Of a stretch of DNA of 64,000 nt, positions 1-64,000 are shown one piece after another. A program made the translations under genes and the position numbers. Position 1 is the first letter of the stretch; each line of letters begins with the position of its first letter. Source of the stretch: Patescibacteria group bacterium (GTDB lineage Bacteria; Patescibacteriota; Patescibacteriia; Patescibacteriales; UBA12465); the NCBI GenBank assembly GCA_041664445.1, contig JBAYKT010000005.1, forward strand, positions 7,438 to 71,437, read 5' to 3'. The notes beneath the pieces are model-generated. The model was given only the letters and a program-made list of their open reading frames with translations. It was not told the DNA's origin and did not search any database.

Positions 1-50
1 TTTAAACTAATTTGGCTATGGAATGTTTCTAGTAATAACAACGGAAAAAC

Positions 51-81
51 AAAAAACCGCCCCAATCGGGACGGTTTTTTT
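51..81 (-). terminator. Rho-independent hairpin terminating rplL (bidirectional shape)
   Basis: CCGCCCC-AATC-GGGACGG stem-loop (one mismatch) bracketed by an A-run and a T-run, about 20 nt past the rplL stop. Confidence 0.6.
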
Positions 82-101
82 ATCTTTAAGAGAGAAACCT
101 A

Positions 102-500
102 TTATTTCAAAGTTACTTTGCCTCCAGCTTCTTCCAATTTTTTCTTAATTGCTTCGGCTTCTTCTTTCTTAACGCCTTCCTTTAATACCTTAGGAGCGGC
201 ATCAACTAAATCTTTAGCTTCTTTAAGACCCATTTCAGTCAATTCGCGAACAACTTTGATGACGGCAATCTTATTGGCGCCAGCTTCAGTTAATTCAACA
301 TCGAAGCTATCTTTCTCTTCAACAGCGGCGCCAGCGGCAGCCGGAGCCATCATCATGGCTGGGGCGGAAGCGGAAACACCAAACTTGTCTTCAAGAATAG
401 AAACTAATTCAGCTAAATCTAAAACACTCATTTTTTCGATTTCGCTAACCAATTTCACAAACTTTTCTGGGACGACAACGTCCTTTTTTTCTTCACTCAT
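102..500 (-). CDS. rplL: 50S ribosomal protein bL12 (L7/L12)
   Basis: 132 aa. N-terminal dimerisation helix, Ala/Pro hinge ([14 protein letters not shown]), C-terminal [17 protein letters not shown] motif. Immediately downstream of rplJ. Confidence 0.95.
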
Positions 501-540
501 AGTTTTAAAATTAATTTTTTATATTTTAATTAATGATTAA

Positions 541-1071
541 TTATTTCTTCTCGCTGATGGCTTTTAAGACGCCAACAAAATTTCTTAAGTTGCCGGCTAA
601 AACATTAACGAAGCCGGAAATTGGCGCATTCATAGAACCGACCAACTTGGCATACAATTCTTGCTTGCTTGGTAATTTAGCTAAAGCCTCAACCTGTTCT
701 TTGGATAATAATTTATTTTCCAAAATACCGCCCAAAAAGATAATTTTATTCTCTTTTTCTTTATCCTTACGGAATTCGCCTAAAATCTTGGCTGGAGAAA
801 TTTCGTCTTCATAAGAGAAGATAGCGGCAATTTTTCCGTCAAAATCTCTGGCATTTAGACTTTCAACATTCTGATCCTTAAAAGCGATATTCATTAAGGT
901 CTTCTTGGCAACGTAATATTCGTTGTTTTCAGCAATCAATTTCGCGCGTAAATTTTCATTATCCTTAACCCCGAAGGCGTTAAAACCAGCGAAGATAACA
1001 GATTTTGATTTCTTAATTTTTTCGCTTAAATTGCGTAAAATTTCTTGTTTTTGAATCTTATTCTTTGGCAT
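541..1071 (-). CDS. rplJ: 50S ribosomal protein uL10
   Basis: 176 aa. Typical L10 N-terminus (KQEIL..L.EKIKKSKSVIFAGF.G..V.....LR) and the classical rplJ-rplL order. Confidence 0.9.
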   Translation of the reverse strand: MPKNKIQKQEILRNLSEKIKKSKSVIFAGFNAFGVKDNENLRAKLIAENNEYYVAKKTLMNIAFKDQNVESLNARDFDGKIAAIFSYEDEISPAKILGEFRKDKEKENKIIFLGGILENKLLSKEQVEALAKLPSKQELYAKLVGSMNAPISGFVNVLAGNLRNFVGVLKAISEKK

Positions 1072-1192
1072 ATAATAAAAAAATCTGTGGTACCACAGAA
1101 GTAAAAGCGCTTAAAGTAAGCGGATATTACCTCGGCAAGATTTACGGCCGAAGTGGCCACTTGCTGTCTGCGGTATCTTTAGTTATGCGTAT
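1072..1192 (-). promoter_or_regulatory. rplJ 5' leader with hairpins and an attenuator-like terminator (L10-leader candidate)
   Basis: About 120-nt transcribed leader between the promoter and the ATG. GGCC-ACUUC-GGCC hairpin nested in a GCAAG/CUUGC stem. CUGUGG-UA-CCACAG followed by AUUUUUUU just before the start codon. Confidence 0.45.
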
Positions 1193-1220
1193 ATAATAGC
1201 AGCTTATATATATTTGTCAA
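1193..1220 (-). promoter_or_regulatory. sigma70-type promoter of rplJL
   Basis: Minus strand TTGACA-16 nt-TATTAT. Confidence 0.6.
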
Positions 1221-1241
1221 GGCTAAACTCTAATTCCCGGT

Positions 1242-1270
1242 TTGACAAAATAGAGCTAAAATACTAGGAT
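1242..1270 (+). promoter_or_regulatory. sigma70-type promoter of the 1318..2798 operon
   Basis: TTGACA-17 nt-TAGGAT. AAGGAGG Shine-Dalgarno about 8 nt before ATG 1318. Confidence 0.55.
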
Positions 1271-1317
1271 AAAAGCAATTAACCAGAAATCTAACGTTCT
1301 TTAAAAAGGAGGTAATT

Positions 1318-1764
1318 ATGCGATACAATTTATTGCTTTCATTATTTGCCGGTTTAATTATCGGAGCAATATCAGGAATGATTTTTTATATTATTCCTGC
1401 GAAAATGCTGATTTGCAGCAATCTTTCATTTGACACGCTCTTAATCCCTGATGATCTCTATCGATTTATCATTAAGGAAACTATCACCTGGGGCTTAATT
1501 CCGGGTTTGATTATTGGCTTTTTAGGAGGCCTAAACACTGATGCCACTCTACCTAGGGGGCACTTGTCTAAGGCCATTACTTCTCTTAGCGCCTTAGTTT
1601 GTGCGATTATTGCCTGGATTACGCAATGGAGTTTTTTAGCGGAAGCCTCGGCCGGATATATTGCAGTTTCAGTGGTAGTCACCATCTTGATGATGCCTAT
1701 TTCCATTTTTTTTGGCGACATCTTGTCATTTATTGAAGCAATTAGAGACGGAGGTGTATCATGA
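1318..1764 (+). CDS. hypothetical integral membrane protein
   Basis: 148 aa with about 4 hydrophobic segments. Strong SD. ATGA overlap with the next gene. Confidence 0.6.
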   Translation: MRYNLLLSLFAGLIIGAISGMIFYIIPAKMLICSNLSFDTLLIPDDLYRFIIKETITWGLIPGLIIGFLGGLNTDATLPRGHLSKAITSLSALVCAIIAWITQWSFLAEASAGYIAVSVVVTILMMPISIFFGDILSFIEAIRDGGVS

Positions 1765-2798
1765 CGGAAATGATAGAATTTACGACCTGTGGGGTTATGC
1801 TGATTTGCAGCTTAATTATCGCTCATAACTGGGCGAAATATGGCTTGCTAGAAGTCGGCATTCAAAAACCAGCCAATATGTCGGTCATTATGGCCGCCTT
1901 TGTCGGGATGACGAGCTATCTGATAGCTGGTTTACTGCAAAAGCACTATGAACTTAAATTCAGTTTTTTAACTGGAGACAATCTCAGGCAAGCTAGTTTG
2001 GTTATGTTGGGAGTTCCCTTCGCTTGGCTAATTTTGAAACGTAATTTATTTATGCCCAAGGGGCAGTTTAACTACAATCGGGCAATTATCAGAACGACTC
2101 ATTGGAGTTTAACGAGTTACCGACCGGGAGAAAAATTAGCTGAACAAGGTGATATTTTGAGAAGTTTTGGGATAGCCATCAAAACTCTTGAGTATTTTAA
2201 AGAAGCGATTGCGGTCCAGGAAAAAGGCGTGTCTACGGTTTCAGACGCTTCCCCAAAAGTTATCAATTTGGAAACAGTGGAACTCAGCCACAGAAACACT
2301 GTTCACTCTTCTTGCCCGGTCTGCTGTATGCCAATCGAAGCTCCCTACTATGCCCCCAAAGGCGTAACGGCGGTCTGCAATTATTGCGGCAAGACCATCA
2401 CGGCCAAAAGTATTAATGGCAAACTGTATATCAATTCACTAAACGGGAAAATAGTTATTCATAAAGTTTTGCCGCGTAATAAATTAAACATCGCGACTGC
2501 TTATGAAGAGATGGGCTTTTTATACCGCATAATGAATCGTTTTAACGAGGCCCAAGAAGCTTTTGATCAAGCAGTTTTTGGTATTAATGATTTATTAAAG
2601 TCCGACCCCGATAACCTTGAATATCTGAGGTTAAAATCTCTAATTTTCTTCCGTAAAGCGGAGGCTTATCAAGCCGAAGGCTTTAAAAACATGGCTAAAA
2701 AGTTTTACGAAGATTGTGTCCTTATCGACCAAAAAACTGATGCCAGCGAGCAAGAGCGAAAAATCGTTACCGAATTATTACTTAAACTTGAAGATTAA
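1761..2798 (+). CDS. membrane protein with zinc-ribbon and C-terminal TPR-like repeats
   Basis: 345 aa. N-terminal TM segments, CPVC-x22-CNYC zinc-ribbon motif, TPR-like AYEEMGFLYRIMNRFNEAQEAFDQAV. Confidence 0.55.
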   Translation: MTEMIEFTTCGVMLICSLIIAHNWAKYGLLEVGIQKPANMSVIMAAFVGMTSYLIAGLLQKHYELKFSFLTGDNLRQASLVMLGVPFAWLILKRNLFMPKGQFNYNRAIIRTTHWSLTSYRPGEKLAEQGDILRSFGIAIKTLEYFKEAIAVQEKGVSTVSDASPKVINLETVELSHRNTVHSSCPVCCMPIEAPYYAPKGVTAVCNYCGKTITAKSINGKLYINSLNGKIVIHKVLPRNKLNIATAYEEMGFLYRIMNRFNEAQEAFDQAVFGINDLLKSDPDNLEYLRLKSLIFFRKAEAYQAEGFKNMAKKFYEDCVLIDQKTDASEQERKIVTELLLKLED

Positions 2799-2813
2799 AG
2801 TTAAAAACCACAA

Positions 2814-2848
2814 CAAAAAACCTGGAAACAAAGTCCAGGTTTTTTTAT
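2814..2848. terminator. bidirectional Rho-independent terminator
   Basis: A7-CCTGGA-N8-TCCAGG-T7 between convergent genes. Confidence 0.75.
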
Positions 2849-2868
2849 TTGAGATTTTAAGATTGAAG

Positions 2869-5800
2869 TTAGTTAATCTCCAAAATCGGTTGGCCAATAT
2901 ATTTTAAAAGCTCTTTTAAAGTCTTAATATGAACCAATTCCCCGTTCTTCACGACGTAAATTTTAGGGTTGCCATGATGACGAACTAAAGTGCCGTCTAC
3001 ATACTTCTGAACTCCCAAAACCTGGGAATAAGCGGCAATCACGCCGTCGGTAACGACTATGGTTATCGCCCCTCTATATTTAAAGAGTTCCTTTAAATTA
3101 ACGATGTGTTTAATGGTGGTTTCACCAGTTACGACATAAATTTTGCCGTTAGTCTTGGAGCGTAATAAAGTGCCAATGGCATATTTTTGAACGCCTAAGA
3201 CCTGCTGTTGACCGCCATTGTTTTCTTTGGGATTAACATTTTCTCCAGTTCCATTATTTTCTGTAGAAGCCCCATTTGTACAAGCGCGAGATAAAGCAAT
3301 TTGTTGTTCGGTGTTTAAAGAACAACTGGCTGAAGAACGGCTTAAGATGGTTCTAATCTGAAAACCGTTAGTACAGGCACCCCAATCACCATAAACAACA
3401 GATGAACAAGTACTAGGCGCTGAACCGCCGCCGCCGCTACTAATTACGCTTTGTGTATAAGTAACGAAAGTAGAAAAATGTTTAGTATAAACAACTAAAT
3501 CACTGCCTACATCCATTTTACAGCTACCGCCATCTACAAAAACGTTGCCACCATTGATAGTTGTAGTGTTGGTATCTAAATCACAAATATCGGTAATTTC
3601 CGTAAATACGTTAGCCTGATTATACCAACCGATATGTTTTCCTGCCTGGTTAGAAAAGCTTAACTTTACAGCCTTGTCAAAAGTTAAATCGCTAACACTA
3701 GAACCAATAGCAATTGCGGAAGTAACGGTTGTGTTATATCCAGAAATAGTAACAGTTTTTGTAGTGGCTGTAGGGTTAGATACTGTTCCATCCCAAGATA
3801 AATTTCCAGTTATGGTTGTGCCTGATTGAATATCGGAAGTAACAGTAACGCCGCCATCAGAAGTAGTCTGGGTATTGTCAGATGAGGTTGTAATACTATT
3901 ATTATCACCATCAGAAAGTAATGTCATTGTCTCATTGACATACCAAGGACTAGCAGTTACATAATCAGACACTAAACCACTAGCTGGGCCGGAATCTGCG
4001 CCCCAATAATTCTTGGAAGAGTCAAGAATGTGATCTTGATCAAGATTGCGGATACTAACTCCAATAAGGCTGTTATGATTAAAAGTAATTTGAGAAGCAT
4101 CAGCGTATATTTCCGGGCTATCACACCAGTCAATACTGAAACCATATTGATCCGTCCCGGAATCGTTTGTAACATTAGAAATCTTATTTCCCGTTATTAT
4201 AACTGCTTGTGGAACATTCGTACTATTGCAAGTCGGTGTTATTTCTATCGCATGGGACCATCCAGCGGAAGTAATTTTGTCAATTTTATTATTTAAGACA
4301 CTAATACCACTGACATCTCCCTGAATCATAACCCCATAAGAACCTTTGGTCTGAGAATTAGTAATATTACTAAAAATATTATTTTCTAAATTTACATTGC
4401 TAACAACAGGACCGGCACTATATATATGGACGCCTTTAATAGTTGCGCCTCCATAAGTCGGGTTGGTAATTGTTAAACCTTTGACGGCGACCTCTCCCGA
4501 ACTAATAAGAATCTTGCCAGTAATTACAGCCGCAGCTACTGGCGTCCCAGTATTAGGATTAATGCCAGCATTAGGACCAATTAAATTAACTGGATGGGAA
4601 ATTGTAAGATTTTCGGTATATTCACCCGCTCCAATATCAATAGTATCCGCCGTTATAGCTGAACTGGCATCAATTGCCGCTTGGATACTTGAATAAATAG
4701 TATTATTCATGATAATAGAATCAGTCATCGCTTTGTTAGCCCAGATATAATAATTATTATAACCAGCAACGGTATATTTAACATATTCATCGCCGACGCT
4801 AACTGCTACTGTTGCTGTTTCAGAAACATGAGCGCCATCTGACCAAACCTGCGTATTCTCTGATAAGTTATTAGCCCCGGTAAGTGTAAAACCGGATGGC
4901 ACTGTCACCCCTGACCCCGGGTCAACATTTACTGCCCCCCAAGCATTTCCACTTGTATTAAAATTGGAAGCGGTAACGCTTGAACCGTTAACTATCATCG
5001 CGGCCCCATTGGTGTTATTAGAGATAGTAACCGTATCTAAAATAACATCATTAGCAAGATAAGTATTAATACCATGAAGATTAGTTCCTTCGTGGCCATT
5101 AATCGTAATATTTTTAACTGTTACACCGTCATGATGAATTCCTAATGCCGAGTTATTAGTGTTGTCAGTCTTAGTAAAATTCGGTGACAAAGTATAACTG
5201 TTGCCATCGATGGTTAAAGCCGCGTCTACATTTATCTGAGAGGTAGTCGTTATGTCGCCACCCAATAAAACTATGCCACCATCGCCAACATATTCTATGC
5301 TGCTTAATTGATCGGCGGTCGAAGCTAGAAGATATTTATAAACAGTTCCAGAAGACCAATTACTATGAACATAGTTATTACTACAGCTAACGTAAGTATT
5401 ACCTAAAGCTAATGATTTTTCCACCGCTGGGTCAAGATCTACCACAGCAGAGCTGCCGGTCATACTGAACCTTGATAAACTTATTCCTTCAGCAATTTGC
5501 AAAGCGCTTGATGACCAATCATTAGTGTCAGAACTGAAACCATTAAAGGTATTACCAGAAACACTATAATTGATACTTCCGTCACCATTAGGCCAGATGG
5601 TTAGACCATTCCCTACTCCGCCGCTGGCAGCTAGAGCTTCCGGATTTGGCAATTCAAATACATTGTTGGTAATAGTTGCATTTTTGGCGATAACGTCAAT
5701 TCCAGTTTTTAATGGACCATTGCCGCCGCCACGGGTATATATTTTTAAGCCATTGATAGTGACGCCATCGGTTTTAATAATAAACGAACCATATACTTCC

Positions 5801-6108
5801 GCTCCGGAAGCGCCTTCTATAGTTAAAGGTTCAGTAATTTCATAAGCAGTATAATTAGAAACGTCGCCAATAATACCATTTATAAAAATAGTATCGCCGC
5901 TGGAAGCGCTATTAAGAGCTTCCTGGATTGTCGCACAATTTGGCTCAGTTACTGTGCAAGCTGGACTAACCAGGCTACCATCAACATTCCAAGTTGTTGG
6001 CAGTGCTACAATGGCCTTAACGTTCCCTGCAAATACAAAAAAACCGCCAAACAAAAAAGCTGCGATTATGAGTAAAGCAAGGTTTTTATTTTTCAATAAA
6101 TACCTCAT
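2869..6108 (-). CDS. giant secreted parallel beta-helix (PbH1-repeat) surface protein with two C-terminal anchor-like repeats
   Basis: 1079 aa. Signal peptide (..FVFAGNVKA). Many N/G/T-rich beta-helix turns (ITINGHEGTNLHGINTY..). C-terminal tandem LGVQKY..GTL.R....KIYVV..G....HI..LKEL.KY repeats. Confidence 0.7.
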   Translation of the reverse strand: MRYLLKNKNLALLIIAAFLFGGFFVFAGNVKAIVALPTTWNVDGSLVSPACTVTEPNCATIQEALNSASSGDTIFINGIIGDVSNYTAYEITEPLTIEGASGAEVYGSFIIKTDGVTINGLKIYTRGGGNGPLKTGIDVIAKNATITNNVFELPNPEALAASGGVGNGLTIWPNGDGSINYSVSGNTFNGFSSDTNDWSSSALQIAEGISLSRFSMTGSSAVVDLDPAVEKSLALGNTYVSCSNNYVHSNWSSGTVYKYLLASTADQLSSIEYVGDGGIVLLGGDITTTSQINVDAALTIDGNSYTLSPNFTKTDNTNNSALGIHHDGVTVKNITINGHEGTNLHGINTYLANDVILDTVTISNNTNGAAMIVNGSSVTASNFNTSGNAWGAVNVDPGSGVTVPSGFTLTGANNLSENTQVWSDGAHVSETATVAVSVGDEYVKYTVAGYNNYYIWANKAMTDSIIMNNTIYSSIQAAIDASSAITADTIDIGAGEYTENLTISHPVNLIGPNAGINPNTGTPVAAAVITGKILISSGEVAVKGLTITNPTYGGATIKGVHIYSAGPVVSNVNLENNIFSNITNSQTKGSYGVMIQGDVSGISVLNNKIDKITSAGWSHAIEITPTCNSTNVPQAVIITGNKISNVTNDSGTDQYGFSIDWCDSPEIYADASQITFNHNSLIGVSIRNLDQDHILDSSKNYWGADSGPASGLVSDYVTASPWYVNETMTLLSDGDNNSITTSSDNTQTTSDGGVTVTSDIQSGTTITGNLSWDGTVSNPTATTKTVTISGYNTTVTSAIAIGSSVSDLTFDKAVKLSFSNQAGKHIGWYNQANVFTEITDICDLDTNTTTINGGNVFVDGGSCKMDVGSDLVVYTKHFSTFVTYTQSVISSGGGGSAPSTCSSVVYGDWGACTNGFQIRTILSRSSASCSLNTEQQIALSRACTNGASTENNGTGENVNPKENNGGQQQVLGVQKYAIGTLLRSKTNGKIYVVTGETTIKHIVNLKELFKYRGAITIVVTDGVIAAYSQVLGVQKYVDGTLVRHHGNPKIYVVKNGELVHIKTLKELLKYIGQPILEIN

Positions 6109-6240
6109 AATTTTTAAAAATTAATTAGCTTAAATATATATAAATTTTATTTTTAGTTTAATTATTATAACACAAACTTTTAGAATCGTAAATATTGTTA
6201 TCCAGAAAGCAGGAACAGCTTATCCACAGATAAAAAATGT

Positions 6241-7725
6241 TTAAAAAATCGCCAAAACCAACAATAATGAAATAATCCCCAGCCCGGAGAAGATGGCTTT
6301 TTTGTTTTGTTTGCGAATTTGCCAGAAGGTACTGATGCCGAGAATTAAAATAGCAAACGCAAGCATTACCTTAAAATAAATGGAGCTGGCGGCAAAAATA
6401 CTATGCAAACCCTGATTAGGATTATCCTTAAACAAACTATATTGTTCCAAAATAGAAGTCTTTTGCGGTTTAATGCTATCAGACGAAACCATAACTTGGA
6501 CAGTCTGACCGGCGCTGTCAGTTGCTAAAATAAGTGGCGGTACTTGGGAAACGCTATTATCGGTACCAGCAAAGGCGCCTTGACCGGTCCAAGTTGTTTC
6601 AGTGGCTGAACCAATAACCGCGCTGGAGGTAGCTACTGTCTCCATAGGAGCTAACACAACGTTATTGCCCCCAACTTGAGCGACAGCGCTAACCGTTTCC
6701 GCCGGCAAAGAGGCCTCAACTTTAATTACTTTTTCAGTCGACTTAGCTTCTGGCGTGGAAACAACAATTTTAGCTTCACTTAAACTAATAACCGGCATTT
6801 GTTTGGTTTTAGGAATTACAGGGGCAACCTCAGTCTGTTCAGCTAAAACCGCTTTATTCCCAGGAATCGTTGGAGTCGTTGTGGCTTCATTTTTAGCAAT
6901 TACTACTGATTTAACAACTTGGGCTGCAGTCGTCTTTTGCGGCAAACCAAAATATTGCGCGATAAAAACCGTATCGGTTTCAGAATATAAACCGCCAGCT
7001 AAAGCTACTCCGATTTGCGAATAATTACTTTCAGTTAAATTAGCATAATGCGTCGGGCTTTTCTCCCAAGCGGCCATTACTTCATTAGCATCTTTATAGC
7101 CCATGGCTAAATTTTCACCGACCGTCACGTAATTTTTATAACCAGCCAAACCTAAAAAATATTCCAAACCGCGCCCCTGCGGTGAAACGTGAGCAAAATA
7201 TTGATTTAAAAACATATCAGAGACCTTCTCGGCCGCCGCTTCGTCAAGTTTAGCATTCTCAGTTAAAGTAGTCAGTTTTAAGCTGGCCCTTAATTCATTA
7301 GTTAAAGTAATGATTTTTTGCGCTTCACCGGCCGCAATATCTGGTGTCATCCAAGCTAAGAGAGGATAGGAAGTAACAAAAATAATAACAACCACCTTAA
7401 CGGCAATTGCAGATAAAGCATGAAAAAAGACTCGTTTTGGTTTTAGGGCTCCTGGACAATAATTATTGCCGGCATGAGGAATAAATAAATCTTTCAACTT
7501 TTGCCCAGTAACAGGATGAATCCCCTTTAACACTGCCTCCCCGTCTTCAATTCCATCACCATCAGTATCCGGGTCATTCGGATCAGAGCCGAAGATATTA
7601 AGTTCGTCAAAATCCGATAGGCCGTCGCCATCAGTATCTTTGGGTCTTTTAACCCGTTTAATCGCTTTTTTGAGCGGCGTCTTTTTTATTGGTTTTTTAA
7701 CTGTTTTTTTAATATTTTTAGGCAT
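6241..7725 (-). CDS. CAP/SCP (YkwD-like) domain protein with TSP3-type Ca-binding Asp repeats, an internal hydrophobic segment and a C-terminal TM anchor
   Basis: DTDGDGLSDFDE..DPNDPDTDGDGIEDGE repeats. CAP core YFAHVSPQG..GENLA.GY...EVMAAWEKSPTHYANL. Start trimmed to MPKNIKK because the promoter -10 lies inside the longer ORF. Confidence 0.7.
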   Translation of the reverse strand: MPKNIKKTVKKPIKKTPLKKAIKRVKRPKDTDGDGLSDFDELNIFGSDPNDPDTDGDGIEDGEAVLKGIHPVTGQKLKDLFIPHAGNNYCPGALKPKRVFFHALSAIAVKVVVIIFVTSYPLLAWMTPDIAAGEAQKIITLTNELRASLKLTTLTENAKLDEAAAEKVSDMFLNQYFAHVSPQGRGLEYFLGLAGYKNYVTVGENLAMGYKDANEVMAAWEKSPTHYANLTESNYSQIGVALAGGLYSETDTVFIAQYFGLPQKTTAAQVVKSVVIAKNEATTTPTIPGNKAVLAEQTEVAPVIPKTKQMPVISLSEAKIVVSTPEAKSTEKVIKVEASLPAETVSAVAQVGGNNVVLAPMETVATSSAVIGSATETTWTGQGAFAGTDNSVSQVPPLILATDSAGQTVQVMVSSDSIKPQKTSILEQYSLFKDNPNQGLHSIFAASSIYFKVMLAFAILILGISTFWQIRKQNKKAIFSGLGIISLLLVLAIF

Positions 7726-7742
7726 ATTTTCAATTACCCCCA

Positions 7743-7771
7743 ATATTATCACAATTTTTATGTATTGTCAA
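7743..7771 (-). promoter_or_regulatory. sigma70-type promoter of the CAP-domain gene
   Basis: Minus strand TTGACA-17 nt-TAATAT, back to back with the plus-strand promoter. Confidence 0.65.
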
Positions 7772-7779
7772 AAATAGCC

Positions 7780-7808
7780 TTGACATCTTCCTTTTTTTCT
7801 GGTAAGTT
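7780..7808 (+). promoter_or_regulatory. sigma70-type promoter of the HAD gene pair
   Basis: TTGACA-17 nt-TAAGTT. Confidence 0.55.
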
Positions 7809-7876
7809 TTTAGAACGTTATTTTGTTTCTTTGAAAAATAAATATACATATATATTAACTTAAAAAACCCTTAGTC

Positions 7877-8611
7877 ATGGACTTGGAACAAAAAAAGTTT
7901 TTTATTTTCGATCTGGACGGCGTCCTGATTGATAGCACTCGGCTTAGTTGCCAAAAGGTGGACATTATTTTAGAACGTCTCGGCCTACCAACTATTCCCC
8001 GCCCGTTTTTAATTAAACACTGGGGCGTAAAATTGCCGGACTTATTTGATTTGGTTGGGGCTCAAGTTGGCGCCTCACCAACACAAATAAAGGCGATGAA
8101 CGAAATGGAGCCTGTAGTCTCTCTTGAACTACCTTATAAGTTTCCACGTGAGACTTTTGAATCCCTCTTAAATTTGCGGATGTTTGAATACTATGTGGGG
8201 TTACTAACTAACCGCAGCAACTCAAGCTTGCAGCAAGTTATGACACAGGCTAAAATACCCGAGAAATTGTTCAACAAAATTCAGACAACCGACCATTGGC
8301 AACACCACAAACCTAGCGGCCGCGCTTTCGGACCCTTCGCTAACTGGGCTACTTCTCATGGCTTTAAACCGGAACACATGGTTTATTTCGGAGATACTAT
8401 TTCCCAAGACCTGCGGGCAACCCAGAACTACGAATGGCCGATTGACTTCGTCGGTGTTGTTTCTGGTGTTAACACTCGGGAAGAATTCTTAGAAGCCGGT
8501 GTCCAATCATGCCGCATCGTTGACTTTGTCGATTTACCTATTTTTTTAAATAAGATAATGCGGCAAAAAACTGAAATTCAATCAAAATTAAAAACCAAAG
8601 TAAAAATTTAA
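7877..8611 (+). CDS. HAD-superfamily phosphatase (catalytically intact)
   Basis: 244 aa. Motif I FIFDLDGVLIDS, motif II LLTNRS, motif IV YFGDTISQD. Confidence 0.75.
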   Translation: MDLEQKKFFIFDLDGVLIDSTRLSCQKVDIILERLGLPTIPRPFLIKHWGVKLPDLFDLVGAQVGASPTQIKAMNEMEPVVSLELPYKFPRETFESLLNLRMFEYYVGLLTNRSNSSLQQVMTQAKIPEKLFNKIQTTDHWQHHKPSGRAFGPFANWATSHGFKPEHMVYFGDTISQDLRATQNYEWPIDFVGVVSGVNTREEFLEAGVQSCRIVDFVDLPIFLNKIMRQKTEIQSKLKTKVKI

Positions 8612-8613
8612 AG

Positions 8614-9102
8614 ATGAAAAAGAAATTATTGATTTTCCGATTCGAAAATGTCTTAATAGACATTACCCCTGGACAGTATTATATCCAAAAAAAATTATGG
8701 GAACTCCTCAGGGAGTTAAAAAAAGATGGCTATCAATTAATATTAACGACTAGCCTGGGGTTTGAAAGCACGCTGAGGGCCGTAACCTCAATGAGTGAAG
8801 TGAGCGAGACTATTCACACCCATTTTGATAAATTAATCTCCTCGCATCAACCTGACCGTCAACTTGACGAACCTCTCCGCTTCGCTGAAAAAAATAAAAT
8901 TGAATTAGACGAAATTGTCTATTTCGGAAATTATTACAGCGATTACCAAGCTGCGCAAAAAGCAGGAATTGATTTTATCGGCGTAATTGACCATTTGGCA
9001 GAAACGCAATTGTTAAACAAAATCCTGCCTGATGAAAAGCGTGTCCACCCGATTCTATTTGAAGAATTTTTGAGTCAATATTTAGAACTAACAACAGTTT
9101 AA
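8614..9102 (+). CDS. HAD-like paralogue lacking the motif-I aspartates (pseudo-phosphatase candidate)
   Basis: 162 aa. Aligns to the upstream HAD (LIFRFENVLIDI vs FIFDLDGVLIDS; YFGNYYSDY..AGIDFIGV vs YFGDTISQD..PIDFVGV). Confidence 0.6.
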   Translation: MKKKLLIFRFENVLIDITPGQYYIQKKLWELLRELKKDGYQLILTTSLGFESTLRAVTSMSEVSETIHTHFDKLISSHQPDRQLDEPLRFAEKNKIELDEIVYFGNYYSDYQAAQKAGIDFIGVIDHLAETQLLNKILPDEKRVHPILFEEFLSQYLELTTV

Positions 9103-9147
9103 AAATATAGCCGGTATTTATCGGTTATGCACACACTTATTTTCCGA

Positions 9148-9177
9148 GCCGCTTCCCCTAAAGAAGCGGCTTTTTTC
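9148..9177 (+). terminator. Rho-independent terminator
   Basis: GCCGCTTC-N7-GAAGCGGC followed by T6. Confidence 0.8.
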
Positions 9178-9178
9178 T

Positions 9179-9207
9179 TTGACAATTGAAACTTCTGGTA
9201 TTAATAT
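9179..9207 (+). promoter_or_regulatory. sigma70-type promoter of the third HAD-like gene
   Basis: TTGACA-17 nt-TAATAT. Confidence 0.7.
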
Positions 9208-9250
9208 AGAAAAATTGGAACTTTAACAATTAACCCTTAAATAACTGGAA

Positions 9251-9754
9251 ATGAAAAAATTATTAATTTTTAGTGAACAGGCTCTTTTCAATGACTTCGT
9301 TCAGCCAACGGATTTTGTAAAGACCCTAAAGATGCTGGAAAAGTTATCCGAAAATGGATTTTTTTTAGCGCTAGTCAGCACCTCCCCGGAAGAAACTCTT
9401 TTAAGAATGACGCGCAGAAAAAGAGTGGATATCAGCCACCTTTTTCATAAAGTTCAATACGTCAGACGAGTTTACGACCTAGATGATTATTTAGTGAGCA
9501 TAATCTCTTGGGGAAAACGGAAAAAATTAAGCTTGGGGGAAATGGTTTATTTCGGCCGTTCCCTCTATCCTGATTATTCCGCTACCAGAACGGCTGATGG
9601 CATTGAATTTATTGGCGTCCTTATCAGCCAAAATTTAAATGACCCTTTTGCTCCTTGTGTAAGCATTACCGCTGAACAAAAAGTAGAAGCGCGAAATCTT
9701 TGGCAATTTTTGCCAAAATATTTAGAACTCGCCGAGGCGATTAAAGAAACTTAA
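9251..9754 (+). CDS. HAD-like paralogue lacking the motif-I aspartates (pseudo-phosphatase candidate)
   Basis: 167 aa. LIFSEQALFNDF in place of DxD. YFGRSLYPDY..DGIEFIGV. C-terminal KYLEL shared with the 8614 paralogue. Confidence 0.6.
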   Translation: MKKLLIFSEQALFNDFVQPTDFVKTLKMLEKLSENGFFLALVSTSPEETLLRMTRRKRVDISHLFHKVQYVRRVYDLDDYLVSIISWGKRKKLSLGEMVYFGRSLYPDYSATRTADGIEFIGVLISQNLNDPFAPCVSITAEQKVEARNLWQFLPKYLELAEAIKET

Positions 9755-9797
9755 AAAAATACGGTTAATGAGACCGTAACGGGAAACGTTAGTTTTG

Positions 9798-9827
9798 AGG
9801 CCGTTCCAGAGGGAGCGGCCTTTTTTA
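9798..9827. terminator. bidirectional terminator between the HAD-like gene and uvrC
   Basis: AGGCCGTTC-N5-GAGCGGCCT (one mismatch) followed by T6. Confidence 0.6.
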
Positions 9828-9835
9828 TTTCTTTT

Positions 9836-11011
9836 TTAATATTTCCCCTTTGTCTTAGCTCTTAATCCCGCCTTCCGGCCGCGATTAGCAAAACGATGGG
9901 CCTCTTCGCGTAACTTTAATAAAGTAGCTTTAATATTTTCGGCGAGTTCGCGCTGTTCTTTTTTAGTCTTTACGCTAAAAACCAACTTATCGCCGCCGAA
10001 TTTAGAAATCCCAACCATCTGGGCACTAATATTTAATTTAGCCAGTTCACGCGTTAAAAAACTAATTTGCGGCGAACCACCATCAATCATAATTAAATCA
10101 GGGAGCGGCCATTCTAAATGCTTAAAGCGCCTAGTTAAAACTTCTAACAAAGCCCGTTCGTCATCGCCTCCGGGCGCGTCTTTGATTTTAAATAAACGGT
10201 ACTCAGAAGTATTAGCTTCCCCATTTTCAAAAACCACCATTGAACCATAGCTTTCCTTACCGGAGTGATGCGAGATATCATAGCCCTCAAGACGGCTTAT
10301 TTTTCTTTCATTTAAATCTTCATCGCGCGTTAAGAGCGAAACATCTTGCAAATGCTGGAGTGCTTTGGCTTGTTCGGGATTAGCTTTTTTAAGTTTAAGC
10401 ATTAAACGCTTTTTCTCGCCTTTTAGGAGCAGAATAATATTATCAATATTCTTTTTGTATTCACGGGCACTAATTTTGTCGGCGCAAGCTCCGGGACAAA
10501 GTCCAATTTGATAGTCAAAACAAGCCCGGCCGCTATTCGGCTTGCAAGTCCCATACGGAAAGATGCGACGAATTAAACGCAAGGCATTTTGTAAGAGATA
10601 ATATGATTGATAGGGGCCGAATACTTGAGCGGTTCCTGCGGGAAACTTTTTTAACTCATGCCCGCGGATAATAAGCGGACGCGTAAAATCTTTTTTTGGA
10701 ATGACAACATAAATAAAGGAACGGTCATCGCGGTCAACAATATTATATTTAGGCCAATATTTTTTAATATTAGTTGCCTCTAAAATTATGGCTTCCAGTA
10801 GAGTTTCGGTTTCTTCATAACGGATATTATGCGCCGCGGCCACCATTTCCGCGATGCGCGAGCTGATTCCTTTTTGAAAATATTGGCTTAGGCGGGCCTT
10901 TAAGCTCGTAGCCCGGCCGACATATAAAACTGTTCCCTTTTTATTCAACCAAAAATAGACCCCGGGCTTCTTGGGGGCGGATTTAGCAACGGTGGATAAA
11001 TCTCTTGACAT
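9836..11011 (-). CDS. uvrC: excinuclease ABC subunit C, shortened form (391 aa)
   Basis: GIY-YIG N-terminus (KPGVYFW..VLYVGRA.SL..RL.QY). Cys motif CFDYQIGLCPGAC. C-terminal endonuclease core RLEGYDISH..GSMVVF, DLIMIDGG..Q, LREEAHRFA. No HhH2 tail. Confidence 0.85.
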   Translation of the reverse strand: MSRDLSTVAKSAPKKPGVYFWLNKKGTVLYVGRATSLKARLSQYFQKGISSRIAEMVAAAHNIRYEETETLLEAIILEATNIKKYWPKYNIVDRDDRSFIYVVIPKKDFTRPLIIRGHELKKFPAGTAQVFGPYQSYYLLQNALRLIRRIFPYGTCKPNSGRACFDYQIGLCPGACADKISAREYKKNIDNIILLLKGEKKRLMLKLKKANPEQAKALQHLQDVSLLTRDEDLNERKISRLEGYDISHHSGKESYGSMVVFENGEANTSEYRLFKIKDAPGGDDERALLEVLTRRFKHLEWPLPDLIMIDGGSPQISFLTRELAKLNISAQMVGISKFGGDKLVFSVKTKKEQRELAENIKATLLKLREEAHRFANRGRKAGLRAKTKGKY

Positions 11012-11032
11012 AAAAATAAAAAGGATTAATAT
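11005..11032 (+). promoter_or_regulatory. consensus sigma70-type promoter firing antisense to the uvrA-uvrC transcript
   Basis: TTGACA-16 nt-TAATAT. Overlaps the first codons of uvrC on the other strand. Confidence 0.6.
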
Positions 11033-11038
11033 GCTTAA

Positions 11039-11309
11039 TATAGTTCGCCCACAAATAGTGGGTTTGCAAATTCAACAACCGGATAAAACCGGAAAATCGC
11101 TGCGACGACTTCGTGGAGGCATACTCGAGCAAGTTAATTCTTGCATTAATCGTAACGCCCTCCAAGCGACTCAAGTCAAGTAGCATTGCACCCTAGCAAC
11201 AAACGTCTGCTCACGAAAGTTGGGCATTAATGGTTATAAGGTTTCTTAATTAATGAAATTCTTGTTCAAATAACCAATCCTAAGACCGCTGTTGCTAGGG
11301 TCTTTTTTT
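11039..11309 (+). ncRNA. candidate ~270-nt structured RNA of unknown class, antisense to the uvrA-uvrC spacer
   Basis: Bounded by the promoter above and by AAGACC-N11-GGTCTT plus a T-run. Several stable hairpins, including an 11-bp long-range stem CCCTAGCAACA/TGTTGCTAGGG. No plausible ORF. Confidence 0.4.
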
Positions 11310-11324
11310 ATTTAAAAGACCAAA

Positions 11325-13841
11325 TTACTTTTTTAAATAAGGCTTTAAATACTTGCCAGTCTCCGATTCCGGTTCCCTAACAATATCTTCCGGCGCACCC
11401 GCGGCTACTAAGCGTCCGCCTTTTTCACCGCCATCGGGCCCTAAATCAATAATATAATCCATAGACTTAAGCATATGCATATTATGCTCAATAACTAACA
11501 CCGAATTCCCCTTCTCCACTAACTTATTCAAAACGGTAAGTAACATATCAATATCATAATAATGCAAACCGGTTGTCGGTTCATCCAATAAATACAGAGT
11601 ACGCTTGCCTAAGGTATGGGTTAGCTCTTTAGCAATTTTAATTCTCTGCGCCTCACCGCCGGATAAGGTGGTCGCGCTTTGGCCGATTTTAATATAACCC
11701 AAACCGACCGACTGTAAAACTTTTAATTTTTCGGTGATATAGTAATTGCCGTCAAAATGCTCAACTGCCTCATCAATCGTCATATCCAATACCTGGGCGA
11801 TGTTCTTATCTTTATATTTAACTTGCAGAGTTTCGCGATTAAATCTTTTACCACGGCAAACCTCACATTCCACTAAAACTGGAGGCAAAAAATGCATTTC
11901 AATTAAATTTGCACCTGCTCCTTCGCAAGCTTCACAGCGTCCGCCCGGACGATTAAAGGAAAAACGGCCAATACCATAACCGCGTTCTCTGGCTTCCGGT
12001 AAACCGGCAAAGAAATCGCGAATCGGCGTAAAGATACCGGTGTAAGTAGCGGGATTAGAGCGCGGAGTGCGGCCAATCGGCGATTGGTCAATCACAACTA
12101 CCTTGCTGATATAATCAGTGCCCTTAATTTCTTTAACATCTTCCATTTTGGCGCGACCACCGGGACGCGCTTTAATATGAGAAACGTTTTTATATAACAC
12201 ATCGTAAAGAAAGGATGACTTTCCACTCCCAGAAACACCGCTGATACCGACTAAGCGTCCGAGTGGGATTTCTACGGTGATATTTTTTAAATTATTAGCC
12301 GTCGCGCCGATAATCTTCAAGGAGCCGTGATTTTGCTCGCGTCTTTTATTAGGCAGGCTAATTTCTCGATGACCGTTTAAATATTGCAAAGTCAAGGACT
12401 TTTTGGTGGCCGTCTTATCTTTACCGTCCAAAAGTGCCTTAACCTCACCCGCGGCCATAACTTCACCGCCGTGAACACCAGCCAAAGGTCCTAAATCAAC
12501 CAAATAATCCGCTGCTAGAATGGTTTTTTCATCATGCTCCACAATAATTACCGTATTATCCTTATCGCGTAATTTTTTCAAAGTATCAATCAGTTTTTCA
12601 GTGTCGCGTTCGTGCAGGCCGATTGTCGGTTCATCAAGAACATACAAAGTTCTCGATAAATGGGAACTGATTTGTGAAGATAAACGGATGCGCTGAGCCT
12701 CACCACCGGATAAGGTATGGGCTTCACGCTCTAAACTTAAATAATCCAGACCGACTTTAAGCAAAAACTCCAAGCGGCTAATAATCTGGACAACCACGTT
12801 CTCCGCAATCGCCAGCTCCCGCTTGGTCATTTTTTCATAATAACTATTGAAAAACTTTAAGGTTTTATCAAGCGGCAACTTAGCGACTTCAGCAATATTC
12901 TTGTTAGCAACTCTAACGGACAAACCTTCCGGTTTTAAGCGTGCGCCCTTACAAGTCTCGCATTTTTCTTCGCCAAAAAAATTCTTTTTGCCTAGTCCCG
13001 CGCATTCCGGACAAGCCCCAGCCGGCGAATTAAAAGAAAACAAGCGCGGCTCAACTTCCGGAAAAGAAAAATTATCATTCGGGCAAGTCCAATTGGAAGA
13101 TAGCAGAAATTCCTGTTTTTCATATTTAGCGACCACTAAGCCCTTGCTGTATTCCATGGCTTTTTCTACCGCTTCAAATAAGCGGGATTGGTCATCAAGC
13201 ATTACTTTATCAATCACAACATCAATATCATGATTTTGTTTGGAGGCTAACTTTATTTTTTCTCGGAGCGAGTGAATTTTTCCGTCTACCCGTGCTTCCG
13301 CATAGCCTAAACCTAAATAATTGTATAAAAGCTGATAATATTCACCTTTACGATTGCGAATAACCGGCGACATAATAGTCACATATTTTTCCTGAGAATC
13401 TTGGCCGCGGTTAATAATAATGTCCACCATTTCTTCGGTCGTCAGTTTTTCAATTTTATGGCCGCAAAGCGGACAATGCACATCGCCTACGCGCGCGTAT
13501 AAAACCCGTAAATAATCATAGATGTCGGTTAAAGTCCCGACCGTGGACCGCGGATTATGAGATAAGGCTTTTTGATCAATAGCAATTGCCGGTGCTAAAC
13601 CGATAATTTCATCCACATCGGCCGGTTTTTTCTGGCCCAAGAATTGACGCATATAGGGGGATAAGGATTCAACATATTGTCTTTGCCCTTCGGCAAAAAT
13701 CGTATCAAAAGCCAGCGACGATTTGCCACTTCCCGAAACGCCGGAAATTACCGTTAATTTATTATGCGGTATTTCCAAATTAATATTTTTCAAATTATGC
13801 ATCCGCGCGCCGCGGATTATCATTTTTCCTTTATCTGACAT
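11325..13841 (-). CDS. uvrA: excinuclease ABC subunit A, form lacking the insertion domain (838 aa)
   Basis: Two ABC modules (GVSGSGKSS twice; LSGGEAQR twice) and zinc modules. Only 9 residues between CAGLG and CETCKGARL. Confidence 0.95.
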   Translation of the reverse strand: MSDKGKMIIRGARMHNLKNINLEIPHNKLTVISGVSGSGKSSLAFDTIFAEGQRQYVESLSPYMRQFLGQKKPADVDEIIGLAPAIAIDQKALSHNPRSTVGTLTDIYDYLRVLYARVGDVHCPLCGHKIEKLTTEEMVDIIINRGQDSQEKYVTIMSPVIRNRKGEYYQLLYNYLGLGYAEARVDGKIHSLREKIKLASKQNHDIDVVIDKVMLDDQSRLFEAVEKAMEYSKGLVVAKYEKQEFLLSSNWTCPNDNFSFPEVEPRLFSFNSPAGACPECAGLGKKNFFGEEKCETCKGARLKPEGLSVRVANKNIAEVAKLPLDKTLKFFNSYYEKMTKRELAIAENVVVQIISRLEFLLKVGLDYLSLEREAHTLSGGEAQRIRLSSQISSHLSRTLYVLDEPTIGLHERDTEKLIDTLKKLRDKDNTVIIVEHDEKTILAADYLVDLGPLAGVHGGEVMAAGEVKALLDGKDKTATKKSLTLQYLNGHREISLPNKRREQNHGSLKIIGATANNLKNITVEIPLGRLVGISGVSGSGKSSFLYDVLYKNVSHIKARPGGRAKMEDVKEIKGTDYISKVVVIDQSPIGRTPRSNPATYTGIFTPIRDFFAGLPEARERGYGIGRFSFNRPGGRCEACEGAGANLIEMHFLPPVLVECEVCRGKRFNRETLQVKYKDKNIAQVLDMTIDEAVEHFDGNYYITEKLKVLQSVGLGYIKIGQSATTLSGGEAQRIKIAKELTHTLGKRTLYLLDEPTTGLHYYDIDMLLTVLNKLVEKGNSVLVIEHNMHMLKSMDYIIDLGPDGGEKGGRLVAAGAPEDIVREPESETGKYLKPYLKK

Positions 13842-13858
13842 ATATAAACAATTTCAAT

Positions 13859-14287
13859 TTATTTAAAAATTTTTCCCTCTTTATACCTTTCAATCATCAG
13901 CTCTGTGCCTTCAAAAAGCGGCTTTGGTAAATTATCCAAATCAAACCAGCGCCACTCAGCAAATTTTTTAGGCTCTTTAGTCTTCGGAATTCCCTGAGAT
14001 TTATTAGCCAGAAATCCTAGGCCAACATAATGCTTGCCTTTATCGATTGAACGTAATTCATCTTGAACTGAAATTAATTCTAACTCAGAAACCACGAGAC
14101 CAGTTTCTTCTAGGGCCTCTCTAGCCGCTCCATCAATTAGTTTTTCTCCGAACTCTAAATGCCCACCTGGAAAACACCAAGTTCCTTGACCATGAGGAGA
14201 TTTTCGCAAACCCAGCAAGACTTGATTTTCGTCATTCTTAATCATTACCCCTAGGCCGACCTTTGGTCGATTTTCAATATTTTCCAT
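13859..14287 (-). CDS. Nudix hydrolase
   Basis: 142 aa. Nudix box GGHLEFGEKLIDGAAREALEETGL. Confidence 0.85.
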   Translation of the reverse strand: MENIENRPKVGLGVMIKNDENQVLLGLRKSPHGQGTWCFPGGHLEFGEKLIDGAAREALEETGLVVSELELISVQDELRSIDKGKHYVGLGFLANKSQGIPKTKEPKKFAEWRWFDLDNLPKPLFEGTELMIERYKEGKIFK

Positions 14288-14293
14288 ATTATT

Positions 14294-15451
14294 TTAGGCT
14301 TTATTTTCTTGATTATTATCCTTATTGTAATTCCATCCAGGATGACGATAGTTTTCACTATTATTTTCGGCAATTTCATTAAATATAATCTTAAAATACT
14401 CAGGCTTAGTGGTGCTAAAAAATTGCCTTGAATCATCTGATAATTTACCTTTTTTATATAAATCTGAAAGTTGGCGATAATGTTCATCAGTGAATTCTTC
14501 ACCATACTTCTTTATTCCTAATTGTTCCATTTCTAACTCTAAAACTTGTTTGCGCGCATAACGCTCCGGCTGACTTCTAAAATAATTACTTAATACTCTT
14601 TTTGTATCCTCTCTTGTATCGCCGTGTGTTTTTTTAAGATACTCTTTAAACTCTGGTTTCTTGAAATCAATTTTTTGACCAGATTTACTCATTAATTTAG
14701 CCGCTTTACGGGAATATTCGTCGGCGTCAACTGTTTTATGCCCCAATATTTCATGCTCGACGGTAAATTCATGTTTTTTATGATTCTTGGGCAATATCAC
14801 CGAGAACCTTTTTTCATCAGTTTCATAGTTAGCATTATTGTCATCAAGAGAATAAGTTCCATGCATAATATTCTGCAGTCTCGTTTGTTGGTGTTCTTTA
14901 GCCGCCTGTTCATCGATATCGTATTCCAACATTAATTTTTTAAGATATTCCGGACTTTTTACATGTTCTATTAACGCCTCTATTTTACTATCATAAAATT
15001 CAAAGTCCTCTTTATTTTTAGAAAAATTCTCCTTATCAAAATAAACATCGCCTACTTCTTTAACTTTCAAATCAGGATTAACAAGATACTTCTCATAAAC
15101 GTTTATGAGTTGCTCCTGTTCCTCAATATTATTCCCGTCAGAAAGAAGACTCTTGGCATTATCCAAAGCCAACTTAACTTTTTCGATATTTTCCGCTAAG
15201 AGAATATCAGGATTTTCTTGTTTTTCTCTTAATTCGCCGCTAACATCTTTTTTGTTAGATAAATCATACATTTTAGGCGAATTACGGTCTAACATCCATT
15301 CATCATTTTTTGGCATTTTTTCTGACTGCGCCTGAACCTTTTCCGCTCCTAAAACTATGCTGGCACCAATGCCAACGGCGAGCGTGCCAATTTTAGCCGC
15401 TTTTTTAACATCCTCCTGCCCTTTTTTGAAAAATGATTCAAACTTAAACAT
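14294..15451 (-). CDS. exported or membrane-anchored HExxGH-motif protein (putative zinc metallopeptidase-like), paralogue 2
   Basis: 385 aa. N-terminus MFKFESFFKKGQEDVKKAAKIGTLAVGIGASIVLGAEKVQAQ. HEILGH, then PERYARK 63 residues later. Conserved tail IFNEIAENN. Confidence 0.5.
   Translation of the reverse strand: MFKFESFFKKGQEDVKKAAKIGTLAVGIGASIVLGAEKVQAQSEKMPKNDEWMLDRNSPKMYDLSNKKDVSGELREKQENPDILLAENIEKVKLALDNAKSLLSDGNNIEEQEQLINVYEKYLVNPDLKVKEVGDVYFDKENFSKNKEDFEFYDSKIEALIEHVKSPEYLKKLMLEYDIDEQAAKEHQQTRLQNIMHGTYSLDDNNANYETDEKRFSVILPKNHKKHEFTVEHEILGHKTVDADEYSRKAAKLMSKSGQKIDFKKPEFKEYLKKTHGDTREDTKRVLSNYFRSQPERYARKQVLELEMEQLGIKKYGEEFTDEHYRQLSDLYKKGKLSDDSRQFFSTTKPEYFKIIFNEIAENNSENYRHPGWNYNKDNNQENKA
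15326..15451. repeat. ~125-nt block about 90% identical to 17095..17220 (5' ends of the two paralogues)
   Basis: Hand alignment gives about 13 mismatches in about 125 nt, far above the similarity of the rest of the genes. Confidence 0.8.
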
Positions 15452-15453
15452 AT

Positions 15454-16035
15454 TTAATATTTTAAAAACGGATTTGGACCAGCAAAAGTGATTAGCGGTG
15501 TGTGATGGTTAATAATATCATTCGGAACGCCATATTTTTTATTATACAAGGTATCGGCGGCACAAAATAACGCCTCAGAATAATCAAAACCCAATTTAGC
15601 GCTCACGGCTTTTACTATTTCCTCCGATTGGCCTTCAACTTCCACATAGGGTTCTAGATAGGGCCATTCATCAATGGTAATTTCGGTATTATCCAGAGTC
15701 CAAAGTTCGCGGCGACTTTCTTGAAAGGCTTTCTGCTTGGCGCCGACTGATTCTAAAAACATGATGCCTTCCGCAAAATTATCAATTTTTAATTGAATTT
15801 CTTTTTGATTTTCTATTTTATCGCCGTCGACAACTTTTAGACTCATCGTTATTTTATCGCCTTCGTCACGGACTCTAAGCCAAGCACCGGGAATTTCATG
15901 ACCGACCGGTAATTCAAAAACAACGCGTTTCATTAAAAACTCCGCTTTAATAAGCTGAGCACCGGCGGCTTTTAAACGCGCGCGCATCTCGCCCTTATCA
16001 ATATTAATAAAAGTTGCTTCGTATTCAATGTTCAT
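15454..16035 (-). CDS. CYTH-domain protein (CyaB / triphosphate tunnel metalloenzyme family)
   Basis: 193 aa. N-terminal IEYEATF (ExExK-like signature with T for K). Beta-rich pattern with WLRVRDEGDKITMSLK typical of CYTH. Confidence 0.65.
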   Translation of the reverse strand: MNIEYEATFINIDKGEMRARLKAAGAQLIKAEFLMKRVVFELPVGHEIPGAWLRVRDEGDKITMSLKVVDGDKIENQKEIQLKIDNFAEGIMFLESVGAKQKAFQESRRELWTLDNTEITIDEWPYLEPYVEVEGQSEEIVKAVSAKLGFDYSEALFCAADTLYNKKYGVPNDIINHHTPLITFAGPNPFLKY

Positions 16036-16038
16036 ATT

Positions 16039-17220
16039 CTAAGCTTTATTTTCTTTATTTAAATTATTCTCCGGCGCTAGATTATTTTCGGCAATTTCGT
16101 TAAAAATTGTTTCTAAATATTCCGGTTTTACTATTTCTAAAAAATGTTTTGCTGAATCCGAAAGCTTATTCTGCTTTTTAAATTCATTAAGAATTGCTAT
16201 ATGCTCTAAACTAAACTTTTCGCCATATTTTTTAATTCCCAAATTTTCCATCTCCATTTCCAAATTCTTTTTGCGGGCATACATCTCACTAACATTAGAA
16301 AAATAATTAGTTAACTCAGCAAACACATCTTTAGTTCTTTCGGGCGTACTTATATTAAATTTTTCGGCCTTAGCATAATTTAGCAGAAATTCTGGGTTAT
16401 CACGGTAAGCCTCTTTAAATGTTTGTTGGGCTTTATTAGATAGACCAAATTCAGCAAAAGTGGCTTTATGTCCCAAGACTTCATGAGTAATTATTTCGTC
16501 CTTATTTTTAGCGCCCTCCTCTAAAGAAACTTTGGCGGAATTCTTTTTAATGCCACCATCTACCTCATAGCGCCAATTAAAATTACTATCGCCTTGGACC
16601 AAGGAATAATCTCCGGACTTAACAGCGTCAACCCTGGCTTCCTGTATTTTTTTAGCCTCTTCTATAGAGCACTCATATTCCCGAGACAATTTTTCTAAAT
16701 ATTCGGAACCCGCAACATGATTAATTAATTTCTCAAAAATCTTATCATATTCTGCCCTAGCATCTTCATAAGACTTAATGTCCGCTCCTCTTTCAGCTAA
16801 AGTTTTTTGCAAGTTTTCCTCAGCCTCCTTTAAATCTACCTGAAAACTTTTTTTAATTTCTGCTCCCCTAACTGAATCTGGAGTTAAAAAAAATGTCTCA
16901 TCAGTCAAAATTTCTTTATAATTTTTAATGCTTGTTTCTAAAATCCTAACTTTTTGCTCATTAAACTCAGCGGGGTTATACCCTTTTTCTTTATTAAAAT
17001 ATTCTTGAAAGTTATAATTTTGCTCGCTAGTAGCCGCGGACTCTGTTTTATTAGACTCCGCTTCAATATCAATTTTATTATTACGAACCGTGTCTTGCGC
17101 CTCAACCTTTTCCGCCCCTAAAACGACGCCAGCGCCAATGCCAACGGCAAGCGTGCCAATTTTAGCCGCTTTTTTAACATCTTCCTGCCCCTTTTTAAAA
17201 AATGAATCAAATTTAAACAT
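16039..17220 (-). CDS. exported or membrane-anchored HExxGH-motif protein (putative zinc metallopeptidase-like), paralogue 1
   Basis: 393 aa from MFKFDSFF. The longer ORF would overlap uvrB. HEVLGH, SEMYARK, tail IFNEIAENN. Confidence 0.5.
   Translation of the reverse strand: MFKFDSFFKKGQEDVKKAAKIGTLAVGIGAGVVLGAEKVEAQDTVRNNKIDIEAESNKTESAATSEQNYNFQEYFNKEKGYNPAEFNEQKVRILETSIKNYKEILTDETFFLTPDSVRGAEIKKSFQVDLKEAEENLQKTLAERGADIKSYEDARAEYDKIFEKLINHVAGSEYLEKLSREYECSIEEAKKIQEARVDAVKSGDYSLVQGDSNFNWRYEVDGGIKKNSAKVSLEEGAKNKDEIITHEVLGHKATFAEFGLSNKAQQTFKEAYRDNPEFLLNYAKAEKFNISTPERTKDVFAELTNYFSNVSEMYARKKNLEMEMENLGIKKYGEKFSLEHIAILNEFKKQNKLSDSAKHFLEIVKPEYLETIFNEIAENNLAPENNLNKENKA
17095..17220. repeat. partner of repeat 15326..15451
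   Basis: See 15326..15451. Confidence 0.8.
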
Positions 17221-17224
17221 ATTC

Positions 17225-19060
17225 TTATTCCTCCGCCACATCCAAGAAGCCTTCAATCTTCTTGTAAATGTTAATCGGGGTAATATTATGCTCTTTATTA
17301 TACTTTAATTGTTTTTTGCGGCGTCTTTCAGCTTCATTAATTGCTCGTTTCATTGATTCAGTTTTTTTGTCGGCGTAAAGAATAATCTTACCCTTAACAT
17401 TTCTGGCCGCTCGGCCCATGGTTTGCATTAGCGAAGTCTGACTGCGCAAAAATCCTTCTCTATCGGCGTCTAAAATGGCAACAAGAGTTACTTCCGGCAA
17501 ATCCAAACCTTCGCGCAATAAATTAACGCCGATTAAAACGTCAAAGGCTCCTTCGCGAAAATTCTTTAAGATTTCGGTGCGTTCAAAGGTTTTGATGTCG
17601 CTATGGAGATAATTGGAGCGAAACCCTTGACCATTTAAATAAGTATTTAAATCTTCGGCCTGTTTTTTAGTCAGAGTATTAATAATCGCCCGCTCGCCCA
17701 GTCTGGCAATTTCCCGAATCTCCTCCATCACGTCATTTATCTGACTATAATTGGTTTCTTTATTAAACACTGGTCTAATTTCAATCTCCGGGTCAATCAG
17801 TCCGGTCGGTCGGATAACTTGCTCCACGATTTGTTCGGACTTTTTCATTTCAAAATCGCCCGGAGTAGCGGTGGTAAAAATAGTTTGGCCGATACGTGCT
17901 TCAAATTCGTTAAACTTTAAAGGGCGATTATCTAAAGCCGAGGGCAAGCGCCAACCATATTGAGTTAAAGTCTTTTTGCGCGCCTGATCACCATTATACA
18001 TGCCTCTAATTTGTGGGATGGCGATATGGGATTCATCAACAACCAATAAAAAATCTGCTTTCCCCTCTTTCCAGGGAAAATAGGCCAGCAAGGAATCAGG
18101 CGCTTCACCGGTCAATTTACCGGTTAGGTGTCGCGAATAATTTTCAATGCCATGGCAGTAACCGAGACTGTGGAGCATTTCAATATCATATTTAGTTCGA
18201 CGCTCCAAACGTTCAGCTTCTAATAATAGGCCTTCTTTTTTAAAATAGGCTAAGCGGTCCTTTAATTCCGCTTGAATATTTTTAATTGCCCCTTCAATTT
18301 GCGGGCCGGTAGAAACAAAGTGTTTGGGCGGGAAAATAACAATTTCTTCCAGATTTTCCAAAATATTTTTAGTCGTGTTATCAATAATCGTTAATTCGGA
18401 AATAATTTGGTCTTTTAATTCTAAACGATAAACGATGTTTTCCGACTTCGGGCGGATTTCAAAGATATCTCCCCGAACCCGAAACTGGCCGCGTTCTACA
18501 TTTCCGCTTACCCGTTCAAACTGAATCTTAATCAACTGTTTAATTAAATCGGTACGTACCATCGGCTTCCCTGTTTCTAAAACTAAACTAGCTTCTAAAT
18601 AAGAAGACGGGACACCAAGATTATAAATACAAGAAACCGAAGCCACAATAATCACATCGCGGCGAGAAACGAGCGCCGAAGTCGCCCCGTGGCGCAGACG
18701 GTCTATCTCTTGGTTAATCATCGCCTCCTTATCTATATAAGTATCGGTTATTGGCAAATAGGCTTCCGGCTGATAGTAATCATAATAGGAAACAAAGTAA
18801 TGAACGGCATTATCCGGAAAAAAATTCTTATATTCACGATACAGCTGCGCCGCTAAAGCTTTATTGGGAGCAATTACTAGAACTGGCTTATCTTGCCCGG
18901 CAATAATATTGGCCACCGTAAAGGTCTTGCCGCTACCGGTCACGCCTAAAAGCGTCTGATAATTAAATCCAGACGCTAAACCAGTCTCCAGCTTCTTAAT
19001 CGCTTCCGGCTGGTCGCCGGCGGGCAAAAAATCAGACTTTAATTTGAACAATTTTTCCAT
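17225..19060 (-). CDS. uvrB: excinuclease ABC subunit B lacking the C-terminal UVR domain (611 aa)
   Basis: Helicase motifs (GVTGSGKTFT, DESH, beta-hairpin region). Ends ..KYNKEHNITPINIYKKIEGFLDVAEE, with no FEEAA-type UVR helix hairpin. Confidence 0.95.
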   Translation of the reverse strand: MEKLFKLKSDFLPAGDQPEAIKKLETGLASGFNYQTLLGVTGSGKTFTVANIIAGQDKPVLVIAPNKALAAQLYREYKNFFPDNAVHYFVSYYDYYQPEAYLPITDTYIDKEAMINQEIDRLRHGATSALVSRRDVIIVASVSCIYNLGVPSSYLEASLVLETGKPMVRTDLIKQLIKIQFERVSGNVERGQFRVRGDIFEIRPKSENIVYRLELKDQIISELTIIDNTTKNILENLEEIVIFPPKHFVSTGPQIEGAIKNIQAELKDRLAYFKKEGLLLEAERLERRTKYDIEMLHSLGYCHGIENYSRHLTGKLTGEAPDSLLAYFPWKEGKADFLLVVDESHIAIPQIRGMYNGDQARKKTLTQYGWRLPSALDNRPLKFNEFEARIGQTIFTTATPGDFEMKKSEQIVEQVIRPTGLIDPEIEIRPVFNKETNYSQINDVMEEIREIARLGERAIINTLTKKQAEDLNTYLNGQGFRSNYLHSDIKTFERTEILKNFREGAFDVLIGVNLLREGLDLPEVTLVAILDADREGFLRSQTSLMQTMGRAARNVKGKIILYADKKTESMKRAINEAERRRKKQLKYNKEHNITPINIYKKIEGFLDVAEE

Positions 19061-19219
19061 AAATAAAGCGCAAAAATAGTTCTAAAATTAATTAAAACTA
19101 TATCATAGAAAGCTAAAAAATAAAAGATTAAAAGCTTAAGCTCTTCGAACAGCTAAAAATCCTTGTCGCCGGAGCTAATTTAATGCTAAAATAATAATAA
19201 CAAAGTATAGACAACAAAC

Positions 19220-22200
19220 ATGAAAAACAATTTTTTAAAAAAACTTAAGCAACGTCAATTAAAGTTTTTATTTTTGACGGGCTTATTTTTTAGCTTTCTA
19301 TTATTCACCGGCACGCAGGACTCTCAAGCGCAGACAGCAAACGGGTCTGATAGCAACGACGCGATTGCGGTACGCATCGTTGAAAATCCCAATCATTACA
19401 GCAGCGCGCGCTGGTATCAACTGCAAAACTTCCAAGGCTCACCGCAAACCCTTCAGGTTGATGGCTATGAAGCCATTAGAAACGGCCGCACCGTTTATGT
19501 GAACGCGGCCAACGTTGTTGATTCCAATAACGACGGGACACCGGATGCTTTCTATACCAATATCTTCATTATCTCCTATACCGAAAGCCAAAGAGCCGAT
19601 ACGCCGGATATTTTTGGACAACTCCTAAAAAACTTTAAATTCAATACTAATTTCTTTGAGCTCGGCGCCTGTAGCACAAGCACCGATAAATCTTGCTTAA
19701 CTAACAAAGATTGCCCGGCAACGGAATATTGCAACAGCCAAAAATCAAAAGTAGTAAGAGATGTTAAACGTTTGGCGGATTTAACGGAAATGCAAACTTA
19801 CCTAAACGTTTATAAACAAAAAAACGGCGTTTACCCAAGTGAAGTAGCAGGAACTTATATCGCCAGCAAAACTCTATCTAATTGGCCGAGTTGGCAAGAA
19901 AGCTTTGCTAAAGATTTAGGCACAGTTTTACCGGTTGATCCAATTAATGAAATGGGTGAGTGCCCTGGCTATGACCCGACTACTTGTTGGAGCTCAAGCA
20001 CTAAAGCTTTTGCCACTGATATTTCCCAAGCAGTTTTACCTTCCGGCAGTCATGTTTATGTTTATTTAGGCAATATTCAGGGGGCGACCGCGAGATACTG
20101 CGCGCAAATGGAAAGCGGTTATGCTAACTTGCAAAACTTCAATTGTTTTAGCGACCGAAGACCCAATAACCAACCGATGATTAAAGATGTAGCTCTTTAT
20201 GGCTGGCCTAAAAAGGAATTTAACGGCTATGTAAGCGTCTTTGATGCTGACGGCGATCCGCTTAAATTAACTATTGAATTAGCTTCCCCAGCGCCCAATG
20301 TCTGGCTATTAGAAAAATGGGGCGGCTTTGCCTCTTCCACAATTACTGCCCTGCCTAGCAAGGGGCAAATGAAAATTTATGTGCCGATTACCGGGAATGC
20401 TAAGGCTCCCGGTTATTACAAGGTGCGCTTGAATCTAGACGACCAGCAAGGAGCGTCTAATAGCATCTTTTCACAAATTTACGATTTAACAGTCCAGCCC
20501 TTAACTAGCAGTTTAAGCAAAACTAGCAAAACAGTAACTATCGGTCAGACTGACTCGGCCGCCATCAGCGGTACCGATTCTAACGGCGATGCAATTACTA
20601 ATGTTGCTTTTGAAAGCGCCACCTATAATAGCAGCCAGATAAGTCAAACTGTATTTACTAATAGTGGCTTTACAATTTCCGGAGCGACCTTGCAAGAAAG
20701 TTTTAGATCCGCTCAGAAAACCGGTGTTTATGTCATTAATGTTTCGGCCACTGACAGCGTAGCGGCCGGCGGCAAAATATTTTCTAATTTTACCTATACT
20801 ATTGTTAATAAACCACCATCTTTCAAAAGCCTAGTTGCGACCTTCTCTAACAACACAACTAAAACTTGCGCTCCGGGAGAAACCTGTTATGTTTCAATTG
20901 ATAATGGCGAAGCGGCTACCGTTAGAGTTACTGGCGAAGACCCGGACGGACACGCGCTCAGCTATTCTTTGGTGGATAATTTCGGCGGCAAATTAAGCAT
21001 TAACTCCTCAACCGGGGTAATTAGCGGCTTACAAAATTTAAGTTATCAAGAATTACAGGACCAGGTTTTTAATATTGAGGTAAAAATTTCCGACGCCTAC
21101 TGCCCTAATTCCAGTCCGGCCGAATGCTCATCAAATTATTCTTTCAGCCTTAAAGTTTTAAAATATTGTTCCGTTAATTTACCAGGCTCAACTCTTTACA
21201 AAGAACTTCAACAAACTGTAACCGTTTCCAATTCTGGCGACAATTTAAATACCGGCCTATTTTTAAGCGATTGTTCGGAAATTGGAACCAGCTCCATGGA
21301 TGTAAAATTTGTCGGCGAAGCTCATAGCCAGGCCATTGTTTTGGTTAGCGATTTGTCAAAAAGTATGGACGCTAACATTACTATTGACGGTGTTTCGCAA
21401 CCGGCAGTCACCCGCTTAAAGAGCGCTTTAACTAAAACCACTACTGGCTTTTTAGATAGCGTCTATGGAATTGCCTCTACCTGGCCGGCGCAATATTTTA
21501 TTAAAGTCGGCTTAATCGCTTATAACACCGGAGTAGTCAGCAGCCAACCTTTAACCGATCTCATTACAACCGGCAGTTTAAGTAACTTAAAAAATATAAT
21601 TAATAACTACACCACTTATTACCAGACAAACACCTTAGCGGCTTTAAATGCCGCTGAAACAACTTTAGCTGGCATCACTGATCCGAGCACGGAAAAAATT
21701 GTTATTTTAATGAGTGACGGTATTCCGGGAATTGATGGTTATTCAATTAAAAATCCTTACTGCTATACTCCAACGGAATGCGCCGATGATCTTCCTGCTT
21801 GTCCGTCCGGGCAATATCAAATCGGCTGCACTACTTCATATTGTTATACCCCAAGCTGTTCCTGTGGTGGCACTTGGCCGAATTGCGACTCTCAAGCTTC
21901 TTGCCCTAGTGGCTATATTCAGGGAGGGTGTACGGTTGACGATTGTTATCTTGACACCAACCACTCTGTTTTCAATCCTTTCCAAAAATTTAGACAATTT
22001 TTTACTAAACTAAAAGCTAAACCGGCAAAGGCGACAACCGTCGGAAATGAATGTATCTACAAGAGCTGCGCCCAGGTCTTCCCCAACTTTTCTTGTCCAA
22101 GCAATCAACAAATGAGCTGTTCATATTATTGGGAATTAAATTGCGATTTAACGCCGGATGTGGATAAACAAGCCAACATTATCAAAAGCCAGGGTATCTC

Positions 22201-22561
22201 TCTGTACACGATTTATTATGATACCAGCGGCACTTCAACCCCCAAACAAAGAATGTGTAATTGGTCCAGTAATAACGGCGTTGATTGTGATAATAATACC
22301 TACGCCTTCGCCGGTTCCGATATTGATACGATGATTAAAAAGGTTTTAGGCAGAATTGTTACCAAACCAAAGGATGTTACTGTGGGTAATTCGATAATTC
22401 TGGATGAGGACACCGCTTCAACCACCAGTTTTGTAAGCGGCGCTTTAGTCGGCGGTTTAAGCTGCGGCGCAATTACGCCGACGGTCACCTTTAGCAACAA
22501 TGGTTATTTGGAATTTTCAAATATAAAATTAAATTATTGCCCAGCTAAACTTCATCCTTAA
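19220..22561 (+). CDS. giant secreted adhesin-like protein: pilin-like module, cadherin/Ig-like repeats, vWA domain with Cys-rich insert
   Basis: 1113 aa. Signal peptide. RDVKRLADLTEMQTYLNVYKQKNGVYP (pilin-head-like). DPDGHALSYSL..LSINSSTGVISG. MIDAS VSDLSKSMD and ILMSDG. Confidence 0.65.
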   Translation: MKNNFLKKLKQRQLKFLFLTGLFFSFLLFTGTQDSQAQTANGSDSNDAIAVRIVENPNHYSSARWYQLQNFQGSPQTLQVDGYEAIRNGRTVYVNAANVVDSNNDGTPDAFYTNIFIISYTESQRADTPDIFGQLLKNFKFNTNFFELGACSTSTDKSCLTNKDCPATEYCNSQKSKVVRDVKRLADLTEMQTYLNVYKQKNGVYPSEVAGTYIASKTLSNWPSWQESFAKDLGTVLPVDPINEMGECPGYDPTTCWSSSTKAFATDISQAVLPSGSHVYVYLGNIQGATARYCAQMESGYANLQNFNCFSDRRPNNQPMIKDVALYGWPKKEFNGYVSVFDADGDPLKLTIELASPAPNVWLLEKWGGFASSTITALPSKGQMKIYVPITGNAKAPGYYKVRLNLDDQQGASNSIFSQIYDLTVQPLTSSLSKTSKTVTIGQTDSAAISGTDSNGDAITNVAFESATYNSSQISQTVFTNSGFTISGATLQESFRSAQKTGVYVINVSATDSVAAGGKIFSNFTYTIVNKPPSFKSLVATFSNNTTKTCAPGETCYVSIDNGEAATVRVTGEDPDGHALSYSLVDNFGGKLSINSSTGVISGLQNLSYQELQDQVFNIEVKISDAYCPNSSPAECSSNYSFSLKVLKYCSVNLPGSTLYKELQQTVTVSNSGDNLNTGLFLSDCSEIGTSSMDVKFVGEAHSQAIVLVSDLSKSMDANITIDGVSQPAVTRLKSALTKTTTGFLDSVYGIASTWPAQYFIKVGLIAYNTGVVSSQPLTDLITTGSLSNLKNIINNYTTYYQTNTLAALNAAETTLAGITDPSTEKIVILMSDGIPGIDGYSIKNPYCYTPTECADDLPACPSGQYQIGCTTSYCYTPSCSCGGTWPNCDSQASCPSGYIQGGCTVDDCYLDTNHSVFNPFQKFRQFFTKLKAKPAKATTVGNECIYKSCAQVFPNFSCPSNQQMSCSYYWELNCDLTPDVDKQANIIKSQGISLYTIYYDTSGTSTPKQRMCNWSSNNGVDCDNNTYAFAGSDIDTMIKKVLGRIVTKPKDVTVGNSIILDEDTASTTSFVSGALVGGLSCGAITPTVTFSNNGYLEFSNIKLNYCPAKLHP

Positions 22562-22562
22562 T

Positions 22563-23420
22563 ATGAATAAAAACTATTGGTACTTTCTCTCCATCATTCT
22601 TTTCTTGGCGCTCGGACTGGCCGGATTTTTAATCTATCAAAAATCTCTGGAAAGTCTCCCGGCTGATCCCGGCATTGATAACATTAAGCAAGCGACCCCG
22701 GCGGAGATTGAACAAGCGCAAGACAAGCTGGAAAAAGACCAGGCGGCTTTTAGCAAGGCTCAAGCCGATAATAATTTAGAATTATGCAAGACAATCGCTA
22801 ATTCTGACCTGCAAAAGAACTGCAACGCCCAAATTCAATTCCATAACGCCTTTGCTTCGCAAAAAATAAACGACTGCGAAAAAATAGATGACCGGATGTT
22901 TAAAACTAGCTGCGTGGAAAATATGACCGCCGAAGGCACAAGCGCCGGTTGTCAAACATTAAGCGACGACGAATTAAAAAATGTCTGCCTCTCTATCGCC
23001 TACTATAATCAAGCTAAAACCGAAAATAAAGCAGAACTTTGCAATGAAATACCAGAACTAATTAGACGCGCGAACTGCCTGTCAGAATTAAAAGATATTG
23101 ATTTGCATTCTGATGATGACCAGGATGGCTTTGATTTCTTGCAAGAAATTATTAATGGCACCAATCCTAATCTTAAAGACTCAGACGGCGACGGCTATCA
23201 AGACGGCTATGAATTCCAGAGCGGCTTTAATCCGGACGGCCAAGGAATTTTAGACCAAAGTATTCCCAACAACATTACTTATTGCCAAACCTTAAAGGAT
23301 GAAAAAATAAGAGGCATTTGCCTTAAAGAATTTGAAGGCTACCCCTTGGACTTGTTTGATTGCGGCAAGGCTAAAACAAAAGAACTACGCGAGTACTGTT
23401 TAAAAAATCCAATTGAATAA
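22563..23420 (+). CDS. membrane-anchored protein with six C-x11-C repeats and TSP3-type Ca-binding repeats
   Basis: 285 aa. N-terminal TM. LCKTIANSDLQKNC-type unit six times. DDDQDGFDF..NPNLKDSDGDGYQDGYE. Start 1 nt after the adhesin stop. Confidence 0.55.
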   Translation: MNKNYWYFLSIILFLALGLAGFLIYQKSLESLPADPGIDNIKQATPAEIEQAQDKLEKDQAAFSKAQADNNLELCKTIANSDLQKNCNAQIQFHNAFASQKINDCEKIDDRMFKTSCVENMTAEGTSAGCQTLSDDELKNVCLSIAYYNQAKTENKAELCNEIPELIRRANCLSELKDIDLHSDDDQDGFDFLQEIINGTNPNLKDSDGDGYQDGYEFQSGFNPDGQGILDQSIPNNITYCQTLKDEKIRGICLKEFEGYPLDLFDCGKAKTKELREYCLKNPIE

Positions 23421-23431
23421 TAGACTAAAAC

Positions 23432-23464
23432 AAAAAGACCCTCTTTAGTAAAGGGTCTTTTTTT
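23432..23464. terminator. bidirectional terminator hairpin, copy 1 of an identical 33-bp repeat
   Basis: AAAAAGACCCTCTTTAGTAAAGGGTCTTTTTTT. Identical string at 24206..24238. Confidence 0.8.
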
Positions 23465-23475
23465 GTTGCGTATGA

Positions 23476-23775
23476 TTATTTAAAACTAACTTCTAATTGC
23501 ATATCTAGCGCGAGAGCAATTCTGTCCAATAATTTAATAGTAACATTCTGCTGGCCGCTTTCAATTCGAGCAACATTACTTTGTTTAGTCCCAATTTTTT
23601 TAGCCAACTCGGCTTGACTTAAGCCCTTTTGCTTGCGGGTTTGTAGAATTTTATATGAGATTTCTAATTGCCTACCATATTCATCAAAAAGACGCTTAGC
23701 TTCCGGGTCTTTTAACTCCTCCGCCAGATAATCACTAAATTTAGTTGCTTTAATTATTTTTCCATCTCTACTCAT
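23476..23775 (-). CDS. XRE-family HTH antitoxin (HigA-like)
   Basis: 99 aa. LSQAELAKKIGTKQSNVARIESGQQNVTIKLL. 8-nt overlap with the upstream toxin gene. Confidence 0.8.
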   Translation of the reverse strand: MSRDGKIIKATKFSDYLAEELKDPEAKRLFDEYGRQLEISYKILQTRKQKGLSQAELAKKIGTKQSNVARIESGQQNVTIKLLDRIALALDMQLEVSFK

Positions 23776-24139
23776 ATAATTGCAGATTATTAATTACATC
23801 TTGATAATTTCTTTCGGCTTTCAGTATTTCCTTTGGCGGCGTCTTGTTAGTTCGCTTCATAAAAGCGCTTAGCAAAATAATATTTTTATTTACAAAAGAA
23901 AAATAAAATATCCGATGATGACTATTATCAAAATCAACCCTTAACTCTCGTATTTTGCCGATAATATGACGACTATACGGCTCATTAAGATATCCATTAC
24001 TTTTTTCAAGTAAATCAATATATTTATTAATTTTATTTCTAGTTTTTTTATTAAGTGACTTTATATAATCCAGGACTGGCTCTCGACCAGTAAAACTATC
24101 TTTATAAAACACAATCTCGTATTTATCATTATATATCAT
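23768..24139 (-). CDS. RelE/ParE-superfamily toxin, Gp49/HigB-like
   Basis: 123 aa. Toxin-first order. ..IGKIRELRVDFDNSHHRIFYFSFVNKNIILLSAFMKRTNKTP pattern of Gp49-like killer proteins. Confidence 0.7.
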   Translation of the reverse strand: MIYNDKYEIVFYKDSFTGREPVLDYIKSLNKKTRNKINKYIDLLEKSNGYLNEPYSRHIIGKIRELRVDFDNSHHRIFYFSFVNKNIILLSAFMKRTNKTPPKEILKAERNYQDVINNLQLYE

Positions 24140-24205
24140 ATATGGTATGTTGTCAATTTGAAAATTATGGCTTTATATTAACAAACCACAGATAAACTCC
24201 AATTA

Positions 24206-24238
24206 AAAAAGACCCTCTTTAGTAAAGGGTCTTTTTTT
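24206..24238. terminator. bidirectional terminator hairpin, copy 2 of the 33-bp repeat (terminates lexA)
   Basis: Identical to 23432..23464. Confidence 0.8.
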
Positions 24239-24254
24239 AATAATCCTATTAAAC

Positions 24255-24881
24255 TTAAATCACGGAACCGGTGCGCTGGAAATCTCTAATTATCTTAATC
24301 ACGATTCCTCGGATTTCTACATTCTTCCTAAATATAGGTTCAAAGGTCGGATTGGCCGGTTGTAATCTGATTCTTCCCTTTTCTTTATAATATCTTTTAA
24401 GGGTCGCCTCATTATCATCGATTATCGCCACAGCCGTGTCGCCGTTATCAGCCCAGGACTGTTTTTTAATGATGGCGAAGTCACCATCAAAAATCCCATC
24501 GCCAATCATAGAATTTCCCCTTACTCTCAAAGCGTATAAATCGCCGTCCTGGAAGCGTTTGTCCCGAGCAATCTCAATAGCCTCATCAGGCACTTCAATC
24601 GCTTCTATCGGCCTTCCAGCGGCAATCACGCCGACCAGAGGAACGGACATAAACTCTTGCTTGGCGTTAAGGGTGACTAGCTCCAAACTGCGAGCGACTC
24701 CCTTCACTTTTTTAATAATTCCCTTGTCAATAAGATTCGCGATATGTTCGTGAATCGTGGAAATTGTAGAGACCCCAAACTTATCCTTAATTTCCGTTAA
24801 GGACGGCGCATAGCCGTGCTCTTCGCTATAAGAAGCGATGAAGTCACGGATTTCCGCCTGTTTTTTTGTAAGCGTTGTCAT
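24255..24881 (-). CDS. lexA: LexA repressor
   Basis: Winged-helix N-terminus, AAG cleavage site (VIAAGRPIEA), S24 peptidase Ser (RGNSM) and Lys (IIKK). Start trimmed to MTTLTKKQ because the promoter lies inside the longer ORF. Confidence 0.9.
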   Translation of the reverse strand: MTTLTKKQAEIRDFIASYSEEHGYAPSLTEIKDKFGVSTISTIHEHIANLIDKGIIKKVKGVARSLELVTLNAKQEFMSVPLVGVIAAGRPIEAIEVPDEAIEIARDKRFQDGDLYALRVRGNSMIGDGIFDGDFAIIKKQSWADNGDTAVAIIDDNEATLKRYYKEKGRIRLQPANPTFEPIFRKNVEIRGIVIKIIRDFQRTGSVI

Positions 24882-24908
24882 ATGTTTGTTAATTATAATT
24901 ATATCTAT

Positions 24909-24937
24909 ATTATACCCGAAACTAACCCGAAGCACAA
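24909..24937 (-). promoter_or_regulatory. lexA promoter with direct repeats in the spacer
   Basis: Minus strand TTGTGC-17 nt-TATAAT. The spacer holds TTCGGGT twice with 11-bp period. Confidence 0.55.
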
Positions 24938-24942
24938 GAGCT

Positions 24943-24973
24943 AAAAAAATAGCCCTAAATAAAGGCTATTTTC
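24943..24973 (-). terminator. terminator of gpsA
   Basis: ATAGCC-N9-GGCTAT flanked by A- and T-runs. Confidence 0.6.
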
Positions 24974-24994
24974 TAAGTATTACTTTAAATATTA

Positions 24995-26002
24995 TTAAGG
25001 CTGGGAACGCTTAGAAATATCCATTTTAAACTGTGCTAAATTAATTTTTCCGGAAAACAGCAAGTGAATCAAATGTAAAATATGATAATCTTCAATCTTG
25101 GTAATGAGCGGTAAAGCGGTGATAGTTTTTAAGCCCTCAATTGTCTTTTTTTCCGCTTTCATCTTTTGCTCGGCCTCCTCAAGACTCCATCCCTGCCCGA
25201 TTAAAATTCCAAATTCCTTATTCCTGGTTTTCCCGGTACAGCTCACCCAAAGATCATTACCCCAACATTGGCTGCCTAAAGAAAAAGTTTTAGCCTGTGC
25301 GCCGAATTGTTGAATCGCTATTTTTTCCACTTCCGCGGCGGCTCGAGAAATAATCCGCGTCTCCACGCTATAGGGCAAACCCAGGCCGTTAGTAATGCCA
25401 GCTAAAATAGAAATAACATTTTTAAAAGCAGCGGCACATTCTACACCCGCCACATCGTCTGTCGGATAAATAAAAAGATGTTCCGAGGCAAAGATGGCCG
25501 CCAGTTCCGGTAACAGGTCTTGATTCTGGCAAGCCAGGCTAGCGCCCAAGGGGCCGTGATTCAGCAAATCACTGGCAATCATCCCGCCAGAAAGCATCGC
25601 GTAATTATAAGTTTTGCCGGCTAATTTTTCAGCCACAATTTCAGAAATCCGCAGGCCAGTTTGGCTATGAAAAGCCTTGGAGGTATTAACCAAAATTAAA
25701 GGCTTGGTAATAAAAGGAGAAATTTCTTCTAAAACAGCGCCGATTGAATCAGAAGTTACAGATAAAATTAAAACATCGCAATCGGCTAAAAGCGCCTGAG
25801 AGCTTTGTTCAATTAGCGGGCGCTGGCTGATTTCCACCGGCTGGAATAGAGTTAGATGTTGTCTGGTATTATCTAAATGCGCACTGAGTAGCGGGTTGCG
25901 GTCGTAAGCGCTGAGCGAAAATTCGGCTGATTCTTTGCGGTCCAGATGCTTCAGAATGGCATAGCCAAAATTGCCGATGCCATAGATAGAAACTTTTTTC
26001 AT
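24995..26002 (-). CDS. gpsA: NAD(P)H-dependent glycerol-3-phosphate dehydrogenase
   Basis: 335 aa. GIGNFG Rossmann motif. C-terminal ..GNDLWVSCTGKTRNKEFGILIGQG.SLEEA......IEG pattern typical of GpsA. Confidence 0.75.
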   Translation of the reverse strand: MKKVSIYGIGNFGYAILKHLDRKESAEFSLSAYDRNPLLSAHLDNTRQHLTLFQPVEISQRPLIEQSSQALLADCDVLILSVTSDSIGAVLEEISPFITKPLILVNTSKAFHSQTGLRISEIVAEKLAGKTYNYAMLSGGMIASDLLNHGPLGASLACQNQDLLPELAAIFASEHLFIYPTDDVAGVECAAAFKNVISILAGITNGLGLPYSVETRIISRAAAEVEKIAIQQFGAQAKTFSLGSQCWGNDLWVSCTGKTRNKEFGILIGQGWSLEEAEQKMKAEKKTIEGLKTITALPLITKIEDYHILHLIHLLFSGKINLAQFKMDISKRSQP

Positions 26003-26010
26003 ATCTTATT

Positions 26011-26039
26011 ATTTTAGATAAAAAATATGAAAAAGGCAA
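26011..26039 (-). promoter_or_regulatory. gpsA promoter placed for a leaderless or near-leaderless mRNA
   Basis: Minus strand TTGCCT-17 nt-TAAAAT, only 8 nt from the -10 to the ATG, no SD. Confidence 0.45.
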
Positions 26040-26103
26040 TTTCCGATAAATTAACCGAAAATCGTGTCTTGCTTCTAAAAAATTTACATGTTATAATAAT
26101 TGT

Positions 26104-26168
26104 ACAATTGGCCTTGGTTATTTTTATAGCCTTGGCTCCGAGGACTCCCGCAAGGGGGTCCGTTTTTG
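26104..26168 (+). ncRNA. candidate ~65-nt small RNA between two minus-strand genes
   Basis: TTGCTT-17 nt-TATAAT (26069..26097). 12-bp palindrome AATTGTACAATT at the start site. GGACUCCC-GCAA-GGGGGUCC hairpin plus U-run at 26142..26168. Confidence 0.25.
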
Positions 26169-26216
26169 TATATCCAAAATCATAGCAATCAAGCGATAAA
26201 CTCCCGCTAAACAAAA

Positions 26217-26250
26217 TAAAAAAAGCCCTCAATTTCTTGAGAGCTTTTTT
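26217..26250 (-). terminator. terminator of the 26270..26701 gene
   Basis: AGCCCTCAA-TTTC-TTGAGAGCT hairpin between A- and T-runs. Confidence 0.6.
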
Positions 26251-26269
26251 AGAAAGAGCGAGGACCGAA

Positions 26270-26701
26270 TTATTTTCCGGAAAGCAAAGCGTTTTTAAGC
26301 GAGTTAAGACGCGAATCGCTATGTTCCCAGAGAGTGCCGGAAAGCATTAAAATTAGGCCGCAAATTAAGGCTGGCAAAGAACAGGCGAAATTAAAGATGC
26401 CAGGAAATAAATGACCGACATTAAAAGCGAAACTTAAAAGCCAGTTCCCTAACCAGACCACAAAGACAATTACCAGCGCCAAACCGGTATAGAACAAAAA
26501 GTAGGCGGCGGTCATTGAATGTTTCCGATGCAGAAACAAAAATTTCATAATGATAATCAGATAATAAGTTCCGATTAACATCATAAAACTCGTACTCATT
26601 CGTGGATTAGTTTCAGAGAACATATCCACAAACACGAAAGACATTAAGGCCAAAAGACTGTTCATAAAGAACTTTGCTGGGCTAAAAGGTTGTTTTGCCA
26701 T
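26270..26701 (-). CDS. hypothetical integral membrane protein
   Basis: 143 aa, 4 hydrophobic segments. Confidence 0.55.
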   Translation of the reverse strand: MAKQPFSPAKFFMNSLLALMSFVFVDMFSETNPRMSTSFMMLIGTYYLIIIMKFLFLHRKHSMTAAYFLFYTGLALVIVFVVWLGNWLLSFAFNVGHLFPGIFNFACSLPALICGLILMLSGTLWEHSDSRLNSLKNALLSGK

Positions 26702-26856
26702 GACTATATGTTTTTTAGTTGTTAATGAAAGAAAATTAAATATAATTATCCTCTAATCTAGCACTAAAAAAAGTTCGGGTCAATTAGGGCTCCCGGGGAG
26801 CAAAAACAATACTTCAATAATAGATTAAACGCGCAATAACAAAGGCCTCTACATAA

Positions 26857-26888
26857 CAAAAACCCCTCTCCGAAGAGAGGGGTTTTTC
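26857..26888 (-). terminator. strong terminator of the surface-layer-like gene
   Basis: CCCCTCTC-CGAA-GAGAGGGG, 8-bp GC-rich stem with flanking A/T runs. Confidence 0.85.
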
Positions 26889-26940
26889 AGTTATATAATT
26901 TTACAATTATTAAACTGTTCAATAACTTTTACCTAAAGAT

Positions 26941-29900
26941 TTAGTTAGCAGTTAAAGTCTGAGAATCTGTAGGTAGAGTCTTGACTAAATAACCACCAGT
27001 CCAATCAGTGGTAGTCAAAGAGTGGCTAGCAGCACTTTGATCAGACCAGATAAGGTTATTACCGTCAGCAAATGCTAATGCATAAGTTGTATTAGCTAAG
27101 TAGCCGTCAGAAGCAATGCTTGTGCTTACAAAGCTATTGCTAGCAATGGTTCCGCCAATAGTAGCCTTAAGAGTATAAGTCTTAGAGCCACTTACGCTTT
27201 GCTCTGAAGTTGGGACAAAGGAGACGTGGCCAAGAGTGGCTGTTCCTCCTAAGTCATCGATAGATGCAGTTCCAGCAACTTCAACTCCATTTTCGTCATA
27301 GAGTTTAGCGGTTGCAACAGTAACTGCAGCTGTCTTACTAACTGTGAAATTGATTTGGTTCCAACCAATAGCAGAAGCACCTGAAGTTACAGAGAACTTA
27401 GCTAAGGTTTGAGTACCAGCAGTTAACACAGCAGTAGGTAATGTTTGATTGGTTACAGTCGGAATTGACTTGTAAACATAGATAGCACTACCAGCTACAT
27501 CGGTAGCGTCAGCGGTTTCAGTACCTTGAGAATTATTAGCCTTGAAAGAATCAAGAGTGGCGGTTACAGCCGCTCCGGAGCTTCCAGTGCTTGAATTAAT
27601 ATCACCAATGGTAGCAGAAACAGTTAATACCTTAGTAGCATCAATGCCAACTGGCAAGGTAAGACCTGTGAAGGTTGCCTTATAAATTGTGCCATCAAAA
27701 ACTACTGGAGCTGAAGCAACAACGGTAGCACCATCCTTTAAGGATACGCTAGTGATGTTGGAAGCTGCAGCTGAACCGGAGAATTTAACAACTGCTTCAG
27801 TTAAAGTATAGCTGTCATTAGTGGTTGTAAGTTTGTATGCAGCTAAGTCGTTTGTAGAATTAGCAACAACCAACTTGCTAGATGGAGTTGAGGCATCAAG
27901 AGCAGAAGCAATACTGCCAGTAGCAGCAGTGATGGTCTGACCAGCTAAAACTGAACCACTACCAGTAGTTACAGTTTGAGATGAACCAGAGGTGGTGCCA
28001 GTGACAAGCAAGGAAGCAATCATGGTGTCGTTGCTACCAGAAACGGTAAAGGTAGAAACATTTCCGTAAACTTCAATAACCATGTTGTCATTCTTTCCTA
28101 ATACTTCAGAAACTGACCAAGTGTTTCCTGTTGCGGAAACAGTTGATTTTACTGAAGAAGTCTTTGAACCATATTTTAGATAAACATCATTCAAGTTAGT
28201 AGCTGCCCACTGATCAGCACCAGTGAAATCTACTTGGAAAGAATTAATGTTTACGTTTTCAATATTATTACCAGACAATACGAATGAACCTAACTTATAA
28301 GCAGTGGCCGGGATAACAGCATTTTGATTGCCGTAAGTAACTTGCTTTGACAAAGAAACGCTACCAATCTTAACGGTTAAAGCGTTGCCATCTACGTTAG
28401 CAGAAGGAACGTTAATGTAACCAAGAGAAGTTAATCTCTGAGCACCGTTAGTGTAGGTAATAATGCGTGAAGTCAAAGTGTCATCAGCAGCGACATCATT
28501 TGTGCCGTCGCCATCATAGATATCAGCTTTAATTTCAACAATCACTGGAGTTCCAGGATTTACAACTAAAGCAGAACCTAAACTGAAATCAACATAACCT
28601 TGAGTAGAGTCGGTGGTTGCAGGAATAGCAGCAGTGCTACCAATTTGAGAACCATTAGCATAAACAGCACCATTGCGTAAAGTGAAGGCAGTATCGCTAT
28701 CACTTTCAACAACAGCAACTCTCAAAGTTTCAACCTTAACGCTTTCTCCATAAGCCTTGAATTCAAACTTACCAAGACTTACACCAGAAGCATCTTTTGT
28801 TACATTACCAGTAGCTGAGTCTGACTTCTTAGTTACAGTCAAAGAACCGGAGTTAATTGACATGGTTCCAGAAGTAGCAGGCATAGCAGAAACAGTAACA
28901 TAAGCTCCATATTGAGTGTCTTTAACAGCAATATCAGTAGCTCTCTGTAAAGAGAAAGAATAGTTCTTGGAAGAACCATTAACTACATCAGCACGAACTT
29001 CTAATATTCTGCTGCCAGTATTTAACATGACAGGAGCGCTAGAGAAATCAAATGTAATATAGTTATCGCTACCTAATTGTAGAGTTGAACCATGTTGAAC
29101 ACCATCAACAAAGAACTTCAAATTAGCTAAATCAGTTTGGCTGATAGAACCAATTTGGCGCAAAGTTACTCTTTCAAGATTAACTTCGCGAGTTCCAACT
29201 GAAACTGTGTTTTTCCAAACAGCAAGTTCAGTTTGGCCAGCATCTACAGAAGATGTTGTCGGATAAGTAGTGCCATTCATAGCAACAGTTGCTAATGAAG
29301 CGCTAGATACAGACATCATATTCCCAGACATTGGGAAAGCACCACTAACAGTAGCGCCTCCAGCCATAACATCGGCAGCAGCATTAATTGCTACAGCAAC
29401 GTTAGAGCCATCGGTAGTTGTGCTAGAAATGTTAGACTTTACAGTAATCTTTTTAGTTGCGCCAGCAGGGATAGTTAATATTCCAGTTGGGTTGCTAAAA
29501 GTAATGTAGTTAGAGCTAACAGTAGCATTGTCAGTTAAGCGGTTAGCACCGTCGTAAAGATAAACAGCGGATAATAAAGCGTCTGAAGAAACGCCAGTTC
29601 TCTTTATCTTTAAGCTAGTAATCTTAACTTCACCATCGTTAGATGCTGTGAAATTGAAAGATCCTAAATTGGCTAAGGCTTGACCATAGATTAAGGTAGT
29701 AGCTGGGGCTGTATCAGCAGATACTGATAACATAACACCAGTTCCGGTGCTCACAACAACACCATGAGAACCACCTTGTGCATCATTAGTTAAACCAGTT
29801 TCAGCACCAGTAACGGAAGAACCGCCAGCGGTGATGGTATTGGTGATAGTAATGATGTTGCCCATCGCGAAGCGATTAGCAGTTAAAGCAGCTTCAGAAG

Positions 29901-30456
29901 CAATAGAACGATAGTTAGTGCCATCGTAGTAATATACGGAAGCGCTATTAGCGTTCTTTACTAAAGAACCGGCTGGAACCATACCATCAGCTAAAGCAGT
30001 GCCGATAGTGTAGTTGGTGAAGAAAGAGTCAGCGACATCGACAACTCTCTTGCTCCAGTTGGTGCCATATAAAGCAGCAGCTTGAGCTTCACTTTGAATC
30101 TTTCTTAAAACGCCATTTGGTTCAACAGCGTAAACAGAAGGATCAGTTGTAATCTTCACGAGCTTAGTACCCGGTCTCATAGTTACATTGCCACCTAATG
30201 GGTAGCTTTGTAATTCAGATGCTGGGATAGTGACAACGCCACTGAAATCAGCATGCCAAGACATAAAGGTAGCTTCATTCGGGAAGACATATCTCTTGCC
30301 GTCGGAACCAAGGTAGTAGACAGAGGATAAACCATCCATCTTAATCAAATCACCTGCAGAAGCAGCAGCTGAAGCCGGAGCTACAACTAAACCACTCATT
30401 GCGATAACTGATAATACCATTACGCCGACAACTAAGAATTTGCGTAATTTATTCAT
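26941..30456 (-). CDS. 1171-aa secreted surface-layer-like protein (T/S/A/V/G-rich beta-sandwich repeats) with N-terminal anchor-like repeats
   Basis: Signal peptide ..VAPASAAASA. Three N-terminal G.L[IV]K....VYY....G..R.I units. Long low-complexity beta-rich body. Strong terminator. Confidence 0.6.
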   Translation of the reverse strand: MNKLRKFLVVGVMVLSVIAMSGLVVAPASAAASAGDLIKMDGLSSVYYLGSDGKRYVFPNEATFMSWHADFSGVVTIPASELQSYPLGGNVTMRPGTKLVKITTDPSVYAVEPNGVLRKIQSEAQAAALYGTNWSKRVVDVADSFFTNYTIGTALADGMVPAGSLVKNANSASVYYYDGTNYRSIASEAALTANRFAMGNIITITNTITAGGSSVTGAETGLTNDAQGGSHGVVVSTGTGVMLSVSADTAPATTLIYGQALANLGSFNFTASNDGEVKITSLKIKRTGVSSDALLSAVYLYDGANRLTDNATVSSNYITFSNPTGILTIPAGATKKITVKSNISSTTTDGSNVAVAINAAADVMAGGATVSGAFPMSGNMMSVSSASLATVAMNGTTYPTTSSVDAGQTELAVWKNTVSVGTREVNLERVTLRQIGSISQTDLANLKFFVDGVQHGSTLQLGSDNYITFDFSSAPVMLNTGSRILEVRADVVNGSSKNYSFSLQRATDIAVKDTQYGAYVTVSAMPATSGTMSINSGSLTVTKKSDSATGNVTKDASGVSLGKFEFKAYGESVKVETLRVAVVESDSDTAFTLRNGAVYANGSQIGSTAAIPATTDSTQGYVDFSLGSALVVNPGTPVIVEIKADIYDGDGTNDVAADDTLTSRIITYTNGAQRLTSLGYINVPSANVDGNALTVKIGSVSLSKQVTYGNQNAVIPATAYKLGSFVLSGNNIENVNINSFQVDFTGADQWAATNLNDVYLKYGSKTSSVKSTVSATGNTWSVSEVLGKNDNMVIEVYGNVSTFTVSGSNDTMIASLLVTGTTSGSSQTVTTGSGSVLAGQTITAATGSIASALDASTPSSKLVVANSTNDLAAYKLTTTNDSYTLTEAVVKFSGSAAASNITSVSLKDGATVVASAPVVFDGTIYKATFTGLTLPVGIDATKVLTVSATIGDINSSTGSSGAAVTATLDSFKANNSQGTETADATDVAGSAIYVYKSIPTVTNQTLPTAVLTAGTQTLAKFSVTSGASAIGWNQINFTVSKTAAVTVATAKLYDENGVEVAGTASIDDLGGTATLGHVSFVPTSEQSVSGSKTYTLKATIGGTIASNSFVSTSIASDGYLANTTYALAFADGNNLIWSDQSAASHSLTTTDWTGGYLVKTLPTDSQTLTAN

Positions 30457-30928
30457 AAATAATAGTTAATTACTCCCAAACGTCTAAACAATAGTAGTTT
30501 AAACGATTCAAGAATAATGATTGTCCAATTTTGGCCTACTCTCTTTTCTTCCCCGCTCTATTTTTGATAAATCAGTCGGAATCCCGCTCCGCCAACCTGT
30601 TTAAAGCTTAAGGCGAAGGCCAGCCGATCTCTATAAATAAAGTTCTGCCAGCCGAGCGCGTGTTGCTGCAGGCTGGAGAAAAGCTTAACCGATTTACCAA
30701 TCATTGATTGGAGTTTCAAAGGTTTGAGCTAAATTGGATATAAGTAAATTTGTAAGGGACAAACCACTCCTTGCGGAGTTCGACCTTGATTTGGTTCGCC
30801 AGTCCGTTTTAACGCGGACTTATTAATTTATCTCGCTAGGACGTCCGTGATAGGATGATACTTCCTCCGGTCAGGATCAGCCGCTTGAGAGAGATAAACT
30901 AATAAGCACGCGCTAGTGCTTTGTATTT
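30457..30928 (-). other. 472-bp GC-enriched structured spacer / long leader upstream of the surface-layer-like gene
   Basis: No ORF of 60 aa or more. About 45% G+C by hand count over 30541..30900. Multiple stable hairpins. See findings. Confidence 0.4.
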
Positions 30929-31792
30929 TTATTTGATAATTTCGGTCACTTCGTTTAACTTATCAATTACGCTGTGATAATCTTTGTTGTTGAATGATTC
31001 TTTCGCTTCGTCAATCATTTTATCAGCTTCATTAATTTTGGCATCAATACTCACTTCCGCTTCGACTTTAGTTTCAGTTGAGCTTGCTTCGGTCGTAGTC
31101 GCTTTGGTTTCAGCCTTAACGCTCGTGCTTGGAGCTATCGTTGTTCGCGCGACCGAAGCTTGATTCGGCTCGGCTTCCTTAATTTGAATTCCCTGTTCGG
31201 CTTTATGTTCGGCGGCAATCGAAATTGCCTCATCAGACATTTCTACTTGTTCGCTCACTTCTCCTTCCAACTTCGGTGCTTTGGTCACACCGGAATTTAC
31301 TATTTTCTTAACGTTATCTATTTCTTCATTAAAGCTATCATTTAATTTAGCAACTTGGTCTTTGTTCTCTTCGTTATTAAAACTTGGGTCAGATAAAACA
31401 GCGGAAATATCTTTAGCATGATTAGTGGCAAAATTAACCGCTAACTTATTTTTAGCTTCCGAATTAAAAACCATATTAAGCTTCGCCTTTTCGGAAATAA
31501 TTCTGGCGATATATAAAGAGTCGTTCGGTTTGGCTTGGCTAAAAAGCTTATGACCAAAAATACTGCTAGCTACCAGAACTAACATAAAAACGCCCAACGC
31601 AAAAACGGGCTGGGAAGAAGCCTTTAAGAAACTTTTTAAATTAATGAAGAAGACCTGGCCGCCGGATAATTTATCGGCGCCGGAATTGGAAATTTGGGCC
31701 AAAAAAAGTTCCCGATTACTCGCTAACCAGGAGCTATCCGGACTGACGTTTTTTAAGCTATTAAGTTTTGAGATTAAATCTTTATTGGTCAT
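30929..31792 (-). CDS. anti-sigma-factor-like single-pass membrane protein
   Basis: 287 aa. Follows the ECF sigma gene. Cytoplasmic N-terminus, one TM (PVFALGVFMLVLVASSIF), extracytoplasmic coiled C-terminus. Confidence 0.45.
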   Translation of the reverse strand: MTNKDLISKLNSLKNVSPDSSWLASNRELFLAQISNSGADKLSGGQVFFINLKSFLKASSQPVFALGVFMLVLVASSIFGHKLFSQAKPNDSLYIARIISEKAKLNMVFNSEAKNKLAVNFATNHAKDISAVLSDPSFNNEENKDQVAKLNDSFNEEIDNVKKIVNSGVTKAPKLEGEVSEQVEMSDEAISIAAEHKAEQGIQIKEAEPNQASVARTTIAPSTSVKAETKATTTEASSTETKVEAEVSIDAKINEADKMIDEAKESFNNKDYHSVIDKLNEVTEIIK

Positions 31793-31834
31793 ACGCTATA
31801 ATATACGGAAAAACTACTAAAACGTTACAGTAAA

Positions 31835-32413
31835 TTAAACACCGGGGCTATCCTCGATTAACTCCCTAAGCGCGGTTAAGGCCCGATGCAGCAAAACCCT
31901 AACATTTCCGCGGCTTTTTTGACTAATATCGGAGATTTCTTCCAGACTTAAATCGTTAATAAAACGCATAATAATAATTTCCCGATATTCCTCCTTTAAA
32001 AACGGCAATTTACTGATAATTCGTTTCAAGTCTTGATCATCATCAATTTTATCAGATTGGCTCATATCAGTCGCGATATCGACCGGATTTTGTTCATCAT
32101 CAAGCGAAATCGGCTTCTGGCTTCCCCGCTCGCGGTAATAGTCAATAATGGCGTTTCTGGCGACTTTATAGAGCAAAGCACGCAGGGTTTTAGCATCTTC
32201 TAAGGTATTTTTTTGGATATGGTCCCAGGTCTTTAAAAAGATAATGGAAGTCAGGTCATTTGCCTCTTCTCGGCTGCCAATTTTAAAATAAACGAAGCGA
32301 TGAATATCGGCCACATTAGCGTCATAAACCTCAGTAAAAACCTCCTTGTCCCGACTTTTCAGGCGGCTCAGGGTTTGCTTATTCTTAAATTTTTTAACTA
32401 TATTTGACGGCAT
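31835..32413 (-). CDS. ECF-type RNA polymerase sigma-70 family factor
   Basis: 192 aa. Region 2 (..LLYKVARNAIIDYYRER) and region 4 HTH (LSLEEISDISQKSRGNVRVLLHRAL). Confidence 0.85.
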   Translation of the reverse strand: MPSNIVKKFKNKQTLSRLKSRDKEVFTEVYDANVADIHRFVYFKIGSREEANDLTSIIFLKTWDHIQKNTLEDAKTLRALLYKVARNAIIDYYRERGSQKPISLDDEQNPVDIATDMSQSDKIDDDQDLKRIISKLPFLKEEYREIIIMRFINDLSLEEISDISQKSRGNVRVLLHRALTALRELIEDSPGV

Positions 32414-32636
32414 TTAATTTCTTTTTTTAGATTATCCCTAATAACAAAAAATAACGGGAAAAACACTTGTCCCGTACACGTTTAATTTATTTTTAATCTG
32501 CCCCTATTTTAACACAGCCTTTTTTTAAAAGCAAATGATAATTAGTGACTCACCAGACGACTTTTCCCCTATTTTTCGCAACATATACTACTTCAACTAT
32601 TACGCCAAAAGGAGCCACAAACTTCAATCCAGGCTC

Positions 32637-32665
32637 TTGACTTTTAATTTAAAAGGGGTTAAGAT
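32637..32665 (+). promoter_or_regulatory. sigma70-type promoter of the 32787 gene
   Basis: TTGACT-17 nt-TAAGAT. Implies a ~115-nt 5' UTR. Confidence 0.55.
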
Positions 32666-32750
32666 TCAAAGACTTAAGTCCAGAAAGTTATGGACTTAAA
32701 GCCCTAATTTTAATTTTACCCTTTTATTTATTGGTCGCCTTTTAAGAGCT

Positions 32751-32774
32751 TTAGTCTACAATATTGTAGACTAA
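32751..32774. promoter_or_regulatory. 24-bp perfect palindrome (operator or hairpin candidate)
   Basis: TTAGTCTACAAT|ATTGTAGACTAA, ending 12 nt before the start codon of the HTH-protein gene. Confidence 0.5.
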
Positions 32775-32786
32775 AATATTAAAAAC

Positions 32787-33089
32787 ATGGACAAACTTTT
32801 AAATATTAAGCAACCGCTTATCTCTTTGAATGAGGTCGCTAATCCGATTTGGGTCTCGGTATCCGAAGCGGCGGCTTTAGGAGGCGTGCAAGGCAAAACC
32901 ATTAGACGGGCCTTGAAGGACGAAAAAGGAACTTTAATATTTAAGATTGTAAAAGACCGCTACCAAATCGAACTCGGCTCCTTGATTATTTTCTTGCATC
33001 GCAACAAGAAGCTGAACAATAAATTGCAAGACTTTGGTTTAGGACAATATGTTAGTGAGTGGAAAGCGTTAGATAATAACGAGCGCTAA
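32787..33089 (+). CDS. small DNA-binding protein, excisionase/MerR-like HTH
   Basis: 100 aa. WVSVSEAAALGGVQGKTIRRAL resembles HTH_17-type helix-turn-helix. Confidence 0.4.
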   Translation: MDKLLNIKQPLISLNEVANPIWVSVSEAAALGGVQGKTIRRALKDEKGTLIFKIVKDRYQIELGSLIIFLHRNKKLNNKLQDFGLGQYVSEWKALDNNER

Positions 33090-33114
33090 CTTATTTTTTT
33101 AAACCGTTGCCTAT

Positions 33115-33147
33115 AAAAAAGCCTCTCTGACAAGGAGAGGCTTTTTG
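33115..33147 (+). terminator. Rho-independent terminator
   Basis: GCCTCTC-N7-GAGAGGC followed by T5. Confidence 0.8.
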
Positions 33148-33156
33148 TTTGTAAAT

Positions 33157-33192
33157 AAAAACCACCTTGGATTCCGTCAAGGCGGTTTTTGT
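33157..33192 (-). terminator. terminator of the HU gene
   Basis: ACCGCCTTGA-N7-CAAGGTGGT (one mismatch) followed by a T-run on the minus strand. Confidence 0.6.
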
Positions 33193-33238
33193 ATATGAGA
33201 AACTAAAGTTCTCTGGGGATAACTGTTTAAGCTAAATA

Positions 33239-33520
33239 CTAAAGAATAGCATCTTTAGCCGCTTTAGCTAAGCGGAACTTAACAACAGTTTTTGCCGGTA
33301 TCTTGATGGTCTCGCCCGTTGCTGGGTTGCGACCTTCTCTGGCCTTTCTTTTAACCTTTACTAATTTTCCAAATCCAGGAACGATACATTCACCGTTCTT
33401 CTTTACTTCCTTATAAACAACTTCAGTAATGGCATCCATGAAACCACTTACTTGTTTTTTGCTCAACTCTACACTTTCGGCCAAGGCCGCAATCATTTGG
33501 GACTTTGTCATTTTGGACAT
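33239..33520 (-). CDS. hup: HU-family nucleoid protein
   Basis: MTKSQMIAALAE.. and RNPATGETIKIPAKTVVKFR arm typical of HU/IHF. Start at MSKM or MTKS rather than the upstream alternative start. Confidence 0.9.
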   Translation of the reverse strand: MSKMTKSQMIAALAESVELSKKQVSGFMDAITEVVYKEVKKNGECIVPGFGKLVKVKRKAREGRNPATGETIKIPAKTVVKFRLAKAAKDAIL

Positions 33521-33606
33521 AGTTTTGTAAATGGAACTAATCAAGAAAGCCTTGTTTAAAGCTCTAAAGAAAAGTTCGTTTAATTATATACAATGTTTAT
33601 AAGGAT

Positions 33607-33635
33607 ATTATAGCACACTCTAAAATATATGCCAA
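33607..33635 (-). promoter_or_regulatory. strong promoter of the HU gene
   Basis: Minus strand TTGGCA-17 nt-TATAAT with extended -10 TGC. Confidence 0.7.
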
Positions 33636-33653
33636 TAAATACGGGGGATATCT

Positions 33654-34397
33654 TTATTTTATCTTATAAGTCAGGGTAACTTCCACTTTAACTTCATTTT
33701 GTCCGGACTCAATGCTCGGGCTAGAAATCGCTGTATCGGCGCCGGCAACACTCTTCATTTCCAATCTAACATTAGAATAATCCATCATCGGCACATAGCT
33801 GGCGGAGCTTTCATAAACCCCAACCAGTTTACCTAATTTAAGGCCGGATTCATTGGCAATCATGCCTGCTTTTTCTTTAGCTTTTTCAATTGCTAAAGTG
33901 CGCGCCTGGTTTTTTAAATCATATTCATCATCAATTGTGAAGCCGATATTGCCCACTTGGTTGGCACCTTGCTCGGTAGTTTTGGCAATAATATCACCAA
34001 TTTTTTCCAAGTCCCGAATCTTCAAAGTTACGTTTTGTGAAACTTGATAGCCAACTAATGTTTGACCGGATTTCTCTGTCCAGTTATAAACTGGGCTTAA
34101 TTGATAATCAGTAGTTTTAATATCTTTGTCCTCAACTCCCAAATTTTTTACAGCGGCGACAATTGCATTCATTTTTTCCGTGCTATTTTTAGTCGCTTCA
34201 GCAGCGGTTTTTTTGACTTCAGTTTTTAAACCAACGGTTAGACTGGCAATGTCTGCTTTAGCATAAACCGTTCCCGAGCCGGTCACGGAAAAGCGATCTT
34301 GTGCGTCAACCTTGTTACTAAAATAAAAGGCGCCAACAATAACTGCGCCGACCACAATCATTCCTAGCGTGGCCAAGAATACTTGAGATTTTTTCAT
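33654..34397 (-). CDS. SIMPL/DUF541 (BP26-like) secreted protein
   Basis: 247 aa. N-terminal TM or signal. VTGSGTV.AKADIA.L.VGL......A.EA pattern typical of SIMPL domain. Confidence 0.65.
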   Translation of the reverse strand: MKKSQVFLATLGMIVVGAVIVGAFYFSNKVDAQDRFSVTGSGTVYAKADIASLTVGLKTEVKKTAAEATKNSTEKMNAIVAAVKNLGVEDKDIKTTDYQLSPVYNWTEKSGQTLVGYQVSQNVTLKIRDLEKIGDIIAKTTEQGANQVGNIGFTIDDEYDLKNQARTLAIEKAKEKAGMIANESGLKLGKLVGVYESSASYVPMMDYSNVRLEMKSVAGADTAISSPSIESGQNEVKVEVTLTYKIK

Positions 34398-34485
34398 AGT
34401 GTTTTAATTTAATTAAATAAATTAGTTTTTTTCTCTTATATATTAGACGGGGCTAATAATCTAAAAGTAACAAAGAGGAGTATTT

Positions 34486-34562
34486 TGGTGGTCGCTAGTG
34501 GACTCGAACCACTGGCCTCCGCGATGTGAACGCGGCGCTCTAACCAACTGAGCCAAGCGACC
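34486..34562 (-). tRNA. tRNA-Val (anticodon CAC), CCA encoded
   Basis: Cloverleaf folded by hand: acceptor GGTCGCT/AGCGACC, anticodon stem CCGCG/CGCGG, loop TTCACAT, T-arm AGTGG-TTCGAGT-CCACT. Confidence 0.9.
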
Positions 34563-34570
34563 GTTCTGAT

Positions 34571-34657
34571 TGGTGCCCAGAGGGGGATTTGAACCCCCAC
34601 AGGATTGCTCCTACAGCGTTCTGAACACTGCGTGTCTACCAATTTCACCATCTGGGC
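34571..34657 (-). tRNA. tRNA-Leu (anticodon CAG), long variable arm, CCA encoded
   Basis: Acceptor GCCCAGA/TCTGGGC, loop TTCAGAA, variable arm TAGGAGCAATCCTGT, T-arm GGGGG-TTCAAAT-CCCCC. Confidence 0.9.
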
Positions 34658-34685
34658 TTTTACTATTCTCAAGCTATATCTTAAA

Positions 34686-35798
34686 TTAATTTTTACTTTT
34701 CGTCCAATTCGGTTTCCAGGAAGCCAAGAAAGTAGCAATTGGCATTGAAGCCATAACGCCGATACTGCCGACCAGAGTTCTGACAATCTCCGTAGTAACC
34801 GATTCTGTATTCAGCGCCCGGCTCATACTCAGCCCAGCTTGTTGATTAATTATCAGGAGTAATAATAAAGGCAAGGCTGCTCCGGCATAAGTTAAAAACA
34901 GGGTGTTAACAATTGCGCCCAGATGCGTGTTTCCGACCTTGTAGGCGAGTTTAAAGACCTTCTTCGGGGCTAATTTCGGATTAGCCAGCCGAATGCTGTC
35001 CACGGCCTCAATTTGCCCTAAAATGATATCATCAAGCACCCCAATCGCTCCAATTAACATCCCAGCTAAAAGCAATCCCTTAAAATTAATAATCGCGTTG
35101 CCGTTTCCCAGCAAAAAGAAGGATTCTTCTTGGGCCATACCCGTGAGCCGCGTTAGGTTACTAAAAATGATAGATAGCAGCAGTGTTAAAATCAAAGATA
35201 GAAAAACTGAAAAAATAGCGAGGTGTGATTTTCTATTAAAACCTTCGGTTAAGTAAATGATAAAAAACATCATCATTAAGCCACCAACAAGACTGATTAA
35301 AAACGGATCATGGCCATTTAAAATCTGCGGCAAAATAAACTTAATGATAATAAAGAAACTAACGACCAAACTTAAAAGCGCTCTCAAACCTTTAACGCGG
35401 CCAACAATTACGACCGTTAATATAAAAATAATGGTCAACCATAAAATCGGGCCACTGCGCACATAATCAACCACATAATAATTTTCTTGCCCGTTCTCAT
35501 CGTTAAAGGCGTCAATAAAAACGCGGTCTCCAACTTGATAAGTATTGGCATCGCCAACTTCAATCTCGGAAATACCATAATAAACCGCCTCCTGCCCCTT
35601 ACGGTTGCTATCTAGGGCCTTAAAGCGTAAATTCTGTTGCGTAAACGTGCTGCCGTCTTCCCTGGTTTTCAACTCTTCTTGTTCAACCTTAATGATTTCC
35701 GCCTTAAAACTAGCGGCCTGTTCTGCTTGCGCCTGCGCCGAAAATACCGGTACGGCTAAAATAAACAATAAAAAAATAAAGACCCAAAGCTTTTTCAT
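34686..35798 (-). CDS. YibE/F-like polytopic membrane protein
   Basis: 370 aa. Signal peptide, extracytoplasmic N-domain, then about 6 TM segments. Family assignment from memory of the architecture. Confidence 0.45.
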   Translation of the reverse strand: MKKLWVFIFLLFILAVPVFSAQAQAEQAASFKAEIIKVEQEELKTREDGSTFTQQNLRFKALDSNRKGQEAVYYGISEIEVGDANTYQVGDRVFIDAFNDENGQENYYVVDYVRSGPILWLTIIFILTVVIVGRVKGLRALLSLVVSFFIIIKFILPQILNGHDPFLISLVGGLMMMFFIIYLTEGFNRKSHLAIFSVFLSLILTLLLSIIFSNLTRLTGMAQEESFFLLGNGNAIINFKGLLLAGMLIGAIGVLDDIILGQIEAVDSIRLANPKLAPKKVFKLAYKVGNTHLGAIVNTLFLTYAGAALPLLLLLIINQQAGLSMSRALNTESVTTEIVRTLVGSIGVMASMPIATFLASWKPNWTKSKN

Positions 35799-35811
35799 AT
35801 AAAAAATTCGC

Positions 35812-36753
35812 TTAGGATTTCTTCATCGCGGCTGATAGGCGGATTTTACTTTTATTATATTTAACCGAGAGAAACAAAAATAAACCGAGCATTCCCATCA
35901 TCGCAACCGGAGAAAACCAAAATGGAAATTCCATGCCAAAACTTTCTAAAACCATAATCGAACCTAAAATACCAATCGCATACATCGCCCCATTCTTTAA
36001 AAACTCAAATTTAGTAATAAAATCTATTCCCCGAATCGTTAATTCGCGGACAACAAAGGCTCCTAAGCCATTACCGATAATAATAAGCGGGATACTCATC
36101 GTAAAAGCGAAGGCGCCGATAACGCCATCAATTGAAAATGAGGTATCCAAAACTTCCAAATAAAATATTTTACTCCAAGCGCTCATCGAGGGGTCCATTA
36201 ATTGCTTCTCTTTTTCTTCGGCGTTCTTTTTAAAACCATCAGTGATAAAGAAAGCCGAGACGCCAATAGTTGCCGCCAAAGCCAAAATGGCGTTTTCTTT
36301 TAAGGAAAAATAAACAACACTGGTCGTCACGAGCGAAGCGAGCGCGTAAAACCAAACGCCTTGGCGATGAATAAAGCCCTCAACCATAAAGGCATATTTC
36401 TTTTCTTCCAAAAATAACCAAGATAAAAATACTAAAAATAAGTAAATACCGCCGCCCAGGAGCAGGAGCGGTTTGGAATGCTCTAAATAACCCTTTACCT
36501 CTTCACTATTAGAAAAAGCGGCTGAAATTACCTGCCCCAAGTTTAAATCCGGATTAGCAATCCAGACAATTAAAAAAGGCAGAACGCCTCTGACAACAAA
36601 AACTGCAAATAACAAGCCCCAAAGCAAAAATATCTTACGATATTTTTCCGGCATCGTCTTTAAAACATGAGCATTGACGACGGCGTTGTCCACACTGCTG
36701 ATAATTTCAAAAATACAAAGCCCAATAACAATGACGAGGATGCTCCAAAACAT
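35812..36753 (-). CDS. TerC/DUF475-family integral membrane protein
   Basis: 313 aa. FEIISSVDNAVVNA and LDTSFSIDGVIGAFA motifs. Confidence 0.55.
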   Translation of the reverse strand: MFWSILVIVIGLCIFEIISSVDNAVVNAHVLKTMPEKYRKIFLLWGLLFAVFVVRGVLPFLIVWIANPDLNLGQVISAAFSNSEEVKGYLEHSKPLLLLGGGIYLFLVFLSWLFLEEKKYAFMVEGFIHRQGVWFYALASLVTTSVVYFSLKENAILALAATIGVSAFFITDGFKKNAEEKEKQLMDPSMSAWSKIFYLEVLDTSFSIDGVIGAFAFTMSIPLIIIGNGLGAFVVRELTIRGIDFITKFEFLKNGAMYAIGILGSIMVLESFGMEFPFWFSPVAMMGMLGLFLFLSVKYNKSKIRLSAAMKKS

Positions 36754-36818
36754 ACTAATTTATTTTATAATTTATTAATTAAAACCTAATATTAGTATAG
36801 CACAAGCCTTATTTATAT

Positions 36819-36847
36819 AAAAACCCCGGTTATTCGCCGGGGTTTTG
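36819..36847 (-). terminator. terminator of the ferritin gene
   Basis: CCCCGG-N7-CCGGGG between A- and T-runs. Confidence 0.75.
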
Positions 36848-36868
36848 CAATTAACAGAAAATGATTAT

Positions 36869-37390
36869 TTAAGCAGCTGCCGCATAGGGACCGGAAGGAA
36901 GATAAGTTCTAGCCTTTAATTCTTGGTCAATCATATAAATAACCGAGCCTTCATGACCGGCTAAATTCAATTTATCCAGGATTTCAATCGCGTTAGCTTC
37001 TTCCTCAACCTGCTCATCAACATACCATTTGATAAATGATTCCAAGGCCGAATCTTTCTCTTCCTTGGCGAGTTGATGAATATTGCTGATGCAGGCAGTA
37101 ATATGCTGTTCGTGCTTTAGGCCAGCGTTAAACACGTCTTTAATGTTCTTTAAAGCAGATAAATCCGGCTTGGCGATAGCCTCTAAAACCGGCTCCTCAT
37201 TGCGATCCAAAAGAAAACGATAAAACCCTAAGGCGTGGTCATTTTCCTCTTTAGCCTGAATATTCATCCAATTAGCGGCTCCTTTCAAGCCTTGCTTTTC
37301 TAAAAAAGCAGCCATGGCTAAATAAAGATAGGAGGAATAAAATTCCTCGTTTATTTGTTTGTTAAGAATGTCTTTTATTTTGTTAGTCAT
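36869..37390 (-). CDS. non-heme ferritin
   Basis: 173 aa. LNKQINEEFYSSYLYLAMA..F and QAKEENDHA ferroxidase-centre motifs. Confidence 0.85.
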   Translation of the reverse strand: MTNKIKDILNKQINEEFYSSYLYLAMAAFLEKQGLKGAANWMNIQAKEENDHALGFYRFLLDRNEEPVLEAIAKPDLSALKNIKDVFNAGLKHEQHITACISNIHQLAKEEKDSALESFIKWYVDEQVEEEANAIEILDKLNLAGHEGSVIYMIDQELKARTYLPSGPYAAAA

Positions 37391-37459
37391 ATATTTAATC
37401 TTAATTAATTAGTAATTTATTGTAGCATCTTTTAAAGGCCTCGTAAAGACATAATGCCT

Positions 37460-37496
37460 AAAAAAATCGCACAGTCTCTAAACTGGCGATTTTTTA
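37460..37496. terminator. bidirectional terminator after the small basic ORF
   Basis: ATCGCCAGT-N6-ACTGTGCGAT (one bulge) between A- and T-runs. Confidence 0.6.
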
Positions 37497-37507
37497 TTTT
37501 CAGCGAT

Positions 37508-37642
37508 TTATTGCTTAATATTGTGTTTCAACTTTTTGTTTGCCTTCTCTTCCAGCATTACTCGTTTAGCCTCTAATCTTTTAGCGGTCTTGCGGGAATG
37601 GGTCGGCTTCATTTTGCCGACGCCGGTACTTCTTTTAGCCAT
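37508..37642 (-). CDS. unannotated 44-aa highly basic small protein (below the ORF-track cutoff)
   Basis: MAKRSTGVGKMKPTHSRKTAKRLEAKRVMLEEKANKKLKHNIKQ. Own TATAAT 8 nt upstream of the ATG and own terminator. Confidence 0.35.
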   Translation of the reverse strand: MAKRSTGVGKMKPTHSRKTAKRLEAKRVMLEEKANKKLKHNIKQ

Positions 37643-37786
37643 AGATGTAAATTATAAAATAGTTTATTTAACTTTATTATCTTAACCTAAAACCTAAATA
37701 AAATCAATCTTTTGACAATAACTGGCACTTATGATAATTTAAAGGATAATTCTGAATATTTTCGAACCTTAAAAATTAAACCAAAT

Positions 37787-38398
37787 ATGAAAAAAGTAAG
37801 CCAATCACCCTTAAAAATCAAGGGGGTTTATCTCCCTTTCGCTCTTGAAGTTATCAGCGGTTTATACAAAATACCGCGCACCGGCTGGGTTGACCGTGGC
37901 GTTGAACACCCGGAAACTGTCGGCCAACATATTGATGACCTTTTAGAGATGGCTGATTTCTTTTTTCCGGATTGTTATGGATTAAAAAAAATGCTAAAAG
38001 TCCACGACTGGCCGGAATGGGAAAAAAAGATTGGTGATCGACGCACGGATAAATATTGCCCCGAAGACCATCGTTATGACCCACAAGAAAAGAAAATAGC
38101 CGAACGCGAGGCAATGTTTGATATTTGCCAAAGACTGGGCCCCTACGGAGCCATTATATTTAATCTCTATCTGGAATATGACGCCGGAATCACCTTAAGA
38201 GCGCAAAGAGCTAACCAATTAGATAAATTGCAAGTTGATTTAAAGGCGGTAAAATATCAAATTGCCAATCAACCGGTTATCGCCATGCAATTTATTGAAC
38301 TCAACCGGCATAAGATAATTATTCCGGAACTAAAATTAATGCTTGAAGAAGCGGAATTAAAACTAGACAAATATTTAATCTCAAAAAAAATTACCTGA
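37787..38398 (+). CDS. HD-domain phosphohydrolase (YfbR-like 5'-nucleotidase family)
   Basis: PRTGWVDRGVEHPETVGQHIDD motif. Start taken at the first ATG (MKKVSQ) rather than the upstream TTG. Confidence 0.55.
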   Translation: MKKVSQSPLKIKGVYLPFALEVISGLYKIPRTGWVDRGVEHPETVGQHIDDLLEMADFFFPDCYGLKKMLKVHDWPEWEKKIGDRRTDKYCPEDHRYDPQEKKIAEREAMFDICQRLGPYGAIIFNLYLEYDAGITLRAQRANQLDKLQVDLKAVKYQIANQPVIAMQFIELNRHKIIIPELKLMLEEAELKLDKYLISKKIT

Positions 38399-39069
38399 TG
38401 AAAACACCAAAAATTCTACCATTCGCCTCCGGCACTAAAGACGGCGGCGGTTCCGGATTTGAAAATCTGTATCACGCTATTGAAAGTGGAATTCTAAGAG
38501 CCGAAATGGTCGGCGTAGCCTCTAATCACCTTCACGGTGGCGTGCGCGAACGCGCTGACCGTTTGAAAATCCCCTTTTACTTTATGGGATCTGATCCAAC
38601 AGCTGACGACTATCAACGGATTGCCGAAGACTCACAAGCTGATTTCTTTCCTCTATCCGGCTTACTTAAAAAGGTTAAGGGTTTGGATTTAAATACTGTT
38701 TTTAATTCAAAAACGGTATTTAATATTCACCCTGGACTACTCCCTACTTTTGGCGGCTTTGGGATGCATGGACATCATGTCCATGAAGCGGTTTTTGAAG
38801 CTTATCAAAAAAAGCTTTTAACTTGCTCCGGACTAACAATGCACTTCGTGGACGAAGAATTCGACCACGGCCCAACATTCTTGGAGCTCAAAATCTTTTT
38901 GAGCGGAATCCAAAACCCTGAACAACTGGGAAGCTTGGTTAATTCCTATGAACACCGCTATCAGCCATACATTACCGATTTGGTCGTTAACGGCCAGATT
39001 TCTTGGGATGGCCAAAATCCTGACTCGTTAATAGTCCCTGCTGATTATCAAATATCGCAATGGGCTTAA
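38398..39069 (+). CDS. formyltransferase, PurN-like (phosphoribosylglycinamide formyltransferase family)
   Basis: 223 aa. NIHPGLLPTFGG and GLTMHFVDEEFDHGP motifs. 1-nt overlap with the upstream gene. Confidence 0.6.
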   Translation: MKTPKILPFASGTKDGGGSGFENLYHAIESGILRAEMVGVASNHLHGGVRERADRLKIPFYFMGSDPTADDYQRIAEDSQADFFPLSGLLKKVKGLDLNTVFNSKTVFNIHPGLLPTFGGFGMHGHHVHEAVFEAYQKKLLTCSGLTMHFVDEEFDHGPTFLELKIFLSGIQNPEQLGSLVNSYEHRYQPYITDLVVNGQISWDGQNPDSLIVPADYQISQWA

Positions 39070-39090
39070 AAAACATTTAAAACACAAACA

Positions 39091-39120
39091 AAAAAAGGAG
39101 CTCCAAAAAAGCTCCTTTTA
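39091..39120. terminator. bidirectional terminator
   Basis: GGAGC-N9-GCTCC between A- and T-runs, between convergent genes. Confidence 0.6.
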
Positions 39121-39138
39121 AAATACAAATTTATTTAT

Positions 39139-39630
39139 TTAGCTAGGTGACGCCATATGCTGCTCTGATTGCACGTCTCCCGTGAAAAATCCTGCCGGAG
39201 TTAAATTCATCATCACATTACCGGTAACATTGGCGATGGTGGCGCCTAGACAGAAATTAATCGTGTATGAGGGGCTAGAGGCGCTCGAACCAAATCTGGT
39301 ATAAGTGTAGACAGCTTGAGTTGTCGGGCAACTGGAGCCGTCAACGGGCGCTGGTGGCGCCGGCACTGACGATAAAAAGGTGTAGCCATCATAAGTAATA
39401 GACTGGTTAGGGACAATGGAAGCTGGATAATTACCGCTCTCGTTATAATATATTTCTAAAGCTTTGGATATTTGTTTAACATCAGAAACTCGCTTAGCAT
39501 CTCGGGCTCGGGCGCGCGCTTGATTAAGCGCTAAAATAGAGAGCGTTGATAATAAGCCAATAATAGCAATAACCACTAAAAGTTCAATCAAAGTAAAACC
39601 GGTCTTATGATTATTATCAGGCTCGGCCAT
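39139..39630 (-). CDS. type IV pilin / pseudopilin
   Basis: Prepilin motif G|FTLIELLVVIAIIG with Glu+5. RDAKRVSDVKQISKALEIYYNESGNYP head. C-terminal Cys pair. Confidence 0.85.
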   Translation of the reverse strand: MAEPDNNHKTGFTLIELLVVIAIIGLLSTLSILALNQARARARDAKRVSDVKQISKALEIYYNESGNYPASIVPNQSITYDGYTFLSSVPAPPAPVDGSSCPTTQAVYTYTRFGSSASSPSYTINFCLGATIANVTGNVMMNLTPAGFFTGDVQSEQHMASPS

Positions 39631-39632
39631 AT

Positions 39633-40016
39633 TTATTTAACTTTCAATTCCTTCTTAATCTCTTGAATTATCTGCGATAAGTCCCAATCACTTTTTACAA
39701 AATATCGGAAAGCATAATTCTTTAAGGCTAAAGAAATGTTCTCTTTGTCATTAAGATTGGTAAGCATCATCACTGTTAAATATTGTCCCCAAGTTGTTTG
39801 CCTAATTTGTTCCAACATTGTTAGGCCGTCCATTTTAGGCATGCTAATATCGCACAGAGTTAAGTCTGGTAGATATTTTTTAGCCGCCGCCAAGCCTTCC
39901 AAACCGTCATGAGTTTCCACAACTTCAAAGCCTTCCTCTTCTAAACCGGCGCGCAAAGCCGAGGCTAAGATTCTATCATCTTCGACAATTAATATTTTTT
40001 TAGGTGTGCTAGGCAT
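39633..40016 (-). CDS. single-domain (CheY-like) response regulator
   Basis: 127 aa. ILIVEDD, phospho-acceptor context LCDISMPKMDG, no output domain. Confidence 0.85.
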   Translation of the reverse strand: MPSTPKKILIVEDDRILASALRAGLEEEGFEVVETHDGLEGLAAAKKYLPDLTLCDISMPKMDGLTMLEQIRQTTWGQYLTVMMLTNLNDKENISLALKNYAFRYFVKSDWDLSQIIQEIKKELKVK

Positions 40017-40027
40017 AATTTTAGGAT

Positions 40028-42250
40028 TTATTTGGTTTTTTTCTTTGTTATTTTTGTAATTTTTTTATCTTTTTTGACTGTTAAAAGTGGTAATGAAAAG
40101 TAAAAGCGAGTACCTTTTTGGGGAACGGACTCAAACCAGACCTCGCCGGTATGAGCACGAATTATTTCGCGAGCGATATAAAGCCCTAAACCAGTGCCTT
40201 CGCCATCCTGCAGAGAGGCATTATTAGCTCGAAAAAACTTAGTAAATATTTTATCATGCTGTTCGGCCGGAATGCCAATCCCGTAATCGCGTACGCAGAA
40301 AATTAATTGCTTCTCCCTGTCTTTCTTAAAACTCAATTCAATTTCCGAATTGTTGTGCGAATATTTGGTAGCATTGGAAATTAAATTTTGCCAAACCTGC
40401 TTAATTTTCTCGCGATCACCCCAAACATTCAAATCAGACGGAATCTTATTAATAATTTTTAACTTTTTAGTACTGATTAAAAAGACATTTTCTTTAAGAA
40501 CCTCGGAAATCGCGTCACCGATATAAAAATAGTCCTTATTAATGTCAAATTTCCGCCCGGTTTCAATATGGGAAACGTCTAACAAATCGCTGACTAGCCT
40601 AATCATTTTTTGATTACTCTCATTCAACTGCCGCAAGAAATTAAGCTGCTTATCATTAAGGTTATGCTCTTTATTCTTTAAAAGCAATTCCGCGAGCCAT
40701 CTAATGCCGGTAAGTGGGGTGCGCAGTTGATGAGAGGCGATGCCGATAAACTCATCTTTCGCTTTATCCAACTGCTTCAAAGACTCATTCTGTTCTTTTA
40801 ATTTCTTAGTGGCTTTAACAATTTCATTGCGCAGTTTGAGGTTAAACTTGGTAACGCTTCTATATAATAAGGCATTTTCCAGAGAAATTCCAATTTCTGA
40901 AGCAATTGATTCCAAAACCCGAATATCGTTGTGATTATAAGCTTCTTCTGATTCCTTGGGGCCAAAAATTAATAAGCTGCTTAATTTTTTTTGTTCCACA
41001 TTAACCGGAACCAATATTTCCGCGTTAATTTTTTTCAAATAAGTAAGCACGCGTTTATCGGCTAGCGGCGGCGTATTTCTCAGCCGACCCAAATCTAAAG
41101 GCTTGCCGGCGATTAAAAGCTTACGCATCGTCGCATACTGTAAATCTATTTTATTGGAATCAAAATTAAAGCCCACATTATAAAGAATGGTCCAGTAGCC
41201 GGTTTTCTCCTCATAATAAAGAACGGCAATTCCCTGACTATGGAAAGCTTGCAGCAGAATATCAATCGTGGATTCAAATATCTGCTTAATATCCAAAGAA
41301 GCGCGCAGACGATTATTCAAATTATAAATTAACTCATTAAAATCGTACAAAGAAGAAAATAAATATTTGTTGGAGAAGCGGTAAAAATAGCCCTTAGTCC
41401 GCGGAAAAAGCGTAATGGAAATAAAAAACAGAATTACAAAAGCCGGGGCGGAATAGAAAGGGTGAAAAATATAAACATAGGAAATAACAATATAAGCTGG
41501 CACCAGCAGAGAGATGACTGAGAAAAAATAGACCAAGGAGCGCCTAATAATCAGCTTGATATCCATTAAGCCAAAATAAACGATGGCGTAAGTTATGACT
41601 AAGGAGAAAATTAGCGGCGTGGCTAAAAAGATTGGATAAAAAGGAATAGAATAAGCCGGTAAAAAGGCTGTTCCGCCAATAACATCTAAAACCAAAAATC
41701 CGATAATATAATACGTGAGACGCTTCTTTTCCAAAGCGCTCATTTCGCTCTTATACTTCTTAATTAAATTATAAAAGAATAAAACCGCATAAAAGATAAA
41801 GGCACCAATGAAAAAATTATGCAAAAACTGGGCTTTAGTATGAGCCCCCCAGGCATAATGAAAAATGCCTTGGACAAATAAATCGGTCTGGCTTAAAAAC
41901 AAAAAAATAAAAGAAAAGGTATAGGCAAAAGCCAAAAGATTGCGCCGCTGCCTGTCGGTATAGGTAACGGCTAAACTGAAATGATATTGGAGCGAGGGCC
42001 AAAAAACGACGGCGGCATAAACAAAGCGATCCCAAAAAACTATTTGGTTATCATAGGTGCTGCTAATCATCATGAAACTGCCGAAAATCCATAAATCTAA
42101 AATGATGGTCAACAAAAAAAACAGCCCGTTAACTAGACGGCGGCTGTTTTTGAGAACGACAATACTTAAACTGATAATGAAAAACAAGCTCAACAAGGAG
42201 AACATCTGAGAAAATAAACTGCTATTATATAACATAAAATAAGATAACAA
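40028..42250 (-). CDS. sensor histidine kinase with multi-TM N-terminal domain and GAF-like region
   Basis: 740 aa. About 8 TM segments. H-box GIASHQLRTPL. N, G1 (DYGIGI) and G2 (GTGLGL) boxes. Confidence 0.85.
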   Translation of the reverse strand: MLSYFMLYNSSLFSQMFSLLSLFFIISLSIVVLKNSRRLVNGLFFLLTIILDLWIFGSFMMISSTYDNQIVFWDRFVYAAVVFWPSLQYHFSLAVTYTDRQRRNLLAFAYTFSFIFLFLSQTDLFVQGIFHYAWGAHTKAQFLHNFFIGAFIFYAVLFFYNLIKKYKSEMSALEKKRLTYYIIGFLVLDVIGGTAFLPAYSIPFYPIFLATPLIFSLVITYAIVYFGLMDIKLIIRRSLVYFFSVISLLVPAYIVISYVYIFHPFYSAPAFVILFFISITLFPRTKGYFYRFSNKYLFSSLYDFNELIYNLNNRLRASLDIKQIFESTIDILLQAFHSQGIAVLYYEEKTGYWTILYNVGFNFDSNKIDLQYATMRKLLIAGKPLDLGRLRNTPPLADKRVLTYLKKINAEILVPVNVEQKKLSSLLIFGPKESEEAYNHNDIRVLESIASEIGISLENALLYRSVTKFNLKLRNEIVKATKKLKEQNESLKQLDKAKDEFIGIASHQLRTPLTGIRWLAELLLKNKEHNLNDKQLNFLRQLNESNQKMIRLVSDLLDVSHIETGRKFDINKDYFYIGDAISEVLKENVFLISTKKLKIINKIPSDLNVWGDREKIKQVWQNLISNATKYSHNNSEIELSFKKDREKQLIFCVRDYGIGIPAEQHDKIFTKFFRANNASLQDGEGTGLGLYIAREIIRAHTGEVWFESVPQKGTRFYFSLPLLTVKKDKKITKITKKKTK

Positions 42251-42352
42251 GGCTTGTATTTTTCTATAAACTATTATATCACAAAAAAATAAAAAATAAA
42301 AAAGGAGGACATAATTTTGGCCCTCCCCTTCTAAAAAATCTAAGCAACCGAA

Positions 42353-43399
42353 TTAAAGCGGAATAAATTCCATTTTTTCCGGCTTAAACAAATTAACAAG
42401 CGGCAAAGAAACTTTTTCTTGTTCCAAATAACCACGTAGCATACTTTGGGCTTCAGGATTAATCTCAAAAAAATTAAATTTCTCCAAATCTTCTCCAGCG
42501 TCTTGAGCAATATTCAGAATGATGGCTTCGGTAAAGCAGCCAAACCAAAATCCCACCAAGGGAAAACTGAGAATTGACGGCGGAAAATTATATTTCACGT
42601 CATCTAAAAAGAAGTTTCCTGAATGAAATAAGGAAGTGGTGGCAGGCAAATGACTGTGAACTTTTGGACTAATACCTTGAGGTATGGCCACGTCCAGAAT
42701 AATTGCCTTCGGATGTAAACATTCCCATAATTTTTCTGGATCAATTTCATCCTTATACTTATGAGTGCAACTCATCAGTAGTTTAATTTGCGTTGGCAAA
42801 TTATTTGGTGAATCAATAACTTGAACTCGCTGGTCTAAGCCACTAATTTTTTGTTCGCTTACCAAAGTAATTTTTTGGAAATTTTTAGCTAACAAAGTCT
42901 CAATAGTTTTCTGACCTAAAATTCCCCAGCCCAAAACCACAACCTGGTCTTTTTCCGGATTAATTTTCCCTGGCAAAGATAAAATGCGGTCTATTAGCAA
43001 AAGAGAGGAAACCGAGGTTAAATTATCACCGATAGAGAAAATAATGTCCGGGTAGAGGGACTTAACTTCTTGATCGGATTTTCCGGGCAAACGCTTGGTA
43101 GCGGCAGTAAAGCAAATTACCTTAGCGCCTTTCTCGGCAAGATATTTAACAGCATTGAGCATTGCCGTCTTCCCTTTGGCCATACCGGATTTATGAAAAA
43201 TATCATGCGGCTGGATATCCAGCGGAATAATTTCTCCTAAAAATTCTTTAAAGGAGAATTTGAGAGGGTTGAAGAAGCCGTCGTGCGGTTCTCCGAGTTC
43301 AGCAATCAACTCTAAACGATTGCTGGGTGAGGTACTATTGGCGATTATGCCAATTAACGGCTTGATGCCTGACTCTGGGTGATTTTTTGGTTTTTCCAT
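42353..43399 (-). CDS. NAD(P)-binding oxidoreductase, acyl-ACP-reductase / shikimate-DH-like fold (tentative)
   Basis: 348 aa. VVVLGWGILG Rossmann motif. Overall layout recalls cyanobacterial AAR-like proteins (from memory only). Confidence 0.3.
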   Translation of the reverse strand: MEKPKNHPESGIKPLIGIIANSTSPSNRLELIAELGEPHDGFFNPLKFSFKEFLGEIIPLDIQPHDIFHKSGMAKGKTAMLNAVKYLAEKGAKVICFTAATKRLPGKSDQEVKSLYPDIIFSIGDNLTSVSSLLLIDRILSLPGKINPEKDQVVVLGWGILGQKTIETLLAKNFQKITLVSEQKISGLDQRVQVIDSPNNLPTQIKLLMSCTHKYKDEIDPEKLWECLHPKAIILDVAIPQGISPKVHSHLPATTSLFHSGNFFLDDVKYNFPPSILSFPLVGFWFGCFTEAIILNIAQDAGEDLEKFNFFEINPEAQSMLRGYLEQEKVSLPLVNLFKPEKMEFIPL

Positions 43400-43512
43400 T
43401 ACTACTCGTTGTTTGTTTTTATTTTTAAATTATAAATTGTTAAAGTAACAAAAAAAACATACCAATTTGGTATGTTTTTGTCAAGGATTAGTTAAAAATC
43501 AGGATTAAGTCT

Positions 43513-44268
43513 TTATTTGGCGCTTAAATTAAGTTCCAACTTTACTACCTCATCCACGTTGGCTAAAAATGGCAAATCAGGAATTACTAAACCAAAATTA
43601 GCATAGCTCAGATTAGTACTAGCGGAACCAACAAGACTGCCGTCACTCTTCCAGGTAACGCTACCGTCAAAAGTAGTTGGCTTAGTCACCCCGGAGATAG
43701 TTAAATCGCCAGTAATTTTTACAGGGAATGATTTATCGGCTGTTAGAGTTTCCGGAACGCCGGTGATGCTAGTCGTGTGAAAAATGATAAACTGATTTTC
43801 CGGTTTATCAGATTTTAAAACCATACTAATAACATTTTTATCGCGCAGCTGCTTGTCTGTGGTAAAGCTAGTAGCATCAAGCTTAATGTCGCCAATCGTA
43901 ATTGTTGCCGGTTGAGAAACAGCGTCAACCGCAATTTGACCGTTTAACTGATGACTGGTGCCGACCACAAAAGTCGGAACGCCGCTTAAAAGTTCGTTAA
44001 GGCTATATTTAGCCTCTGAATCCTCGGACACAATATTTAAAATTTTGGCGTTAGCGCTTAAACTTAGCAGGTTGCTATCAATCGGCGGATTAGCGCTATT
44101 TTCCGGAGTAACGGCGGCCACTAATTCATCAGTAGTTTTTATTTCCGCCTGCTCTTCCCCGGCTGGTGAATTATAATTAATATTGTCTTTGTTGGCGGAG
44201 CCTAAAGTGCAGCCACCGACAAATAGGGTGGCGGTCAGAACCGCCAAGACACCGACTTGTTTTCTCAT
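43513..44268 (-). CDS. YceI-like lipoprotein
   Basis: Lipobox LFVGGC. C-terminal ITGDLTISGVTKPTTF typical of YceI-like domains. Confidence 0.55.
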   Translation of the reverse strand: MRKQVGVLAVLTATLFVGGCTLGSANKDNINYNSPAGEEQAEIKTTDELVAAVTPENSANPPIDSNLLSLSANAKILNIVSEDSEAKYSLNELLSGVPTFVVGTSHQLNGQIAVDAVSQPATITIGDIKLDATSFTTDKQLRDKNVISMVLKSDKPENQFIIFHTTSITGVPETLTADKSFPVKITGDLTISGVTKPTTFDGSVTWKSDGSLVGSASTNLSYANFGLVIPDLPFLANVDEVVKLELNLSAK

Positions 44269-44422
44269 ATTTTTAAAATTTAAAGATTAATATCTTAGTT
44301 ATTATTCCGGGGATTATCCAGAATATTTCATAACTATAAGTAAATTAGTTATAGATACCAATATCTTAGCTTTTTTATTTTATTTTGTAAAGCCCGCCTT
44401 AATCAAGGCTGGCCGCGAGTCA

Positions 44423-45349
44423 TTAGCGATTAACAAAAAGTTCGGTTAAAATAAAAATTAGATAAAGAAGAAACAACAGCGCCGCTTCTTTCTTGTTTAA
44501 CCTCTTATCTGATTTCATAAAATAAAATAAGAAGAAGGCCGCCAAAAGCATAAAGGAGCCGGTAACATATACGATTTTAGAATTAAACGCAAAGGGGTTA
44601 ATGAGCGCCATAATACCAACAATAATCGTGGCATCGGCGACCACTGTCCCCAAAATGTCCCCCAGAGCTAAATCGTCGTGATGATGTCTGGCAGCTTTAA
44701 TAGAAAAAAATAATTCCGGCAAAGTTGTCCCCAAGCCAACAATCAGCATGCCGATTAAAGCGGAATTAACTTTGAGGCTCTGAGCCAAATCAATGCCGTA
44801 TTTCACAGTAAAATGAGCTCCTAATAAAATTCCACCCATGCTAAGCACTAAAAATAGCAAATTTTTTACTTTAAATTTCTCCCGATCAACTTTAACGGCA
44901 TAAACATTATTTTTCAAAATCAAATAATAAAATAAAGCACCAACAATAATTAAAAGTAGGCCGTCTACCCGAGAGTAATATCCATTCAAACCAAGAAGTA
45001 GGGGCACAATTAAGGCTCCGAAATGCAGAAATCGATTTTTAATAAGCTTGCTCTCTATTTTTAAGTTTCTGCCTGATAGAAAAACGACTAATCCAAAAAC
45101 TAAAGTTAAATCGGCAATATTAGAACCAAATAAAGTTCCCAGACCGAAGGCTGGAATTTTTTCCAGGGCCGAAGTAATGGCAATAAACATTTCCGGCAAA
45201 ACGGAAATCAGGGCCACGACCACAAAACCAATAATATATTTCGGAAGGTTAAGGCTTTCTGCTAAACTGGCAGAATAACGAATAGAAAAATCAGCGCTTT
45301 TAATTACCACTAACAAAGCGACTAATAATAAAATAATGGTTAAAAACAT
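44423..45349 (-). CDS. CaCA-family cation/Ca2+ exchanger (YrbG-like)
   Basis: 308 aa. Two alpha-repeats (SVLPEMFIAITSA / GSNIADLTLVFG and GTTLPELFFSIKAA / GDILGTVVADATIIVG). Confidence 0.75.
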   Translation of the reverse strand: MFLTIILLLVALLVVIKSADFSIRYSASLAESLNLPKYIIGFVVVALISVLPEMFIAITSALEKIPAFGLGTLFGSNIADLTLVFGLVVFLSGRNLKIESKLIKNRFLHFGALIVPLLLGLNGYYSRVDGLLLIIVGALFYYLILKNNVYAVKVDREKFKVKNLLFLVLSMGGILLGAHFTVKYGIDLAQSLKVNSALIGMLIVGLGTTLPELFFSIKAARHHHDDLALGDILGTVVADATIIVGIMALINPFAFNSKIVYVTGSFMLLAAFFLFYFMKSDKRLNKKEAALLFLLYLIFILTELFVNR

Positions 45350-45378
45350 GATTATCTAAGATTAACTATTTTTAGATT

Positions 45379-45421
45379 TATATAACAAAAATACCACATT
45401 TCATAGTATTTTGTCTATTTG
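45379..45421. repeat. intergenic terminator/promoter-module repeat, copy A
   Basis: TATATAACAAAAATACCAC..hairpin..TTGTCTATTTG. 19 + 11 nt identical to copy B. Confidence 0.7.
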
Positions 45422-45527
45422 TTTAATTATGTAAACAGATATTGACCTCTATAGCCTAATATGGTATTTTAATTAATCAACAAAAAAACTAACGAACATT
45501 AAAAACAAATAAAAATTGGAGGTAAAC

Positions 45528-46274
45528 ATGAAGAAGTTAACAATTTTTTTAGCAATTTTTTTTCTAGCGCTGACTAATATTTCCGCGCAAGATTACGACG
45601 GTTTATCCTTTTGGTTTGGAAGCTCATGGAACCGAATCAGCGTCTCCCATTTACCGGAGTATTTGCGGGACATTCCTGCTCACAAAAAAGATGGCGGTAA
45701 AGCAACCGGCATCATCACCAGAGAGGCTTACGACTACGCCTTCTCTATTCCCTTTGACTTGCGCTATGAATATCCCAGTAAAACTAACACCCACTTTGGT
45801 TTTGGCATTACCATGGTTATTCCAATAGAAAGCTTCGCTAAAAGGAATTACACTAATGCCCCCGGCACCGATAAAAGAGGCTATGGCGCTGCTTTAACTT
45901 TTGCCGGCATCACGACTCTCGGGCCCTTTAGTTCTTTGGCCGGTATAAGACCAGTTCTTCCTGGCTTGGCCTTTACGCCAAATTTTTTCATGGAAACAAG
46001 TTTGAAAAACAACGTTAAAACACATTTAGCTTTAGGTTACCAGGCTTTGGGGGCAATTAATGGTTGGGATCGCTATGACCAGCTACAGTCCAGGCAAATA
46101 AAAGTTTTAGCCCACATTTTTTCCTTAAGCGCTGGCTTAAAAGCTAAGTTCTTAAAAACTAACTGGGAAATCGGACCGAGCGTCTTGTTGCCAATTAAAA
46201 CTAGCACCGGACGCGAGGCTGAAGTTAAAACCTCGGCTGGCCTTTATCTGTTCGTTCAGATGCCTGAAGATTAA
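45528..46274 (+). CDS. secreted beta-rich protein, possible small beta-barrel
   Basis: Signal peptide MKKLTIFLAIFFLALTNISAQ. Repeated amphipathic strands (HFGFGITMVIPI, GAALTFAGITTL, HLALGYQALGAI, HIFSLSAGLKAKF, SAGLYLFVQM). Confidence 0.4.
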   Translation: MKKLTIFLAIFFLALTNISAQDYDGLSFWFGSSWNRISVSHLPEYLRDIPAHKKDGGKATGIITREAYDYAFSIPFDLRYEYPSKTNTHFGFGITMVIPIESFAKRNYTNAPGTDKRGYGAALTFAGITTLGPFSSLAGIRPVLPGLAFTPNFFMETSLKNNVKTHLALGYQALGAINGWDRYDQLQSRQIKVLAHIFSLSAGLKAKFLKTNWEIGPSVLLPIKTSTGREAEVKTSAGLYLFVQMPED

Positions 46275-46295
46275 ATTTCTTTAAAATTAAAAACA

Positions 46296-46330
46296 CAAAA
46301 AAACCGTCAACACCCTGACGGTTTTTTTAA
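46296..46330. terminator. bidirectional terminator
   Basis: CCGTCA-N6-TGACGG followed by T7, preceded by an A-run. Confidence 0.8.
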
Positions 46331-46352
46331 GATAAGTAGCTTATTTACAAAA

Positions 46353-46859
46353 CTACCAACCAATTTCGCTATAATGGACGTTATTATTAATATTATCCAA
46401 GACGGTTTTAATTTCCGGAACTAAATTACTTGGTAAATTATTTAGCGCAAACCATTTCAGTTCATCGCATTTTTCCGGTTCCATATTAGTAATTTCTCCC
46501 TCCCATTTGTTGGCACTCACAAAAATATCAAAATACTCACGGTCGGTTGCCAGTCGATGGATAACATTAACTACTTTTAAGTCACCGGCATTCAATACGA
46601 TTCCGGCCTCCTCCAACGCTTCACGCGCGATACATTGGGCCGCGGTCTCCCCGCCATCAAAATGGCCGGAAACTAAGCTATAGTTTCCGTCTTGATAACC
46701 GGTATTATAGCGTCTCAAGAGCAAAATCTGTTCGTCTTTTACCAGGACTAAATAGGCGGCGGCGTAAGGCTTGAATCTTTCTTCTATATTAGACATATTA
46801 TTTATGACATCAATGTTGATTAACTTTGCCATTCCAAGTAACAGAACTAAATTATCCAC
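46353..46859 (-). CDS. Nudix hydrolase (start uncertain: M1, M10 or M22)
   Basis: Nudix box SGHFDGGETAAQCIAREALEEAGI. Confidence 0.8.
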   Translation of the reverse strand: MDNLVLLLGMAKLINIDVINNMSNIEERFKPYAAAYLVLVKDEQILLLRRYNTGYQDGNYSLVSGHFDGGETAAQCIAREALEEAGIVLNAGDLKVVNVIHRLATDREYFDIFVSANKWEGEITNMEPEKCDELKWFALNNLPSNLVPEIKTVLDNINNNVHYSEIGW

Positions 46860-47736
46860 AATTCTCTTTCAATATTCTATTATAAATTGTCAGACAATTT
46901 TGCGCATCTCCGGTGTCTTTCCATTTTCTATATTTACATATATCCTGCTTGGATGGATATTTATGCACAAGAATATCAGACCGCCTGAACATGTCTTGCT
47001 CAATAATAGTTTTTGATTTTTCATAGATTCCCTCAATATCTTGTTCGTCATCACAATTATAATCAGAAAAACTTTCTTTAACTCTAGTTAAATCTAGACT
47101 GTTATCTTTAAGAACACTCCTATAAACATAGCCGTTCAAACGACACCCAGGACTAGAATCTTCTAATTTTAGTTTATACCAATATTTACCTTTTCTATAA
47201 ACAATGCGTAAATCATCTTTATTATCATATTGAATAACGCAGGTGTCATACTTTGTCTCCAATTGTTTGTATTCGCCTCCAAACAAAATTGGATTTATAT
47301 TCATCACCTTAAAGGGTACATATAGTTTGCGATGCGGCTCACACCAATCAAAACAAGATGATTCATTCGAAGTATAAATAAATAAACGGCCATTACTGAA
47401 AAAAACTTTAGCACCCTCTAAATTAGGTCGATTTAAAAATAACAAATATAGGATAAAGATAATGATAGCCAAAATACTTATTATTTTTTTACCAAGACGC
47501 TTCTTTTTCGGTTGATTGTTATTATTATCTACAACATTCTTTTTACTTTTTAATAAAACAAAGACTGAAAAAGTAAAAATTGTTACCGGGGCGTAAGTAT
47601 AAATTAAAGCGTTTAATGAATTAGAATTATCACGAAAAATATAATTATAAAGAAGTAACGCCACAAAAACTAATGACACAAAAAAAGCCGCTAAAAATAA
47701 CTTGGACAATATATCCAAAATTTTATTGATTTTCAT
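46852..47736 (-). CDS. orphan membrane-anchored Cys/Tyr/Lys-rich protein
   Basis: 294 aa. Three N-terminal hydrophobic segments, no recognisable domain. Confidence 0.45.
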   Translation of the reverse strand: MKINKILDILSKLFLAAFFVSLVFVALLLYNYIFRDNSNSLNALIYTYAPVTIFTFSVFVLLKSKKNVVDNNNNQPKKKRLGKKIISILAIIIFILYLLFLNRPNLEGAKVFFSNGRLFIYTSNESSCFDWCEPHRKLYVPFKVMNINPILFGGEYKQLETKYDTCVIQYDNKDDLRIVYRKGKYWYKLKLEDSSPGCRLNGYVYRSVLKDNSLDLTRVKESFSDYNCDDEQDIEGIYEKSKTIIEQDMFRRSDILVHKYPSKQDICKYRKWKDTGDAQNCLTIYNRILKENCG

Positions 47737-47752
47737 ATTTATATTTATATAC

Positions 47753-47795
47753 TATATAACAAAAATACCACGGAAACGGTATTTTTGTCTATTTG
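47753..47795. repeat. intergenic module repeat, copy B
   Basis: TATATAACAAAAATACCAC-GGAAACGGTATTT-TTGTCTATTTG. Confidence 0.7.
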
Positions 47796-47838
47796 CTCTG
47801 AGGGCTGGAGATGTGCCGGGATGCCTTTTGGTAAATAA

Positions 47839-47870
47839 AAACGAGCGATTTGAAATCCGCTCGTTAAAAG
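47839..47870 (-). terminator. terminator of the 79-aa gene
   Basis: ACGAGCG-N10-CGCTCGT with a T-run on the minus strand. Confidence 0.7.
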
Positions 47871-47877
47871 AGTTTAA

Positions 47878-48117
47878 TTACCATAAATTATTTGGCGTAC
47901 GTTTTACAGTTTTTTTATGGCAATCCCTGTCGGCATAAGCTTTTTTTTGAGACCTTCTTATTTGTCTCAATTTCTTTTTTTTGCTTACTTTCTTGTGTTT
48001 TTTGTTATTTTTTTTAAACTCCGTTTTATGTTTGTGATTGGTTGCCGTATTTGCCAAGGCAACATTAGAGATTAAAATACTAACAACAAGAATGATAAAA
48101 AAAACAATCTTTTTCAT
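47878..48117 (-). CDS. secreted, extremely cationic 79-aa peptide precursor
   Basis: Signal peptide MKKIVFFIILVVSILISNVALA. 57-aa mature part with 17 K, 5 R, 4 H and only 3 acidic residues. Consensus promoter. Confidence 0.45.
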   Translation of the reverse strand: MKKIVFFIILVVSILISNVALANTATNHKHKTEFKKNNKKHKKVSKKKKLRQIRRSQKKAYADRDCHKKTVKRTPNNLW

Positions 48118-48152
48118 GGTATACTATTTAAGTTTTAAAAGTTCTAAAAAGA

Positions 48153-48241
48153 TTATATCATAATATTATGATTTTGTCAATAATATAACAAAAAATAGAC
48201 TAATATTAGTCTATTTAATGTAATTGCTCAGGGATAGGGAT
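48153..48241. repeat. ~89-bp repeat copy C: promoter + terminator hairpin + 15-nt tRNA-Gln 3'-end duplicate
   Basis: 48174..48241 matches 48819..48886 at 66 of 68 nt. Minus strand TTGACA-17-TATAAT. AATAGACTA-ATAT-TAGTCTATT hairpin. Confidence 0.85.
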
Positions 48242-48285
48242 ATAGGCGGAACAAACTCTTGGCTTTGAAACTTAAACTAAATTAA

Positions 48286-48320
48286 AAGCCCCAAAATAAA
48301 TAAATTTCGGGGCTTTAGAA
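48286..48320 (-). terminator. terminator of the 126-aa gene
   Basis: AGCCCCGAAA-N..-TTTTGGGGCT hairpin with a T-run on the minus strand. Confidence 0.6.
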
Positions 48321-48354
48321 AATACTTTTTGCATCACTCGCTTAGTTTTTTCTA

Positions 48355-48735
48355 CTAAGAAACAAATTGGTCAACATATTCCAAAAGTTCGTTAGTCACT
48401 CTCAAAATCTGAGGAGCACCATCAATATGTAAAGTATTTTGAGGACAATCTGCATTTCCTGAATACGTTTCCATAATTACAGATCCCTCACTGATAAGAC
48501 GGGATAAGGCACTCCCATTATCGACGCCACTTAAGAGGTCACGACTTGCAACATTTTTGTTGGCCCAGGTAAAAGAATCGCCGGTTTTTTTGTAGTTATA
48601 AAAACACGAGCATATTGCCTGGGTGGCAATAACTTCCGCTTCGATGTTTTGCCATCTACTTCCCATTAAGGAGTCTTGATTTTTTTTCAAAATATCAGCA
48701 ATTTTCTTTAACAGTTCTGCGTTAATAGCTTCCAT
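48355..48735 (-). CDS. orphan 126-aa cytoplasmic protein
   Basis: No recognisable motif. Driven by the TTGACA-17-TATAGT promoter of repeat copy D. Confidence 0.45.
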   Translation of the reverse strand: MEAINAELLKKIADILKKNQDSLMGSRWQNIEAEVIATQAICSCFYNYKKTGDSFTWANKNVASRDLLSGVDNGSALSRLISEGSVIMETYSGNADCPQNTLHIDGAPQILRVTNELLEYVDQFVS

Positions 48736-48797
48736 AAGATGTTTCTTTTTTAAATGAATATTTGGTTTTTAATAATACTATCTAACAATGAATTAAA

Positions 48798-48886
48798 CTA
48801 TATCATATTTATCTAAACTTGTCAATAATATAACAAAAAATAGACTAATACTAGTCTATTTAATGTAATTGCTCGGGGATAGGGAT
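48798..48886. repeat. repeat copy D (overlaps the genuine 3' end of tRNA-Gln)
   Basis: See copy C. Constant offset of 645 bp. Confidence 0.85.
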
Positions 48887-48942
48887 TCGAACCCCAATAG
48901 CCAGGACCAGAACCTGGAGTCCTACCGTTAGACGATCCCCGA
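48872..48942 (-). tRNA. tRNA-Gln (anticodon CTG), CCA not encoded
   Basis: Acceptor TCGGGGA/TCCCCGA (U1-A72), anticodon stem CCAGG/CCTGG, loop TTCTGGT, T-arm TGGGG-TTCGAAT-CCCTA. Confidence 0.85.
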
Positions 48943-48948
48943 ATATCT

Positions 48949-49404
48949 TTATTTAATTTCCTTCAACTTCTTAATAAGCTTCTCCCAAGTCGCCACTGTG
49001 CCAGTCTCGACCTTAAATAACGAATGGACTTCCAGCTCTAATATTTTTTTCAACTCAACAAATCTCTTAGCATCTCTCGTTTCCAACTTTTTCAATAAAT
49101 GCTCAAATTCATATTTAATCTGACCCGTGCTTACTTTAATTTTTTCTATATTTTTTTTCAAGAGCCCGATTTTTGCCTTTTCAAATTTATAACCACGGCT
49201 AAAGGCTTCCTTATAAATTCCATCCAAAAAAGCATTAATATAATCAAGCGGATTTTCTTGCTCCTTAAATCGTTCCAACTGCGGATGGTTTTTATAACCC
49301 TTAGTCTTCCCCTCTAAAACTTTTTTAGCCAAAAGAGCTTCCCGCCAAACGGCTAAAAGTCCTTGCCGATCTAAATATTTAGGGGACAAACTCCAAAGAC
49401 GCAT
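48949..49404 (-). CDS. pyrimidine-dimer DNA glycosylase (T4 endonuclease V / DenV-like family)
   Basis: 151 aa. MRLWSLSPKYLDRQGLLAVWREALLAKKVL..KGYKNHPQL signature of the bacterial Pyr_excise family. Confidence 0.7.
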   Translation of the reverse strand: MRLWSLSPKYLDRQGLLAVWREALLAKKVLEGKTKGYKNHPQLERFKEQENPLDYINAFLDGIYKEAFSRGYKFEKAKIGLLKKNIEKIKVSTGQIKYEFEHLLKKLETRDAKRFVELKKILELEVHSLFKVETGTVATWEKLIKKLKEIK

Positions 49405-49405
49405 T

Positions 49406-50917
49406 TTATTTAATATCTTCAGCTTCTATTTTTGGCCGCATCAACGGAAACAAAGTTGTTTCTCTAACCGGCTTATCCATCATAAAAGCAAATAAGCGTT
49501 CACCGAAACCAAAGCCACAAGTTGGTGGCATACCATATTCCAACATTTCCACAAATTCCCAATCAGGCATCATCGCCTCCTTATCGCCTCTATCAATTAA
49601 TTTCTGTTGCAAAGCAAAGCGATTATATTGGTCAACCGGATCGTTTAATTCCGAAAAGCCGTTGCCCATTTCACTCCCGGCAATAATAACCTGAAAGCGT
49701 TCAGTGAGTTCCGGATTATCAGTTTTAGCCTTAGACAAAGGCGACACTAATTTCGGATGGTTAATTAAAAATACCGGACCGGCAATACTCTTGCGGCAAT
49801 ATTTCCAAAGAGTGTCGGTTAAGCGTTCGCGATTATCGCCTTCATATTTAACTTGGAGCTCTTCCAACTTGGCTTTCATTTCCGCTTCCGTAGCTTTTAA
49901 AACATCAATTCCGGTTTGACGCAAAACTTCGCTTTGATAATCCAAGCGCGGCCACTGGCCAGCCAAATCATATTCAAAACCCTTGGTGGTAAACTTAGTT
50001 CTGCCAAAAACTTGCTGGGCGATTTCTTGATATAAATCTTGAGTAATCTTCATACCCATTTCATAATCGGCATAGGCCATATAAAATTCCATGTTGGTAA
50101 ATTCCTGCAAATGATCGGGACTGGAACCTTCATTGCGATAAACGCGGCCAATTTCAAAAGTCTTTTCATATCCGGCAGCCATTAAACGCTTTTGCCAAAG
50201 CTCGCCGACAGAGATGCGCAAAAACACATCCAAATCATAATCGTCATGATGAGTCTTAAAAGGATTGGCTTCGGCACCACCGGTGGTTGTTTCTAAGGTC
50301 GGGGTTTCAATTTCAAAAAAACCGCGCGCCTTCAAAAAATTTCTGGTCACTTCCCAAAACTTTGCTTTCTTGCGAAACATTTCACGCGTTTCCGGAGATA
50401 AAATTAAATCTAAATAACGTTTGCGATATCTATCGTCATCATCCTTTAAGCCATACCAAGCATCAGGAATCGGTCTTAAAGCTTTAGTCAAAATATTCCA
50501 ACTCTTGGCCATTAAGCTCTGCTCGCCTTTATGTGTCAAAAAAGCGACGCCAGCAACCGAAATAAAATCACCATTATCAATTAGTTTTACAAAATTTTTA
50601 TAGCCTTCATCACCCAACTCTTTCTTGGACAAAGCAATTTGCAAACGACCACTCTCATCCTCTAAATCTACAAAAGTTAAATTACCATGACTGCGAACAC
50701 TACGCAGGCGGCCGGCAACATTAACGACACTCAAATCCGCGGCCAATTTGTCAAAAGACTCTAAAACTTCAGAGGTATTTTTATCTCTGATAGTCTTAGC
50801 CGGATAAGGATTCAAGCCTTTAGCTTTAAGCTCGCTTAATTTTTTTAAACGTTCTTCGCGCTCACTGATTTTTCCGGATTCGTCTTGTTGTTGTTCTTTA
50901 CTTGTAGCCGCAGACAT
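49406..50917 (-). CDS. lysS: lysyl-tRNA synthetase, class II
   Basis: 503 aa. OB anticodon-binding domain plus class II motifs (FFEIETPTL, YRNEG, GFGFGERL). Confidence 0.95.
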   Translation of the reverse strand: MSAATSKEQQQDESGKISEREERLKKLSELKAKGLNPYPAKTIRDKNTSEVLESFDKLAADLSVVNVAGRLRSVRSHGNLTFVDLEDESGRLQIALSKKELGDEGYKNFVKLIDNGDFISVAGVAFLTHKGEQSLMAKSWNILTKALRPIPDAWYGLKDDDDRYRKRYLDLILSPETREMFRKKAKFWEVTRNFLKARGFFEIETPTLETTTGGAEANPFKTHHDDYDLDVFLRISVGELWQKRLMAAGYEKTFEIGRVYRNEGSSPDHLQEFTNMEFYMAYADYEMGMKITQDLYQEIAQQVFGRTKFTTKGFEYDLAGQWPRLDYQSEVLRQTGIDVLKATEAEMKAKLEELQVKYEGDNRERLTDTLWKYCRKSIAGPVFLINHPKLVSPLSKAKTDNPELTERFQVIIAGSEMGNGFSELNDPVDQYNRFALQQKLIDRGDKEAMMPDWEFVEMLEYGMPPTCGFGFGERLFAFMMDKPVRETTLFPLMRPKIEAEDIK

Positions 50918-50924
50918 ATAATTT

Positions 50925-51383
50925 TTATTCGATTTTTGTAATTTTATATTTGACTATTCCCCGCGGAGTTTCTACTTCAACCTGGGCTCCTTTATGGCGA
51001 TGCAAGAAAGCCACCCCCAAAGGAGATTCATTGGAAATTTTACCGTTTAAAGGATCGGCTTCGTTAAAACTAACGATTGTATATTGTTTTTCTTTGCCAT
51101 CACTCACCACCGTGACTTTAGAGCCCATGACTACTTCGCCGCTCGGGCCGCCATTTTCGACGATGGTCACATTTTTCAAAATATTGGTCAGTTCTAAAAC
51201 TTTGCCCTCGTTTAAAGCTTGGGCATCCTTAGCTTCACTGTATTCGGCGTTCTCGCTTAAGTCCCCCAATTCTTTGGCTCTTTCTATTCTTTCCGCGATT
51301 TCCTTGCGCTTCGTGGTAGTCAAATAGCTAAGCTCATCTTTAATTTTGTTATACCCTTCTTGGGAGATTATCTGCTCATTCAT
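50925..51383 (-). CDS. greA: transcription elongation factor GreA
   Basis: 152 aa. Coiled-coil N-terminus with DLSENAEYSEAK motif, C-terminal FKBP-like domain. Confidence 0.9.
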   Translation of the reverse strand: MNEQIISQEGYNKIKDELSYLTTTKRKEIAERIERAKELGDLSENAEYSEAKDAQALNEGKVLELTNILKNVTIVENGGPSGEVVMGSKVTVVSDGKEKQYTIVSFNEADPLNGKISNESPLGVAFLHRHKGAQVEVETPRGIVKYKITKIE

Positions 51384-51412
51384 AATTTTTAATTTATTAA
51401 AATTAATTATGT

Positions 51413-52876
51413 TTAATATACTCTATCTTTACAAATTAGACAAGAGCTGAGAACAATAAAACCAATACCCAGCGGGTGGTTTAAATAAGGGGTAAAGATA
51501 TTGAGCGCGGCTAAAAACACCAAAGCGGCCGCCAAGCCCAAATATAAATCACCCTGATTTTTTTTAGCTTTTATAAGCGCGGCCTTAATCAAAACAAAAA
51601 GCAGCCACAAATAAGCTCCTAGGCCCAAAATACCGATTTTTAACCAAATATCCAAATAGCCCCATTCGAAAGCATAGGTTGTATAACGACCGTCAGGATT
51701 ATTTTGGATAACGCGCGGATCACTAGAAATATAAGTAAGGCTGGCGCCAAAACCTTGTCCGGAGATGGGGTTCTTTTTTATTTCCTTAAATAATTCCGGC
51801 AGTAATGACCAACGAGAAACCACGGCCGCTTCTTCAGAATTTCCCAAGCGTCCGGCTAATTGATTATCCAGATTGCCAATCAACTTAGGAGTAACGGCCA
51901 CAATCATTATCATCCCTAAGGCCGCAGTGCTTAGCATCCAAATACCGACAAACAAAGCCTGTTTAAATGAATAAGCGCGCCACACGATAACTAAAGCAGC
52001 CATAATCACCACCGCAAATCCGAACCAGAAGCTGCGCGATAAGCTAATCAGCAGAGTGGCAAAAAATAAAGCCGACAAAATTAGAATAAGCCAATTTTTT
52101 CTATTGAACATTTCTGCCAAACTCTTAAAGGCCGCTGTTTTAAACAATAAAAAGTAATAAGCGATTATTGGGAAAATCTGTGATTGAATAAAGACTCGAT
52201 TCCAGCCGCTAGCCGTTGTCATTTCGCCCACCAAAGTTTTTCGAAGCCAAGCATAAAGCGTCGGCGCGAAGCTAAAATCATTAGAAAATAATCCCAAGAG
52301 AATTAAGGTTTTGAGGGCCACTAAACTGGCGCCAGCCGAAAAGACAATTTTTAATTTTTCTATTTTTAAATCTAAGGCCGCCGCCGGCAGCAGAATCAAA
52401 AAATACAACCAGGCGTTAAAATCTAAAAATATATTCGTCAGTCCATTACGATAAATTAAGCCGGAAATTAAACCGGCAAAAACAAAAATTGCCAAAACAG
52501 AAACCGGCCGCCAAAAAATAAACTTTTTAAGACGGATTAAATATTCCGACCCCGTTCCCTTTTTAACTAATTGGGCGATTAATTTAATAACAAAAATTAA
52601 CATTAGAACCGACCATAGCGCCAAACGCAAAGACAACATTTTCCCGTCCGAATAGGGTAAGTAAAAAAGATAGCCCTTAGAACCGACGATTAGTTCCATT
52701 AAAACAATCAGCAGGCCATTTTCTAGGCTGTAGGCGGTAATAATAATGGTTGCAGCCAAGAGCGCTATAAATACGATTTGGTTAAGCGGCGGGAATAAAA
52801 ATCCCAAAAAAGACAAAGCCTCTAAGGCGCCAAGAACGCCGAGAATAATTAAAATATTTTTCGTAAACTTATTCAT
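51413..52876 (-). CDS. O-antigen ligase-like (Wzy_C) polytopic membrane protein
   Basis: 487 aa, at least 10 TM segments, LISLSRSFWFG loop motif. Confidence 0.55.
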   Translation of the reverse strand: MNKFTKNILIILGVLGALEALSFLGFLFPPLNQIVFIALLAATIIITAYSLENGLLIVLMELIVGSKGYLFYLPYSDGKMLSLRLALWSVLMLIFVIKLIAQLVKKGTGSEYLIRLKKFIFWRPVSVLAIFVFAGLISGLIYRNGLTNIFLDFNAWLYFLILLPAAALDLKIEKLKIVFSAGASLVALKTLILLGLFSNDFSFAPTLYAWLRKTLVGEMTTASGWNRVFIQSQIFPIIAYYFLLFKTAAFKSLAEMFNRKNWLILILSALFFATLLISLSRSFWFGFAVVIMAALVIVWRAYSFKQALFVGIWMLSTAALGMIMIVAVTPKLIGNLDNQLAGRLGNSEEAAVVSRWSLLPELFKEIKKNPISGQGFGASLTYISSDPRVIQNNPDGRYTTYAFEWGYLDIWLKIGILGLGAYLWLLFVLIKAALIKAKKNQGDLYLGLAAALVFLAALNIFTPYLNHPLGIGFIVLSSCLICKDRVY

Positions 52877-52878
52877 GT

Positions 52879-53352
52879 TTATTTAATTATTAATTGATCG
52901 CCAACTTTAATTCCCCAATTTTTAAGCTGACCAGCATTAATTTCCAAAACTAAATCAGCCGGAACTTCGCTCGAATATAAATTTTGTGGGTTAGCGCCTT
53001 CGGGACTTAAATTCTCGTAAATCTTAACAACTTGCCCCTGAGCGCTAAAAACAATGTCTAGCGGGAAAAACATCTCGCGCATTACAAAGGTGCGCTTATC
53101 TAAATCCGGAAAAATAAAGAGCATGCCGCAATCGGTACAAATCTCTGGATGCTTGCTTAAACCATGATAAAGCTGATAGGGCGTCTGCGCGATTTCTACT
53201 TTAACTGGGTGTCCGCCCAAATAAACTTCAGATGTTGTCATTTCACTGACTGGCGGCCATTTAATAAAAGTCCAGGCAATAAACGCTACCAGCAATCCTA
53301 AAATCAAAACGCCGAACAAGAAAAATTTTAGATTTTTTTTCTTAGAGCCCAT
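52879..53352 (-). CDS. DUF192-domain protein
   Basis: GLS....C..CGMLFIF.......F.M..M.FPLDIVF pattern. Confidence 0.6.
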   Translation of the reverse strand: MGSKKKNLKFFLFGVLILGLLVAFIAWTFIKWPPVSEMTTSEVYLGGHPVKVEIAQTPYQLYHGLSKHPEICTDCGMLFIFPDLDKRTFVMREMFFPLDIVFSAQGQVVKIYENLSPEGANPQNLYSSEVPADLVLEINAGQLKNWGIKVGDQLIIK

Positions 53353-54040
53353 GTTTATGTTTTATTATTTCCATTGCCGCTTGATATTTTTTAACTGCTG
53401 GCAAGAATGGGAACATTTTATACGCAAACGAAGGCAACCAGGAACTCATGGTTCCGCCCGGAAGGATTTTAAACAAAACTTGAGGAATCCAAAGACCAAT
53501 TTTTCCATGCTCCAACATAGTCAGCCATAAGTCCCAATCTTGGAATTTCTTGATGCTCTCATCCCAACCGGAGCTAGGGAAATCTTGGCGCCTAATCAAC
53601 GAGAGCGAATGAATATAGGGCTCGCTTTTTAATTGCTCGGGATTGAATTCGTTAAGTTTAAAAAATTTTCTTCCCCAATTAAAAGAAGAATAGGCGTAGC
53701 TAGCTTCCGGGTGCCGCTGTAAATTATCCAGCATTATCTCCAAAGCATTCGGCTCCAGAATTGCGTCGGCATCGCAAAAAACAATAAATTCTCCCTTAGA
53801 AGATTTAAAGCCCAGATTGCGAGCGGCGGGAGCCCCTTGATTAGCCTGATTTAAGAAAAAGAAACGATTATTGCTTTTAGCAGTCTGCAAATAGGAGCTA
53901 GCCAGGGCTTCCGACTTATCACTGGAGCCATCGTTTACAATAATTACTTCAAAATCTTGATATGTTTGATTAATCAAACTGCTTAAAGTTTTGATGATAG
54001 TTTTTTCTCGATTGTATAAAGGAATAATTACCGAAATCAT
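53342..54040 (-). CDS. family 2 glycosyltransferase
   Basis: ISVIIPLYN..KTI...L.SL.NQTY.DFEVIIVNDGSSD. Confidence 0.8.
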   Translation of the reverse strand: MISVIIPLYNREKTIIKTLSSLINQTYQDFEVIIVNDGSSDKSEALASSYLQTAKSNNRFFFLNQANQGAPAARNLGFKSSKGEFIVFCDADAILEPNALEIMLDNLQRHPEASYAYSSFNWGRKFFKLNEFNPEQLKSEPYIHSLSLIRRQDFPSSGWDESIKKFQDWDLWLTMLEHGKIGLWIPQVLFKILPGGTMSSWLPSFAYKMFPFLPAVKKYQAAMEIIKHKHGL

Positions 54041-54049
54041 AATTTTTTA

Positions 54050-55129
54050 TTATTTAATAAATTGACACAATTTTTTTGCCTGAGTATCCCAATCAAATTC
54101 AGTTTGCGCGCGGCTCTTACCTCTAGCCCCTAATTCCTGGCGCAAATTTTTATCTTTGGCTAATTTGATAATCGCCTCTTTAATTTCTGACGGATTATTA
54201 GGATTAACTAAAAGACCGCTGACTAAATGTTTAACCGCATCTTTTACGCCGCCGGAATTTCCGGCAATAACCGGCTTCCCCGCCAAATTAGCCTCTAAAT
54301 AAACAATTCCGAAACCCTCAAAATCGCCGCCTATCTCCCGCGCGGGCATAATAAAGGTGTCACAGGCCTGAAGCCAAGTCCATTTATCCACCTCGGACAA
54401 TTCGCCCAAAAACATAATCCGATCAGCCAGTGGCGAACTCTTGGCTAAGTCCCGTAAATATTTTTCTTGCTCACCGCTACCGATAATAAAATATTTGGGT
54501 CTTAGTTGCTGGACTTCAATATCAGAAAAAGAATTAATCACCGCGTCCACCCCTTTTCTTAAAGTTAAGCGGCCGATAGTCAATAAAGTAAAGGAGTCTT
54601 CTAAACGAAAACTCTCTCTTAATTTTTGTACTTTCTGAGAATTAGACAATAAGGCGAGCGGTTCAATGCCCGGATTAACAACTCTGACTTTAAATTCCAA
54701 TTTAGAATTAAAATCAACAACCATCTGGGCGACTCGGGAATTAGCGCAAATTATTTTATCAGCGCCACCCAAGATTAAACGTGTTAGAAAACGCTTGCGG
54801 AAATAAGCAACGCTGTTGGAAAAATCTAAACCGTGAAGAATGACGCCGTATTTAAAAGGCTTTATTCTAGATGCTAAATAAGCGGCCGTTCCTAGGGGTA
54901 AGATATGGCCGACTAAAAGATAATCAAAGCCATCAATCTTTTTACGGCTAAGAATTTTACCGATGACGCCGCGCCAAGCGAAAACACCCTTTTTAAGTAG
55001 AGCGCCCCGATTATTGTTAATTACTTCAATCTTCTCCTCCCAAGGCCAATACTTAACCAGGTTGGCATAATAATTGGCTACCCCGCCCTTAAAGGGAGGA
55101 AATTCTAAAGTTAAAAGTAAAGTTTTCAT
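54050..55129 (-). CDS. family 4 (GT-B) glycosyltransferase
   Basis: EGFGIVYLEANLAGKPVIAGNSGG E-x7-E region. Confidence 0.8.
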   Translation of the reverse strand: MKTLLLTLEFPPFKGGVANYYANLVKYWPWEEKIEVINNNRGALLKKGVFAWRGVIGKILSRKKIDGFDYLLVGHILPLGTAAYLASRIKPFKYGVILHGLDFSNSVAYFRKRFLTRLILGGADKIICANSRVAQMVVDFNSKLEFKVRVVNPGIEPLALLSNSQKVQKLRESFRLEDSFTLLTIGRLTLRKGVDAVINSFSDIEVQQLRPKYFIIGSGEQEKYLRDLAKSSPLADRIMFLGELSEVDKWTWLQACDTFIMPAREIGGDFEGFGIVYLEANLAGKPVIAGNSGGVKDAVKHLVSGLLVNPNNPSEIKEAIIKLAKDKNLRQELGARGKSRAQTEFDWDTQAKKLCQFIK

Positions 55130-56559
55130 AACTTAAACGATTTTAAAACACTGCTAACATCATCTTTTTTGAAACCGCCAAGCAAATATAAAAAATAAAA
55201 ATATAAAATCCCGCCCGTAGGAATCAAAATTAAAATATGGATATACTCTTTGCCGAAAAAGATTAAAGCACCCATAATTCCGGAGGCGACCAAAGATTTT
55301 AACAAAACCATCAAATTTTTAAACGGACGGTAATCAATAATTTGGTTAATAGCCATTAACCCCAAAATAAACATTAGAAGGCTGCTTAAAAGCACGGTAA
55401 TACTGGCGCCGACTGCCTGAAAGCGTGGGATTAAAATAAGATTTAAAATAACACTGAAAACGGTGACAATCCCCATATTAAGCGTATTGCGCTTTTGACG
55501 GTCACAAGCATTAAGCAGGGCGCCGATGGGAAAATTTATAAAAATAAAAAACAAAGCAACCATTGATATCTGCAAAGGCAAAACCGCAGTGCCAAATCCC
55601 GATTTAAATAGTAAAACTATTTTATCGGCCAATAACAAAACGCCGATAATGAGCGGCCAAGAAATAATGCTTAAATAGTTTAAAGCCCGTTCAAAAGAAA
55701 CCGCTAACTGCTGCCGATTGCTTTGCCAATAGGAGCTCATGGCCGGATAAAGCGAGGCGGTAAAGGCCATAGGTAAAAACTGCAAAGCAAAAATTATCTT
55801 AAAAGCGATTTGATAAAGACCGACTTGGACATCGCCCGCGAAGAAAGCTAATAAAACTGAATCCAGATAGGTATATAATCTTTGAAAAACAGCGAACAGA
55901 GCAAAGGGCCAGCTGATATTAATAATCATTTTGATAATCGGTTTATCATAAATGATTCTAATCGCAATCTTTAGCTTATAAGTAATAATGCTAAAAGAAT
56001 AAATGAAGTTATACAGGCTCGCCAAAGCTAGAGCGGCCATCGCCGGAATCAAGCCACCGCCCATCAATAAAGCGCCATAGCCGATGAACAAGACGATGAG
56101 CTGAAAGATTATTGAAGAAATGCTCTCATATTTCAAATTATGGAAGCCGCGCGCCGTGGAAAAGAAGGTCAAAGTAAAGGAGTCCAAAACCATGGAGATG
56201 CAAGAAATATAAACCAATAGCTTAACAAAGGGGTCATAATGAAGAATATTAATTAACCCCAAAACAGCCAGAATAGAAATTAAAGCTAAAGGTAGCTTCA
56301 GACCTAAGACATTACCCAAAAGACGCTGGGCCTTAGACTGATCCTTGGCGATTTCCCGAGTCAAAACGTTGGCAAACCCTAAATCAATAAAAATCGCAAA
56401 AATAGTCGTGAAGGAGATGGCGAAATAATATTTCCCTAAGTCTGCCGGACCCAAATAACGAGCCAGGAGCGTAAAATAGGCAAAAGAAATGACCTTTTGC
56501 ATAACTAAGGCCAAGGTCAAATATGATGTATTTTTAGCAATATTATGTATTTTTGGCAT
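55126..56559 (-). CDS. Wzx-like polysaccharide flippase (MOP superfamily)
   Basis: 477 aa, about 14 TM segments. ATGA overlap with the GT4 gene. Confidence 0.7.
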   Translation of the reverse strand: MPKIHNIAKNTSYLTLALVMQKVISFAYFTLLARYLGPADLGKYYFAISFTTIFAIFIDLGFANVLTREIAKDQSKAQRLLGNVLGLKLPLALISILAVLGLINILHYDPFVKLLVYISCISMVLDSFTLTFFSTARGFHNLKYESISSIIFQLIVLFIGYGALLMGGGLIPAMAALALASLYNFIYSFSIITYKLKIAIRIIYDKPIIKMIINISWPFALFAVFQRLYTYLDSVLLAFFAGDVQVGLYQIAFKIIFALQFLPMAFTASLYPAMSSYWQSNRQQLAVSFERALNYLSIISWPLIIGVLLLADKIVLLFKSGFGTAVLPLQISMVALFFIFINFPIGALLNACDRQKRNTLNMGIVTVFSVILNLILIPRFQAVGASITVLLSSLLMFILGLMAINQIIDYRPFKNLMVLLKSLVASGIMGALIFFGKEYIHILILIPTGGILYFYFLYLLGGFKKDDVSSVLKSFKL

Positions 56560-56708
56560 AAAAAGAGGCTTCTCTAAACTGGGTCAACACCTATCAGGCA
56601 GCTATTGATTAAATTTAAAAGTTATGATAGCATAACAATACCATAAAATAAAGATAATTAATAGATGAAATTTTATTTAAAATTGATAAAATTTTTTTAT
56701 TTTCACGT

Positions 56709-57041
56709 ATGAAAAGCAATATCCATCCTAAGTATTACTCAGACTGCAAAGTAAGTTGCGTTTGCGGAAACACCTTTACAACCGGCTCTACCGAACCGGA
56801 AATTAAAGTTGAACTTTGTTCCGCTTGCCATCCTTTCTATACCGGCAAACAAAAATTAGTTGACACTGCCCGCCGCGTTGAAAAATTTGAAGCTAAAGTT
56901 TCCGCTAAGGGAGCTGACAGCGAACAGAAAGGTAAGAAAGTTAAACGCGCTAAAAGAGCCGTTGAAAGAGCCAAAAAAGAAGTTGTTGTTAAAACCAAAG
57001 ATATCAAGAAAATCGCTCAAGTTACTCTGAATAAAAAATAG
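56709..57041 (+). CDS. rpmE: 50S ribosomal protein bL31 (Zn-ribbon type) with ~40-aa Lys-rich C-terminal extension
   Basis: [10 protein letters not shown]...CVCGN.F.T......[14 protein letters not shown]. Confidence 0.9.
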
Positions 57042-57164
57042 CAAAAGCCAAAAAAGCAATCAGCTTTAATTATTAAGCATATTTATGCTAAAATAGTTAT
57101 AATTGATTGCTTTTTTGTTAGCTAAACTAAGAATTTGGAGTTAAATAAAGCTATTTACAAAAAT

Positions 57165-58220
57165 ATGTACGAAAATATCAAACAAAAATTTGCGGAACTG
57201 GAACAGGAATTATCTAATCCTGATTTAGGAAAAGACAAGGACAAAATGATAAAAATATCCCAAGAACATGCCGGTCTTAAAAGAGCGCTTAATTTGATAA
57301 ACGAACTAGAAAAAATAAACGCCAACATCTCTCAAGATAAGGAAGTAATCGCCAGCGGCGACCAAGAATTAAAAGCGATGGCCGAAGAAGAACTGGGCGG
57401 ACTGGAAGAAAGAGCGGAAAAATTAAAAGAAGAACTAGATGAAGAAATAAATCCCTCCAGTCCCAATGATAAAAAAAATGCCATTTTGGAAATTCGCGCC
57501 GGAGCTGGCGGTGATGAAGCCGCCTTATTTGCCGGCGACCTATTTAGAATGTATGCCCGTTATTGCGAGCGCCAGGGCTGGAAAATGGAACTGATTGATT
57601 CGAGCGTTTTAGGCATTGGCGGCTATAAAGAAATAATCTTTACGGTTAAAGGCCAGGGTGTTTATGGCCTCTTAAAATTCGAAGCCGGAACCCATCGGGT
57701 GCAACGCGTTCCGGAAACCGAAAAACAAGGACGTGTCCACACTTCAACCGCGACGGTCGTTGTTTTGCCGGAAGCTGAAGAAATTGATATTGAAATTAAA
57801 GCCGCCGACATTCGCATTGATACCTTTTGTTCCAGCGGTCCGGGCGGACAAAGCGTTAATACGACTTATTCAGCCATCCGCGTTTTACATATTCCGACCG
57901 GCATTATTGTCAGTTGCCAAGACCAAAAATCTCAACATCAAAATAAGGAACAAGCGCTTAAAGTTTTACGCTCCCGCATTTTAGCCAAACAAGAAGAAGA
58001 GCGAATGGCCAGTGAATCCAGCGCTCGTAAAAATCAGGTTGGCGGTGGCGATCGCTCGGATAAAGTAAGGACTTATAATTTCCCGCAAGATAGAGTAACC
58101 GACCATCGTATCAATGAATCCTGGCACAGCATTACCAGAATTATGGACGGTGAAATCGGCGAAATTGTCACTTCTCTTAAAAAGGCCGCCAAAGCCGAAA
58201 GCGACGCCGCAAAATCATGA
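57165..58220 (+). CDS. prfA: peptide chain release factor 1
   Basis: GGQ motif (SGPGGQSVNTT), P-x-T tripeptide (PET). Start set at MYENIKQKF, though the ORF could start at TTG 57135. Confidence 0.9.
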   Translation: MYENIKQKFAELEQELSNPDLGKDKDKMIKISQEHAGLKRALNLINELEKINANISQDKEVIASGDQELKAMAEEELGGLEERAEKLKEELDEEINPSSPNDKKNAILEIRAGAGGDEAALFAGDLFRMYARYCERQGWKMELIDSSVLGIGGYKEIIFTVKGQGVYGLLKFEAGTHRVQRVPETEKQGRVHTSTATVVVLPEAEEIDIEIKAADIRIDTFCSSGPGGQSVNTTYSAIRVLHIPTGIIVSCQDQKSQHQNKEQALKVLRSRILAKQEEERMASESSARKNQVGGGDRSDKVRTYNFPQDRVTDHRINESWHSITRIMDGEIGEIVTSLKKAAKAESDAAKS

Positions 58221-59083
58221 ACATTAAGGAACTAATCCAAGAATCAAAACTTCCCCAAGCTGAAGCTGAAACTCTGCTCGCTTTTTTAATGGCTAAACCG
58301 CGAGAGTTTATAATCGTTCATGAAAAAGATATTTTAGCGCCCGCGCTAATTAAAAAATTTAAAACCGCCGCCAAAAAACGCCTGGATAACTGGCCACTCG
58401 CCTATTTAACGGGTCATAAAGAATTTTATAGCTTAGATTTTAAAGTTAACAAAAATGTCCTAGTTCCCCGCCCGGAAACAGAGATGCTGGTCGAAATTCT
58501 TTTAAAATACGCCCGGCAGCAAAAAAGCGGCTTAGATTTTCTGGATATTGGCACCGGTTCCGGCGCTATTATTATTACGCTCGCCCATGAACTAAAAAAA
58601 GAGGCAGACACGCTTTTTGACGCTTCCAGTTTTTTAGGTTTAGATATCTCTAAACCCGCGCTAACAGTTGCTCGCCAGAACGCCAAAAACAACAACTTAA
58701 ATAAAAAGATTGCTTTCTTAGAAAGCAATCTACTGCAGAATATCCCGAAAAAATCTTTAAAAAATTCACATTTAATAATCGCCGCCAATCTCCCCTACTT
58801 AACGCCTAAACAAACAAGCGAAGAACCGAGCATCCGCCGTGAGCCTAAATTAGCGCTGGAAGGCGGACCGGATGGCTTGAAATATTATCGGCAGTTATTT
58901 AAGCAGCTCAAAGCGATAAACCCCAGCTCCCTATTTTTAATTTGCGAAATTAATCCCGAACAGGCCGACGGTATCAAGCTTGAGGCGCAAAAAATCTGGC
59001 TGAAAGCGCGCCTGAAAATAGTCAAAGATTTAAGCGGACGAAAAAGATTTCTCACAGTTAGTCAAACCAACATTCACCAATAA
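58217..59083 (+). CDS. prmC: release-factor glutamine N5-methyltransferase PrmC/HemK
   Basis: SAM motif LDIGTGSGAI, catalytic tetrapeptide NLPY (variant of NPPY). ATGA overlap with prfA. Confidence 0.8.
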   Translation: MNIKELIQESKLPQAEAETLLAFLMAKPREFIIVHEKDILAPALIKKFKTAAKKRLDNWPLAYLTGHKEFYSLDFKVNKNVLVPRPETEMLVEILLKYARQQKSGLDFLDIGTGSGAIIITLAHELKKEADTLFDASSFLGLDISKPALTVARQNAKNNNLNKKIAFLESNLLQNIPKKSLKNSHLIIAANLPYLTPKQTSEEPSIRREPKLALEGGPDGLKYYRQLFKQLKAINPSSLFLICEINPEQADGIKLEAQKIWLKARLKIVKDLSGRKRFLTVSQTNIHQ

Positions 59084-59112
59084 AAAACTCCGATATTCTC
59101 GGAGTTTTTTTA
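59082..59112. terminator. bidirectional terminator
   Basis: A6-CTCCGA-N5-TCGGAG-T7. Confidence 0.8.
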
Positions 59113-59129
59113 TACTTAACGATTCAATG

Positions 59130-59744
59130 TTATTTTTTTCCACCTTCAGCTGGGGCAGCGGCTGGAGCAGCGGCTGGAGCGACGGTTTCTGCCGGCTTCT
59201 CTTCTTCAACCTTTGGTCTCATAACCATAGCGACGATTGTTTCACCATCGGCGCTAATTTCCAAACCTTTAGGAATGTTTAAATCAGAAATTTTAATGAC
59301 ATCTTCAAAGTCATTAAAGACGGAAACATCGACATCAATATGATCGACTAAATCGCTAGGCAGACATTCAACTTCAATTTCATGAATTTCTTTGTTAAGC
59401 ATGCCGCCCATCTCTCTTACTACTTTAGACTCGCCAATAAAGTGCAAAGGAATTTCCGCATTAACTTTTTCTTTCATGTTAACTTGATAAAAATCAACAT
59501 GATTAATAAAATTCTTAAGCGGATCCTTTTGGATATCCTTAACAAGAACATTAACGGCCATAGCGCCGGCTTCCAACTTAATAAGGTTTGATTCGCCAGC
59601 GGCGGTAAATACCTTAATAAAATCAGCCGCCTTTAATTTGAGGCTCTGGGTCTCTATCCCCTTGCCATATAAAACCGCTGATAAATAATCTTTATCTAAC
59701 TTTTCATTTTTTTCACGCTTTTGCGCGGATAATTTTAACTCCAT
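59130..59744 (-). CDS. rplY: 50S ribosomal protein bL25 (Ctc form)
   Basis: 204 aa. L25 N-domain (..YLSAVLYGKG...) plus Ctc C-domain and an Ala/Pro tail. Confidence 0.85.
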   Translation of the reverse strand: MELKLSAQKREKNEKLDKDYLSAVLYGKGIETQSLKLKAADFIKVFTAAGESNLIKLEAGAMAVNVLVKDIQKDPLKNFINHVDFYQVNMKEKVNAEIPLHFIGESKVVREMGGMLNKEIHEIEVECLPSDLVDHIDVDVSVFNDFEDVIKISDLNIPKGLEISADGETIVAMVMRPKVEEEKPAETVAPAAAPAAAPAEGGKK

Positions 59745-59748
59745 AAAT

Positions 59749-60855
59749 TTAATATCTAGTTTTTGATTTAATGATGATATTTTGCATAATTCCTACAATT
59801 ATCATTAAAGATAAGAGCGAACTTCCCCCATAGCTGATAAATGGCAGCGGTAAACCAACAACGGGCATAATGCCTAAGTTCATACCAATATTAATAAACA
59901 TTTGGATAAAAATCAAGCCGCTGGCCCCAATTAAAAAATAAATCCCAAAATCATTGTTGATTTTCTTCAAAATCGAAAAACAACGGAAAAAGAGGATAAA
60001 ATAGAAAGACAGAACCAGACTAACACCCAAAAATCCTAATTCTTCAGAAATAACGGCAAAAATGAAATCATTTTGCGCTTCCGGCAAAAATTTAAGCTGC
60101 GATTGCGAACCGAAACCGACACCTTTACCGGTTATCCCTCCCGAGCCGATGGCAATTATTGCTTGCGAAATATTATAACCGGATTCTAAAGAATTGGCCG
60201 TCGGGGAGACAAAAGTCATGATCCGCTCCTTTTGATAGTCCTTAAAGAAGAAAAACCAGGCCGAGCTGAATAAAATAACGGCGGCTAAACCGATAGCCAA
60301 AAAATACTTTAAATTAAAATCAGCCGCCATAATCAAAACTATCCAAATCGCGCTTAAAATCAAAGCGGAGCCAAAATCCGGCTGCATCAGGACCAAGCCG
60401 ACAAAGACTAAAGTATAACCCGCGGAAATAAAAAAATTCTTAGTAGTTTTAATTTTGGTCGCCAAGCCGGAAAAATAATTAGCGAGAAATAAAATTAAAA
60501 TTATTTTAATAAATTCCACCGGCTGCAGACTAAATCCGGCAACATTGAACCAGCCCTTAGTGCCTCTGATAGTTTCTCCAAAAATTAATACGGACAACAG
60601 AAAGATTACCCCAAAAAAGAATAAATAACGACTAATACTTTTTAAAAAGTAATAATCAATAAAAGAAAAGGTAATCAATAAAACAAAGCCCAAAATTACA
60701 AAAAATATTTGCTTATGAAAATTGAGTAAATCCAGGCTTTCTCGTCCCAAAGCGACGCTATAAATTTCCACTAAACCAAAACTGACCAGCAACAGGACGG
60801 CGGCCATGATAATCCAATCAAAATTATAGAAATGAGACTTTAAACGGTTAAACAT
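59749..60855 (-). CDS. SEDS-family peptidoglycan polymerase (FtsW/RodA)
   Basis: 368 aa, 10 TM segments, QPDFGSAL, LPEAQNDFIFA and PFISYGGSS motifs. Confidence 0.85.
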   Translation of the reverse strand: MFNRLKSHFYNFDWIIMAAVLLLVSFGLVEIYSVALGRESLDLLNFHKQIFFVILGFVLLITFSFIDYYFLKSISRYLFFFGVIFLLSVLIFGETIRGTKGWFNVAGFSLQPVEFIKIILILFLANYFSGLATKIKTTKNFFISAGYTLVFVGLVLMQPDFGSALILSAIWIVLIMAADFNLKYFLAIGLAAVILFSSAWFFFFKDYQKERIMTFVSPTANSLESGYNISQAIIAIGSGGITGKGVGFGSQSQLKFLPEAQNDFIFAVISEELGFLGVSLVLSFYFILFFRCFSILKKINNDFGIYFLIGASGLIFIQMFINIGMNLGIMPVVGLPLPFISYGGSSLLSLMIIVGIMQNIIIKSKTRY

Positions 60856-60856
60856 A

Positions 60857-61747
60857 TTAATTACCGGAACCCTGATACTTCAAATAAATGGCATTATCAT
60901 TAATATTCAGACGCGGGCTAATCTCTACACGGCTAATAGATTCCGACTCCCCCGCCCAACTGAGCTTAATGTCCCGGCTCTCACCGGCCAAAAAATTAGC
61001 GGCCACGCTGCGCTCCACTCCTACCAAACGCGAACCGGAATAAAATAAAATATCAAATGGCACTTCATAGTAGCTATAAGGGCTATTATTAACCACACGA
61101 AAATCCAAACTATTAAGTCTTAGATTTTCGGATAAACCGCTGCGAGAAGCGCTTAAAAAATTAATATCGGAAATTGTAAAATTGAGACGCGCATTATAAT
61201 AGACCTGCCAATCAGGAATAACTCGCTTATTTACTCGGCTCCAAAAAATATCTTTTACCTGAAAAACGGGATTAACATTAGTGGCATTAATCTTTAATCC
61301 CAGCGCCATTACATGTTTTTGTTCGGCAGGCAAAATGAAAGAATGGCCACAATAGACCTCGGCATCGGCTTGCAGGAAACAATAATCAAATTCGGCCGAA
61401 AAACTGTCATTCGGATTCTTAAGTAAAACCGCTAAATCATAGCTGTCGTTATTTTTAAAGACTTCTACCGGCGCGGCGGCCATCTCGGTAACGACGTTAC
61501 GCGGTGAAGTAACTTGAGTTTCGGTTTGGTTATCAACTGCGCCGCTCAAGAAATACATAATATAGTTATAGGTAGAATAAACAAAAAAGAAAGCAGAAAC
61601 CACAATTAAAAAAATGGTTAGGGCCTTGGTCATCGCTTTGCGATGCTCGGAAAACCACAGACCGAGATTCATTTCACTAATCGTCAGTCCGCCCAAATCA
61701 TGATATTTTTTTAAATTAATATCGTCTTTATTTTTATCTTTTTCCAT
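60857..61747 (-). CDS. hypothetical single-pass membrane protein
   Basis: 296 aa, one TM (ALTIFLIVVSAFFFVY), beta-rich ectodomain. Confidence 0.45.
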   Translation of the reverse strand: MEKDKNKDDINLKKYHDLGGLTISEMNLGLWFSEHRKAMTKALTIFLIVVSAFFFVYSTYNYIMYFLSGAVDNQTETQVTSPRNVVTEMAAAPVEVFKNNDSYDLAVLLKNPNDSFSAEFDYCFLQADAEVYCGHSFILPAEQKHVMALGLKINATNVNPVFQVKDIFWSRVNKRVIPDWQVYYNARLNFTISDINFLSASRSGLSENLRLNSLDFRVVNNSPYSYYEVPFDILFYSGSRLVGVERSVAANFLAGESRDIKLSWAGESESISRVEISPRLNINDNAIYLKYQGSGN

Positions 61748-61839
61748 ACTTATGTTATAATATCTATATAATTTAGACTTCTAAATTTAGCTAATTACTA
61801 ATTCAATAATAGCATATTAGCCATAATTTATAAATATAT

Positions 61840-62793
61840 ATGAAAAAAAATTCAATTCCGCTAAGCGTTAAACCGGAAAAAAGAGCGGAATATTTAAAAA
61901 ACTTCTCGCTATTTACAAAAAATACCGGCAACTTGTTTCTCATCGCCGGCGATCAAAAACTAGAACACCTAAATGGCGATTTTTTTGGCCCGGGAATTAG
62001 TCCTGAAGATAACGATCCGGAACATTTTTTCAAGATTGCAGCTGCCTCGAGTGGCGGCGTTTTGGCCATGCATTTAGGGCTGATTGCTCAATATGCCGCT
62101 AACTACCGCCAACTACCCTACATTATCAAGCTAAACGGCAAAACCAATTTAGGTCCAAATGAAGAAAAGGATTCTAGTCTGCCTTTATGGAGCGTAGCGG
62201 AAATTGTTAATTTTAAAAAACAAAGCGGCTTAAAAATTGGCGGCGTCGGTTACACCCTTTATCTGGGCGGAAAATATGAAGCGCAAATGCTCGCTCAAGC
62301 CGCTAAAATAATTTTTGAAGCTCATCAAGCTGGTTTGCTGGCAATTCTTTGGGTTTATCCCCGCGGCAAAAATGTTAAAGAAGAAGATATTCATACGATT
62401 GCCGGTGGTGCCGGTGTCGCCGCTTGTTTAGACGCGGATTTTGTTAAAATAAAATATCCCTACGAAGCCAAAGATAAAAAACTGGCAGCCCTTAAATTTC
62501 AAGAAGCTACAACGGCCGCGGGACGAACCAAGGTTATTTGTGTCGGCGGCAGTAAGCAACCGGCCAAGGAAATTTTGGCTTTCTTAAAATTACAATTAGA
62601 AATCGGAAAAAGTTCCGGCCTAGCAATCGGTCGCAATCTTCATCAACGCCCGCTAGCAGAGGCCACTCGTCTAGCACAAGCTATTAGCGCGCTAATTCAT
62701 AAAGGTGCGACTTTGAAAGAAGCGGAAAATATTTATTTAGATAAAAAAATAAATGTTAAAAAAAGCAACGGTAAATTTCTGGGTTTATTCTAA
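61840..62793 (+). CDS. class I fructose-bisphosphate aldolase, DhnA/FbaB (archaeal-type) family
   Basis: 317 aa. DeoC/LacD-like TIM barrel pattern with DADFVKIKYP (Schiff-base Lys context). Confidence 0.55.
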   Translation: MKKNSIPLSVKPEKRAEYLKNFSLFTKNTGNLFLIAGDQKLEHLNGDFFGPGISPEDNDPEHFFKIAAASSGGVLAMHLGLIAQYAANYRQLPYIIKLNGKTNLGPNEEKDSSLPLWSVAEIVNFKKQSGLKIGGVGYTLYLGGKYEAQMLAQAAKIIFEAHQAGLLAILWVYPRGKNVKEEDIHTIAGGAGVAACLDADFVKIKYPYEAKDKKLAALKFQEATTAAGRTKVICVGGSKQPAKEILAFLKLQLEIGKSSGLAIGRNLHQRPLAEATRLAQAISALIHKGATLKEAENIYLDKKINVKKSNGKFLGLF

Positions 62794-62815
62794 ACATTAA
62801 GCTTATTTTAATTAA

Positions 62816-62845
62816 ACTAAAAAACGTCCCGAAGGACGTTTTTTA
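62816..62845. terminator. bidirectional terminator
   Basis: CGTCC-CGAA-GGACG between A- and T-runs. Confidence 0.75.
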
Positions 62846-62862
62846 TTATAGAAATTTATTTT

Positions 62863-63957
62863 TTACTTGGCGATTTTCACTTCGATTCTATCGACTAAAT
62901 GAGGAGCTTTTTTAATAAAGGTTGGGAAAAACTTTAATTCATAATTCCCAATTTCCGGATAATCGCTCAGATAAGTAGCTATTTGCGAAGAATTAAGATT
63001 AACTAATTTTTCTCGGTCAATGATATCGGCATTACTTTTAAGAATCATTAATCCGGAAAAAGAGGCTTTAACGGCTGCTGTTTTGGTGTCGGTGTCATAA
63101 CTTTCTAAAGTATAAGACAGACTCTCCGCTTTGAATTCCGACAATTCCTTATCATCAGGAACCAATAAATTTAACTTAGCGGCCGCTAATTTTTCGGCGT
63201 CTTGTTTAGGAAATACGACCACGGCCACCCTAGCTTTGATGGTTAGCGTAAATTGATTAACTTTATCGCCAGCCTGGGCGTCAGTTTTTGCCTCAGCCGA
63301 ATCTAGTATTTCATATAGAACAACGCTATCAGTCGGAAAATTTTGCCCCTCCTTAACCTTGGCCATAATCAAAGTATCAACCTCGCGCAGGGCTAATTGC
63401 AAATCGGAAGCCTTAACATATTTTTCCGAACTGGTTTGATAAGAAAAAGGCTCAGCGCTATCGGCATAAATTTTGTCTTGCAATCCGGCCCAAAGCCCAG
63501 GAATCGTGAAGTGGGCGGAACTAACCGCCATTTCTGGAGAAACTTTATCGGCATAAACCTCGGCTTCAATCTTCCCGCCGGCCGGTATGGTCACGGCCGA
63601 CTTAAGTCTAAAGAGTTTATTGTCGCTAGACAGCAACCTAGTCGTCGCCACTAGCGGTTGATCTTTAACATAATTATTAACCAAGGTAACTTTACCGGTA
63701 ACTTCCTGGCCGAGAGCGTCTTCGCCACTAGCCGGATAAACCTTGGAGATTTCTATCGGATATTCATTAACCGCGCCACTGACCTTTTCCCGAGCATCAT
63801 CCGTTGAAGTCGCGGAGCTATCACCGCCAACTCGTAAGAATAAAGTGTCACTAATAGCTTCTACTTGCGGAGTTACCAAAACTGTTAATTTAGAAAAAGA
63901 AAAATAAAAAACTAAAACTGCTAAAATACCAACCAGTAATAAAAATTTTAAAACCAA
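62863..63957 (-). CDS. hypothetical membrane-anchored protein (TTG start, N-terminus uncertain)
   Basis: 364 aa, N-terminal TM, beta-rich body, no recognised motif. Confidence 0.4.
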   Translation of the reverse strand: MVLKFLLLVGILAVLVFYFSFSKLTVLVTPQVEAISDTLFLRVGGDSSATSTDDAREKVSGAVNEYPIEISKVYPASGEDALGQEVTGKVTLVNNYVKDQPLVATTRLLSSDNKLFRLKSAVTIPAGGKIEAEVYADKVSPEMAVSSAHFTIPGLWAGLQDKIYADSAEPFSYQTSSEKYVKASDLQLALREVDTLIMAKVKEGQNFPTDSVVLYEILDSAEAKTDAQAGDKVNQFTLTIKARVAVVVFPKQDAEKLAAAKLNLLVPDDKELSEFKAESLSYTLESYDTDTKTAAVKASFSGLMILKSNADIIDREKLVNLNSSQIATYLSDYPEIGNYELKFFPTFIKKAPHLVDRIEVKIAK

Positions 63958-64000
63958 GCGACTATATAAGCTAATTCTTTTCTTGGGCGAAACTTGTTTT

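Follow-up and report, generated by a model that had tools for sequence, protein, structure and literature searches.

A reduced UvrABC set, probably forming a working excision repair system, is conserved in a clade of Patescibacteria

A 64-kb stretch of DNA from a Patescibacteria group bacterium (hereafter the window) carries uvrC, uvrA and uvrB as intact ORFs within positions 9836-19060 (Table 1), with precisely the lengths stated in the first-pass annotation. The ATPase, zinc, helicase and nuclease motifs are all retained in the three encoded proteins, and five modules are absent: the insertion domain of UvrA, domain 4 of UvrB, and the UVR hairpin, the PF22920 domain and the (HhH)2 domain of UvrC.

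Table 1 Positions of the uvr genes and of the sites of domain loss in the window
Feature	Position	Strand	Description	Basis
uvrC	9836..11011	(-)	391 aa, minimal form	Pfam and NCBIfam profile matches, motifs
uvrA	11325..13841	(-)	838 aa, class I	Pfam and NCBIfam profiles, PDB 9gxk alignment
uvrB	17225..19060	(-)	611 aa, domains 1a, 1b, 2 and 3	Pfam and NCBIfam profiles, motifs
UvrC residues ~199-226, EKKRLMLKLKKANPEQAKALQHLQDVSL	10334..10417	(-)	UVR excision junction	Comparison with UVR-keeping relatives
UvrC C-terminal end, REEAHRFANRGRKAGLRAKTKGKY, then stop codon	9836..9910	(-)	Ends before (HhH)2	
UvrA residues 277-300, CPECAGLGKKNFFGEEKCETCKGA	12942..13013	(-)	Zn module 2 with 9-residue linker	Alignment, gap counts
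UvrB C-terminal end, EHNITPINIYKKIEGFLDVAEE, then stop codon	17225..17293	(-)	No linker, no UVR hairpin	

Pfam searches of the window UvrA detected the ABC modules and the UvrB-binding domain UvrA_inter (PF17760; residues 134-240, E = 1.6e-23), and gave no match to the UvrA_DNA-bind/insertion domain (PF17755). An insertion-domain HMM built here was also negative on this protein and positive in the controls. The NCBIfam UvrA profile was covered at positions 1-~290 and 402-942 of 943, and UvrA skipped from residue ~313 to ~420 in the alignment with PDB 9gxk. All four cysteines of zinc module 2 are present, with only the 9-residue linker KKNFFGEEK between CPECAGLG and CETCKGAR; the corresponding gap was 9 residues in 76 loci and 8 in 3 loci, versus 107-123 residues in the 8 loci with an insertion domain. 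Profile, structure and HMM evidence therefore agree with the first-pass annotation, which had described a UvrA without this domain and with KKNFFGEEK alone between the cysteine pairs. Two copies each of Walker A (GVSGSGKS), the signature (LSGGEAQR) and Walker B (LDEPT.GLH) were found, as were the zinc-module CxxC pairs (CPLC123, CPEC277/CETC294 and CEAC636/CEVC659), and the equivalog scores were 1194 bits for NF001503 (cut-off 1147) and 1136 for TIGR00630 (cut-off 730).

UvrB matched ResIII/DEAD, UvrB_inter (PF17757; domain 2, the part that interacts with UvrA and Mfd), Helicase_C and PF12344, and scored 910.5 against NF003673 (cut-off 743). The motifs GVTGSGKT, DESH, YYDYYQPEAY and GRAAR are present, and the beta-hairpin region is retained. 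The protein ends ca. 10 residues past domain 3; it covers positions 2-597 of the 653-position profile and the structure chain to residue 598 of 661, and PF02151, the UVR hairpin, had no match in it. The sister-group UvrBs run on with a 55-70-residue linker and hairpin, and the alignment with them showed that this entire segment is missing from the window protein, in line with the earlier description of a UvrB that stops without its C-terminal UVR domain. The new end is itself conserved in the clade, since 40 of the 63 UVR-less UvrBs carry the terminal motif IE[EDG]FLD (as IE[ED]FLD or IEGFLD) and the others carry close variants.

The window UvrC consists of a GIY-YIG nuclease, a beta-sheet motif, a four-Cys region, three short helices, a linker and a catalytic RNase H-like (5') nuclease. 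Only GIY-YIG (PF01541, residues 16-90) and UvrC_RNaseH_dom (PF08459, residues 236-375, E = 3.5e-35) were matched in Pfam; there was no match to UVR (PF02151) or HhH, and the UVR and HhH2 HMMs built here were also negative on this protein. The GIY-YIG catalytic residues (Y19, Y30, R40, E78 and N90), the DDH triad (D245, D310 and H372, aligned to that of Thermotoga maritima) and C156/C164/C172/C176 were invariant in the alignments, with both nuclease active sites unchanged across >75 sequences at identities down to ~40%. In the AlphaFold2 model, the mean pLDDT was 86.7 and the pTM was 0.60, the relative orientation of the domains being uncertain. UvrC scored 292.4 against TIGR00194 (cut-off 285.45) and fell far below the cut-offs of all the NF0112xx and NF001824 UvrC equivalogs. 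Relatives of the protein bear a precomputed UvrC_M (PF27096) annotation. The short UvrCs are named just 'GIY-YIG nuclease family protein' at NCBI. Cho was considered as an identity for the window protein and rejected, because the protein reached only 49.4 bits against NF007833 (cut-off 367) and contains the UvrC RNase H nuclease domain.

The protein stops 19 residues beyond the catalytic His372 motif. The tail past E[AS]HRF is 11-26 residues long in short UvrCs and 66-73 in HhH2-bearing forms, and together with the Pfam and HMM results these lengths bear out the annotated end after REEAHRFA without (HhH)2. The shortening between LLLKG and EGYDISH had been attributed to loss of the UVR core. 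The core is indeed gone, but the ~140 absent residues comprise more than UVR and belong mostly to PF22920, the central inactive RNase H-like ('RNase H1') domain, not named in the first-pass annotation, which is absent in the window UvrC and its short relatives and present in the canonical UvrCs P0350, P0387 and P0327. Between the Cys motif and E.YDIS, 83/83 UVR-less UvrCs have a spacer of 60-69 residues; short UvrCs that possess UVR have 80-110 residues there, and canonical proteins 210-250. UVR helix 1, the hairpin turn and the FE.AA..RD core were excised at the junction, but the end of helix 2 is left over as AKALQHLQDV (cf. RKRIFALEHIQDV in P0254).

Short proteins of this kind could be artefacts, namely truncated gene calls, frameshifts, mis-assembly of a metagenome-assembled genome or decaying pseudogenes, as might be suspected from the metagenome-type source genome and the bare NCBI label. 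However, identical architectures were present in hundreds of independent assemblies (NCBI, JGI, ENA and Logan). The proteins had the same lengths in 80 independent genome loci and, for UvrC and UvrB, among the best 120 protein clusters each. The internal deletions are in frame (76 loci share the 9-residue zinc linker, and the UvrC spacer measures 60-69 residues in 83), and dN/dS was ~0.02-0.03 for each of uvrA, uvrB and uvrC when compared with the related loci L001 and L003. Recurrence, in-frame deletion and purifying selection effectively refute an artefact or pseudogene, which we consider to have next to no chance of being correct.

The distribution of the losses was examined in relatives at 80 GTDB species-level loci, which represent a clade with no fewer than 80 species-level genomes, most of them bearing the label Candidatus Falkowbacteria. 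The uvrB..uvrA-uvrC synteny is conserved; all three genes were found in 60 of the 80 loci, and the remainder were interrupted by contig ends. The most widespread state is a UvrC without HhH2 and PF22920, UvrA without the insertion domain marks a smaller clade, and the UVR-less UvrB and UvrC form a single monophyletic subclade inside it. In named sister genomes, which share this synteny, the short UvrA coexists with UVR in both UvrB and UvrC. UvrC without HhH2 occurred alongside an insertion-domain-keeping UvrA in 5 loci, insertion-domain-less UvrA occurred with UVR in both partners in 8-11 loci, the UVR of UvrC was kept despite the lack of the insertion domain in 11 loci, and every combination of UVR, PF22920 and HhH2 loss was observed among UvrC relatives. 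These independent truncations, an outcome that the first-pass annotation had itself listed as refuting, speak against the earlier idea of one coordinated, domain-minimised set; the losses are nested and stepwise, not simultaneous.

The partner UVR domains went together. The UVR status of UvrB matched that of UvrC in 74 of 75 loci (63 with both absent and 11 with both present), and the lone mismatch, the HMM-negative L105, proved to be a full-length but diverged hairpin. The proposed co-occurrence of the truncations thus held for the two UVR domains, whereas the insertion-domain and HhH2 losses are separable from UVR loss. The paired absence fits a coupled loss of partner domains. Since the double loss sits on one branch of the UvrA+UvrB tree, it constitutes a single evolutionary event and not replicated evidence of coupling. 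We show here that the reduction went in steps, accessory domains being cut out at their boundaries as the genomes of this radiation shrank. UvrC first shed (HhH)2 and its inactive RNase H-like platform domain, the UvrA insertion domain was lost next, and on one branch UvrB and UvrC finally gave up together the UVR hairpins by which they interact.

HMMs for UVR, the UvrB tail, HhH2, the insertion domain and the mid domain were built and run on six-frame translations (E<1e-3) of the window and of ~1.3 Mb of related DNA, i.e. ±10 kb around the genes in the 80 loci. Control loci were matched 62-79 times for UVR, 29 times for HhH2, 8 times for the insertion domain and 7 times for the mid domain. 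No separately encoded UVR, UvrB tail, HhH2, insertion or PF22920 domain was found in the window or the 80 related loci at this threshold. The strong matches in controls and their absence here indicate that the domains are gone rather than diverged, as the first-pass annotation had proposed, and that split-off genes for them are missing within the searched DNA. It is conceivable that small separate proteins (a UVR-hairpin adaptor, an (HhH)2 protein or an insertion-domain-like protein) supply the missing domains in trans and restore the canonical contacts; the genomes are roughly 1 Mb in size and the search covered the stretch defined above, and a separated C-terminal half of UvrC complements a cut-down UvrC in vitro (PMC10085695). 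We nevertheless regard such supply as improbable, because the HMMs for all five modules came back empty, and because, with neither half of the UVR pair left, no docking site would remain for an adaptor. In addition, the neighbourhoods of close relatives contained no conserved extra gene embedded in the uvr cluster, and the genes between uvrB and uvrA differ even where genomes share 97-99% protein identity. The variable spacer genes likewise lend no neighbourhood support to the suggestion that the pathway depends on another factor. As for the suggested change in the UvrB-UvrC hand-off, the paired UVR status fits a hand-off without UVR-UVR contact, but the loss behind it happened once.

Several of the absent modules are described as needed in model systems, and a system without all of them may therefore work differently or poorly. 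The UVR-UVR contact is needed for formation of the pre-incision complex and for 3' incision (PMC7835731), the UvrA insertion domain has been termed essential for DNA coordination (PMC11985968), an insertion-domain deletion mutant of the UvrA-like protein Ecm16 did not bind DNA (PMC10192343), and the central RNase H1 domain has been described as UvrC's platform (PMC10085695). The joint absence of such elements, the abolished DNA binding of the Ecm16 mutant and the UvrC score that barely reaches one equivalog cut-off and misses others may imply that dual incision has been lost. The proteins would then be repurposed or work only in part, with UvrC as a single-cut, Cho-like or UvrB-independent nuclease, or UvrAB acting in the handling of drug-DNA adducts or in transcription-coupled roles. 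This appears unlikely, because neither the GIY-YIG residues nor the DDH triad varies, the UvrB-binding domain of UvrA and domain 2 of UvrB are kept, the linkage and order of the three genes are conserved, and purifying selection is equally strong on all three, as expected of a still-coupled A-B-C pathway. On the basis of the sequence, the window probably encodes a complete and working but reduced UvrABC nucleotide excision repair system, typical of one Patescibacteria clade. Modules deemed important in model bacteria are missing and yet the genes are strongly conserved, so that this stripped set can serve as a natural experiment on what the repair machine truly requires.

The most likely mode of action is ordinary UvrABC repair in which UvrC would be recruited in a UVR-independent, Cho-like manner. 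The insertion-domain-less UvrA dimer may sense damage with the DNA contacts left to it (signature domain II and the Zn3 hairpin); its UvrB-binding domain, which is kept, and domain 2 of UvrB would serve in the loading of UvrB. UvrB, lacking the autoinhibitory and UvrC-recruiting domain 4, would then form the pre-incision complex, to which the minimal UvrC may be brought by contacts that do not involve the UVR-UVR coiled coil, as with E. coli Cho, which works in UvrAB-dependent repair without a UvrB-binding motif. Work by Moolenaar and colleagues from 2002 reportedly found the C-terminal domain of UvrB to be dispensable for Cho. [quoted passage not shown] In published work, the UvrB-UvrC interaction is required for the 3' cut and dispensable for the 5' cut, and Deinococcus radiodurans UvrC without (HhH)2 keeps 3' incision and loses only part of 5' incision (PMC10085695).

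The three proteins are orthologous to those of canonical UvrABC systems (E. coli, Geobacillus/Bacillus caldotenax, T. maritima and D. radiodurans) and share with them the ATPase, helicase and zinc modules, the PF17760-PF17757 interface, the two UvrC nuclease sites and the four-Cys region; they differ in lacking the five modules listed above, the UvrB linker included. UvrB*, a UvrB form devoid of the C-terminal domain, is also among the nearest known counterparts. [quoted passage not shown] Cho, however, has its own C-terminal domain, is devoid of an RNase H-like 5' nuclease and cuts on the 3' side only (PMC1564403), whereas the window UvrC keeps the 5' nuclease and is, rather than a back-up enzyme, the only UvrC-type nuclease seen beside uvrAB. 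The window protein is, judged by its sequence, assigned as a UvrC orthologue and not a Cho orthologue.

The same modules have been removed in engineered proteins, DrUvrC-delta(HhH)2 and the insertion-domain deletions of E. coli UvrA and Ecm16. The former still cuts 3', binds UvrB and has most of its DNA binding (PMC10085695). Such constructs carry one deletion each and show defects (reduced 5' incision; lost DNA binding in Ecm16), whereas the deletions in the window are natural, combined and under purifying selection. Short UvrCs of ~400-460 aa from sister Patescibacteria (e.g. P0250, P0413 and P0497; some labelled Candidatus Uhrbacteria), composed of GIY-YIG, UVR and the RNase H domain, share the PF22920 and (HhH)2 losses and the uvrB-uvrA-uvrC synteny, and the nearest sisters also have insertion-domain-less UvrA; where they differ from the window set is in the UVR hairpin, which is retained in UvrC and UvrB alike. 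No account of this reduced form of UvrABC was found in the literature. Class II UvrAs (e.g. D. radiodurans UvrA2, Ecm16 and DrrC) are UvrA paralogues that each lack one accessory domain, and the window UvrA is their reverse in that the UvrB-binding domain is kept and the insertion domain is absent. The window set is a new form of a known repair system.

ORF calling reproduced exactly the uvrC, uvrA, and uvrB ORFs of 391, 838, and 611 aa described in the first-pass annotation. By Pfam, UvrC contains GIY-YIG and the catalytic RNase H endonuclease domain, UvrA contains the UvrB-interaction domain and ABC modules, and UvrB contains the helicase core together with its interaction domain and the PF12344 segment. 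No Pfam match was obtained for the UVR hairpin (PF02151) in the window UvrB or UvrC, for HhH families in UvrC, or for the DNA-binding (insertion) domain in UvrA. All four absences had been claimed in the first-pass annotation, and further alignments agreed with them. UvrA skipped NCBIfam profile positions ca. 290-402, its alignment with PDB 9gxk jumped from residue ca. 313 to ca. 420, and the four cysteines of zinc module 2 were retained with a 9-residue linker between them (CPECAGLG-KKNFFGEEK-CETCKGAR). The UvrB match ended at NCBIfam profile position 597 of 653, and alignment with sister lineages placed the truncation point directly after domain 3, the 55-70-residue linker and hairpin kept in those lineages being gone. 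NCBIfam and structure alignments likewise showed UvrC to be without UVR and HhH2, and the only solved structures it matched were crystal structures of the isolated GIY-YIG and RNase H domains. The AlphaFold2 model of UvrC had good confidence within domains (mean pLDDT 86.7), with a less certain domain arrangement (pTM 0.60).

The ca. 140 residues that the first-pass annotation found missing between LLLKG and EGYDISH of UvrC are indeed absent, but most of them do not belong to UVR; they correspond to a whole domain, PF22920, which Pfam detected in canonical UvrC relatives and which is absent from the window UvrC and its short relatives. The window UvrC retains a piece of the second UVR helix, AKALQHLQDV, aligning with RKRIFALEHIQDV in UVR-keeping relatives. 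The excision was therefore internal and took out helix 1 and the turn as well as the FE.AA..RD core.

Coordinates of the uvr genes and other features in the window
Feature	Coordinates	Strand	Product (aa)	Remark
uvrC	9836-11011	minus	391	ORF calls
uvrA	11325-13841	minus	838	ORF calls
uvrB	17225-19060	minus	611	ORF calls
NUDIX hydrolase gene	13859-14287	minus		directly upstream of uvrA; not at that position in L001-L003
Paralogous ORF pair	14294-15451; 16039-17220	minus	385; ca. 393	no Pfam match
CYTH-domain gene	15454-16035			between the paralogous ORFs
Three tandem HAD-like hydrolase ORFs	7877-9754 (third, 9251-9754)	plus	244; 162; 167	
Three very large ORFs	2869-6108; 19220-22561; 26941-30456	minus; plus; minus	1079; 1113; 1171	no Pfam match, or a weak Cadherin-like one
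Ribosomal protein L10 leader and three tRNA genes	1069-1191; 34489-34657; 48872-48942	minus; minus; minus		Rfam; unrelated to the Uvr finding

The clade, a Patescibacteria lineage with genomes mostly labelled Candidatus Falkowbacteria, was scanned with one genome per GTDB species, which yielded 80 loci with 62-97% UvrC identity. A diverse-locus set was assembled by adding 80 metagenome loci and the loci around named sister-group proteins to these clade loci. The clade UvrCs were ca. 375-445 aa long (median 392, ORF calls), every UvrA was 820-862 aa, and no UvrB in the scan kept the hairpin. The genes uvrB, uvrA, and uvrC occurred together in the same order in 60 of the 80 loci, and the remaining loci end at contig ends. 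UVR was rejected as the source of the extra length of some clade UvrBs (626-661 aa), the excess being due either to a low-complexity tail rich in Lys/Arg or to a start codon lying further upstream. Such tails, of 15-40 residues after the ..IE.[LF]L. terminus, were gained by a subclade of UVR-less UvrBs (loci L039, L040, L048, L049, L052, L058, and L068; also L051, L053, L069, L076, L077, and L099) and could be non-specific DNA-binding tails.

The possibility that the reduced genes are pseudogenes or assembly artefacts was rejected on the basis of recurrent architectures, low dN/dS, and a constant gap in UvrA zinc module 2. Walker, signature, zinc, helicase, GIY-YIG, and DDH motifs were all present in the window proteins and invariant in alignments down to ca. 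40% identity, and dN/dS was 0.019-0.034 per gene when the window was compared with two relatives with unsaturated dS. Among the best 120 clusters at 90% identity for each protein, all UvrCs were 384-420 aa with the same domains, and all UvrBs were 610-618 aa with PF02151 in none. Near-identical UvrC and UvrB matches were labelled Patescibacteria group or Candidatus Falkowbacteria, the latter being a candidate phylum that belongs to the Parcubacteria group of Patescibacteria in the NCBI taxonomy. Many MAG records of the clade (L002, L004-L006, L012, L052, L079, and others) bear titles such as 'uncultured Gammaproteobacteria bacterium', 'Bacillota bacterium', 'Planctomycetota bacterium', or 'Candidatus Saccharimonadales', which clashes with the 62-95% identity of their genes to Falkowbacteria genes.

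That the missing domains are present in diverged form was also rejected, in agreement with the first-pass annotation, since alignments to curated families (Pfam, NCBIfam) and to PDB structures left clean gaps, our own HMMs gave no match, and spacer lengths fell into separate classes. The spacer from the UvrC Cys motif to E.YDIS was 60-69 residues in all 83 UVR-less proteins, 80-110 in short proteins with UVR, and 210-250 in canonical ones; in UvrA zinc module 2, 76 loci had a gap of 9 residues, and the 8 loci with an insertion domain had one of 107-123. The HMMs, trained on relatives collected in this analysis, covered UvrC UVR, the UvrB tail, HhH2, the insertion domain, and PF22920; at E<1e-3 they recovered 79, 62, 29, 8, and 7 matches, respectively, in control loci. 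With these positive controls working, the five HMMs gave zero matches when the 64-kb window and the 80 clade loci were translated in all six frames, and thus revealed no separate genes there for the missing domains. The 313-bp spacer between uvrA and uvrC contained no credible ORF.

The genes between uvrB and uvrA varied even between genomes whose Uvr proteins share 97-99% identity. In the window this interval holds the CYTH gene, the NUDIX gene, and the paralogous ORF pair; in L001 and L002 it holds only the CYTH gene, and in L003 it is without genes (L001-L003 being the closest relatives). A conserved accessory gene within the cluster was rejected because the NUDIX gene and the paralogous ORFs are genome-specific and the CYTH gene is missing in L003. 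The paralogous ORFs, absent from L001-L003 and therefore a genome-specific insertion, share an N-terminus with the look of a signal sequence or membrane-spanning segment, MFKF[ED]SFFKKGQEDVKKAAKIGTLAVGIGA, and a C-terminus, ..IFNEIAENN... Neither L001 nor L003 has a counterpart of the third HAD-like ORF; in both, uvrC directly adjoins the equivalent of window 9000-9185. The three very large ORFs probably encode surface proteins; in the 1113-aa one, a hydrophobic segment lies at the N-terminus, and there are Cys-rich stretches resembling repeats.

Searching representatives of 50%-identity clusters showed the short UvrC to be far more widespread than the clade. Of the best 150 representatives, 114 had UVR without HhH2, 24 had neither (several of these are fragments), and 12 were canonical. 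Beyond the clade, examples of every combination of UVR, PF22920, and HhH2 loss were found by Pfam, and UvrC domain content is mix-and-match across uncultured lineages. Intermediates with UVR and HhH2 without PF22920 (ca. 475-530 aa, 20 loci) and with UVR and PF22920 without HhH2 (546-553 aa) were seen in the UvrC proteins P0299 and P0327, in the metagenome loci L089, L103, L113, and L116, and in others.

Over all loci, UVR was absent from both UvrB and UvrC in 63, present in both in 11, and discordant in one. The sole discordant locus, L105, in which UVR was scored present in UvrB and absent from UvrC, was rejected as a true discordance and attributed to an HMM false negative, its UvrC having a diverged hairpin, RFEAASRTKKIL, and a full-length spacer. 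The UVR motif was plainly visible in L104, L100, L138, and several matches without a precomputed PF02151 annotation. In a neighbour-joining tree of UvrA and UvrB (1425 columns, variable regions removed), taxa keeping the insertion domain fell outside an insertion-less clade consisting of two sister groups, one with UVR in both proteins and the other, which is monophyletic and includes the window, with UVR in neither. HhH2 and PF22920 were lost first, the insertion domain next, and both UVR hairpins last, on one branch; the first step is so placed because its distribution is the widest. The co-loss of the partner hairpins claimed in the first-pass annotation is thus real and perfectly concordant, as expected if each hairpin chiefly binds the other, but it lies on a single branch and therefore counts as one event, which is no statistical proof of coupling. 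The same annotation had proposed a co-occurring minimisation of three proteins, a proposal that by its own terms fails if the truncations occur independently in relatives. The remaining truncations do occur independently: UvrA without the insertion domain stands alongside UVR-keeping UvrC in 11 loci, and UvrA with it alongside UvrC without HhH2 in 5 loci. A second, more distant lineage with UVR-less short UvrC of 388-414 aa and a different junction sequence (L166-L169, containing the UvrC homologues P0309 and P0345) may represent an independent loss of UvrC UVR and is a potential replicate of the co-loss. Its synteny differs (UvrC, holin_4_2, SecG, SBP_bac_5, RNase J), and there is no uvrB within 10 kb of the P0309/P0345 uvrC.

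The A-B-C set of the clade is orthologous, intact, constrained, and syntenic, with the A-B interface and the two nuclease sites preserved. We infer that it would perform ordinary excision repair in the order UvrA, UvrB, UvrC, with UvrC recruited without the coiled coil. As one precedent, the UvrB C-terminal domain was reportedly found to be dispensable for Cho by Moolenaar and co-workers in 2002. Further precedents for UVR-independent recruitment come from D. radiodurans, in which the UvrB-UvrC interaction is required for the 3' cut and not for the 5' cut and in which UvrC lacking (HhH)2 binds UvrB and DNA almost normally and makes the 3' incision fully but the 5' incision at a reduced level (PMC10085695), and from E. 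coli-type Cho, which consists only of GIY-YIG and a Cys-rich motif, yet functions with UvrAB (PMC10085695; PMC3820734). The autoinhibition of the UvrB ATPase by domain 4 (PMC7835731) should disappear along with that domain. In model proteins, 3' incision needs the UVR contact according to a review (PMC7835731), the UvrA insertion domain has been termed essential for coordinating DNA (PMC11985968), and the UvrA-like Ecm16 is unable to bind DNA once its insertion domain is deleted (PMC10192343); RNase H1 of UvrC (PF22920) is described as an inactive RNase H-like domain forming a highly conserved central platform (Seck et al. 2023, PMC10085695). Given these UVR and insertion-domain requirements, the clade system may be slower or less discriminating, or may have compensating contacts, for which the clade-specific UvrB terminus IE[ED]FLD is one lead. 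A stronger version, that a new, specific UvrB-UvrC docking contact replaces the UVR-UVR coiled coil and, with the insertion-less UvrA, constitutes a truly different minimal hand-off mechanism for bacterial excision repair that goes beyond weak secondary contacts common to all UvrBC pairs, is in our view less likely than not. One candidate for such docking is the hydrophobic-acidic, clade-specific C-terminus IE[ED]FLD..E of UvrB, binding the three-helix remnant or the nuclease domains of UvrC.

The insertion domain, the UVR handshake, the RNase H1 platform, and (HhH)2 count as important or essential in a literature built up over decades from proteins of E. coli, Bacillus, Thermotoga, and Deinococcus; the clade has none of them in a gene set that is strongly constrained in at least 80 species. 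If active, the reduced set would amount to a natural minimal core for nucleotide excision repair in bacteria, and recruitment and activation of UvrC would be possible without the coiled-coil contact. The intermediates in sister lineages (UVR without HhH2, with or without the insertion domain) provide matched natural comparators for the contribution of each module, and repair specialists should find a minimal core with such built-in comparators moderately interesting. NCBI names the short UvrC merely 'GIY-YIG nuclease family protein', which is an under-annotation; therefore, the repair capacity of Patescibacteria is probably under-called in metabolic reconstructions.

Full-text literature searches found no description of a reduced Uvr set in Patescibacteria/CPR. 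The set is a variant of a known system rather than a system of a novel type. UvrC/Cho architectures have been catalogued as C4-UvrBb-EndoV-HhH, C4-ChoCTD, C4-UvrBb, and Mycoplasma forms without C4 (PMC1564403); a GIY-YIG-C4-EndoV form with neither UvrBb nor HhH, such as that of the window UvrC, is not among them. Class II UvrAs have lost the UvrB-binding domain and kept the insertion domain, and the window UvrA is the reverse.

Follow-up and report, generated by a model that had tools for sequence, protein, structure and literature searches.

In the excludon-type loci of bacteria, such as S. aureus menE-menC/MW1733 and the Listeria excludons, an antisense gene is nested in or overlaps an operon, and what is nested in noncontiguous operons and excludons is either a protein-coding gene or an antisense transcript of considerable length. 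Both arrangements are reviewed in PMC7154746. The locus that we describe here resembles them in that an opposite-strand unit lies inside co-directional genes whose counterparts in relatives are arranged as a tight operon, and in that any read-through transcript would be fully complementary to the nested RNA; because of this full complementarity, transcriptional interference and double-strand-specific processing would be predicted. It differs in that the nested gene appears to be a short, structured non-coding RNA with a strong terminator of its own, in that the neighbouring coding sequences are not overlapped, and in that the locus is known from sequence alone.

Three other described systems bear comparison. 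The raiA, OLE, ROOL and other Weinberg/Breaker motifs are orphan structured non-coding RNA families in Rfam that came from comparative genomics, and our candidate shares with them a covarying secondary structure, conserved loop nucleotides, variable arms and a narrow range. Unlike them, it matches none of the 4227 families of Rfam 15, has so far been found in Falkowbacteria-like Patescibacteria only, keeps a fixed antisense position within a DNA-repair cluster, and is accompanied by a DnaA-box-like promoter element. To 6S RNA (RF00013), whose sequence is poorly conserved between phyla, it is similar as a stand-alone RNA with a consensus-like promoter, from which abundance may be presumed, and with a rod-like domain containing an asymmetric internal loop. 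Here the differences are that the 6S model does not match, that the RNA ends do not close the rod, that the rod is about half as long (the 6S rod being roughly twice the ~20-30 bp of the candidate), and that the candidate has additional 5' hairpins and a 3' terminator domain. Lastly, the Listeria B12 riboswitch with AspocR is a riboswitch-controlled antisense RNA, and the present locus likewise has a structured element followed by a terminator, with the downstream gene in antisense orientation, but it has no known aptamer or conserved expression platform, and its strong terminators appear constitutive.

Patescibacteria comprise a large share of bacterial diversity and are almost all uncultured; their genomes are ~1 Mb in size, and long non-coding spacers are rare in them. 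Our analysis concerns a stretch of 64,000 nucleotides (the window) from a Falkowbacteria genome (candidate phyla radiation; Patescibacteria), together with a comparison set of ~170 related Falkowbacteria/Patescibacteria loci. On its plus strand (11005-11309), the spacer between uvrA and uvrC very probably contains a true gene for a conserved, structured RNA, which would represent a previously undescribed RNA family of Falkowbacteria-like Patescibacteria; literature searches on small RNAs, 6S RNA and structured RNAs returned no report of a regulatory RNA in Patescibacteria or the candidate phyla radiation. As the best explanation overall we favour, by a modest degree of confidence, an independently transcribed RNA gene of ~270 nt that belongs to an undescribed family and acts in cis as an antisense RNA.

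The uvrA-uvrC spacer and its predicted antisense transcription unit

The initial annotation of the window had proposed that this spacer is unusually long and rich in G+C and carries, antisense to the two genes, a structured RNA of ~270 nt bounded by a promoter and a terminator. Both descriptions of the spacer hold: its 313 nt rank fifth among ~59 gaps of the window (median 69 nt), and its G+C content is 0.38 overall and 0.43-0.45 in the centre, compared to 0.20-0.35 for most other spacers. The proposed RNA is likewise supported, by a conserved promoter, a conserved terminator and conserved helices, which are discussed below (coordinates in Table 1).

Table 1 Features of the uvrA-uvrC region, with positions counted from the first letter of the window
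Feature	Position	Strand	Description
uvrC	9836-11011	-	391 aa, short form; GIY-YIG and UvrC RNase H-like domains (Pfam)
DnaA-box-like 9-mer GGTGGATAA	10991-10999	+	5 nt upstream of -35; inside uvrC codons 5-7
Sigma-70-type promoter	11005-11032	+	TTGACA 11005-11010, 16-nt spacer, TAATAT 11027-11032; 10/12 matches
Predicted transcript, ~270 nt	11039-11309	+	start placed ~7 nt after -10; end in U7 tract
5' hairpin (G)CCCAC-AAAUA-GUGGG(U)	11047-11063	+	MFE structure; variable peripheral element
Hairpin A, CCGG-AUAAAA-CCGG	11079-11092	+	family signature hairpin; loop consensus RYWAAA
Core rod P1-P3	11099-11184	+	86 nt; covariance-model match
P1 GCUGC/GUAGC	11099-11103 / 11180-11184	+	
P2 GACU/AGUC	11107-11110 / 11174-11177	+	
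P3 GGAGGC/GCCCUCC	11115-11120 / 11157-11163	+	
Apical hairpin GCAAG/CUUGC of core rod	11129-11144	+	variable
3' domain	11191-11300	+	closed by 11-bp stem CCCUAGCAACA (11191-11201) / UGUUGCUAGGG (11290-11300)
Terminator region	11282-11309	+	AAGACC (11282-11287)-N11-GGUCUU (11299-11304), or long-range stem; then U7 11303-11309
uvrA	11325-13841	-	838 aa (Pfam); convergent with candidate RNA gene

A scan for promoters and terminators found neither on the minus strand of the spacer. Because uvrC thus lacks a recognisable promoter and uvrA a terminator on its strand, uvrC probably relies on read-through from uvrA. Among 116 distinct relatives, 22 have the two genes directly adjoining or overlapping, which indicates that they formed an ancestral operon. 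Across the relatives the repair cluster has the order uvrA-(eamA)-(ogt)-uvrC with the RNA gene nested within it, always filling the interval from the stop codon of uvrA or eamA, whichever lies upstream on the sense strand, to the start codon of ogt or uvrC downstream, and antisense to the cluster in every case.

The promoter that had been read as TTGACA-16-TAATAT over the first uvrC codons is present on the plus strand, and its -35 hexamer shares bases with the uvrC ATG of the minus strand. Taken alone this match is non-significant, as a lax scan of 1.3 kb gave 4 sites with 3.4 expected; exact TTGACA-N16-18-TAnnnT sites number 11 in the whole window, with 3.1 expected. Among 63 distinct spacers of 100-800 nt, the exact motif occurs on the antisense strand in 52 and on the sense strand in one, and some relatives have promoters with an extended -10 element (TGnTAAGCT). 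The other end of the unit shows a similar asymmetry: a T-run of at least five is found at the equivalent 3' end of the RNA strand in 51 of the 63 spacers, versus 14 of 63 for the sense control. In the window, the hairpin AAGACC/GGUCUU with its U-run, also part of the original proposal, can be read directly from the sequence, its end lying 16 nt short of the uvrA stop codon; the terminator scan flagged another hairpin (11299-11321), the 11-nt loop of AAGACC/GGUCUU being outside the limits of the scan. The terminators of relatives consist of a clean stem and a U-run (U7-U9), with sequences that are unrelated between lineages. A further suggestion, that the transcript covers the translation-initiation region of uvrC, does not carry much weight, given that the predicted RNA starts ~28 nt past the uvrC ATG and that an SD-like motif is present in only 5 of the 38 long ORFs of the window.

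The chance-level local promoter count would fit an expanded spacer with fortuitous signals and no function, and ORFs of 67-70 codons on both strands would fit a small protein gene. We assign next to no probability to either, because promoter, terminator and compensating helices are kept even in relatives whose UvrC is ~64% identical, and because the ORFs (10971-11183 on the plus strand and 10983-11186 on the minus strand) have no Pfam match and are not conserved in relatives, in agreement with the initial annotation, which saw no credible ORF. In class-1 relatives the longest ATG-start ORFs of the antisense strand have 0-35 codons, with the exception of L066 (59 codons), and indels and hairpin A fall in different reading frames in different members. 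We also considered a coding or type I toxin function for the small hydrophobic ORFs that follow a GUUCUUU motif in L013, L023 and L083, and rejected it as these ORFs are unconserved in the other members read. The GUUCUUU motif itself lies near the 5' part of many of the spacer RNAs; the idea that it is a general signal for translation or of 5'-UTRs was rejected, since the window has 22 occurrences, most of them within genes, where 14 would be expected.

Fold and conservation of the predicted RNA across relatives

The plus strand of the spacer folds at -82.4 kcal/mol (z = -5.55; none of 200 shuffles as good), compared with z = -2.64 for the minus strand, and across the family z averages -4.17 for the RNA strand versus -2.84 for the opposite one, the former being the lower of the two in 23 of 27 relatives. 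Four of the five helices in the initial annotation are supported, and the outer pairing of its 75-nt hairpin was mis-assigned: GGAGGC/GCCCUCC corresponds to helix P3 of the family, but CGCU/AGCG is not a conserved pairing, and the family structure closes this hairpin by P1 and P2 instead. The CCCAC/GUGGG hairpin is present (11048-11062), with one compensatory variant, CCCAU/AUGGG, in L003, and is swapped for other small hairpins in more distant relatives; CCGG-AUAAAA-CCGG proved to be the signature hairpin of the family. Between P2 and P3 the rod is interrupted by an A-rich internal loop that is asymmetric, with ~7 nt on the 5' strand and ~13 nt on the 3' strand. According to both the MFE structure and the family consensus, no closing stem joins the 5' and 3' ends of the RNA, which is instead arranged as separate 5' hairpins, the 86-nt rod, and a separate 3' domain.

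We regard the comparison with relatives as the decisive support for an RNA gene over signals from the single sequence. A shared core, in which the hairpin with the RYWAAA loop is followed by the three-helix rod P1-P3, is found in ~22 distinct sequences, and promoter, terminator and four helices recur in homologous spacers, the helices with compensatory changes. In hairpin A, all cells of the alignment are paired (100%) and three of the four pairs are changed on both sides (stem variants CUGG/CCAG, UCGG/CCGA, UCGA/UCGA, GCGG/CCGC, ACGA/UCGU and CGGG/CCCG), with the loop conserved in all of them. For the core as a whole, alignment A7 has 90.9% of its cells paired and compensatory changes in 16 of 21 pairs, statistics that overstate independence since its 11 sequences are related and the alignment was fitted to the model; none of 500 shuffles reached 16 of 21, and slid controls paired at 27-39%. 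MAFFT alignments of the core misaligned several members, and covariance-model alignments were therefore used; similarly, an automated search for P1 gave spurious pairings for about half the members, and model alignment and manual reading took its place.

Covariance models recovered the RNA from sequences on which they had not been trained. Model R1, trained on L004, L006, L012, L064 and L066 with the window left out, matched the window at 11074-11188 on the plus strand with 25.7 bits (E = 0.004 in 0.7 Mb). Model R2 gave 68.4 bits for the window, which belongs to its training set, and recovered L003 (44 bits) and L033 (30 bits), both of which are outside of it. All R2 matches with E < ~0.05 lie in the spacer and in antisense orientation, and the R2 search of ~1.1 Mb of related sequence saw no copy of the RNA outside the repair cluster. 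A nhmmer search with the window RNA had strong matches to L003 and L001 only; sequence search alone would have missed the family.

Beyond the helices, several unpaired parts of the core are invariant, namely the RYWAAA loop, an ACC/ACC 3x3 loop, and the segments AAAACCAGG and GAUCGCC. An A-rich linker joins hairpin A to the rod, in which internal loops are conserved, and two members have a second hairpin of the hairpin-A type (GCUGG-AUAACA-CCAGC in L002 and GCCAG-AUACA-CUGGC in L007). Peripheral domains are exchanged between lineages, and the core is retained. Class-2 spacers (L013, L023, L038, L044, L055, L062, L068 and others) could not be aligned to class 1; the spacers that are not alignable to class 1 contain the same antisense promoter-terminator unit. 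The RNA is absent from this locus in part of the comparison set: the initial annotation had named absence of the spacer from syntenic genomes as evidence against the RNA, and such absence is seen in 22 of 116 distinct spacers, which are shorter than 100 nt and lack the RNA, but many others keep it.

As Watson-Crick helices fold on either strand, we considered whether the structure belongs to the sense (minus) strand, as an intercistronic element of the uvrA-uvrC mRNA that controls processing or translation, with the plus-strand promoter and terminator incidental. The minus strand does beat its shuffles, both in the window and on average in the relatives, and the core alignment is uninformative on strand, with 7 G-U cells versus 7 A-C cells; because of this equality the strand call rests on promoter, terminator, z-scores and 3' domain. 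These make a sense-strand element very improbable. The promoter and T-run asymmetries both point to the plus strand, as do the lower z-scores in 23 of 27 comparisons, and the 3' domain contains G-U pairs and UG-UA substitutions. Such pairs are seen also in P1 of the window and of L001 (GGCCGCA/UGUGGCU), and read from the opposite strand all of these would turn into C-A mismatches.

The 3' domain is supported by the MFE structure and by an RNAalifold consensus of five close relatives, in which it has several G-U pairs and one-sided changes only (UG-UA and AU-GU). Its sub-hairpins differ between lineages; in L002, L139 and L081 the closing 11-bp stem is kept around an unrelated insert, with U-A to C-G compensation, and the changes in L002 and L139 bear out the long-range stem of the initial annotation. 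In the window, the 3' arm of this stem has 2 nt in common with the small terminator hairpin, which results in two alternative folds. Together with the order of elements, a conserved folded core followed by a terminator and then directly by uvrA in antisense, this recalls a riboswitch-like element or attenuator in which the terminator would gate antisense transcription into uvrA. We consider this barely credible: the terminators are strong, with U7-U9 tracts, and differ from lineage to lineage without any sequence relation, no conserved anti-terminator pairing was seen by eye in relatives, the linker between core and terminator is unstructured and A/C-rich, no Rfam riboswitch matches, and the downstream gene is antisense rather than sense.

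Relation to known RNA families

Searches with the Rfam 15 models gave no match in the spacer when the whole window was scanned at the gathering threshold, and nothing relevant in the spacers of 16 related loci at the same threshold; with E<=10 in 10900-11420 (521 nt), the search produced four noise matches only, all on the terminator region. The initial annotation had been unable to match the RNA to tmRNA, RNase P, SRP or 6S signatures, and these searches agree with it, as does a negative ARAGORN result for tmRNA. By eye, the RNase P P4 motif (GAGGAAAGUCC), the SRP helix-8/GGAA motif and the tmRNA T-arm/CCA were all absent from the window RNA, as were the SRP GNRA/helix-8 motifs.

A highly diverged universal RNA, most plausibly 6S, could nevertheless escape recognition by Rfam models. 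No 6S or other housekeeping RNA is annotated within the window, we found no paper joining the candidate phyla radiation and 6S RNA in the literature searched, the asymmetric A-rich loop between P2 and P3 loosely recalls the central bubble of 6S, and the promoter is strong. We nonetheless judge this explanation highly unlikely. RF00013, tmRNA, RNase P and SRP remain unmatched even at the permissive threshold, the ends of the RNA are unpaired with no closing stem, the rod is short at ~20-30 bp, and the RNase P P4 consensus and SRP GNRA/helix-8 motifs are missing.

Possible roles in the repair cluster

A mechanism in which the RNA acts in cis can be outlined from the arrangement of the locus. The near-consensus sigma-70 promoter, with a TGTGGATAA-like 9-mer at a fixed distance upstream, would drive the predicted RNA, and a uvrA-uvrC read-through transcript would hold its full complement. 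Collision with the read-through mRNA and pairing to it would follow from geometry only. Strong convergent transcription and duplex formation with an abundant, folded RNA may then uncouple or dampen uvrC (and ogt) relative to uvrA, and the conserved fold may stabilise the RNA and probably offer proteins a surface to bind. That cis-antisense action on uvrA-uvrC read-through is the main role of the RNA is a view we hold tentatively, and several observations speak against a purely cis-antisense role: neither interference nor duplex formation requires selection for a particular fold and conserved loops, the coding sequences of uvrA and uvrC lie outside the RNA, the excision-repair operons of 22 distinct relatives function without it, and at L166 the gene upstream of the spacer is eamA rather than uvrA.

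The conserved fold could instead reflect a trans-acting, protein-binding RNA of the RNP or sponge type, for which the position between uvrA and uvrC would be inherited synteny; the conserved loops would be binding sites, and the variable arms would be tolerated, as in 6S, Y and SRP RNAs. For the core, such a role and a cis-antisense partner seem about equally plausible. Compensatory changes together with invariant unpaired nucleotides are consistent with protein binding, as is the exchange of peripheral domains among lineages around a core that is held; the second hairpins of L002 and L007 suggest repeated binding sites, and a near-consensus promoter and strong terminators are typical of abundant, stable RNAs. 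Against this, no partner protein has been identified or is co-located, the RNA never occurs outside the repair cluster in the ~1.1 Mb of related sequence, it is missing from the locus in 22 distinct relatives, and its divergence, with nhmmer reaching the closest relatives only, is fast for a housekeeping RNA. As an account of the locus as a whole, we give a trans-acting RNA of this type a fairly low probability.

Whichever role applies, a conserved RNA that has long been kept in a repair cluster would offer a testable handle on RNA-based regulation in Patescibacteria, and would be a natural case of a structured small RNA nested antisense within an operon. As a new family in RNA databases it would allow many metagenome-assembled genomes to be annotated, with the spacer no longer treated as empty.

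The 9-mer upstream of the promoter adds a further aspect. TGTGGATAA is its form in most relatives, and in ~20 class-1 relatives its position is tightly constrained: it begins 14-16 nt ahead of the first base of the -35 hexamer and lies 4-7 nt upstream of that hexamer; this spacing is kept also in class-1 relatives where the 9-mer falls in non-coding DNA. The E. coli DnaA-box consensus is TTATCCACA, and by likeness to it we infer that DnaA may bind the 9-mer. It is conceivable, though improbable, that the RNA is a lineage-specific riboregulator whose transcription is set by DnaA through the TGTGGATAA box and whose core binds a factor, coupling replication or DNA-damage status to expression of the excision-repair and ogt cluster, or that it takes the place of a housekeeping RNA such as 6S in these reduced genomes. 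The DnaA-box link, if true, would mean that minimal genomes tie the expression of repair genes to the control of replication. With at most one mismatch, the 9-mer occurs 25 times in the window, compared to 14 expected; a reading of the DnaA-like box as part of an oriC was rejected, as each locus has just one or two boxes.

The candidate RNA gene between uvrA and uvrC

Based on its UvrC homologues, the window belongs to Candidatus Falkowbacteria (Patescibacteria), with the best genome matches by UvrC found in JAEHGX010000001 (97%) and the complete chromosome CP066698.1 (94%). The 313-nt spacer between uvrA and uvrC is the fifth longest among ~59 gaps in the window (median 69 nt), and the G+C content of its centre is 0.43-0.45, compared to 0.20-0.35 in most other window spacers. 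The initial annotation had proposed that this spacer carries a promoter- and terminator-bounded structured RNA on the plus strand, and every element that it described could be read from the sequence at the expected position (see table). The -35 hexamer of the RNA promoter overlaps the uvrC ATG. In the lineage of the window the complement of this hexamer and of a DnaA-like box encodes the start of uvrC (MSRDLST); UvrC itself is a short form, with no UVR or helix-hairpin-helix family among its Pfam hits.

Features of the candidate RNA gene, its neighbours and the L10 leader
Feature	Position	Strand	Basis or details
rplJ	541-1071	minus	
Ribosomal protein L10 leader	1069-1191	minus	RF00557, 55 bits; upstream of rplJ
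uvrC	9836-11011	minus	391 aa; GIY-YIG and UvrC RNase H-like domains (Pfam)
Promoter, -35 TTGACA	11005-11010	plus	sequence; followed by 16-nt spacer
Promoter, -10 TAATAT	11027-11032	plus	sequence
5' hairpin CCCAC/GUGGG	11047-11063	plus	sequence
Hairpin A	11079-11092	plus	sequence
GGAGGC/GCCCUCC stem		plus	sequence; encloses apical hairpin GCAAG/CUUGC
11-bp long-range stem	11191-11201 / 11290-11300	plus	sequence
AAGACC-N11-GGUCUU, then U7	11303-11309 (U7)	plus	ends 16 nt before uvrA stop codon
uvrA	11325-13841	minus	838 aa

By itself the promoter-like match does not reach significance (a lax scan gave 4 sites vs 3.4 expected in 1.3 kb); exact TTGACA-N16-18-TAnnnT sites are enriched across the window (11 observed vs 3.1 expected). 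The plus-strand fold reaches -82.4 kcal/mol (z = -5.55), which none of 200 dinucleotide shuffles equalled, compared with z = -2.64 for the minus strand of the same interval. Rfam returned no match to the spacer at the gathering threshold, nor at E<=10 in a 521-nt search, and ARAGORN found no tmRNA, in agreement with the earlier failure to match the RNA to familiar signatures. The RNA lies outside every family of Rfam 15, among them tmRNA, RNase P, SRP, 6S and the riboswitches; that it is a riboswitch controlling antisense read-through into uvrA is highly improbable. Literature searches on sRNAs and structured RNAs of Patescibacteria or the candidate phyla radiation produced no relevant report.

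Conservation of the antisense unit and its predicted RNA

We compared 80 loci from genomes and 80 from metagenomes, all in the neighbourhood of UvrC homologues, together with 8 contigs for close relatives (loci are numbered L001 onwards). The order uvrA then uvrC is near-universal and spacer length is variable: among 116 distinct spacers, 22 are shorter than 100 nt, 63 span 100-800 nt, and 31 are longer. Genes overlap in several of the 22 shortest, and these short or overlapping arrangements indicate a putative uvrA-uvrC operon where the spacer is below 100 nt. Exact TTGACA-N16-18-TAnnnT sites occur antisense to uvrA/uvrC in 52 of the 63 medium spacers, compared to 1 of 63 on the sense strand, and a T-run of at least 5 is found at the corresponding 3' end in 51 of 63 vs 14 of 63 in the sense-strand control. 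Longer spacers contain sense-strand genes, with an EamA-like ORF of ~286 aa adjoining uvrA (EamA by Pfam in L166) and a putative Ogt/MGMT-like ORF of ~98-108 aa, recognised from its PCHRV motif, adjoining uvrC. The resulting order of uvrA, EamA-like, antisense RNA, Ogt/MGMT-like and uvrC recurs in L033, L030, L014, L050, L166 and many others, and the antisense RNA unit always lies between sense-strand genes of the cluster; in L166, where UvrC is 95% identical, eamA takes the upstream position and the RNA gene is still present. This DNA-repair cluster persistently houses a predicted antisense transcription unit. In a few relatives the unit holds an ORF, replacing or alongside the RNA, as seen for an 88-aa ORF in the L054 spacer (minus strand), whose hydrophobic N-terminus resembles a signal peptide, and a 132-aa ORF in L073.

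When spacers are read in RNA orientation, ~22 distinct sequences share a common plan, here termed class 1 (the window, L001-L008, L012, L030, L033, L035, L064, L066, L076, L081, L104, L114, L161, L164 and L166; the relatives' UvrC proteins share 97% down to ~64% identity with that of the window). The plan opens with a 9-mer, TGTGGATAA (in the window, GGTGGATAA), placed 4-7 nt ahead of the -35 hexamer of a promoter that often has an extended -10 (TGnTAAGCT). Next come a small 5' hairpin that varies, hairpin A and, after an A-rich linker, the closing helix P1. A small internal loop, often ACC/ACC, separates P1 from P2 (3-4 bp), and an asymmetric loop rich in A separates P2 from P3. The apical hairpin beyond P3 is variable, and a linker rich in A and C leads to the terminator. 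Hairpin A keeps a conserved RYWAAA loop on a 4-5 bp stem of changing sequence (CCGG/CCGG, CUGG/CCAG, UCGG/CCGA, UCGA/UCGA, GCGG/CCGC, ACGA/UCGU, CGGG/CCCG), and a second hairpin of this type is present in L001, L002, L007 and L166 (GCUGG-AUAACA-CCAGC and GCCAG-AUACA-CUGGC). P1 arms are similarly diverse (GCUGC/GCAGC, GCUGC/GUAGC in the window, GGCCGCA/UGUGGCU, GGUCGC/GCGACC, AAUCGC/GCGAUU, CCGC/GCGG, GCCGC/GCGGC, GGCCAC/GUGGCC, GACC/GGUC, GUCGC/GCGAC), and P3 has the consensus GGAGRGC/GCCYUCY. P1 and P2 are the conserved pairings here, rather than the outer CGCU/AGCG pairing of a ~75-nt hairpin that the initial annotation had drawn. A diverged housekeeping RNA of the 6S type is very unlikely, given that the rod formed by P1-P3 is not closed by pairing of the RNA ends and is about half the 6S length.

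Outside this core of hairpin A and rod, the CCCAC/GUGGG 5' hairpin has a single compensatory variant (CCCAU/AUGGG, in L003), and more distant members carry other hairpins in its place. The 3' domain (11191-11300) shows no double changes because it is near-identical across the five closest relatives; one-sided changes there are UG-UA and AU-GU, and several of its G-U pairs would be C-A mismatches on the opposite strand. L002, L139 and L081 retain the closing stem with a U-A to C-G compensation (CCCCAGCAAC/GUUGCUGGG), around an unrelated insert and with a U tract directly 3', and in this lineage the long-range stem is thus effectively the terminator stem.

Covariance models of the core recovered members outside their training sets, with E-values that are rough owing to short calibration. 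Model R1, built from five members excluding the window, matches the window at 11074-11188 on the plus strand (25.7 bits, E = 0.004 in 0.7 Mb), as well as L081 (38.6 bits) and L104 (37.7 bits). Rebuilding gave model R2, which recovers L003 at 44 bits and L033 at 30 bits, neither of which it was trained on; all of its hits with E < ~0.05 lie within the spacer, antisense to uvrC, and nothing comparable was found elsewhere in the window or the collected loci. Covariation across homologous spacers, proposed earlier as a check, is evident in an 11-sequence alignment of related sequences fitted to the model, in which pairing holds in 90.9% of cells and 16 of 21 core pairs show compensatory, both-sided changes; none of 500 shuffles reached these values, and sliding partners by 1-3 columns left 27-39% paired.

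Placement of the RNA on the plus strand is supported by the 52-to-1 promoter ratio, the T-run asymmetry, the folding z-scores (lower on the RNA strand in 23 of 27 members; means -4.17 vs -2.84) and G-U pairs, which occur in the 3' domain and, for the window and L001, in P1. Counts of G-U vs A-C in the core of the model alignment (7 vs 7) are uninformative on strand, and there is very little chance that the conserved fold is instead a structure of the sense-strand mRNA. Neither a conserved ORF nor any Pfam hit was found; the longest antisense-strand ORFs (ATG starts only) of class-1 relatives have 0-35 codons, except for 59 in L066, and hairpin A falls in differing frames among members. We conclude that this is very probably a genuine structured RNA gene on the plus strand.

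Class-2 spacers (L013, L023, L083, L038, L044, L055, L062, L068 and others; minus strand of each locus, upstream of uvrC) and other spacers contain an antisense promoter-terminator unit of this kind, and they fold well. Class-2 RNAs could not be aligned to class 1, of which they may be diverged homologues or to which they may be unrelated. They have a larger 5' domain with a recurring GUUCUUUG motif, conserve structure of their own (for example GAGGGC/GCCCUC vs GGGCGC/GCGCC in L013, L083 and L023), and have short motifs in common with class 1, among them GUUCUUU and stems of the GGAGGGC/GCCCUCC type.

Possible modes of action

A scan of the uvrA-uvrC spacer found no minus-strand sigma-70-like promoter or terminator, and uvrA and uvrC abut in relatives; uvrC is therefore probably expressed by read-through from uvrA. 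The read-through mRNA would include a stretch complementary to the entire length of a convergent RNA with strong transcription, which could lead to transcriptional interference and duplex formation, leaving uvrC and ogt uncoupled from, or dampened relative to, uvrA. Noncontiguous operons and excludons follow this logic (review PMC7154746). Retention of the antisense unit even where the spacer RNAs look different favours such a position-dependent role, and cis-antisense action as the main mechanism is a tentative proposal. However, selection acts on the fold and on specific loop nucleotides, the RNA overlaps neither coding sequence, and 22 distinct relatives lack it, all of which argue against a purely cis role and make a core that acts in trans or by protein binding nearly as likely, if still doubtful. 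Absence of any function is scarcely credible.

The RNA resembles orphan structured ncRNAs from comparative genomics in kind and a noncontiguous operon in arrangement; it forms a new family, not a new type of system, and is well supported in a poorly understood phylum.

The upstream 9-mer matches TTATCCACA, the DnaA-box consensus of E. coli, and its distance to the -35 hexamer stays fixed even amid non-coding, otherwise variable DNA. DnaA control of the RNA promoter is a possible lead rather than a result. Allowing up to 1 mismatch, the 9-mer occurs in the window more often than expected (25 vs 14).

Other observations in the window

Two DnaA-box-like 9-mers, TGTGGATAA and TCTGGATAA, lie 13 nt apart at 6198-6228 (minus), upstream of a TTTACG-17-TATAAT promoter-like site and a 1079-aa ORF (2869-6108, minus) with no Pfam hit. 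The second-longest gap (30457-30928, minus; 472 nt, G+C 0.42) separates two minus-strand ORFs; its minus strand folds at 30500-30915 with z = -4.16 and includes a hairpin, GUCCG-CGUUAAAA-CGGAC, resembling hairpin A. This gap had no Rfam match at E<=5 and may hold a further structured RNA or else a long leader with structure. SD-like motifs occur in the 20 nt upstream of 5 of 38 window ORFs of at least 200 codons, and start regions are A/U-rich instead, which suggests that translation initiation in this organism is largely SD-independent. The window also encodes tRNA-Val(cac), tRNA-Leu(cag) and tRNA-Gln(ctg), listed with coordinates 34486-34657 and 48871-48942 (minus).

Follow-up and report, generated by a model that had tools for sequence, protein, structure and literature searches.

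The four module copies in the window, by which we mean the whole 64-kb (64,000-nt) stretch of DNA analysed here, are read with moderate confidence as junction elements of a small, variable cassette array that, in a Candidatus Falkowbacteria-like (Patescibacteria) genome, is anchored to the tRNA-Gln(CTG) 3' end and whose cassettes would be gained and swapped via recombination at or next to the boundary between ...CCCC and GAGC. What repeats is a unit that opens with the tRNA-Gln(CTG) 3' end, or with a pseudo-copy terminating in CCGAGC, and continues with a T-run hairpin and a promoter. An earlier note on this DNA had described a AAATAGAC-hairpin-TTTTTGTTATAT module as the repeated unit; this module does repeat, but it is not a free-standing motif and belongs to a longer unit made of a pseudo-tRNA-Gln 3' segment and a variable terminator/promoter hairpin. 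The array is a compact, integrase-less version of the known pile-up of mobile DNA at tRNA genes. Overall, the interpretation given in the earlier note was partly supported. The features of the locus, read from the tRNA towards the conserved right flank, are as follows.

48871..48942, minus strand: tRNA-Gln(CTG), anchor of the array (ARAGORN; Rfam tRNA 53.9 bits)
48828..48861, minus strand: copy C, type 2 hairpin and T-run (pattern match; fold -11.1 kcal/mol, z -4.7)
48797..48825, minus strand: predicted cassette 1 promoter, TTGACA-17-TATAGT with TG (11/12 consensus matches)
48355..48735, minus strand: cassette 1 cargo, 126-aa orphan gene without Pfam/NCBIfam match
48285..48316, minus strand: predicted cassette 1 intrinsic terminator (13-pair stem and T-run)
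48226..48252, minus strand: 27-nt pseudo-tRNA-Gln 3' fragment GTTCCGCCTATATCCCTATCCCTGAGC (unit profile, E = 4.9e-11)
48183..48216, minus strand: copy D, type 2 hairpin and T-run (pattern match; hairpin fold)
48152..48180, minus strand: predicted cassette 2 promoter, TTGACA-17-TATAAT with TG (12/12 consensus matches)
47878..48117, minus strand: cassette 2 cargo, gene for a 79-aa lysine-rich secreted/membrane peptide (ORF)
47840..47865, minus strand: predicted cassette 2 intrinsic terminator
47795..47822, minus strand: decayed pseudo-tRNA fragment ...CATCTCCAGCCCTCAGAGC (alignment; nhmmer unit match 47820-47754, E = 1.2e-13)
47754..47794, minus strand: copy B, type 1 module (pattern match; fold -13.7 kcal/mol, z -5.0)
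46353..47736, minus strand: cassette 3 cargo, an orphan gene for a 294-aa membrane protein (46852-47736) and an overlapping NUDIX hydrolase gene (46353-46859)
46296..46329, minus strand: predicted intrinsic terminator 3' of the NUDIX gene
45528..46274, plus strand: 248-aa secreted protein gene, in opposite orientation
45380..45420, minus strand: copy A, type 1 module (pattern match; hairpin fold)
44423..45349, minus strand: CaCA (Na+/Ca2+ exchanger family) gene, conserved right flank (Pfam)

The pattern AAATAGAC-N(8-36)-TTTTTGTTATAT matches exactly four times in 64 kb, always on the minus strand and within 3.5 kb, while 100 shuffles gave no match (expected 0). As the earlier note had stated, all four copies form self-complementary hairpins (-8.7 to -13.7 kcal/mol, z -2.9 to -5.0). 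The near identity claimed for C and D was borne out by an 88-nt direct repeat (48154-48241 and 48799-48886, 90% identity, 645 nt apart) that spans the final 18 nt of tRNA-Gln and the hairpin and extends as far as the -10 box, and the partial identity claimed for A and B by 19 identical nt on the 3' side together with CAAATAGACAAAA on the 5' side. However, AAATAGAC is not the same part in the two types of copy: in C and D it forms the hairpin 5' arm, in A and B it lies upstream of the hairpin, aligned to AATTACAT of C and D, so that the two pairs match in different registers and are not homologous there. The order (tRNA end or fragment)-module-gene-terminator occurs three times in the window, as had been noticed, and the segment is indeed AT-rich (G+C 0.30-0.32 at 47-49 kb vs ~0.39 elsewhere). 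A type IV pilin-like gene lies near the array.

The tRNA-Gln ends in ...ATCCCTATCCCCGAGC without an encoded CCA, and we propose this end as the left half of an attachment site. Copy C (AAATAGACTA-GTAT-TAGTCTATTT, followed by a T-run) would, judged from consensus, terminate tRNA-Gln transcription and at the same time open cassette 1. Copy B has a 13-pair hairpin built from the promoter spacer and the -10 region, with a T-run behind it. The 17-nt string in front of it, previously read as a possible tRNA 3' end with CCA, is a decayed tRNA fragment, but it terminates in ...CCCTCAGAGC at 47795-47798 and not in CCA. Copy A had been placed outside the islet; it bounds the same variable region on the distal side and is the predicted promoter of the CaCA gene. 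Its tRNA fragment is not recognisable, the unit profile matching the module part only (nhmmer, E = 3.2e-5), and its ortholog in locus L165 carries a swapped hairpin apex. Some relatives (L163, L165) conserve the 248-aa gene in the distal part of their variable region.

The unit, its arrays and their confinement to the tRNA-Gln locus were observed in many related genomes. The unit profile found 56 copies, all on one strand, in 472 kb downstream of lysS/tRNA-Gln and none in 631 kb upstream. Where LysRS is at least 67% identical, 14 of 32 loci have arrays of two or more units, compared with none of 23 more distant loci; in related Patescibacteria the arrays comprise 2-7 same-strand units, ~200-2000 nt apart, downstream of tRNA-Gln only. 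In a metagenome scan ~32 of 49 exact-pattern matches were true modules, and ...CCGAGC precedes all but a few of these, the exceptions having decayed remnants only. The best-conserved portion of the unit across arrays is the pseudo-tRNA part, with conservation falling sharply just past GAGC-A, and the units of one array are nearly identical to each other. G+C is 0.335 in arrays and 0.393 in flanks. The cargo consists mostly of unique, single orphan genes, only 13 of 127 cassette ORFs having a relative in another cassette. The suggestion of a serial accretion of promoter-bearing mini-cassettes behind tRNA-Gln agrees with this one-sided census, the differing content and the orphan cargo; neither a spread of the module over core genes without a link to variable regions nor synteny of the cassettes in distant relatives was found.

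Cassettes turn over between relatives: close relatives keep the flanks (lysS-tRNA-Gln ... CaCA/YceI) and differ in the cassettes between them. Locus L002 (LysRS 92%) has tRNA-Gln, an empty unit and a permease, followed by syntenic CaCA-YceI with a 92% identical CaCA gene; in L041 the CaCA gene stands immediately behind tRNA-Gln. The 126-aa protein forms only five protein clusters, all at least 87% identical, and its cassette occurs in five arrays with different neighbours in each, ranking first in the window and L163 and fourth in L155, with other neighbours again in L110 and L157. Between the window and L110 this cassette is 89% identical over 657 nt, including an identical promoter, and homology stops at GAGCA on both sides. 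The 3' flank of the gene in L155/L156 differs from that in the window. As this difference shows, terminator-plus-fragment blocks can be exchanged apart from the gene, which is compatible with homologous exchange too and counts against the preferred reading. The 79-aa peptide has no homologue in ~130 related loci, and a single one (52%) was found for the 294-aa protein. For the strain itself no presence/absence polymorphism was seen in other samples, which speaks against the preferred reading.

The hairpin stem covaries across modules, its variable position being G:C in 22, C:G in 18, U·G in one and mismatched in one. Promoter and terminator activities are predicted from consensus matches. At least 10 of 13 promoter positions fit in 51% of 85 distinct units, compared to 5% of shuffles, and the -35 element is located at +3 to +5 after GAGC in 35 units or at +43/44 in eight. 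Type 2 modules (C and D) carry a consensus promoter that is distinct from the hairpin and located 3' of it. The earlier note saw a clear promoter in C and D only; nevertheless, the type 1 modules A and B hold a conserved promoter-like site (TAGACA, 18-nt spacer, TGG, TATTTT), and relatives have a perfect TTGACA-17-TGnTAnnnT at the matching place. Since AAATAGACA corresponds to the -35 box (TAGACA; TTGACA in relatives) and GTGGTATTTT to a TG-extended -10, terminator hairpin and promoter overlap in A and B.

We propose that each junction consists of the tRNA-Gln 3' end or a pseudo-copy and a T-run hairpin which would stop transcription coming from the tRNA or the upstream cassette. In type 1 the same 40 nt might also encode a sigma-70-type promoter with its -35 in AAATAGACA and its TG-extended -10 TGGTATTTT in the hairpin 3' arm; such a transcript would begin past the hairpin and escape its termination. 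A cassette would then comprise module, one gene, terminator and pseudo-tRNA fragment, and every insertion would supply the tRNA with a new terminator and shift older cassettes distally. The likeliest agent would be a large serine recombinase (LSR) acting in trans from inovirus-like prophages, with the tRNA end as attB-type and the pseudo-fragments as attP-type half-sites.

Several observations bear on this putative agent. An LSR gene (Resolvase, Recombinase and Zn ribbon) abuts the tRNA-Gln terminator on the reverse strand in L007, L011, L029 and L031, and relatives at 46-49% identity are likewise placed in L170 and L171/L233. The carriers are inovirus-like prophages that, in other species, occupy this very tRNA end; the sequence behind GAGC is element-derived there, and in L031 and L054 homology is lost precisely at the tRNA end. 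The T-loop motif GTTC[CG][AG]A starts 22 nt before the GAGC end in intact tRNAs and 27 nt before it in all 38 motif-bearing pseudo-fragments, which fall into two sequence classes; the fragment at 48226..48252 has this 5-nt shift. In serine integrase sites the zinc-ribbon motif is offset by +5 bp in attP relative to attB (PMC3783163), and by analogy the shift would be this attP-versus-attB geometry. Counting against the preferred reading, none of the LSR-bearing loci contains an array. No recombinase of any kind was found in the window or in ~127 array cassettes, and the LSR elements yielded neither an attR nor an attP that carries a pseudo-fragment. Right of the junction the T-loop motif does not recur in inverted form, so the dyad symmetry that serine integrase sites usually have is missing here. 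Canonical serine integrases are not known to join attL to attP, and serial insertion would therefore require relaxed specificity.

A rather unlikely alternative is that homologous recombination and not a site-specific enzyme moves the cassettes, the pseudo-tRNA fragments, the modules (30-90 nt) and lysS-tRNA-Gln serving as portable homology, so that incoming DNA of relatives exchanges or adds genes between repeats, like the 'minimal mobile elements' of Neisseria. That flanking homology can drive gene-content variation is documented (PMC3787668). The lack of a recombinase in the arrays would be expected, and the near identity of units within an array favours RecA-type exchange and gene conversion, to which the 88 nt shared by C and D, the apex swap between the orthologous hairpins of copy A, the separately exchanging terminator-plus-fragment blocks and the nearby pilin-like gene can be added. 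Left unexplained are the origin of the pseudo-tRNA fragments, the uniform motif shift in two unrelated sequence classes and the sharp loss of conservation past GAGC-A; moreover, the repeats are near the lower length limit of efficient RecA recombination, and the fragment allele (CCCAGTCCCC) unlike that of the host tRNA (CCCTATCCCC) points to import with the cassettes rather than local copying. Somewhat less probable still is an array without any cassette-level mobility, in which a few large elements (prophages or islands) integrated serially at tRNA-Gln and deletions left single 'moron'-like genes amid old attachment-site scars. Intact LSR-carrying, inovirus-like prophages do occupy this very site in other species, the farther fragments lie from the tRNA the less they resemble the host copy (rho -0.41, p = 0.006), those in the window are intact at C and progressively more decayed at D, B and A, and Prochlorococcus islands contain scattered partial tRNAs and degraded elements (10.1101/2020.12.28.424599). 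However, remnants recognisable as recombinase or phage genes are absent from all ~127 cassettes, the architecture of fragment, hairpin/promoter, one gene and terminator is regular, and the 126-aa cassette takes varied ranks and neighbours, its homology stopping at GAGCA. No increase of decay with array rank was seen (rho 0.07), which tells against erosion and against our preferred reading alike.

The two remaining explanations appear very improbable. Palindromes overlapping the -10 and flanks conserved across species might suggest an operator or shared regulon promoter for co-regulated genes, unrelated to mobility, yet the copies occur at a single locus on a single strand, are physically linked with tRNA-Gln 3' fragments and serve unrelated orphans that differ between relatives; stem changes are compensatory (G:C/C:G) with G·U wobbles that pair on the sense strand only, which argues for a structure and not a fixed binding sequence. 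The least probable is an integron or integron-like system with a tyrosine recombinase and hairpins acting as folded attC sites. It would account for arrays whose genes are diverse, for the most part single and frequently orphan, along with toxin-antitoxin pairs, for repeats homogeneous within an array and for hairpins conserved in structure rather than sequence. But no tyrosine recombinase lies within 10 kb at any locus, except Xer-like genes in distant relatives, the hairpins are perfect stems of 34-41 nt with T-runs and not 57-141-nt attC sites with extrahelical bases, the GTTRRRY core is absent (GTTATAT fails), and the repeat stands upstream of the gene, carries a promoter and has a tRNA-derived conserved part.

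Among known systems, the proposed cassettes at tRNA-Gln recall phage 'morons', reportedly described by Juhala et al. in 2000 and by Hendrix et al. as single genes with their own promoter and terminator and a deviant base composition. The units here share these traits, but morons lie between phage genes, whereas the units are stacked on the chromosome behind a tRNA, with attachment-site-like scars. Integrons, especially sedentary chromosomal arrays (PMC4889954, PMC11551772), similarly have short, same-strand, mostly single-gene cassettes of unknown function, structured inter-cassette repeats that are homogeneous per genome, toxin-antitoxin cassettes and one fixed entry point; the tRNA-Gln arrays are without IntI, attI and Pc, and their repeats are tRNA-derived, 5' of the gene, with terminator, promoter and short, perfect hairpins. 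Serine integrase attB/attP sites (PMC3783163) have a 7-9-bp motif 5 bp farther from the crossover in the element-derived half-site, as do the fragments (27 nt) compared to the host tRNA (22 nt); as in LI integrase sites, the motif would lie at 11-19 (tRNA) and 16-24 (fragment) from a crossover between CCCC and GAGC. The offset is seen in left half-sites only, with no inverted motif on the right side, and the pairing of enzyme and site is putative.

Prochlorococcus tycheposons (10.1101/2020.12.28.424599) also reside in a streamlined genome, in islands beside specific tRNA genes, as tandem elements separated by partial tRNA copies, with older insertions pushed inward by newer ones, remnants and partial tRNAs scattered across the island and a large serine recombinase in a minority of elements. 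However, they carry their own integrase, replication modules and multi-gene cargo, while the tRNA-Gln arrays are without these hallmark genes and have one promoter-equipped gene per unit. The Dehalococcoides ssrA islands (serine integrase DsiB; PMC3146451), which are a precedent for the putative LSR and alongside which SCC elements at orfX offer a further analogy, resemble the arrays in a single small RNA gene as anchor, downstream tandem islands each bounded by a direct repeat of the gene 3' end, an insertion point within the T-loop or close to it, a conserved motif of non-gene origin preceding each repeat, a ~540-aa serine recombinase on the reverse strand beside attL, some islands without integrase ('cis-mobilizable'), low G+C and strain-specific content. 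In contrast to these islands of several kb with a 20-bp exact repeat, the tRNA-Gln arrays have no integrase in any member and are built of mostly single-gene units of 0.4-2.4 kb, with a 27-nt pseudo-copy at a +5-nt offset and a terminator/promoter hairpin brought by every unit, in a Patescibacteria lineage with tRNA-Gln as the target.

The relatives of its LysRS identify the putative host of the window as a Candidatus Falkowbacteria-like member of the Patescibacteria, with the complete chromosome CP066698.1 as the closest species representative (LysRS 92% identical). The window belongs to a metagenome contig of 90.5 kb. On the minus strand, greA, lysS, a pyrimidine-dimer glycosylase gene and tRNA-Gln(CTG) are followed by three units, each of module, gene and terminator. 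Distal to these lie a 248-aa gene on the opposite strand, a fourth module, the CaCA exchanger gene and YceI.

Features of the lysS/tRNA-Gln region in the window
49406-50917, minus strand: lysS
48949-49404, minus strand: pyrimidine-dimer glycosylase gene, between lysS and tRNA-Gln
48871-48942, minus strand: tRNA-Gln(CTG), intact, bordering the variable region
48828-48861, minus strand: module copy C
48226-48252, minus strand: pseudo-tRNA fragment
48183-48216, minus strand: module copy D
about 47795-47822, minus strand: pseudo-tRNA fragment
47754-47794, minus strand: module copy B
45528-46274, plus strand: 248-aa gene
45380-45420, minus strand: module copy A

The four-copy module described in the earlier note was recovered, since AAATAGAC-N(8-36)-TTTTTGTTATAT matched four times, always on the minus strand, and 0 times in 100 shuffles. 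All four copies fold into the proposed self-complementary hairpin (z -2.9 to -5.0). C and D, correctly described as near-identical, both lie within an 88-nt direct repeat (90% identity, 645 nt apart), which starts at the last 18 nt of the tRNA and stops at the -10 box. The segment is also AT-rich as claimed, with a G+C content of 0.30-0.32 at 47-49 kb compared to ∼0.39 elsewhere, and no copies were found outside 45.4-48.9 kb in the 64-kb window and none in 631 kb of upstream flanks. Two other claims had to be revised. When type 2 (C, D; hairpin, then promoter) was aligned with type 1 (A, B; hairpin overlapping promoter) by MAFFT, the 5' box 'AAATAGAC' taken as common to all copies turned out to be a coincidence of register: over the full length, 'AAATAGAC' of C and D is a hairpin arm homologous to AAAATAG of type 1, and the type-1 -35 aligns to AATTACAT of type 2. 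Copy A, regarded as an occurrence outside the array, is instead the predicted CaCA promoter at the distal edge of the same variable region.

A consensus promoter had been reported only for C and D. Their separate promoter stands, but A and B hold a predicted one as well, with a -35 (TAGACA) within AAATAGACA, an 18-nt spacer and GTGGTATTTT as TG-extended -10; spacer and -10 together form the hairpin, and a T-run follows. In several relatives (loci L004, L006, L020) a type-1 module stands directly behind the tRNA, whose end ...CCCCGAGC runs into AAATAGACAAnAATnCCAC-loop-GTGGTATTTTTGTTATAT, and the equivalent position in others (L025, L030, L032, L049) reads TTGACA-17/18-TGnTAnnnT. Type-2 units carry a separate TTGACA-17-TATAAT 3' of the hairpin. 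At least 10 of 13 promoter points were reached by 51% of 85 distinct units and by 5% of shuffles, and the -35 is positioned +3 to +5 after GAGC in 35 units and +43/44 in 8 type-2 units. The modules show the features of sigma-70-type promoters at fixed registers (-35 near TTGACA, 16-18 nt spacer, TGn, -10 TAnnnT) as well as those of rho-independent terminators (stable hairpin, T-run directly after it, on the transcribed strand).

In a set of 43 distinct type-1 modules, the pair at the variable stem position is G:C 22 times and C:G 18 times, with one U·G and one mismatch; it was tallied directly, because one-nt register shifts in the A-run misalign the 5' arm in the MAFFT alignment. The wobbles in the type-1 stem pair on the sense strand only. 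The compensatory stem changes and the sense-strand-only wobbles point to an RNA terminator hairpin and not to a palindrome bound by a protein. Judged from this pattern, the hairpin is under structural selection. From consensus and covariation we conclude that the module is a predicted terminator for upstream transcription fused to the putative promoter of the downstream gene, and the overlapping terminator/promoter hairpin would neatly illustrate how compact genomes use dual coding.

In metagenome contigs the exact pattern matched 49 times; ∼32 of the matches are true modules, and all of these except a few with only decayed remnants are preceded by ...CCGAGC. The source of CCGAGC is either the intact tRNA-Gln or a conserved pseudo-fragment, e.g. 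AAAAAGTTCCAAyyyTATCCCAGTCyCCGAGC. The fragment at window copy D (GTTCCGCCTATATCCCTATCCCTGAGC) belongs to this family, as does the decayed one at copy B, and copy A has no recognisable tRNA fragment. No part of the unit is better conserved across arrays than the fragment; conservation falls directly after GAGC-A, and the hairpin behind it varies (type 1, type 2 or others). The tRNA-Gln(CTG) gene follows lysS in nearly all relatives, and a profile of the unit found 56 copies at lysS loci, all on the lysS strand and within 472 kb downstream, against 0 in the 631 kb upstream. Where LysRS is at least 67% identical, 14 of 32 loci have an array (two or more units); none of 23 more distant loci does. 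Arrays comprise 2-7 units in relatives (maximum 6-7, in L142), keep to one strand throughout, with a unit spacing of ∼200-2000 nt and usually one gene each, and have a G+C content of 0.335 compared to 0.393 in the upstream flanks. The window tRNA-Gln (48871-48942) lacks a genome-encoded CCA and reads ...CCCCGAGC, then AAT; tRNA-Val and tRNA-Leu of the window (34486-34657) both have an encoded CCA end. The trailer of the window tRNA-Gln is cassette-derived sequence.

Recurrence among the 127 cassette ORFs is limited to 13 small families. From N-terminal sequences inspected by eye, we take the cargo to include toxin-antitoxin pairs, nucleotidyltransferases, HIT, cupin and isochorismatase-like proteins and many orphans; a PNPOx-like gene has a weak precomputed Pfam match. 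Small gene pairs resembling Phd/RelE-type toxin-antitoxin systems (by eye, N-terminal sequences) lie at L130 801-1266 and L152 4604-5193. An IS3-like two-ORF transposase (by eye) stands directly behind a fragment and type-1 unit at L147 1253-2321, so these arrays also receive insertion sequences. A second tRNA-like 3' end allele, GTTCGAATCCGACCCyGGGAGC, with the tRNA-type 22-nt spacing, precedes type-1 modules at L037 14011 and at L152 4054 (minus strand) and also adjoins a large serine recombinase (LSR) gene at the end of L170, which suggests a second target or donor tRNA allele. Some short-read contigs start or stop inside the repeated module (L156, a Logan unitig of 1176 nt; start of L162), so arrays will often be fragmented or collapsed when metagenomes are assembled; that L156 has identical ends is no evidence for a circle.

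Between close relatives the cassette content differs and the flanks are syntenic, as seen for the window against L002, L155, L163 and L165.

Gene order behind tRNA-Gln in the window and at loci of relatives (numbers name genes; 126, 79, 294 and 248 by protein length in aa)
Window: tRNA, 126, 79, 294 with NUDIX, 248 (opposite strand), copy A, CaCA, YceI
L002: tRNA, empty unit, permease, CaCA, YceI
L163: tRNA, 126, ArsR with YgaP-like, 248 (opposite strand), YceI
L165: (...), GNAT with 179, another gene, 248 (opposite strand), A-type module, CaCA, YceI
L155: tRNA, 109, 66 with 192, 126, PNPOx with 124, 153
L041: CaCA directly behind tRNA

The 126-aa cassette is common to the window and L110; the match starts at TCCCCGAGCA, ends at the next GAGCA and covers 657 nt (89% identity), and no homology extends past either end. 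Its non-coding 5' region (window 48736-48870: hairpin, promoter, leader) is ∼97% identical to L110, the coding part ∼87%. The PNPOx gene has its own type-1 module both behind the tRNA (L006) and behind a fragment (L110, L112, L155); it keeps the module in either setting, so a module moves together with its downstream gene. L165 has an orthologous copy A in which the hairpin apex is swapped (AGCAC/GTGCT). The cargo itself is rare: the 126-aa family has only five protein clusters among 5.8 billion, the 294-aa protein has one relative (52%), and the 79-aa peptide has none in the fetched loci. The '126-aa' gene of L165 was rejected as a family member, being an unrelated gene of the same length only. 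The 248-aa protein has a signal peptide and relatives in 29 clusters, without a Pfam or NCBIfam family; a source is named for a few relatives, in each case Patescibacteria or unclassified bacteria. As to presence/absence of cassettes at strain level, same-strain contigs from other samples, which encode identical PyrEx and CaCA proteins, show the same gene order and no polymorphism.

'Empty' units of ∼217-220 nt consist of a terminator hairpin and a ∼165-nt GC-rich element, in host genomes of 35-40% G+C. The element is present at L116 6722-7160 (two to three tandem copies) and in L110, L153, L013, L026, L134, L144 and L124, and absent from the window. Its ends pair (GGATTCG... with ...CGGAAATCC), and it terminates in a host-matching tRNA-Gln-like 3' end. 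RNAalifold revealed compensatory changes in 13 of 29 pairs, e.g. AAGCTCC/GGAGCTT compared to ATATGCC/GGCATAT. The element may be a so far undescribed structured site, in RNA or DNA, with cassette-like behaviour. For modules, arrays in relatives and the GC-rich element, only tRNA was above the Rfam threshold.

Among 2752 ORFs from all loci, motif and profile searches detected neither tyrosine nor serine recombinases inside arrays or in the window. At the tRNA-Gln end of L007, L011, L029 and L031, the reverse strand carries an LSR gene (Resolvase, Recombinase and zinc-ribbon domains) directly against the tRNA-Gln terminator, and these loci, like L233, carry LSR elements without arrays. The sequence after GAGC is near-identical among the first four despite differing tRNA alleles, and homology between L031 and L054 breaks exactly at the tRNA end. 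The L031 element (11951-16900) encodes the LSR and a rolling-circle Rep, both confirmed by Pfam. LSR relatives in IMG/VR (46-49% identity) sit likewise at a tRNA-Gln end, and L233, a whole IMG/VR contig of 9133 nt, encodes what we take by eye to be Rep-like, Zot-like ATPase, coat-like and LexA-like repressor proteins. These small integrated elements, which belong to other species of the clade, look like inovirus-type prophages.

In every intact tRNA-Gln, GTTC[CG][AG]A begins 22 nt ahead of the end of GAGC; in 38 of 38 pseudo-fragments that have the motif, drawn from two sequence classes, the distance is 27 nt. In serine integrase sites the zinc-ribbon motif is 5 bp nearer the centre in attB than in attP (PMC3783163). 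With a crossover between CCCC and GAGC, the motif occupies positions 11-19 in the tRNA and 16-24 in the fragment, the 5-bp shift expected of attB- and attP-type half-sites. On these grounds we favour a model in which a serine recombinase acting in trans at the tRNA-Gln end would move the cassettes. The tRNA-Gln 3' end would be the attB-type half-site, and the pseudo-fragments would be attP-type half-sites that each insertion left at its far junction. The model names a candidate enzyme/site pair, the tRNA-Gln-associated serine integrase with 22-nt and 27-nt half-sites; if true, the attP of the LSR inovirus should be a 27-nt pseudo-tRNA fragment directly 5' of ATCGATGAACTAACAGG.

Several observations bear on this model and on other readings. 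The expected dyad symmetry failed, with no enrichment of the inverted motif right of GAGC at any position within 60 nt in 99 units, and no locus was found with both array and LSR. No tRNA-end repeat or 27-nt fragment marking an attR of the LSR elements was present within 9.4 kb (L031), in L009/L029 or in the whole 9.1-kb L233. Searches of IMG/VR for a viral attP yielded 24 matches to the loose module pattern, all chance-like and without hairpin, and 0 to the fragment pattern; the GAGC+module pattern gave 4, all within unrelated phage genes, and the LSR-element junction pattern 0. Fragment decay shows a moderate trend with distance from the tRNA (rho -0.41, p = 0.006) and none with array rank. 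Serial insertion by a serine recombinase requires relaxed site pairing, and exchange of some blocks would fit homologous recombination. A dispersed intergenic repeat (MITE-, REP- or Correia-like) would have many copies scattered on both strands; those of the module keep to one strand and have no counterparts elsewhere in the window or in the 631 kb of upstream flanks. A dif/Xer-like reading of TTTTGTTATAT was dropped because left arm and symmetry do not fit. Beyond the favoured serine-recombinase model, we regard it as a rather unlikely proposal that Falkowbacteria-like Patescibacteria possess a dedicated integron-like gene-capture platform made of different parts, with entry at the tRNA-Gln 3' end, a serine recombinase in trans (e.g. 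from tRNA-Gln-targeting inoviruses) in place of the tyrosine recombinase and attP-type cassettes with a dual-use hairpin. This hairpin would re-terminate the tRNA and drive the cassette's own gene, and the ∼165-nt GC-rich structured element could be an RNA or DNA cofactor.

Patescibacteria (Candidate Phyla Radiation, CPR) have tiny genomes with few recognised mobile elements, so that, to our knowledge, their acquisition of strain-specific genes is poorly understood. The tRNA-Gln locus is a recurrent, precisely bounded hot spot where single orphan genes equipped with putative promoter and terminator are stacked and exchanged in many species, and the pseudo-tRNA-Gln fragment plus hairpin provides a signature for the flexible gene pool of Patescibacteria in metagenomes. 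Within the literature searched, we found no description of such a tRNA-Gln cassette-array arrangement in Patescibacteria or the CPR.

The closest known counterpart of the tRNA-Gln array model would be the ssrA islands of Dehalococcoides, which are tandem, carry 3'-end repeats, insert in the T-loop, have a reverse-strand serine integrase beside attL and include integrase-less 'cis-mobilizable' members (PMC3146451). Partial tRNA repeats are well known from islands at tRNA genes, e.g. tycheposon islands (10.1101/2020.12.28.424599), and like tRNA-anchored tandem islands the window has an intact tRNA, same-strand 3' repeats and variable content between syntenic flanks. Integrons likewise hold gene cassettes in arrays, but the tRNA-Gln arrays are not integrons: no IntI-type gene lies beside them (2752 ORFs; only Xer-like genes, in distant relatives). 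Integron attC sites are imperfect hairpins of 57-141 nt with R''/R' cores (GTTRRRY) 3' of the ORF, whereas the hairpins of the tRNA-Gln arrays are perfect, 34-41 nt long, followed by a T-run and located 5' of the ORF, and GTTATAT misfits GTTRRRY. Unlike integron repeats, those of the arrays lie 5' of the gene and bear a promoter. Compared to these systems, four features appear new: the scale and regularity of single-gene cassettes with promoter and terminator, without hallmark genes, across dozens of arrays; a pseudo-tRNA repeat whose spacing is of the attP type; a hairpin, given to the tRNA by each cassette, in which terminator and promoter overlap; and the host group.
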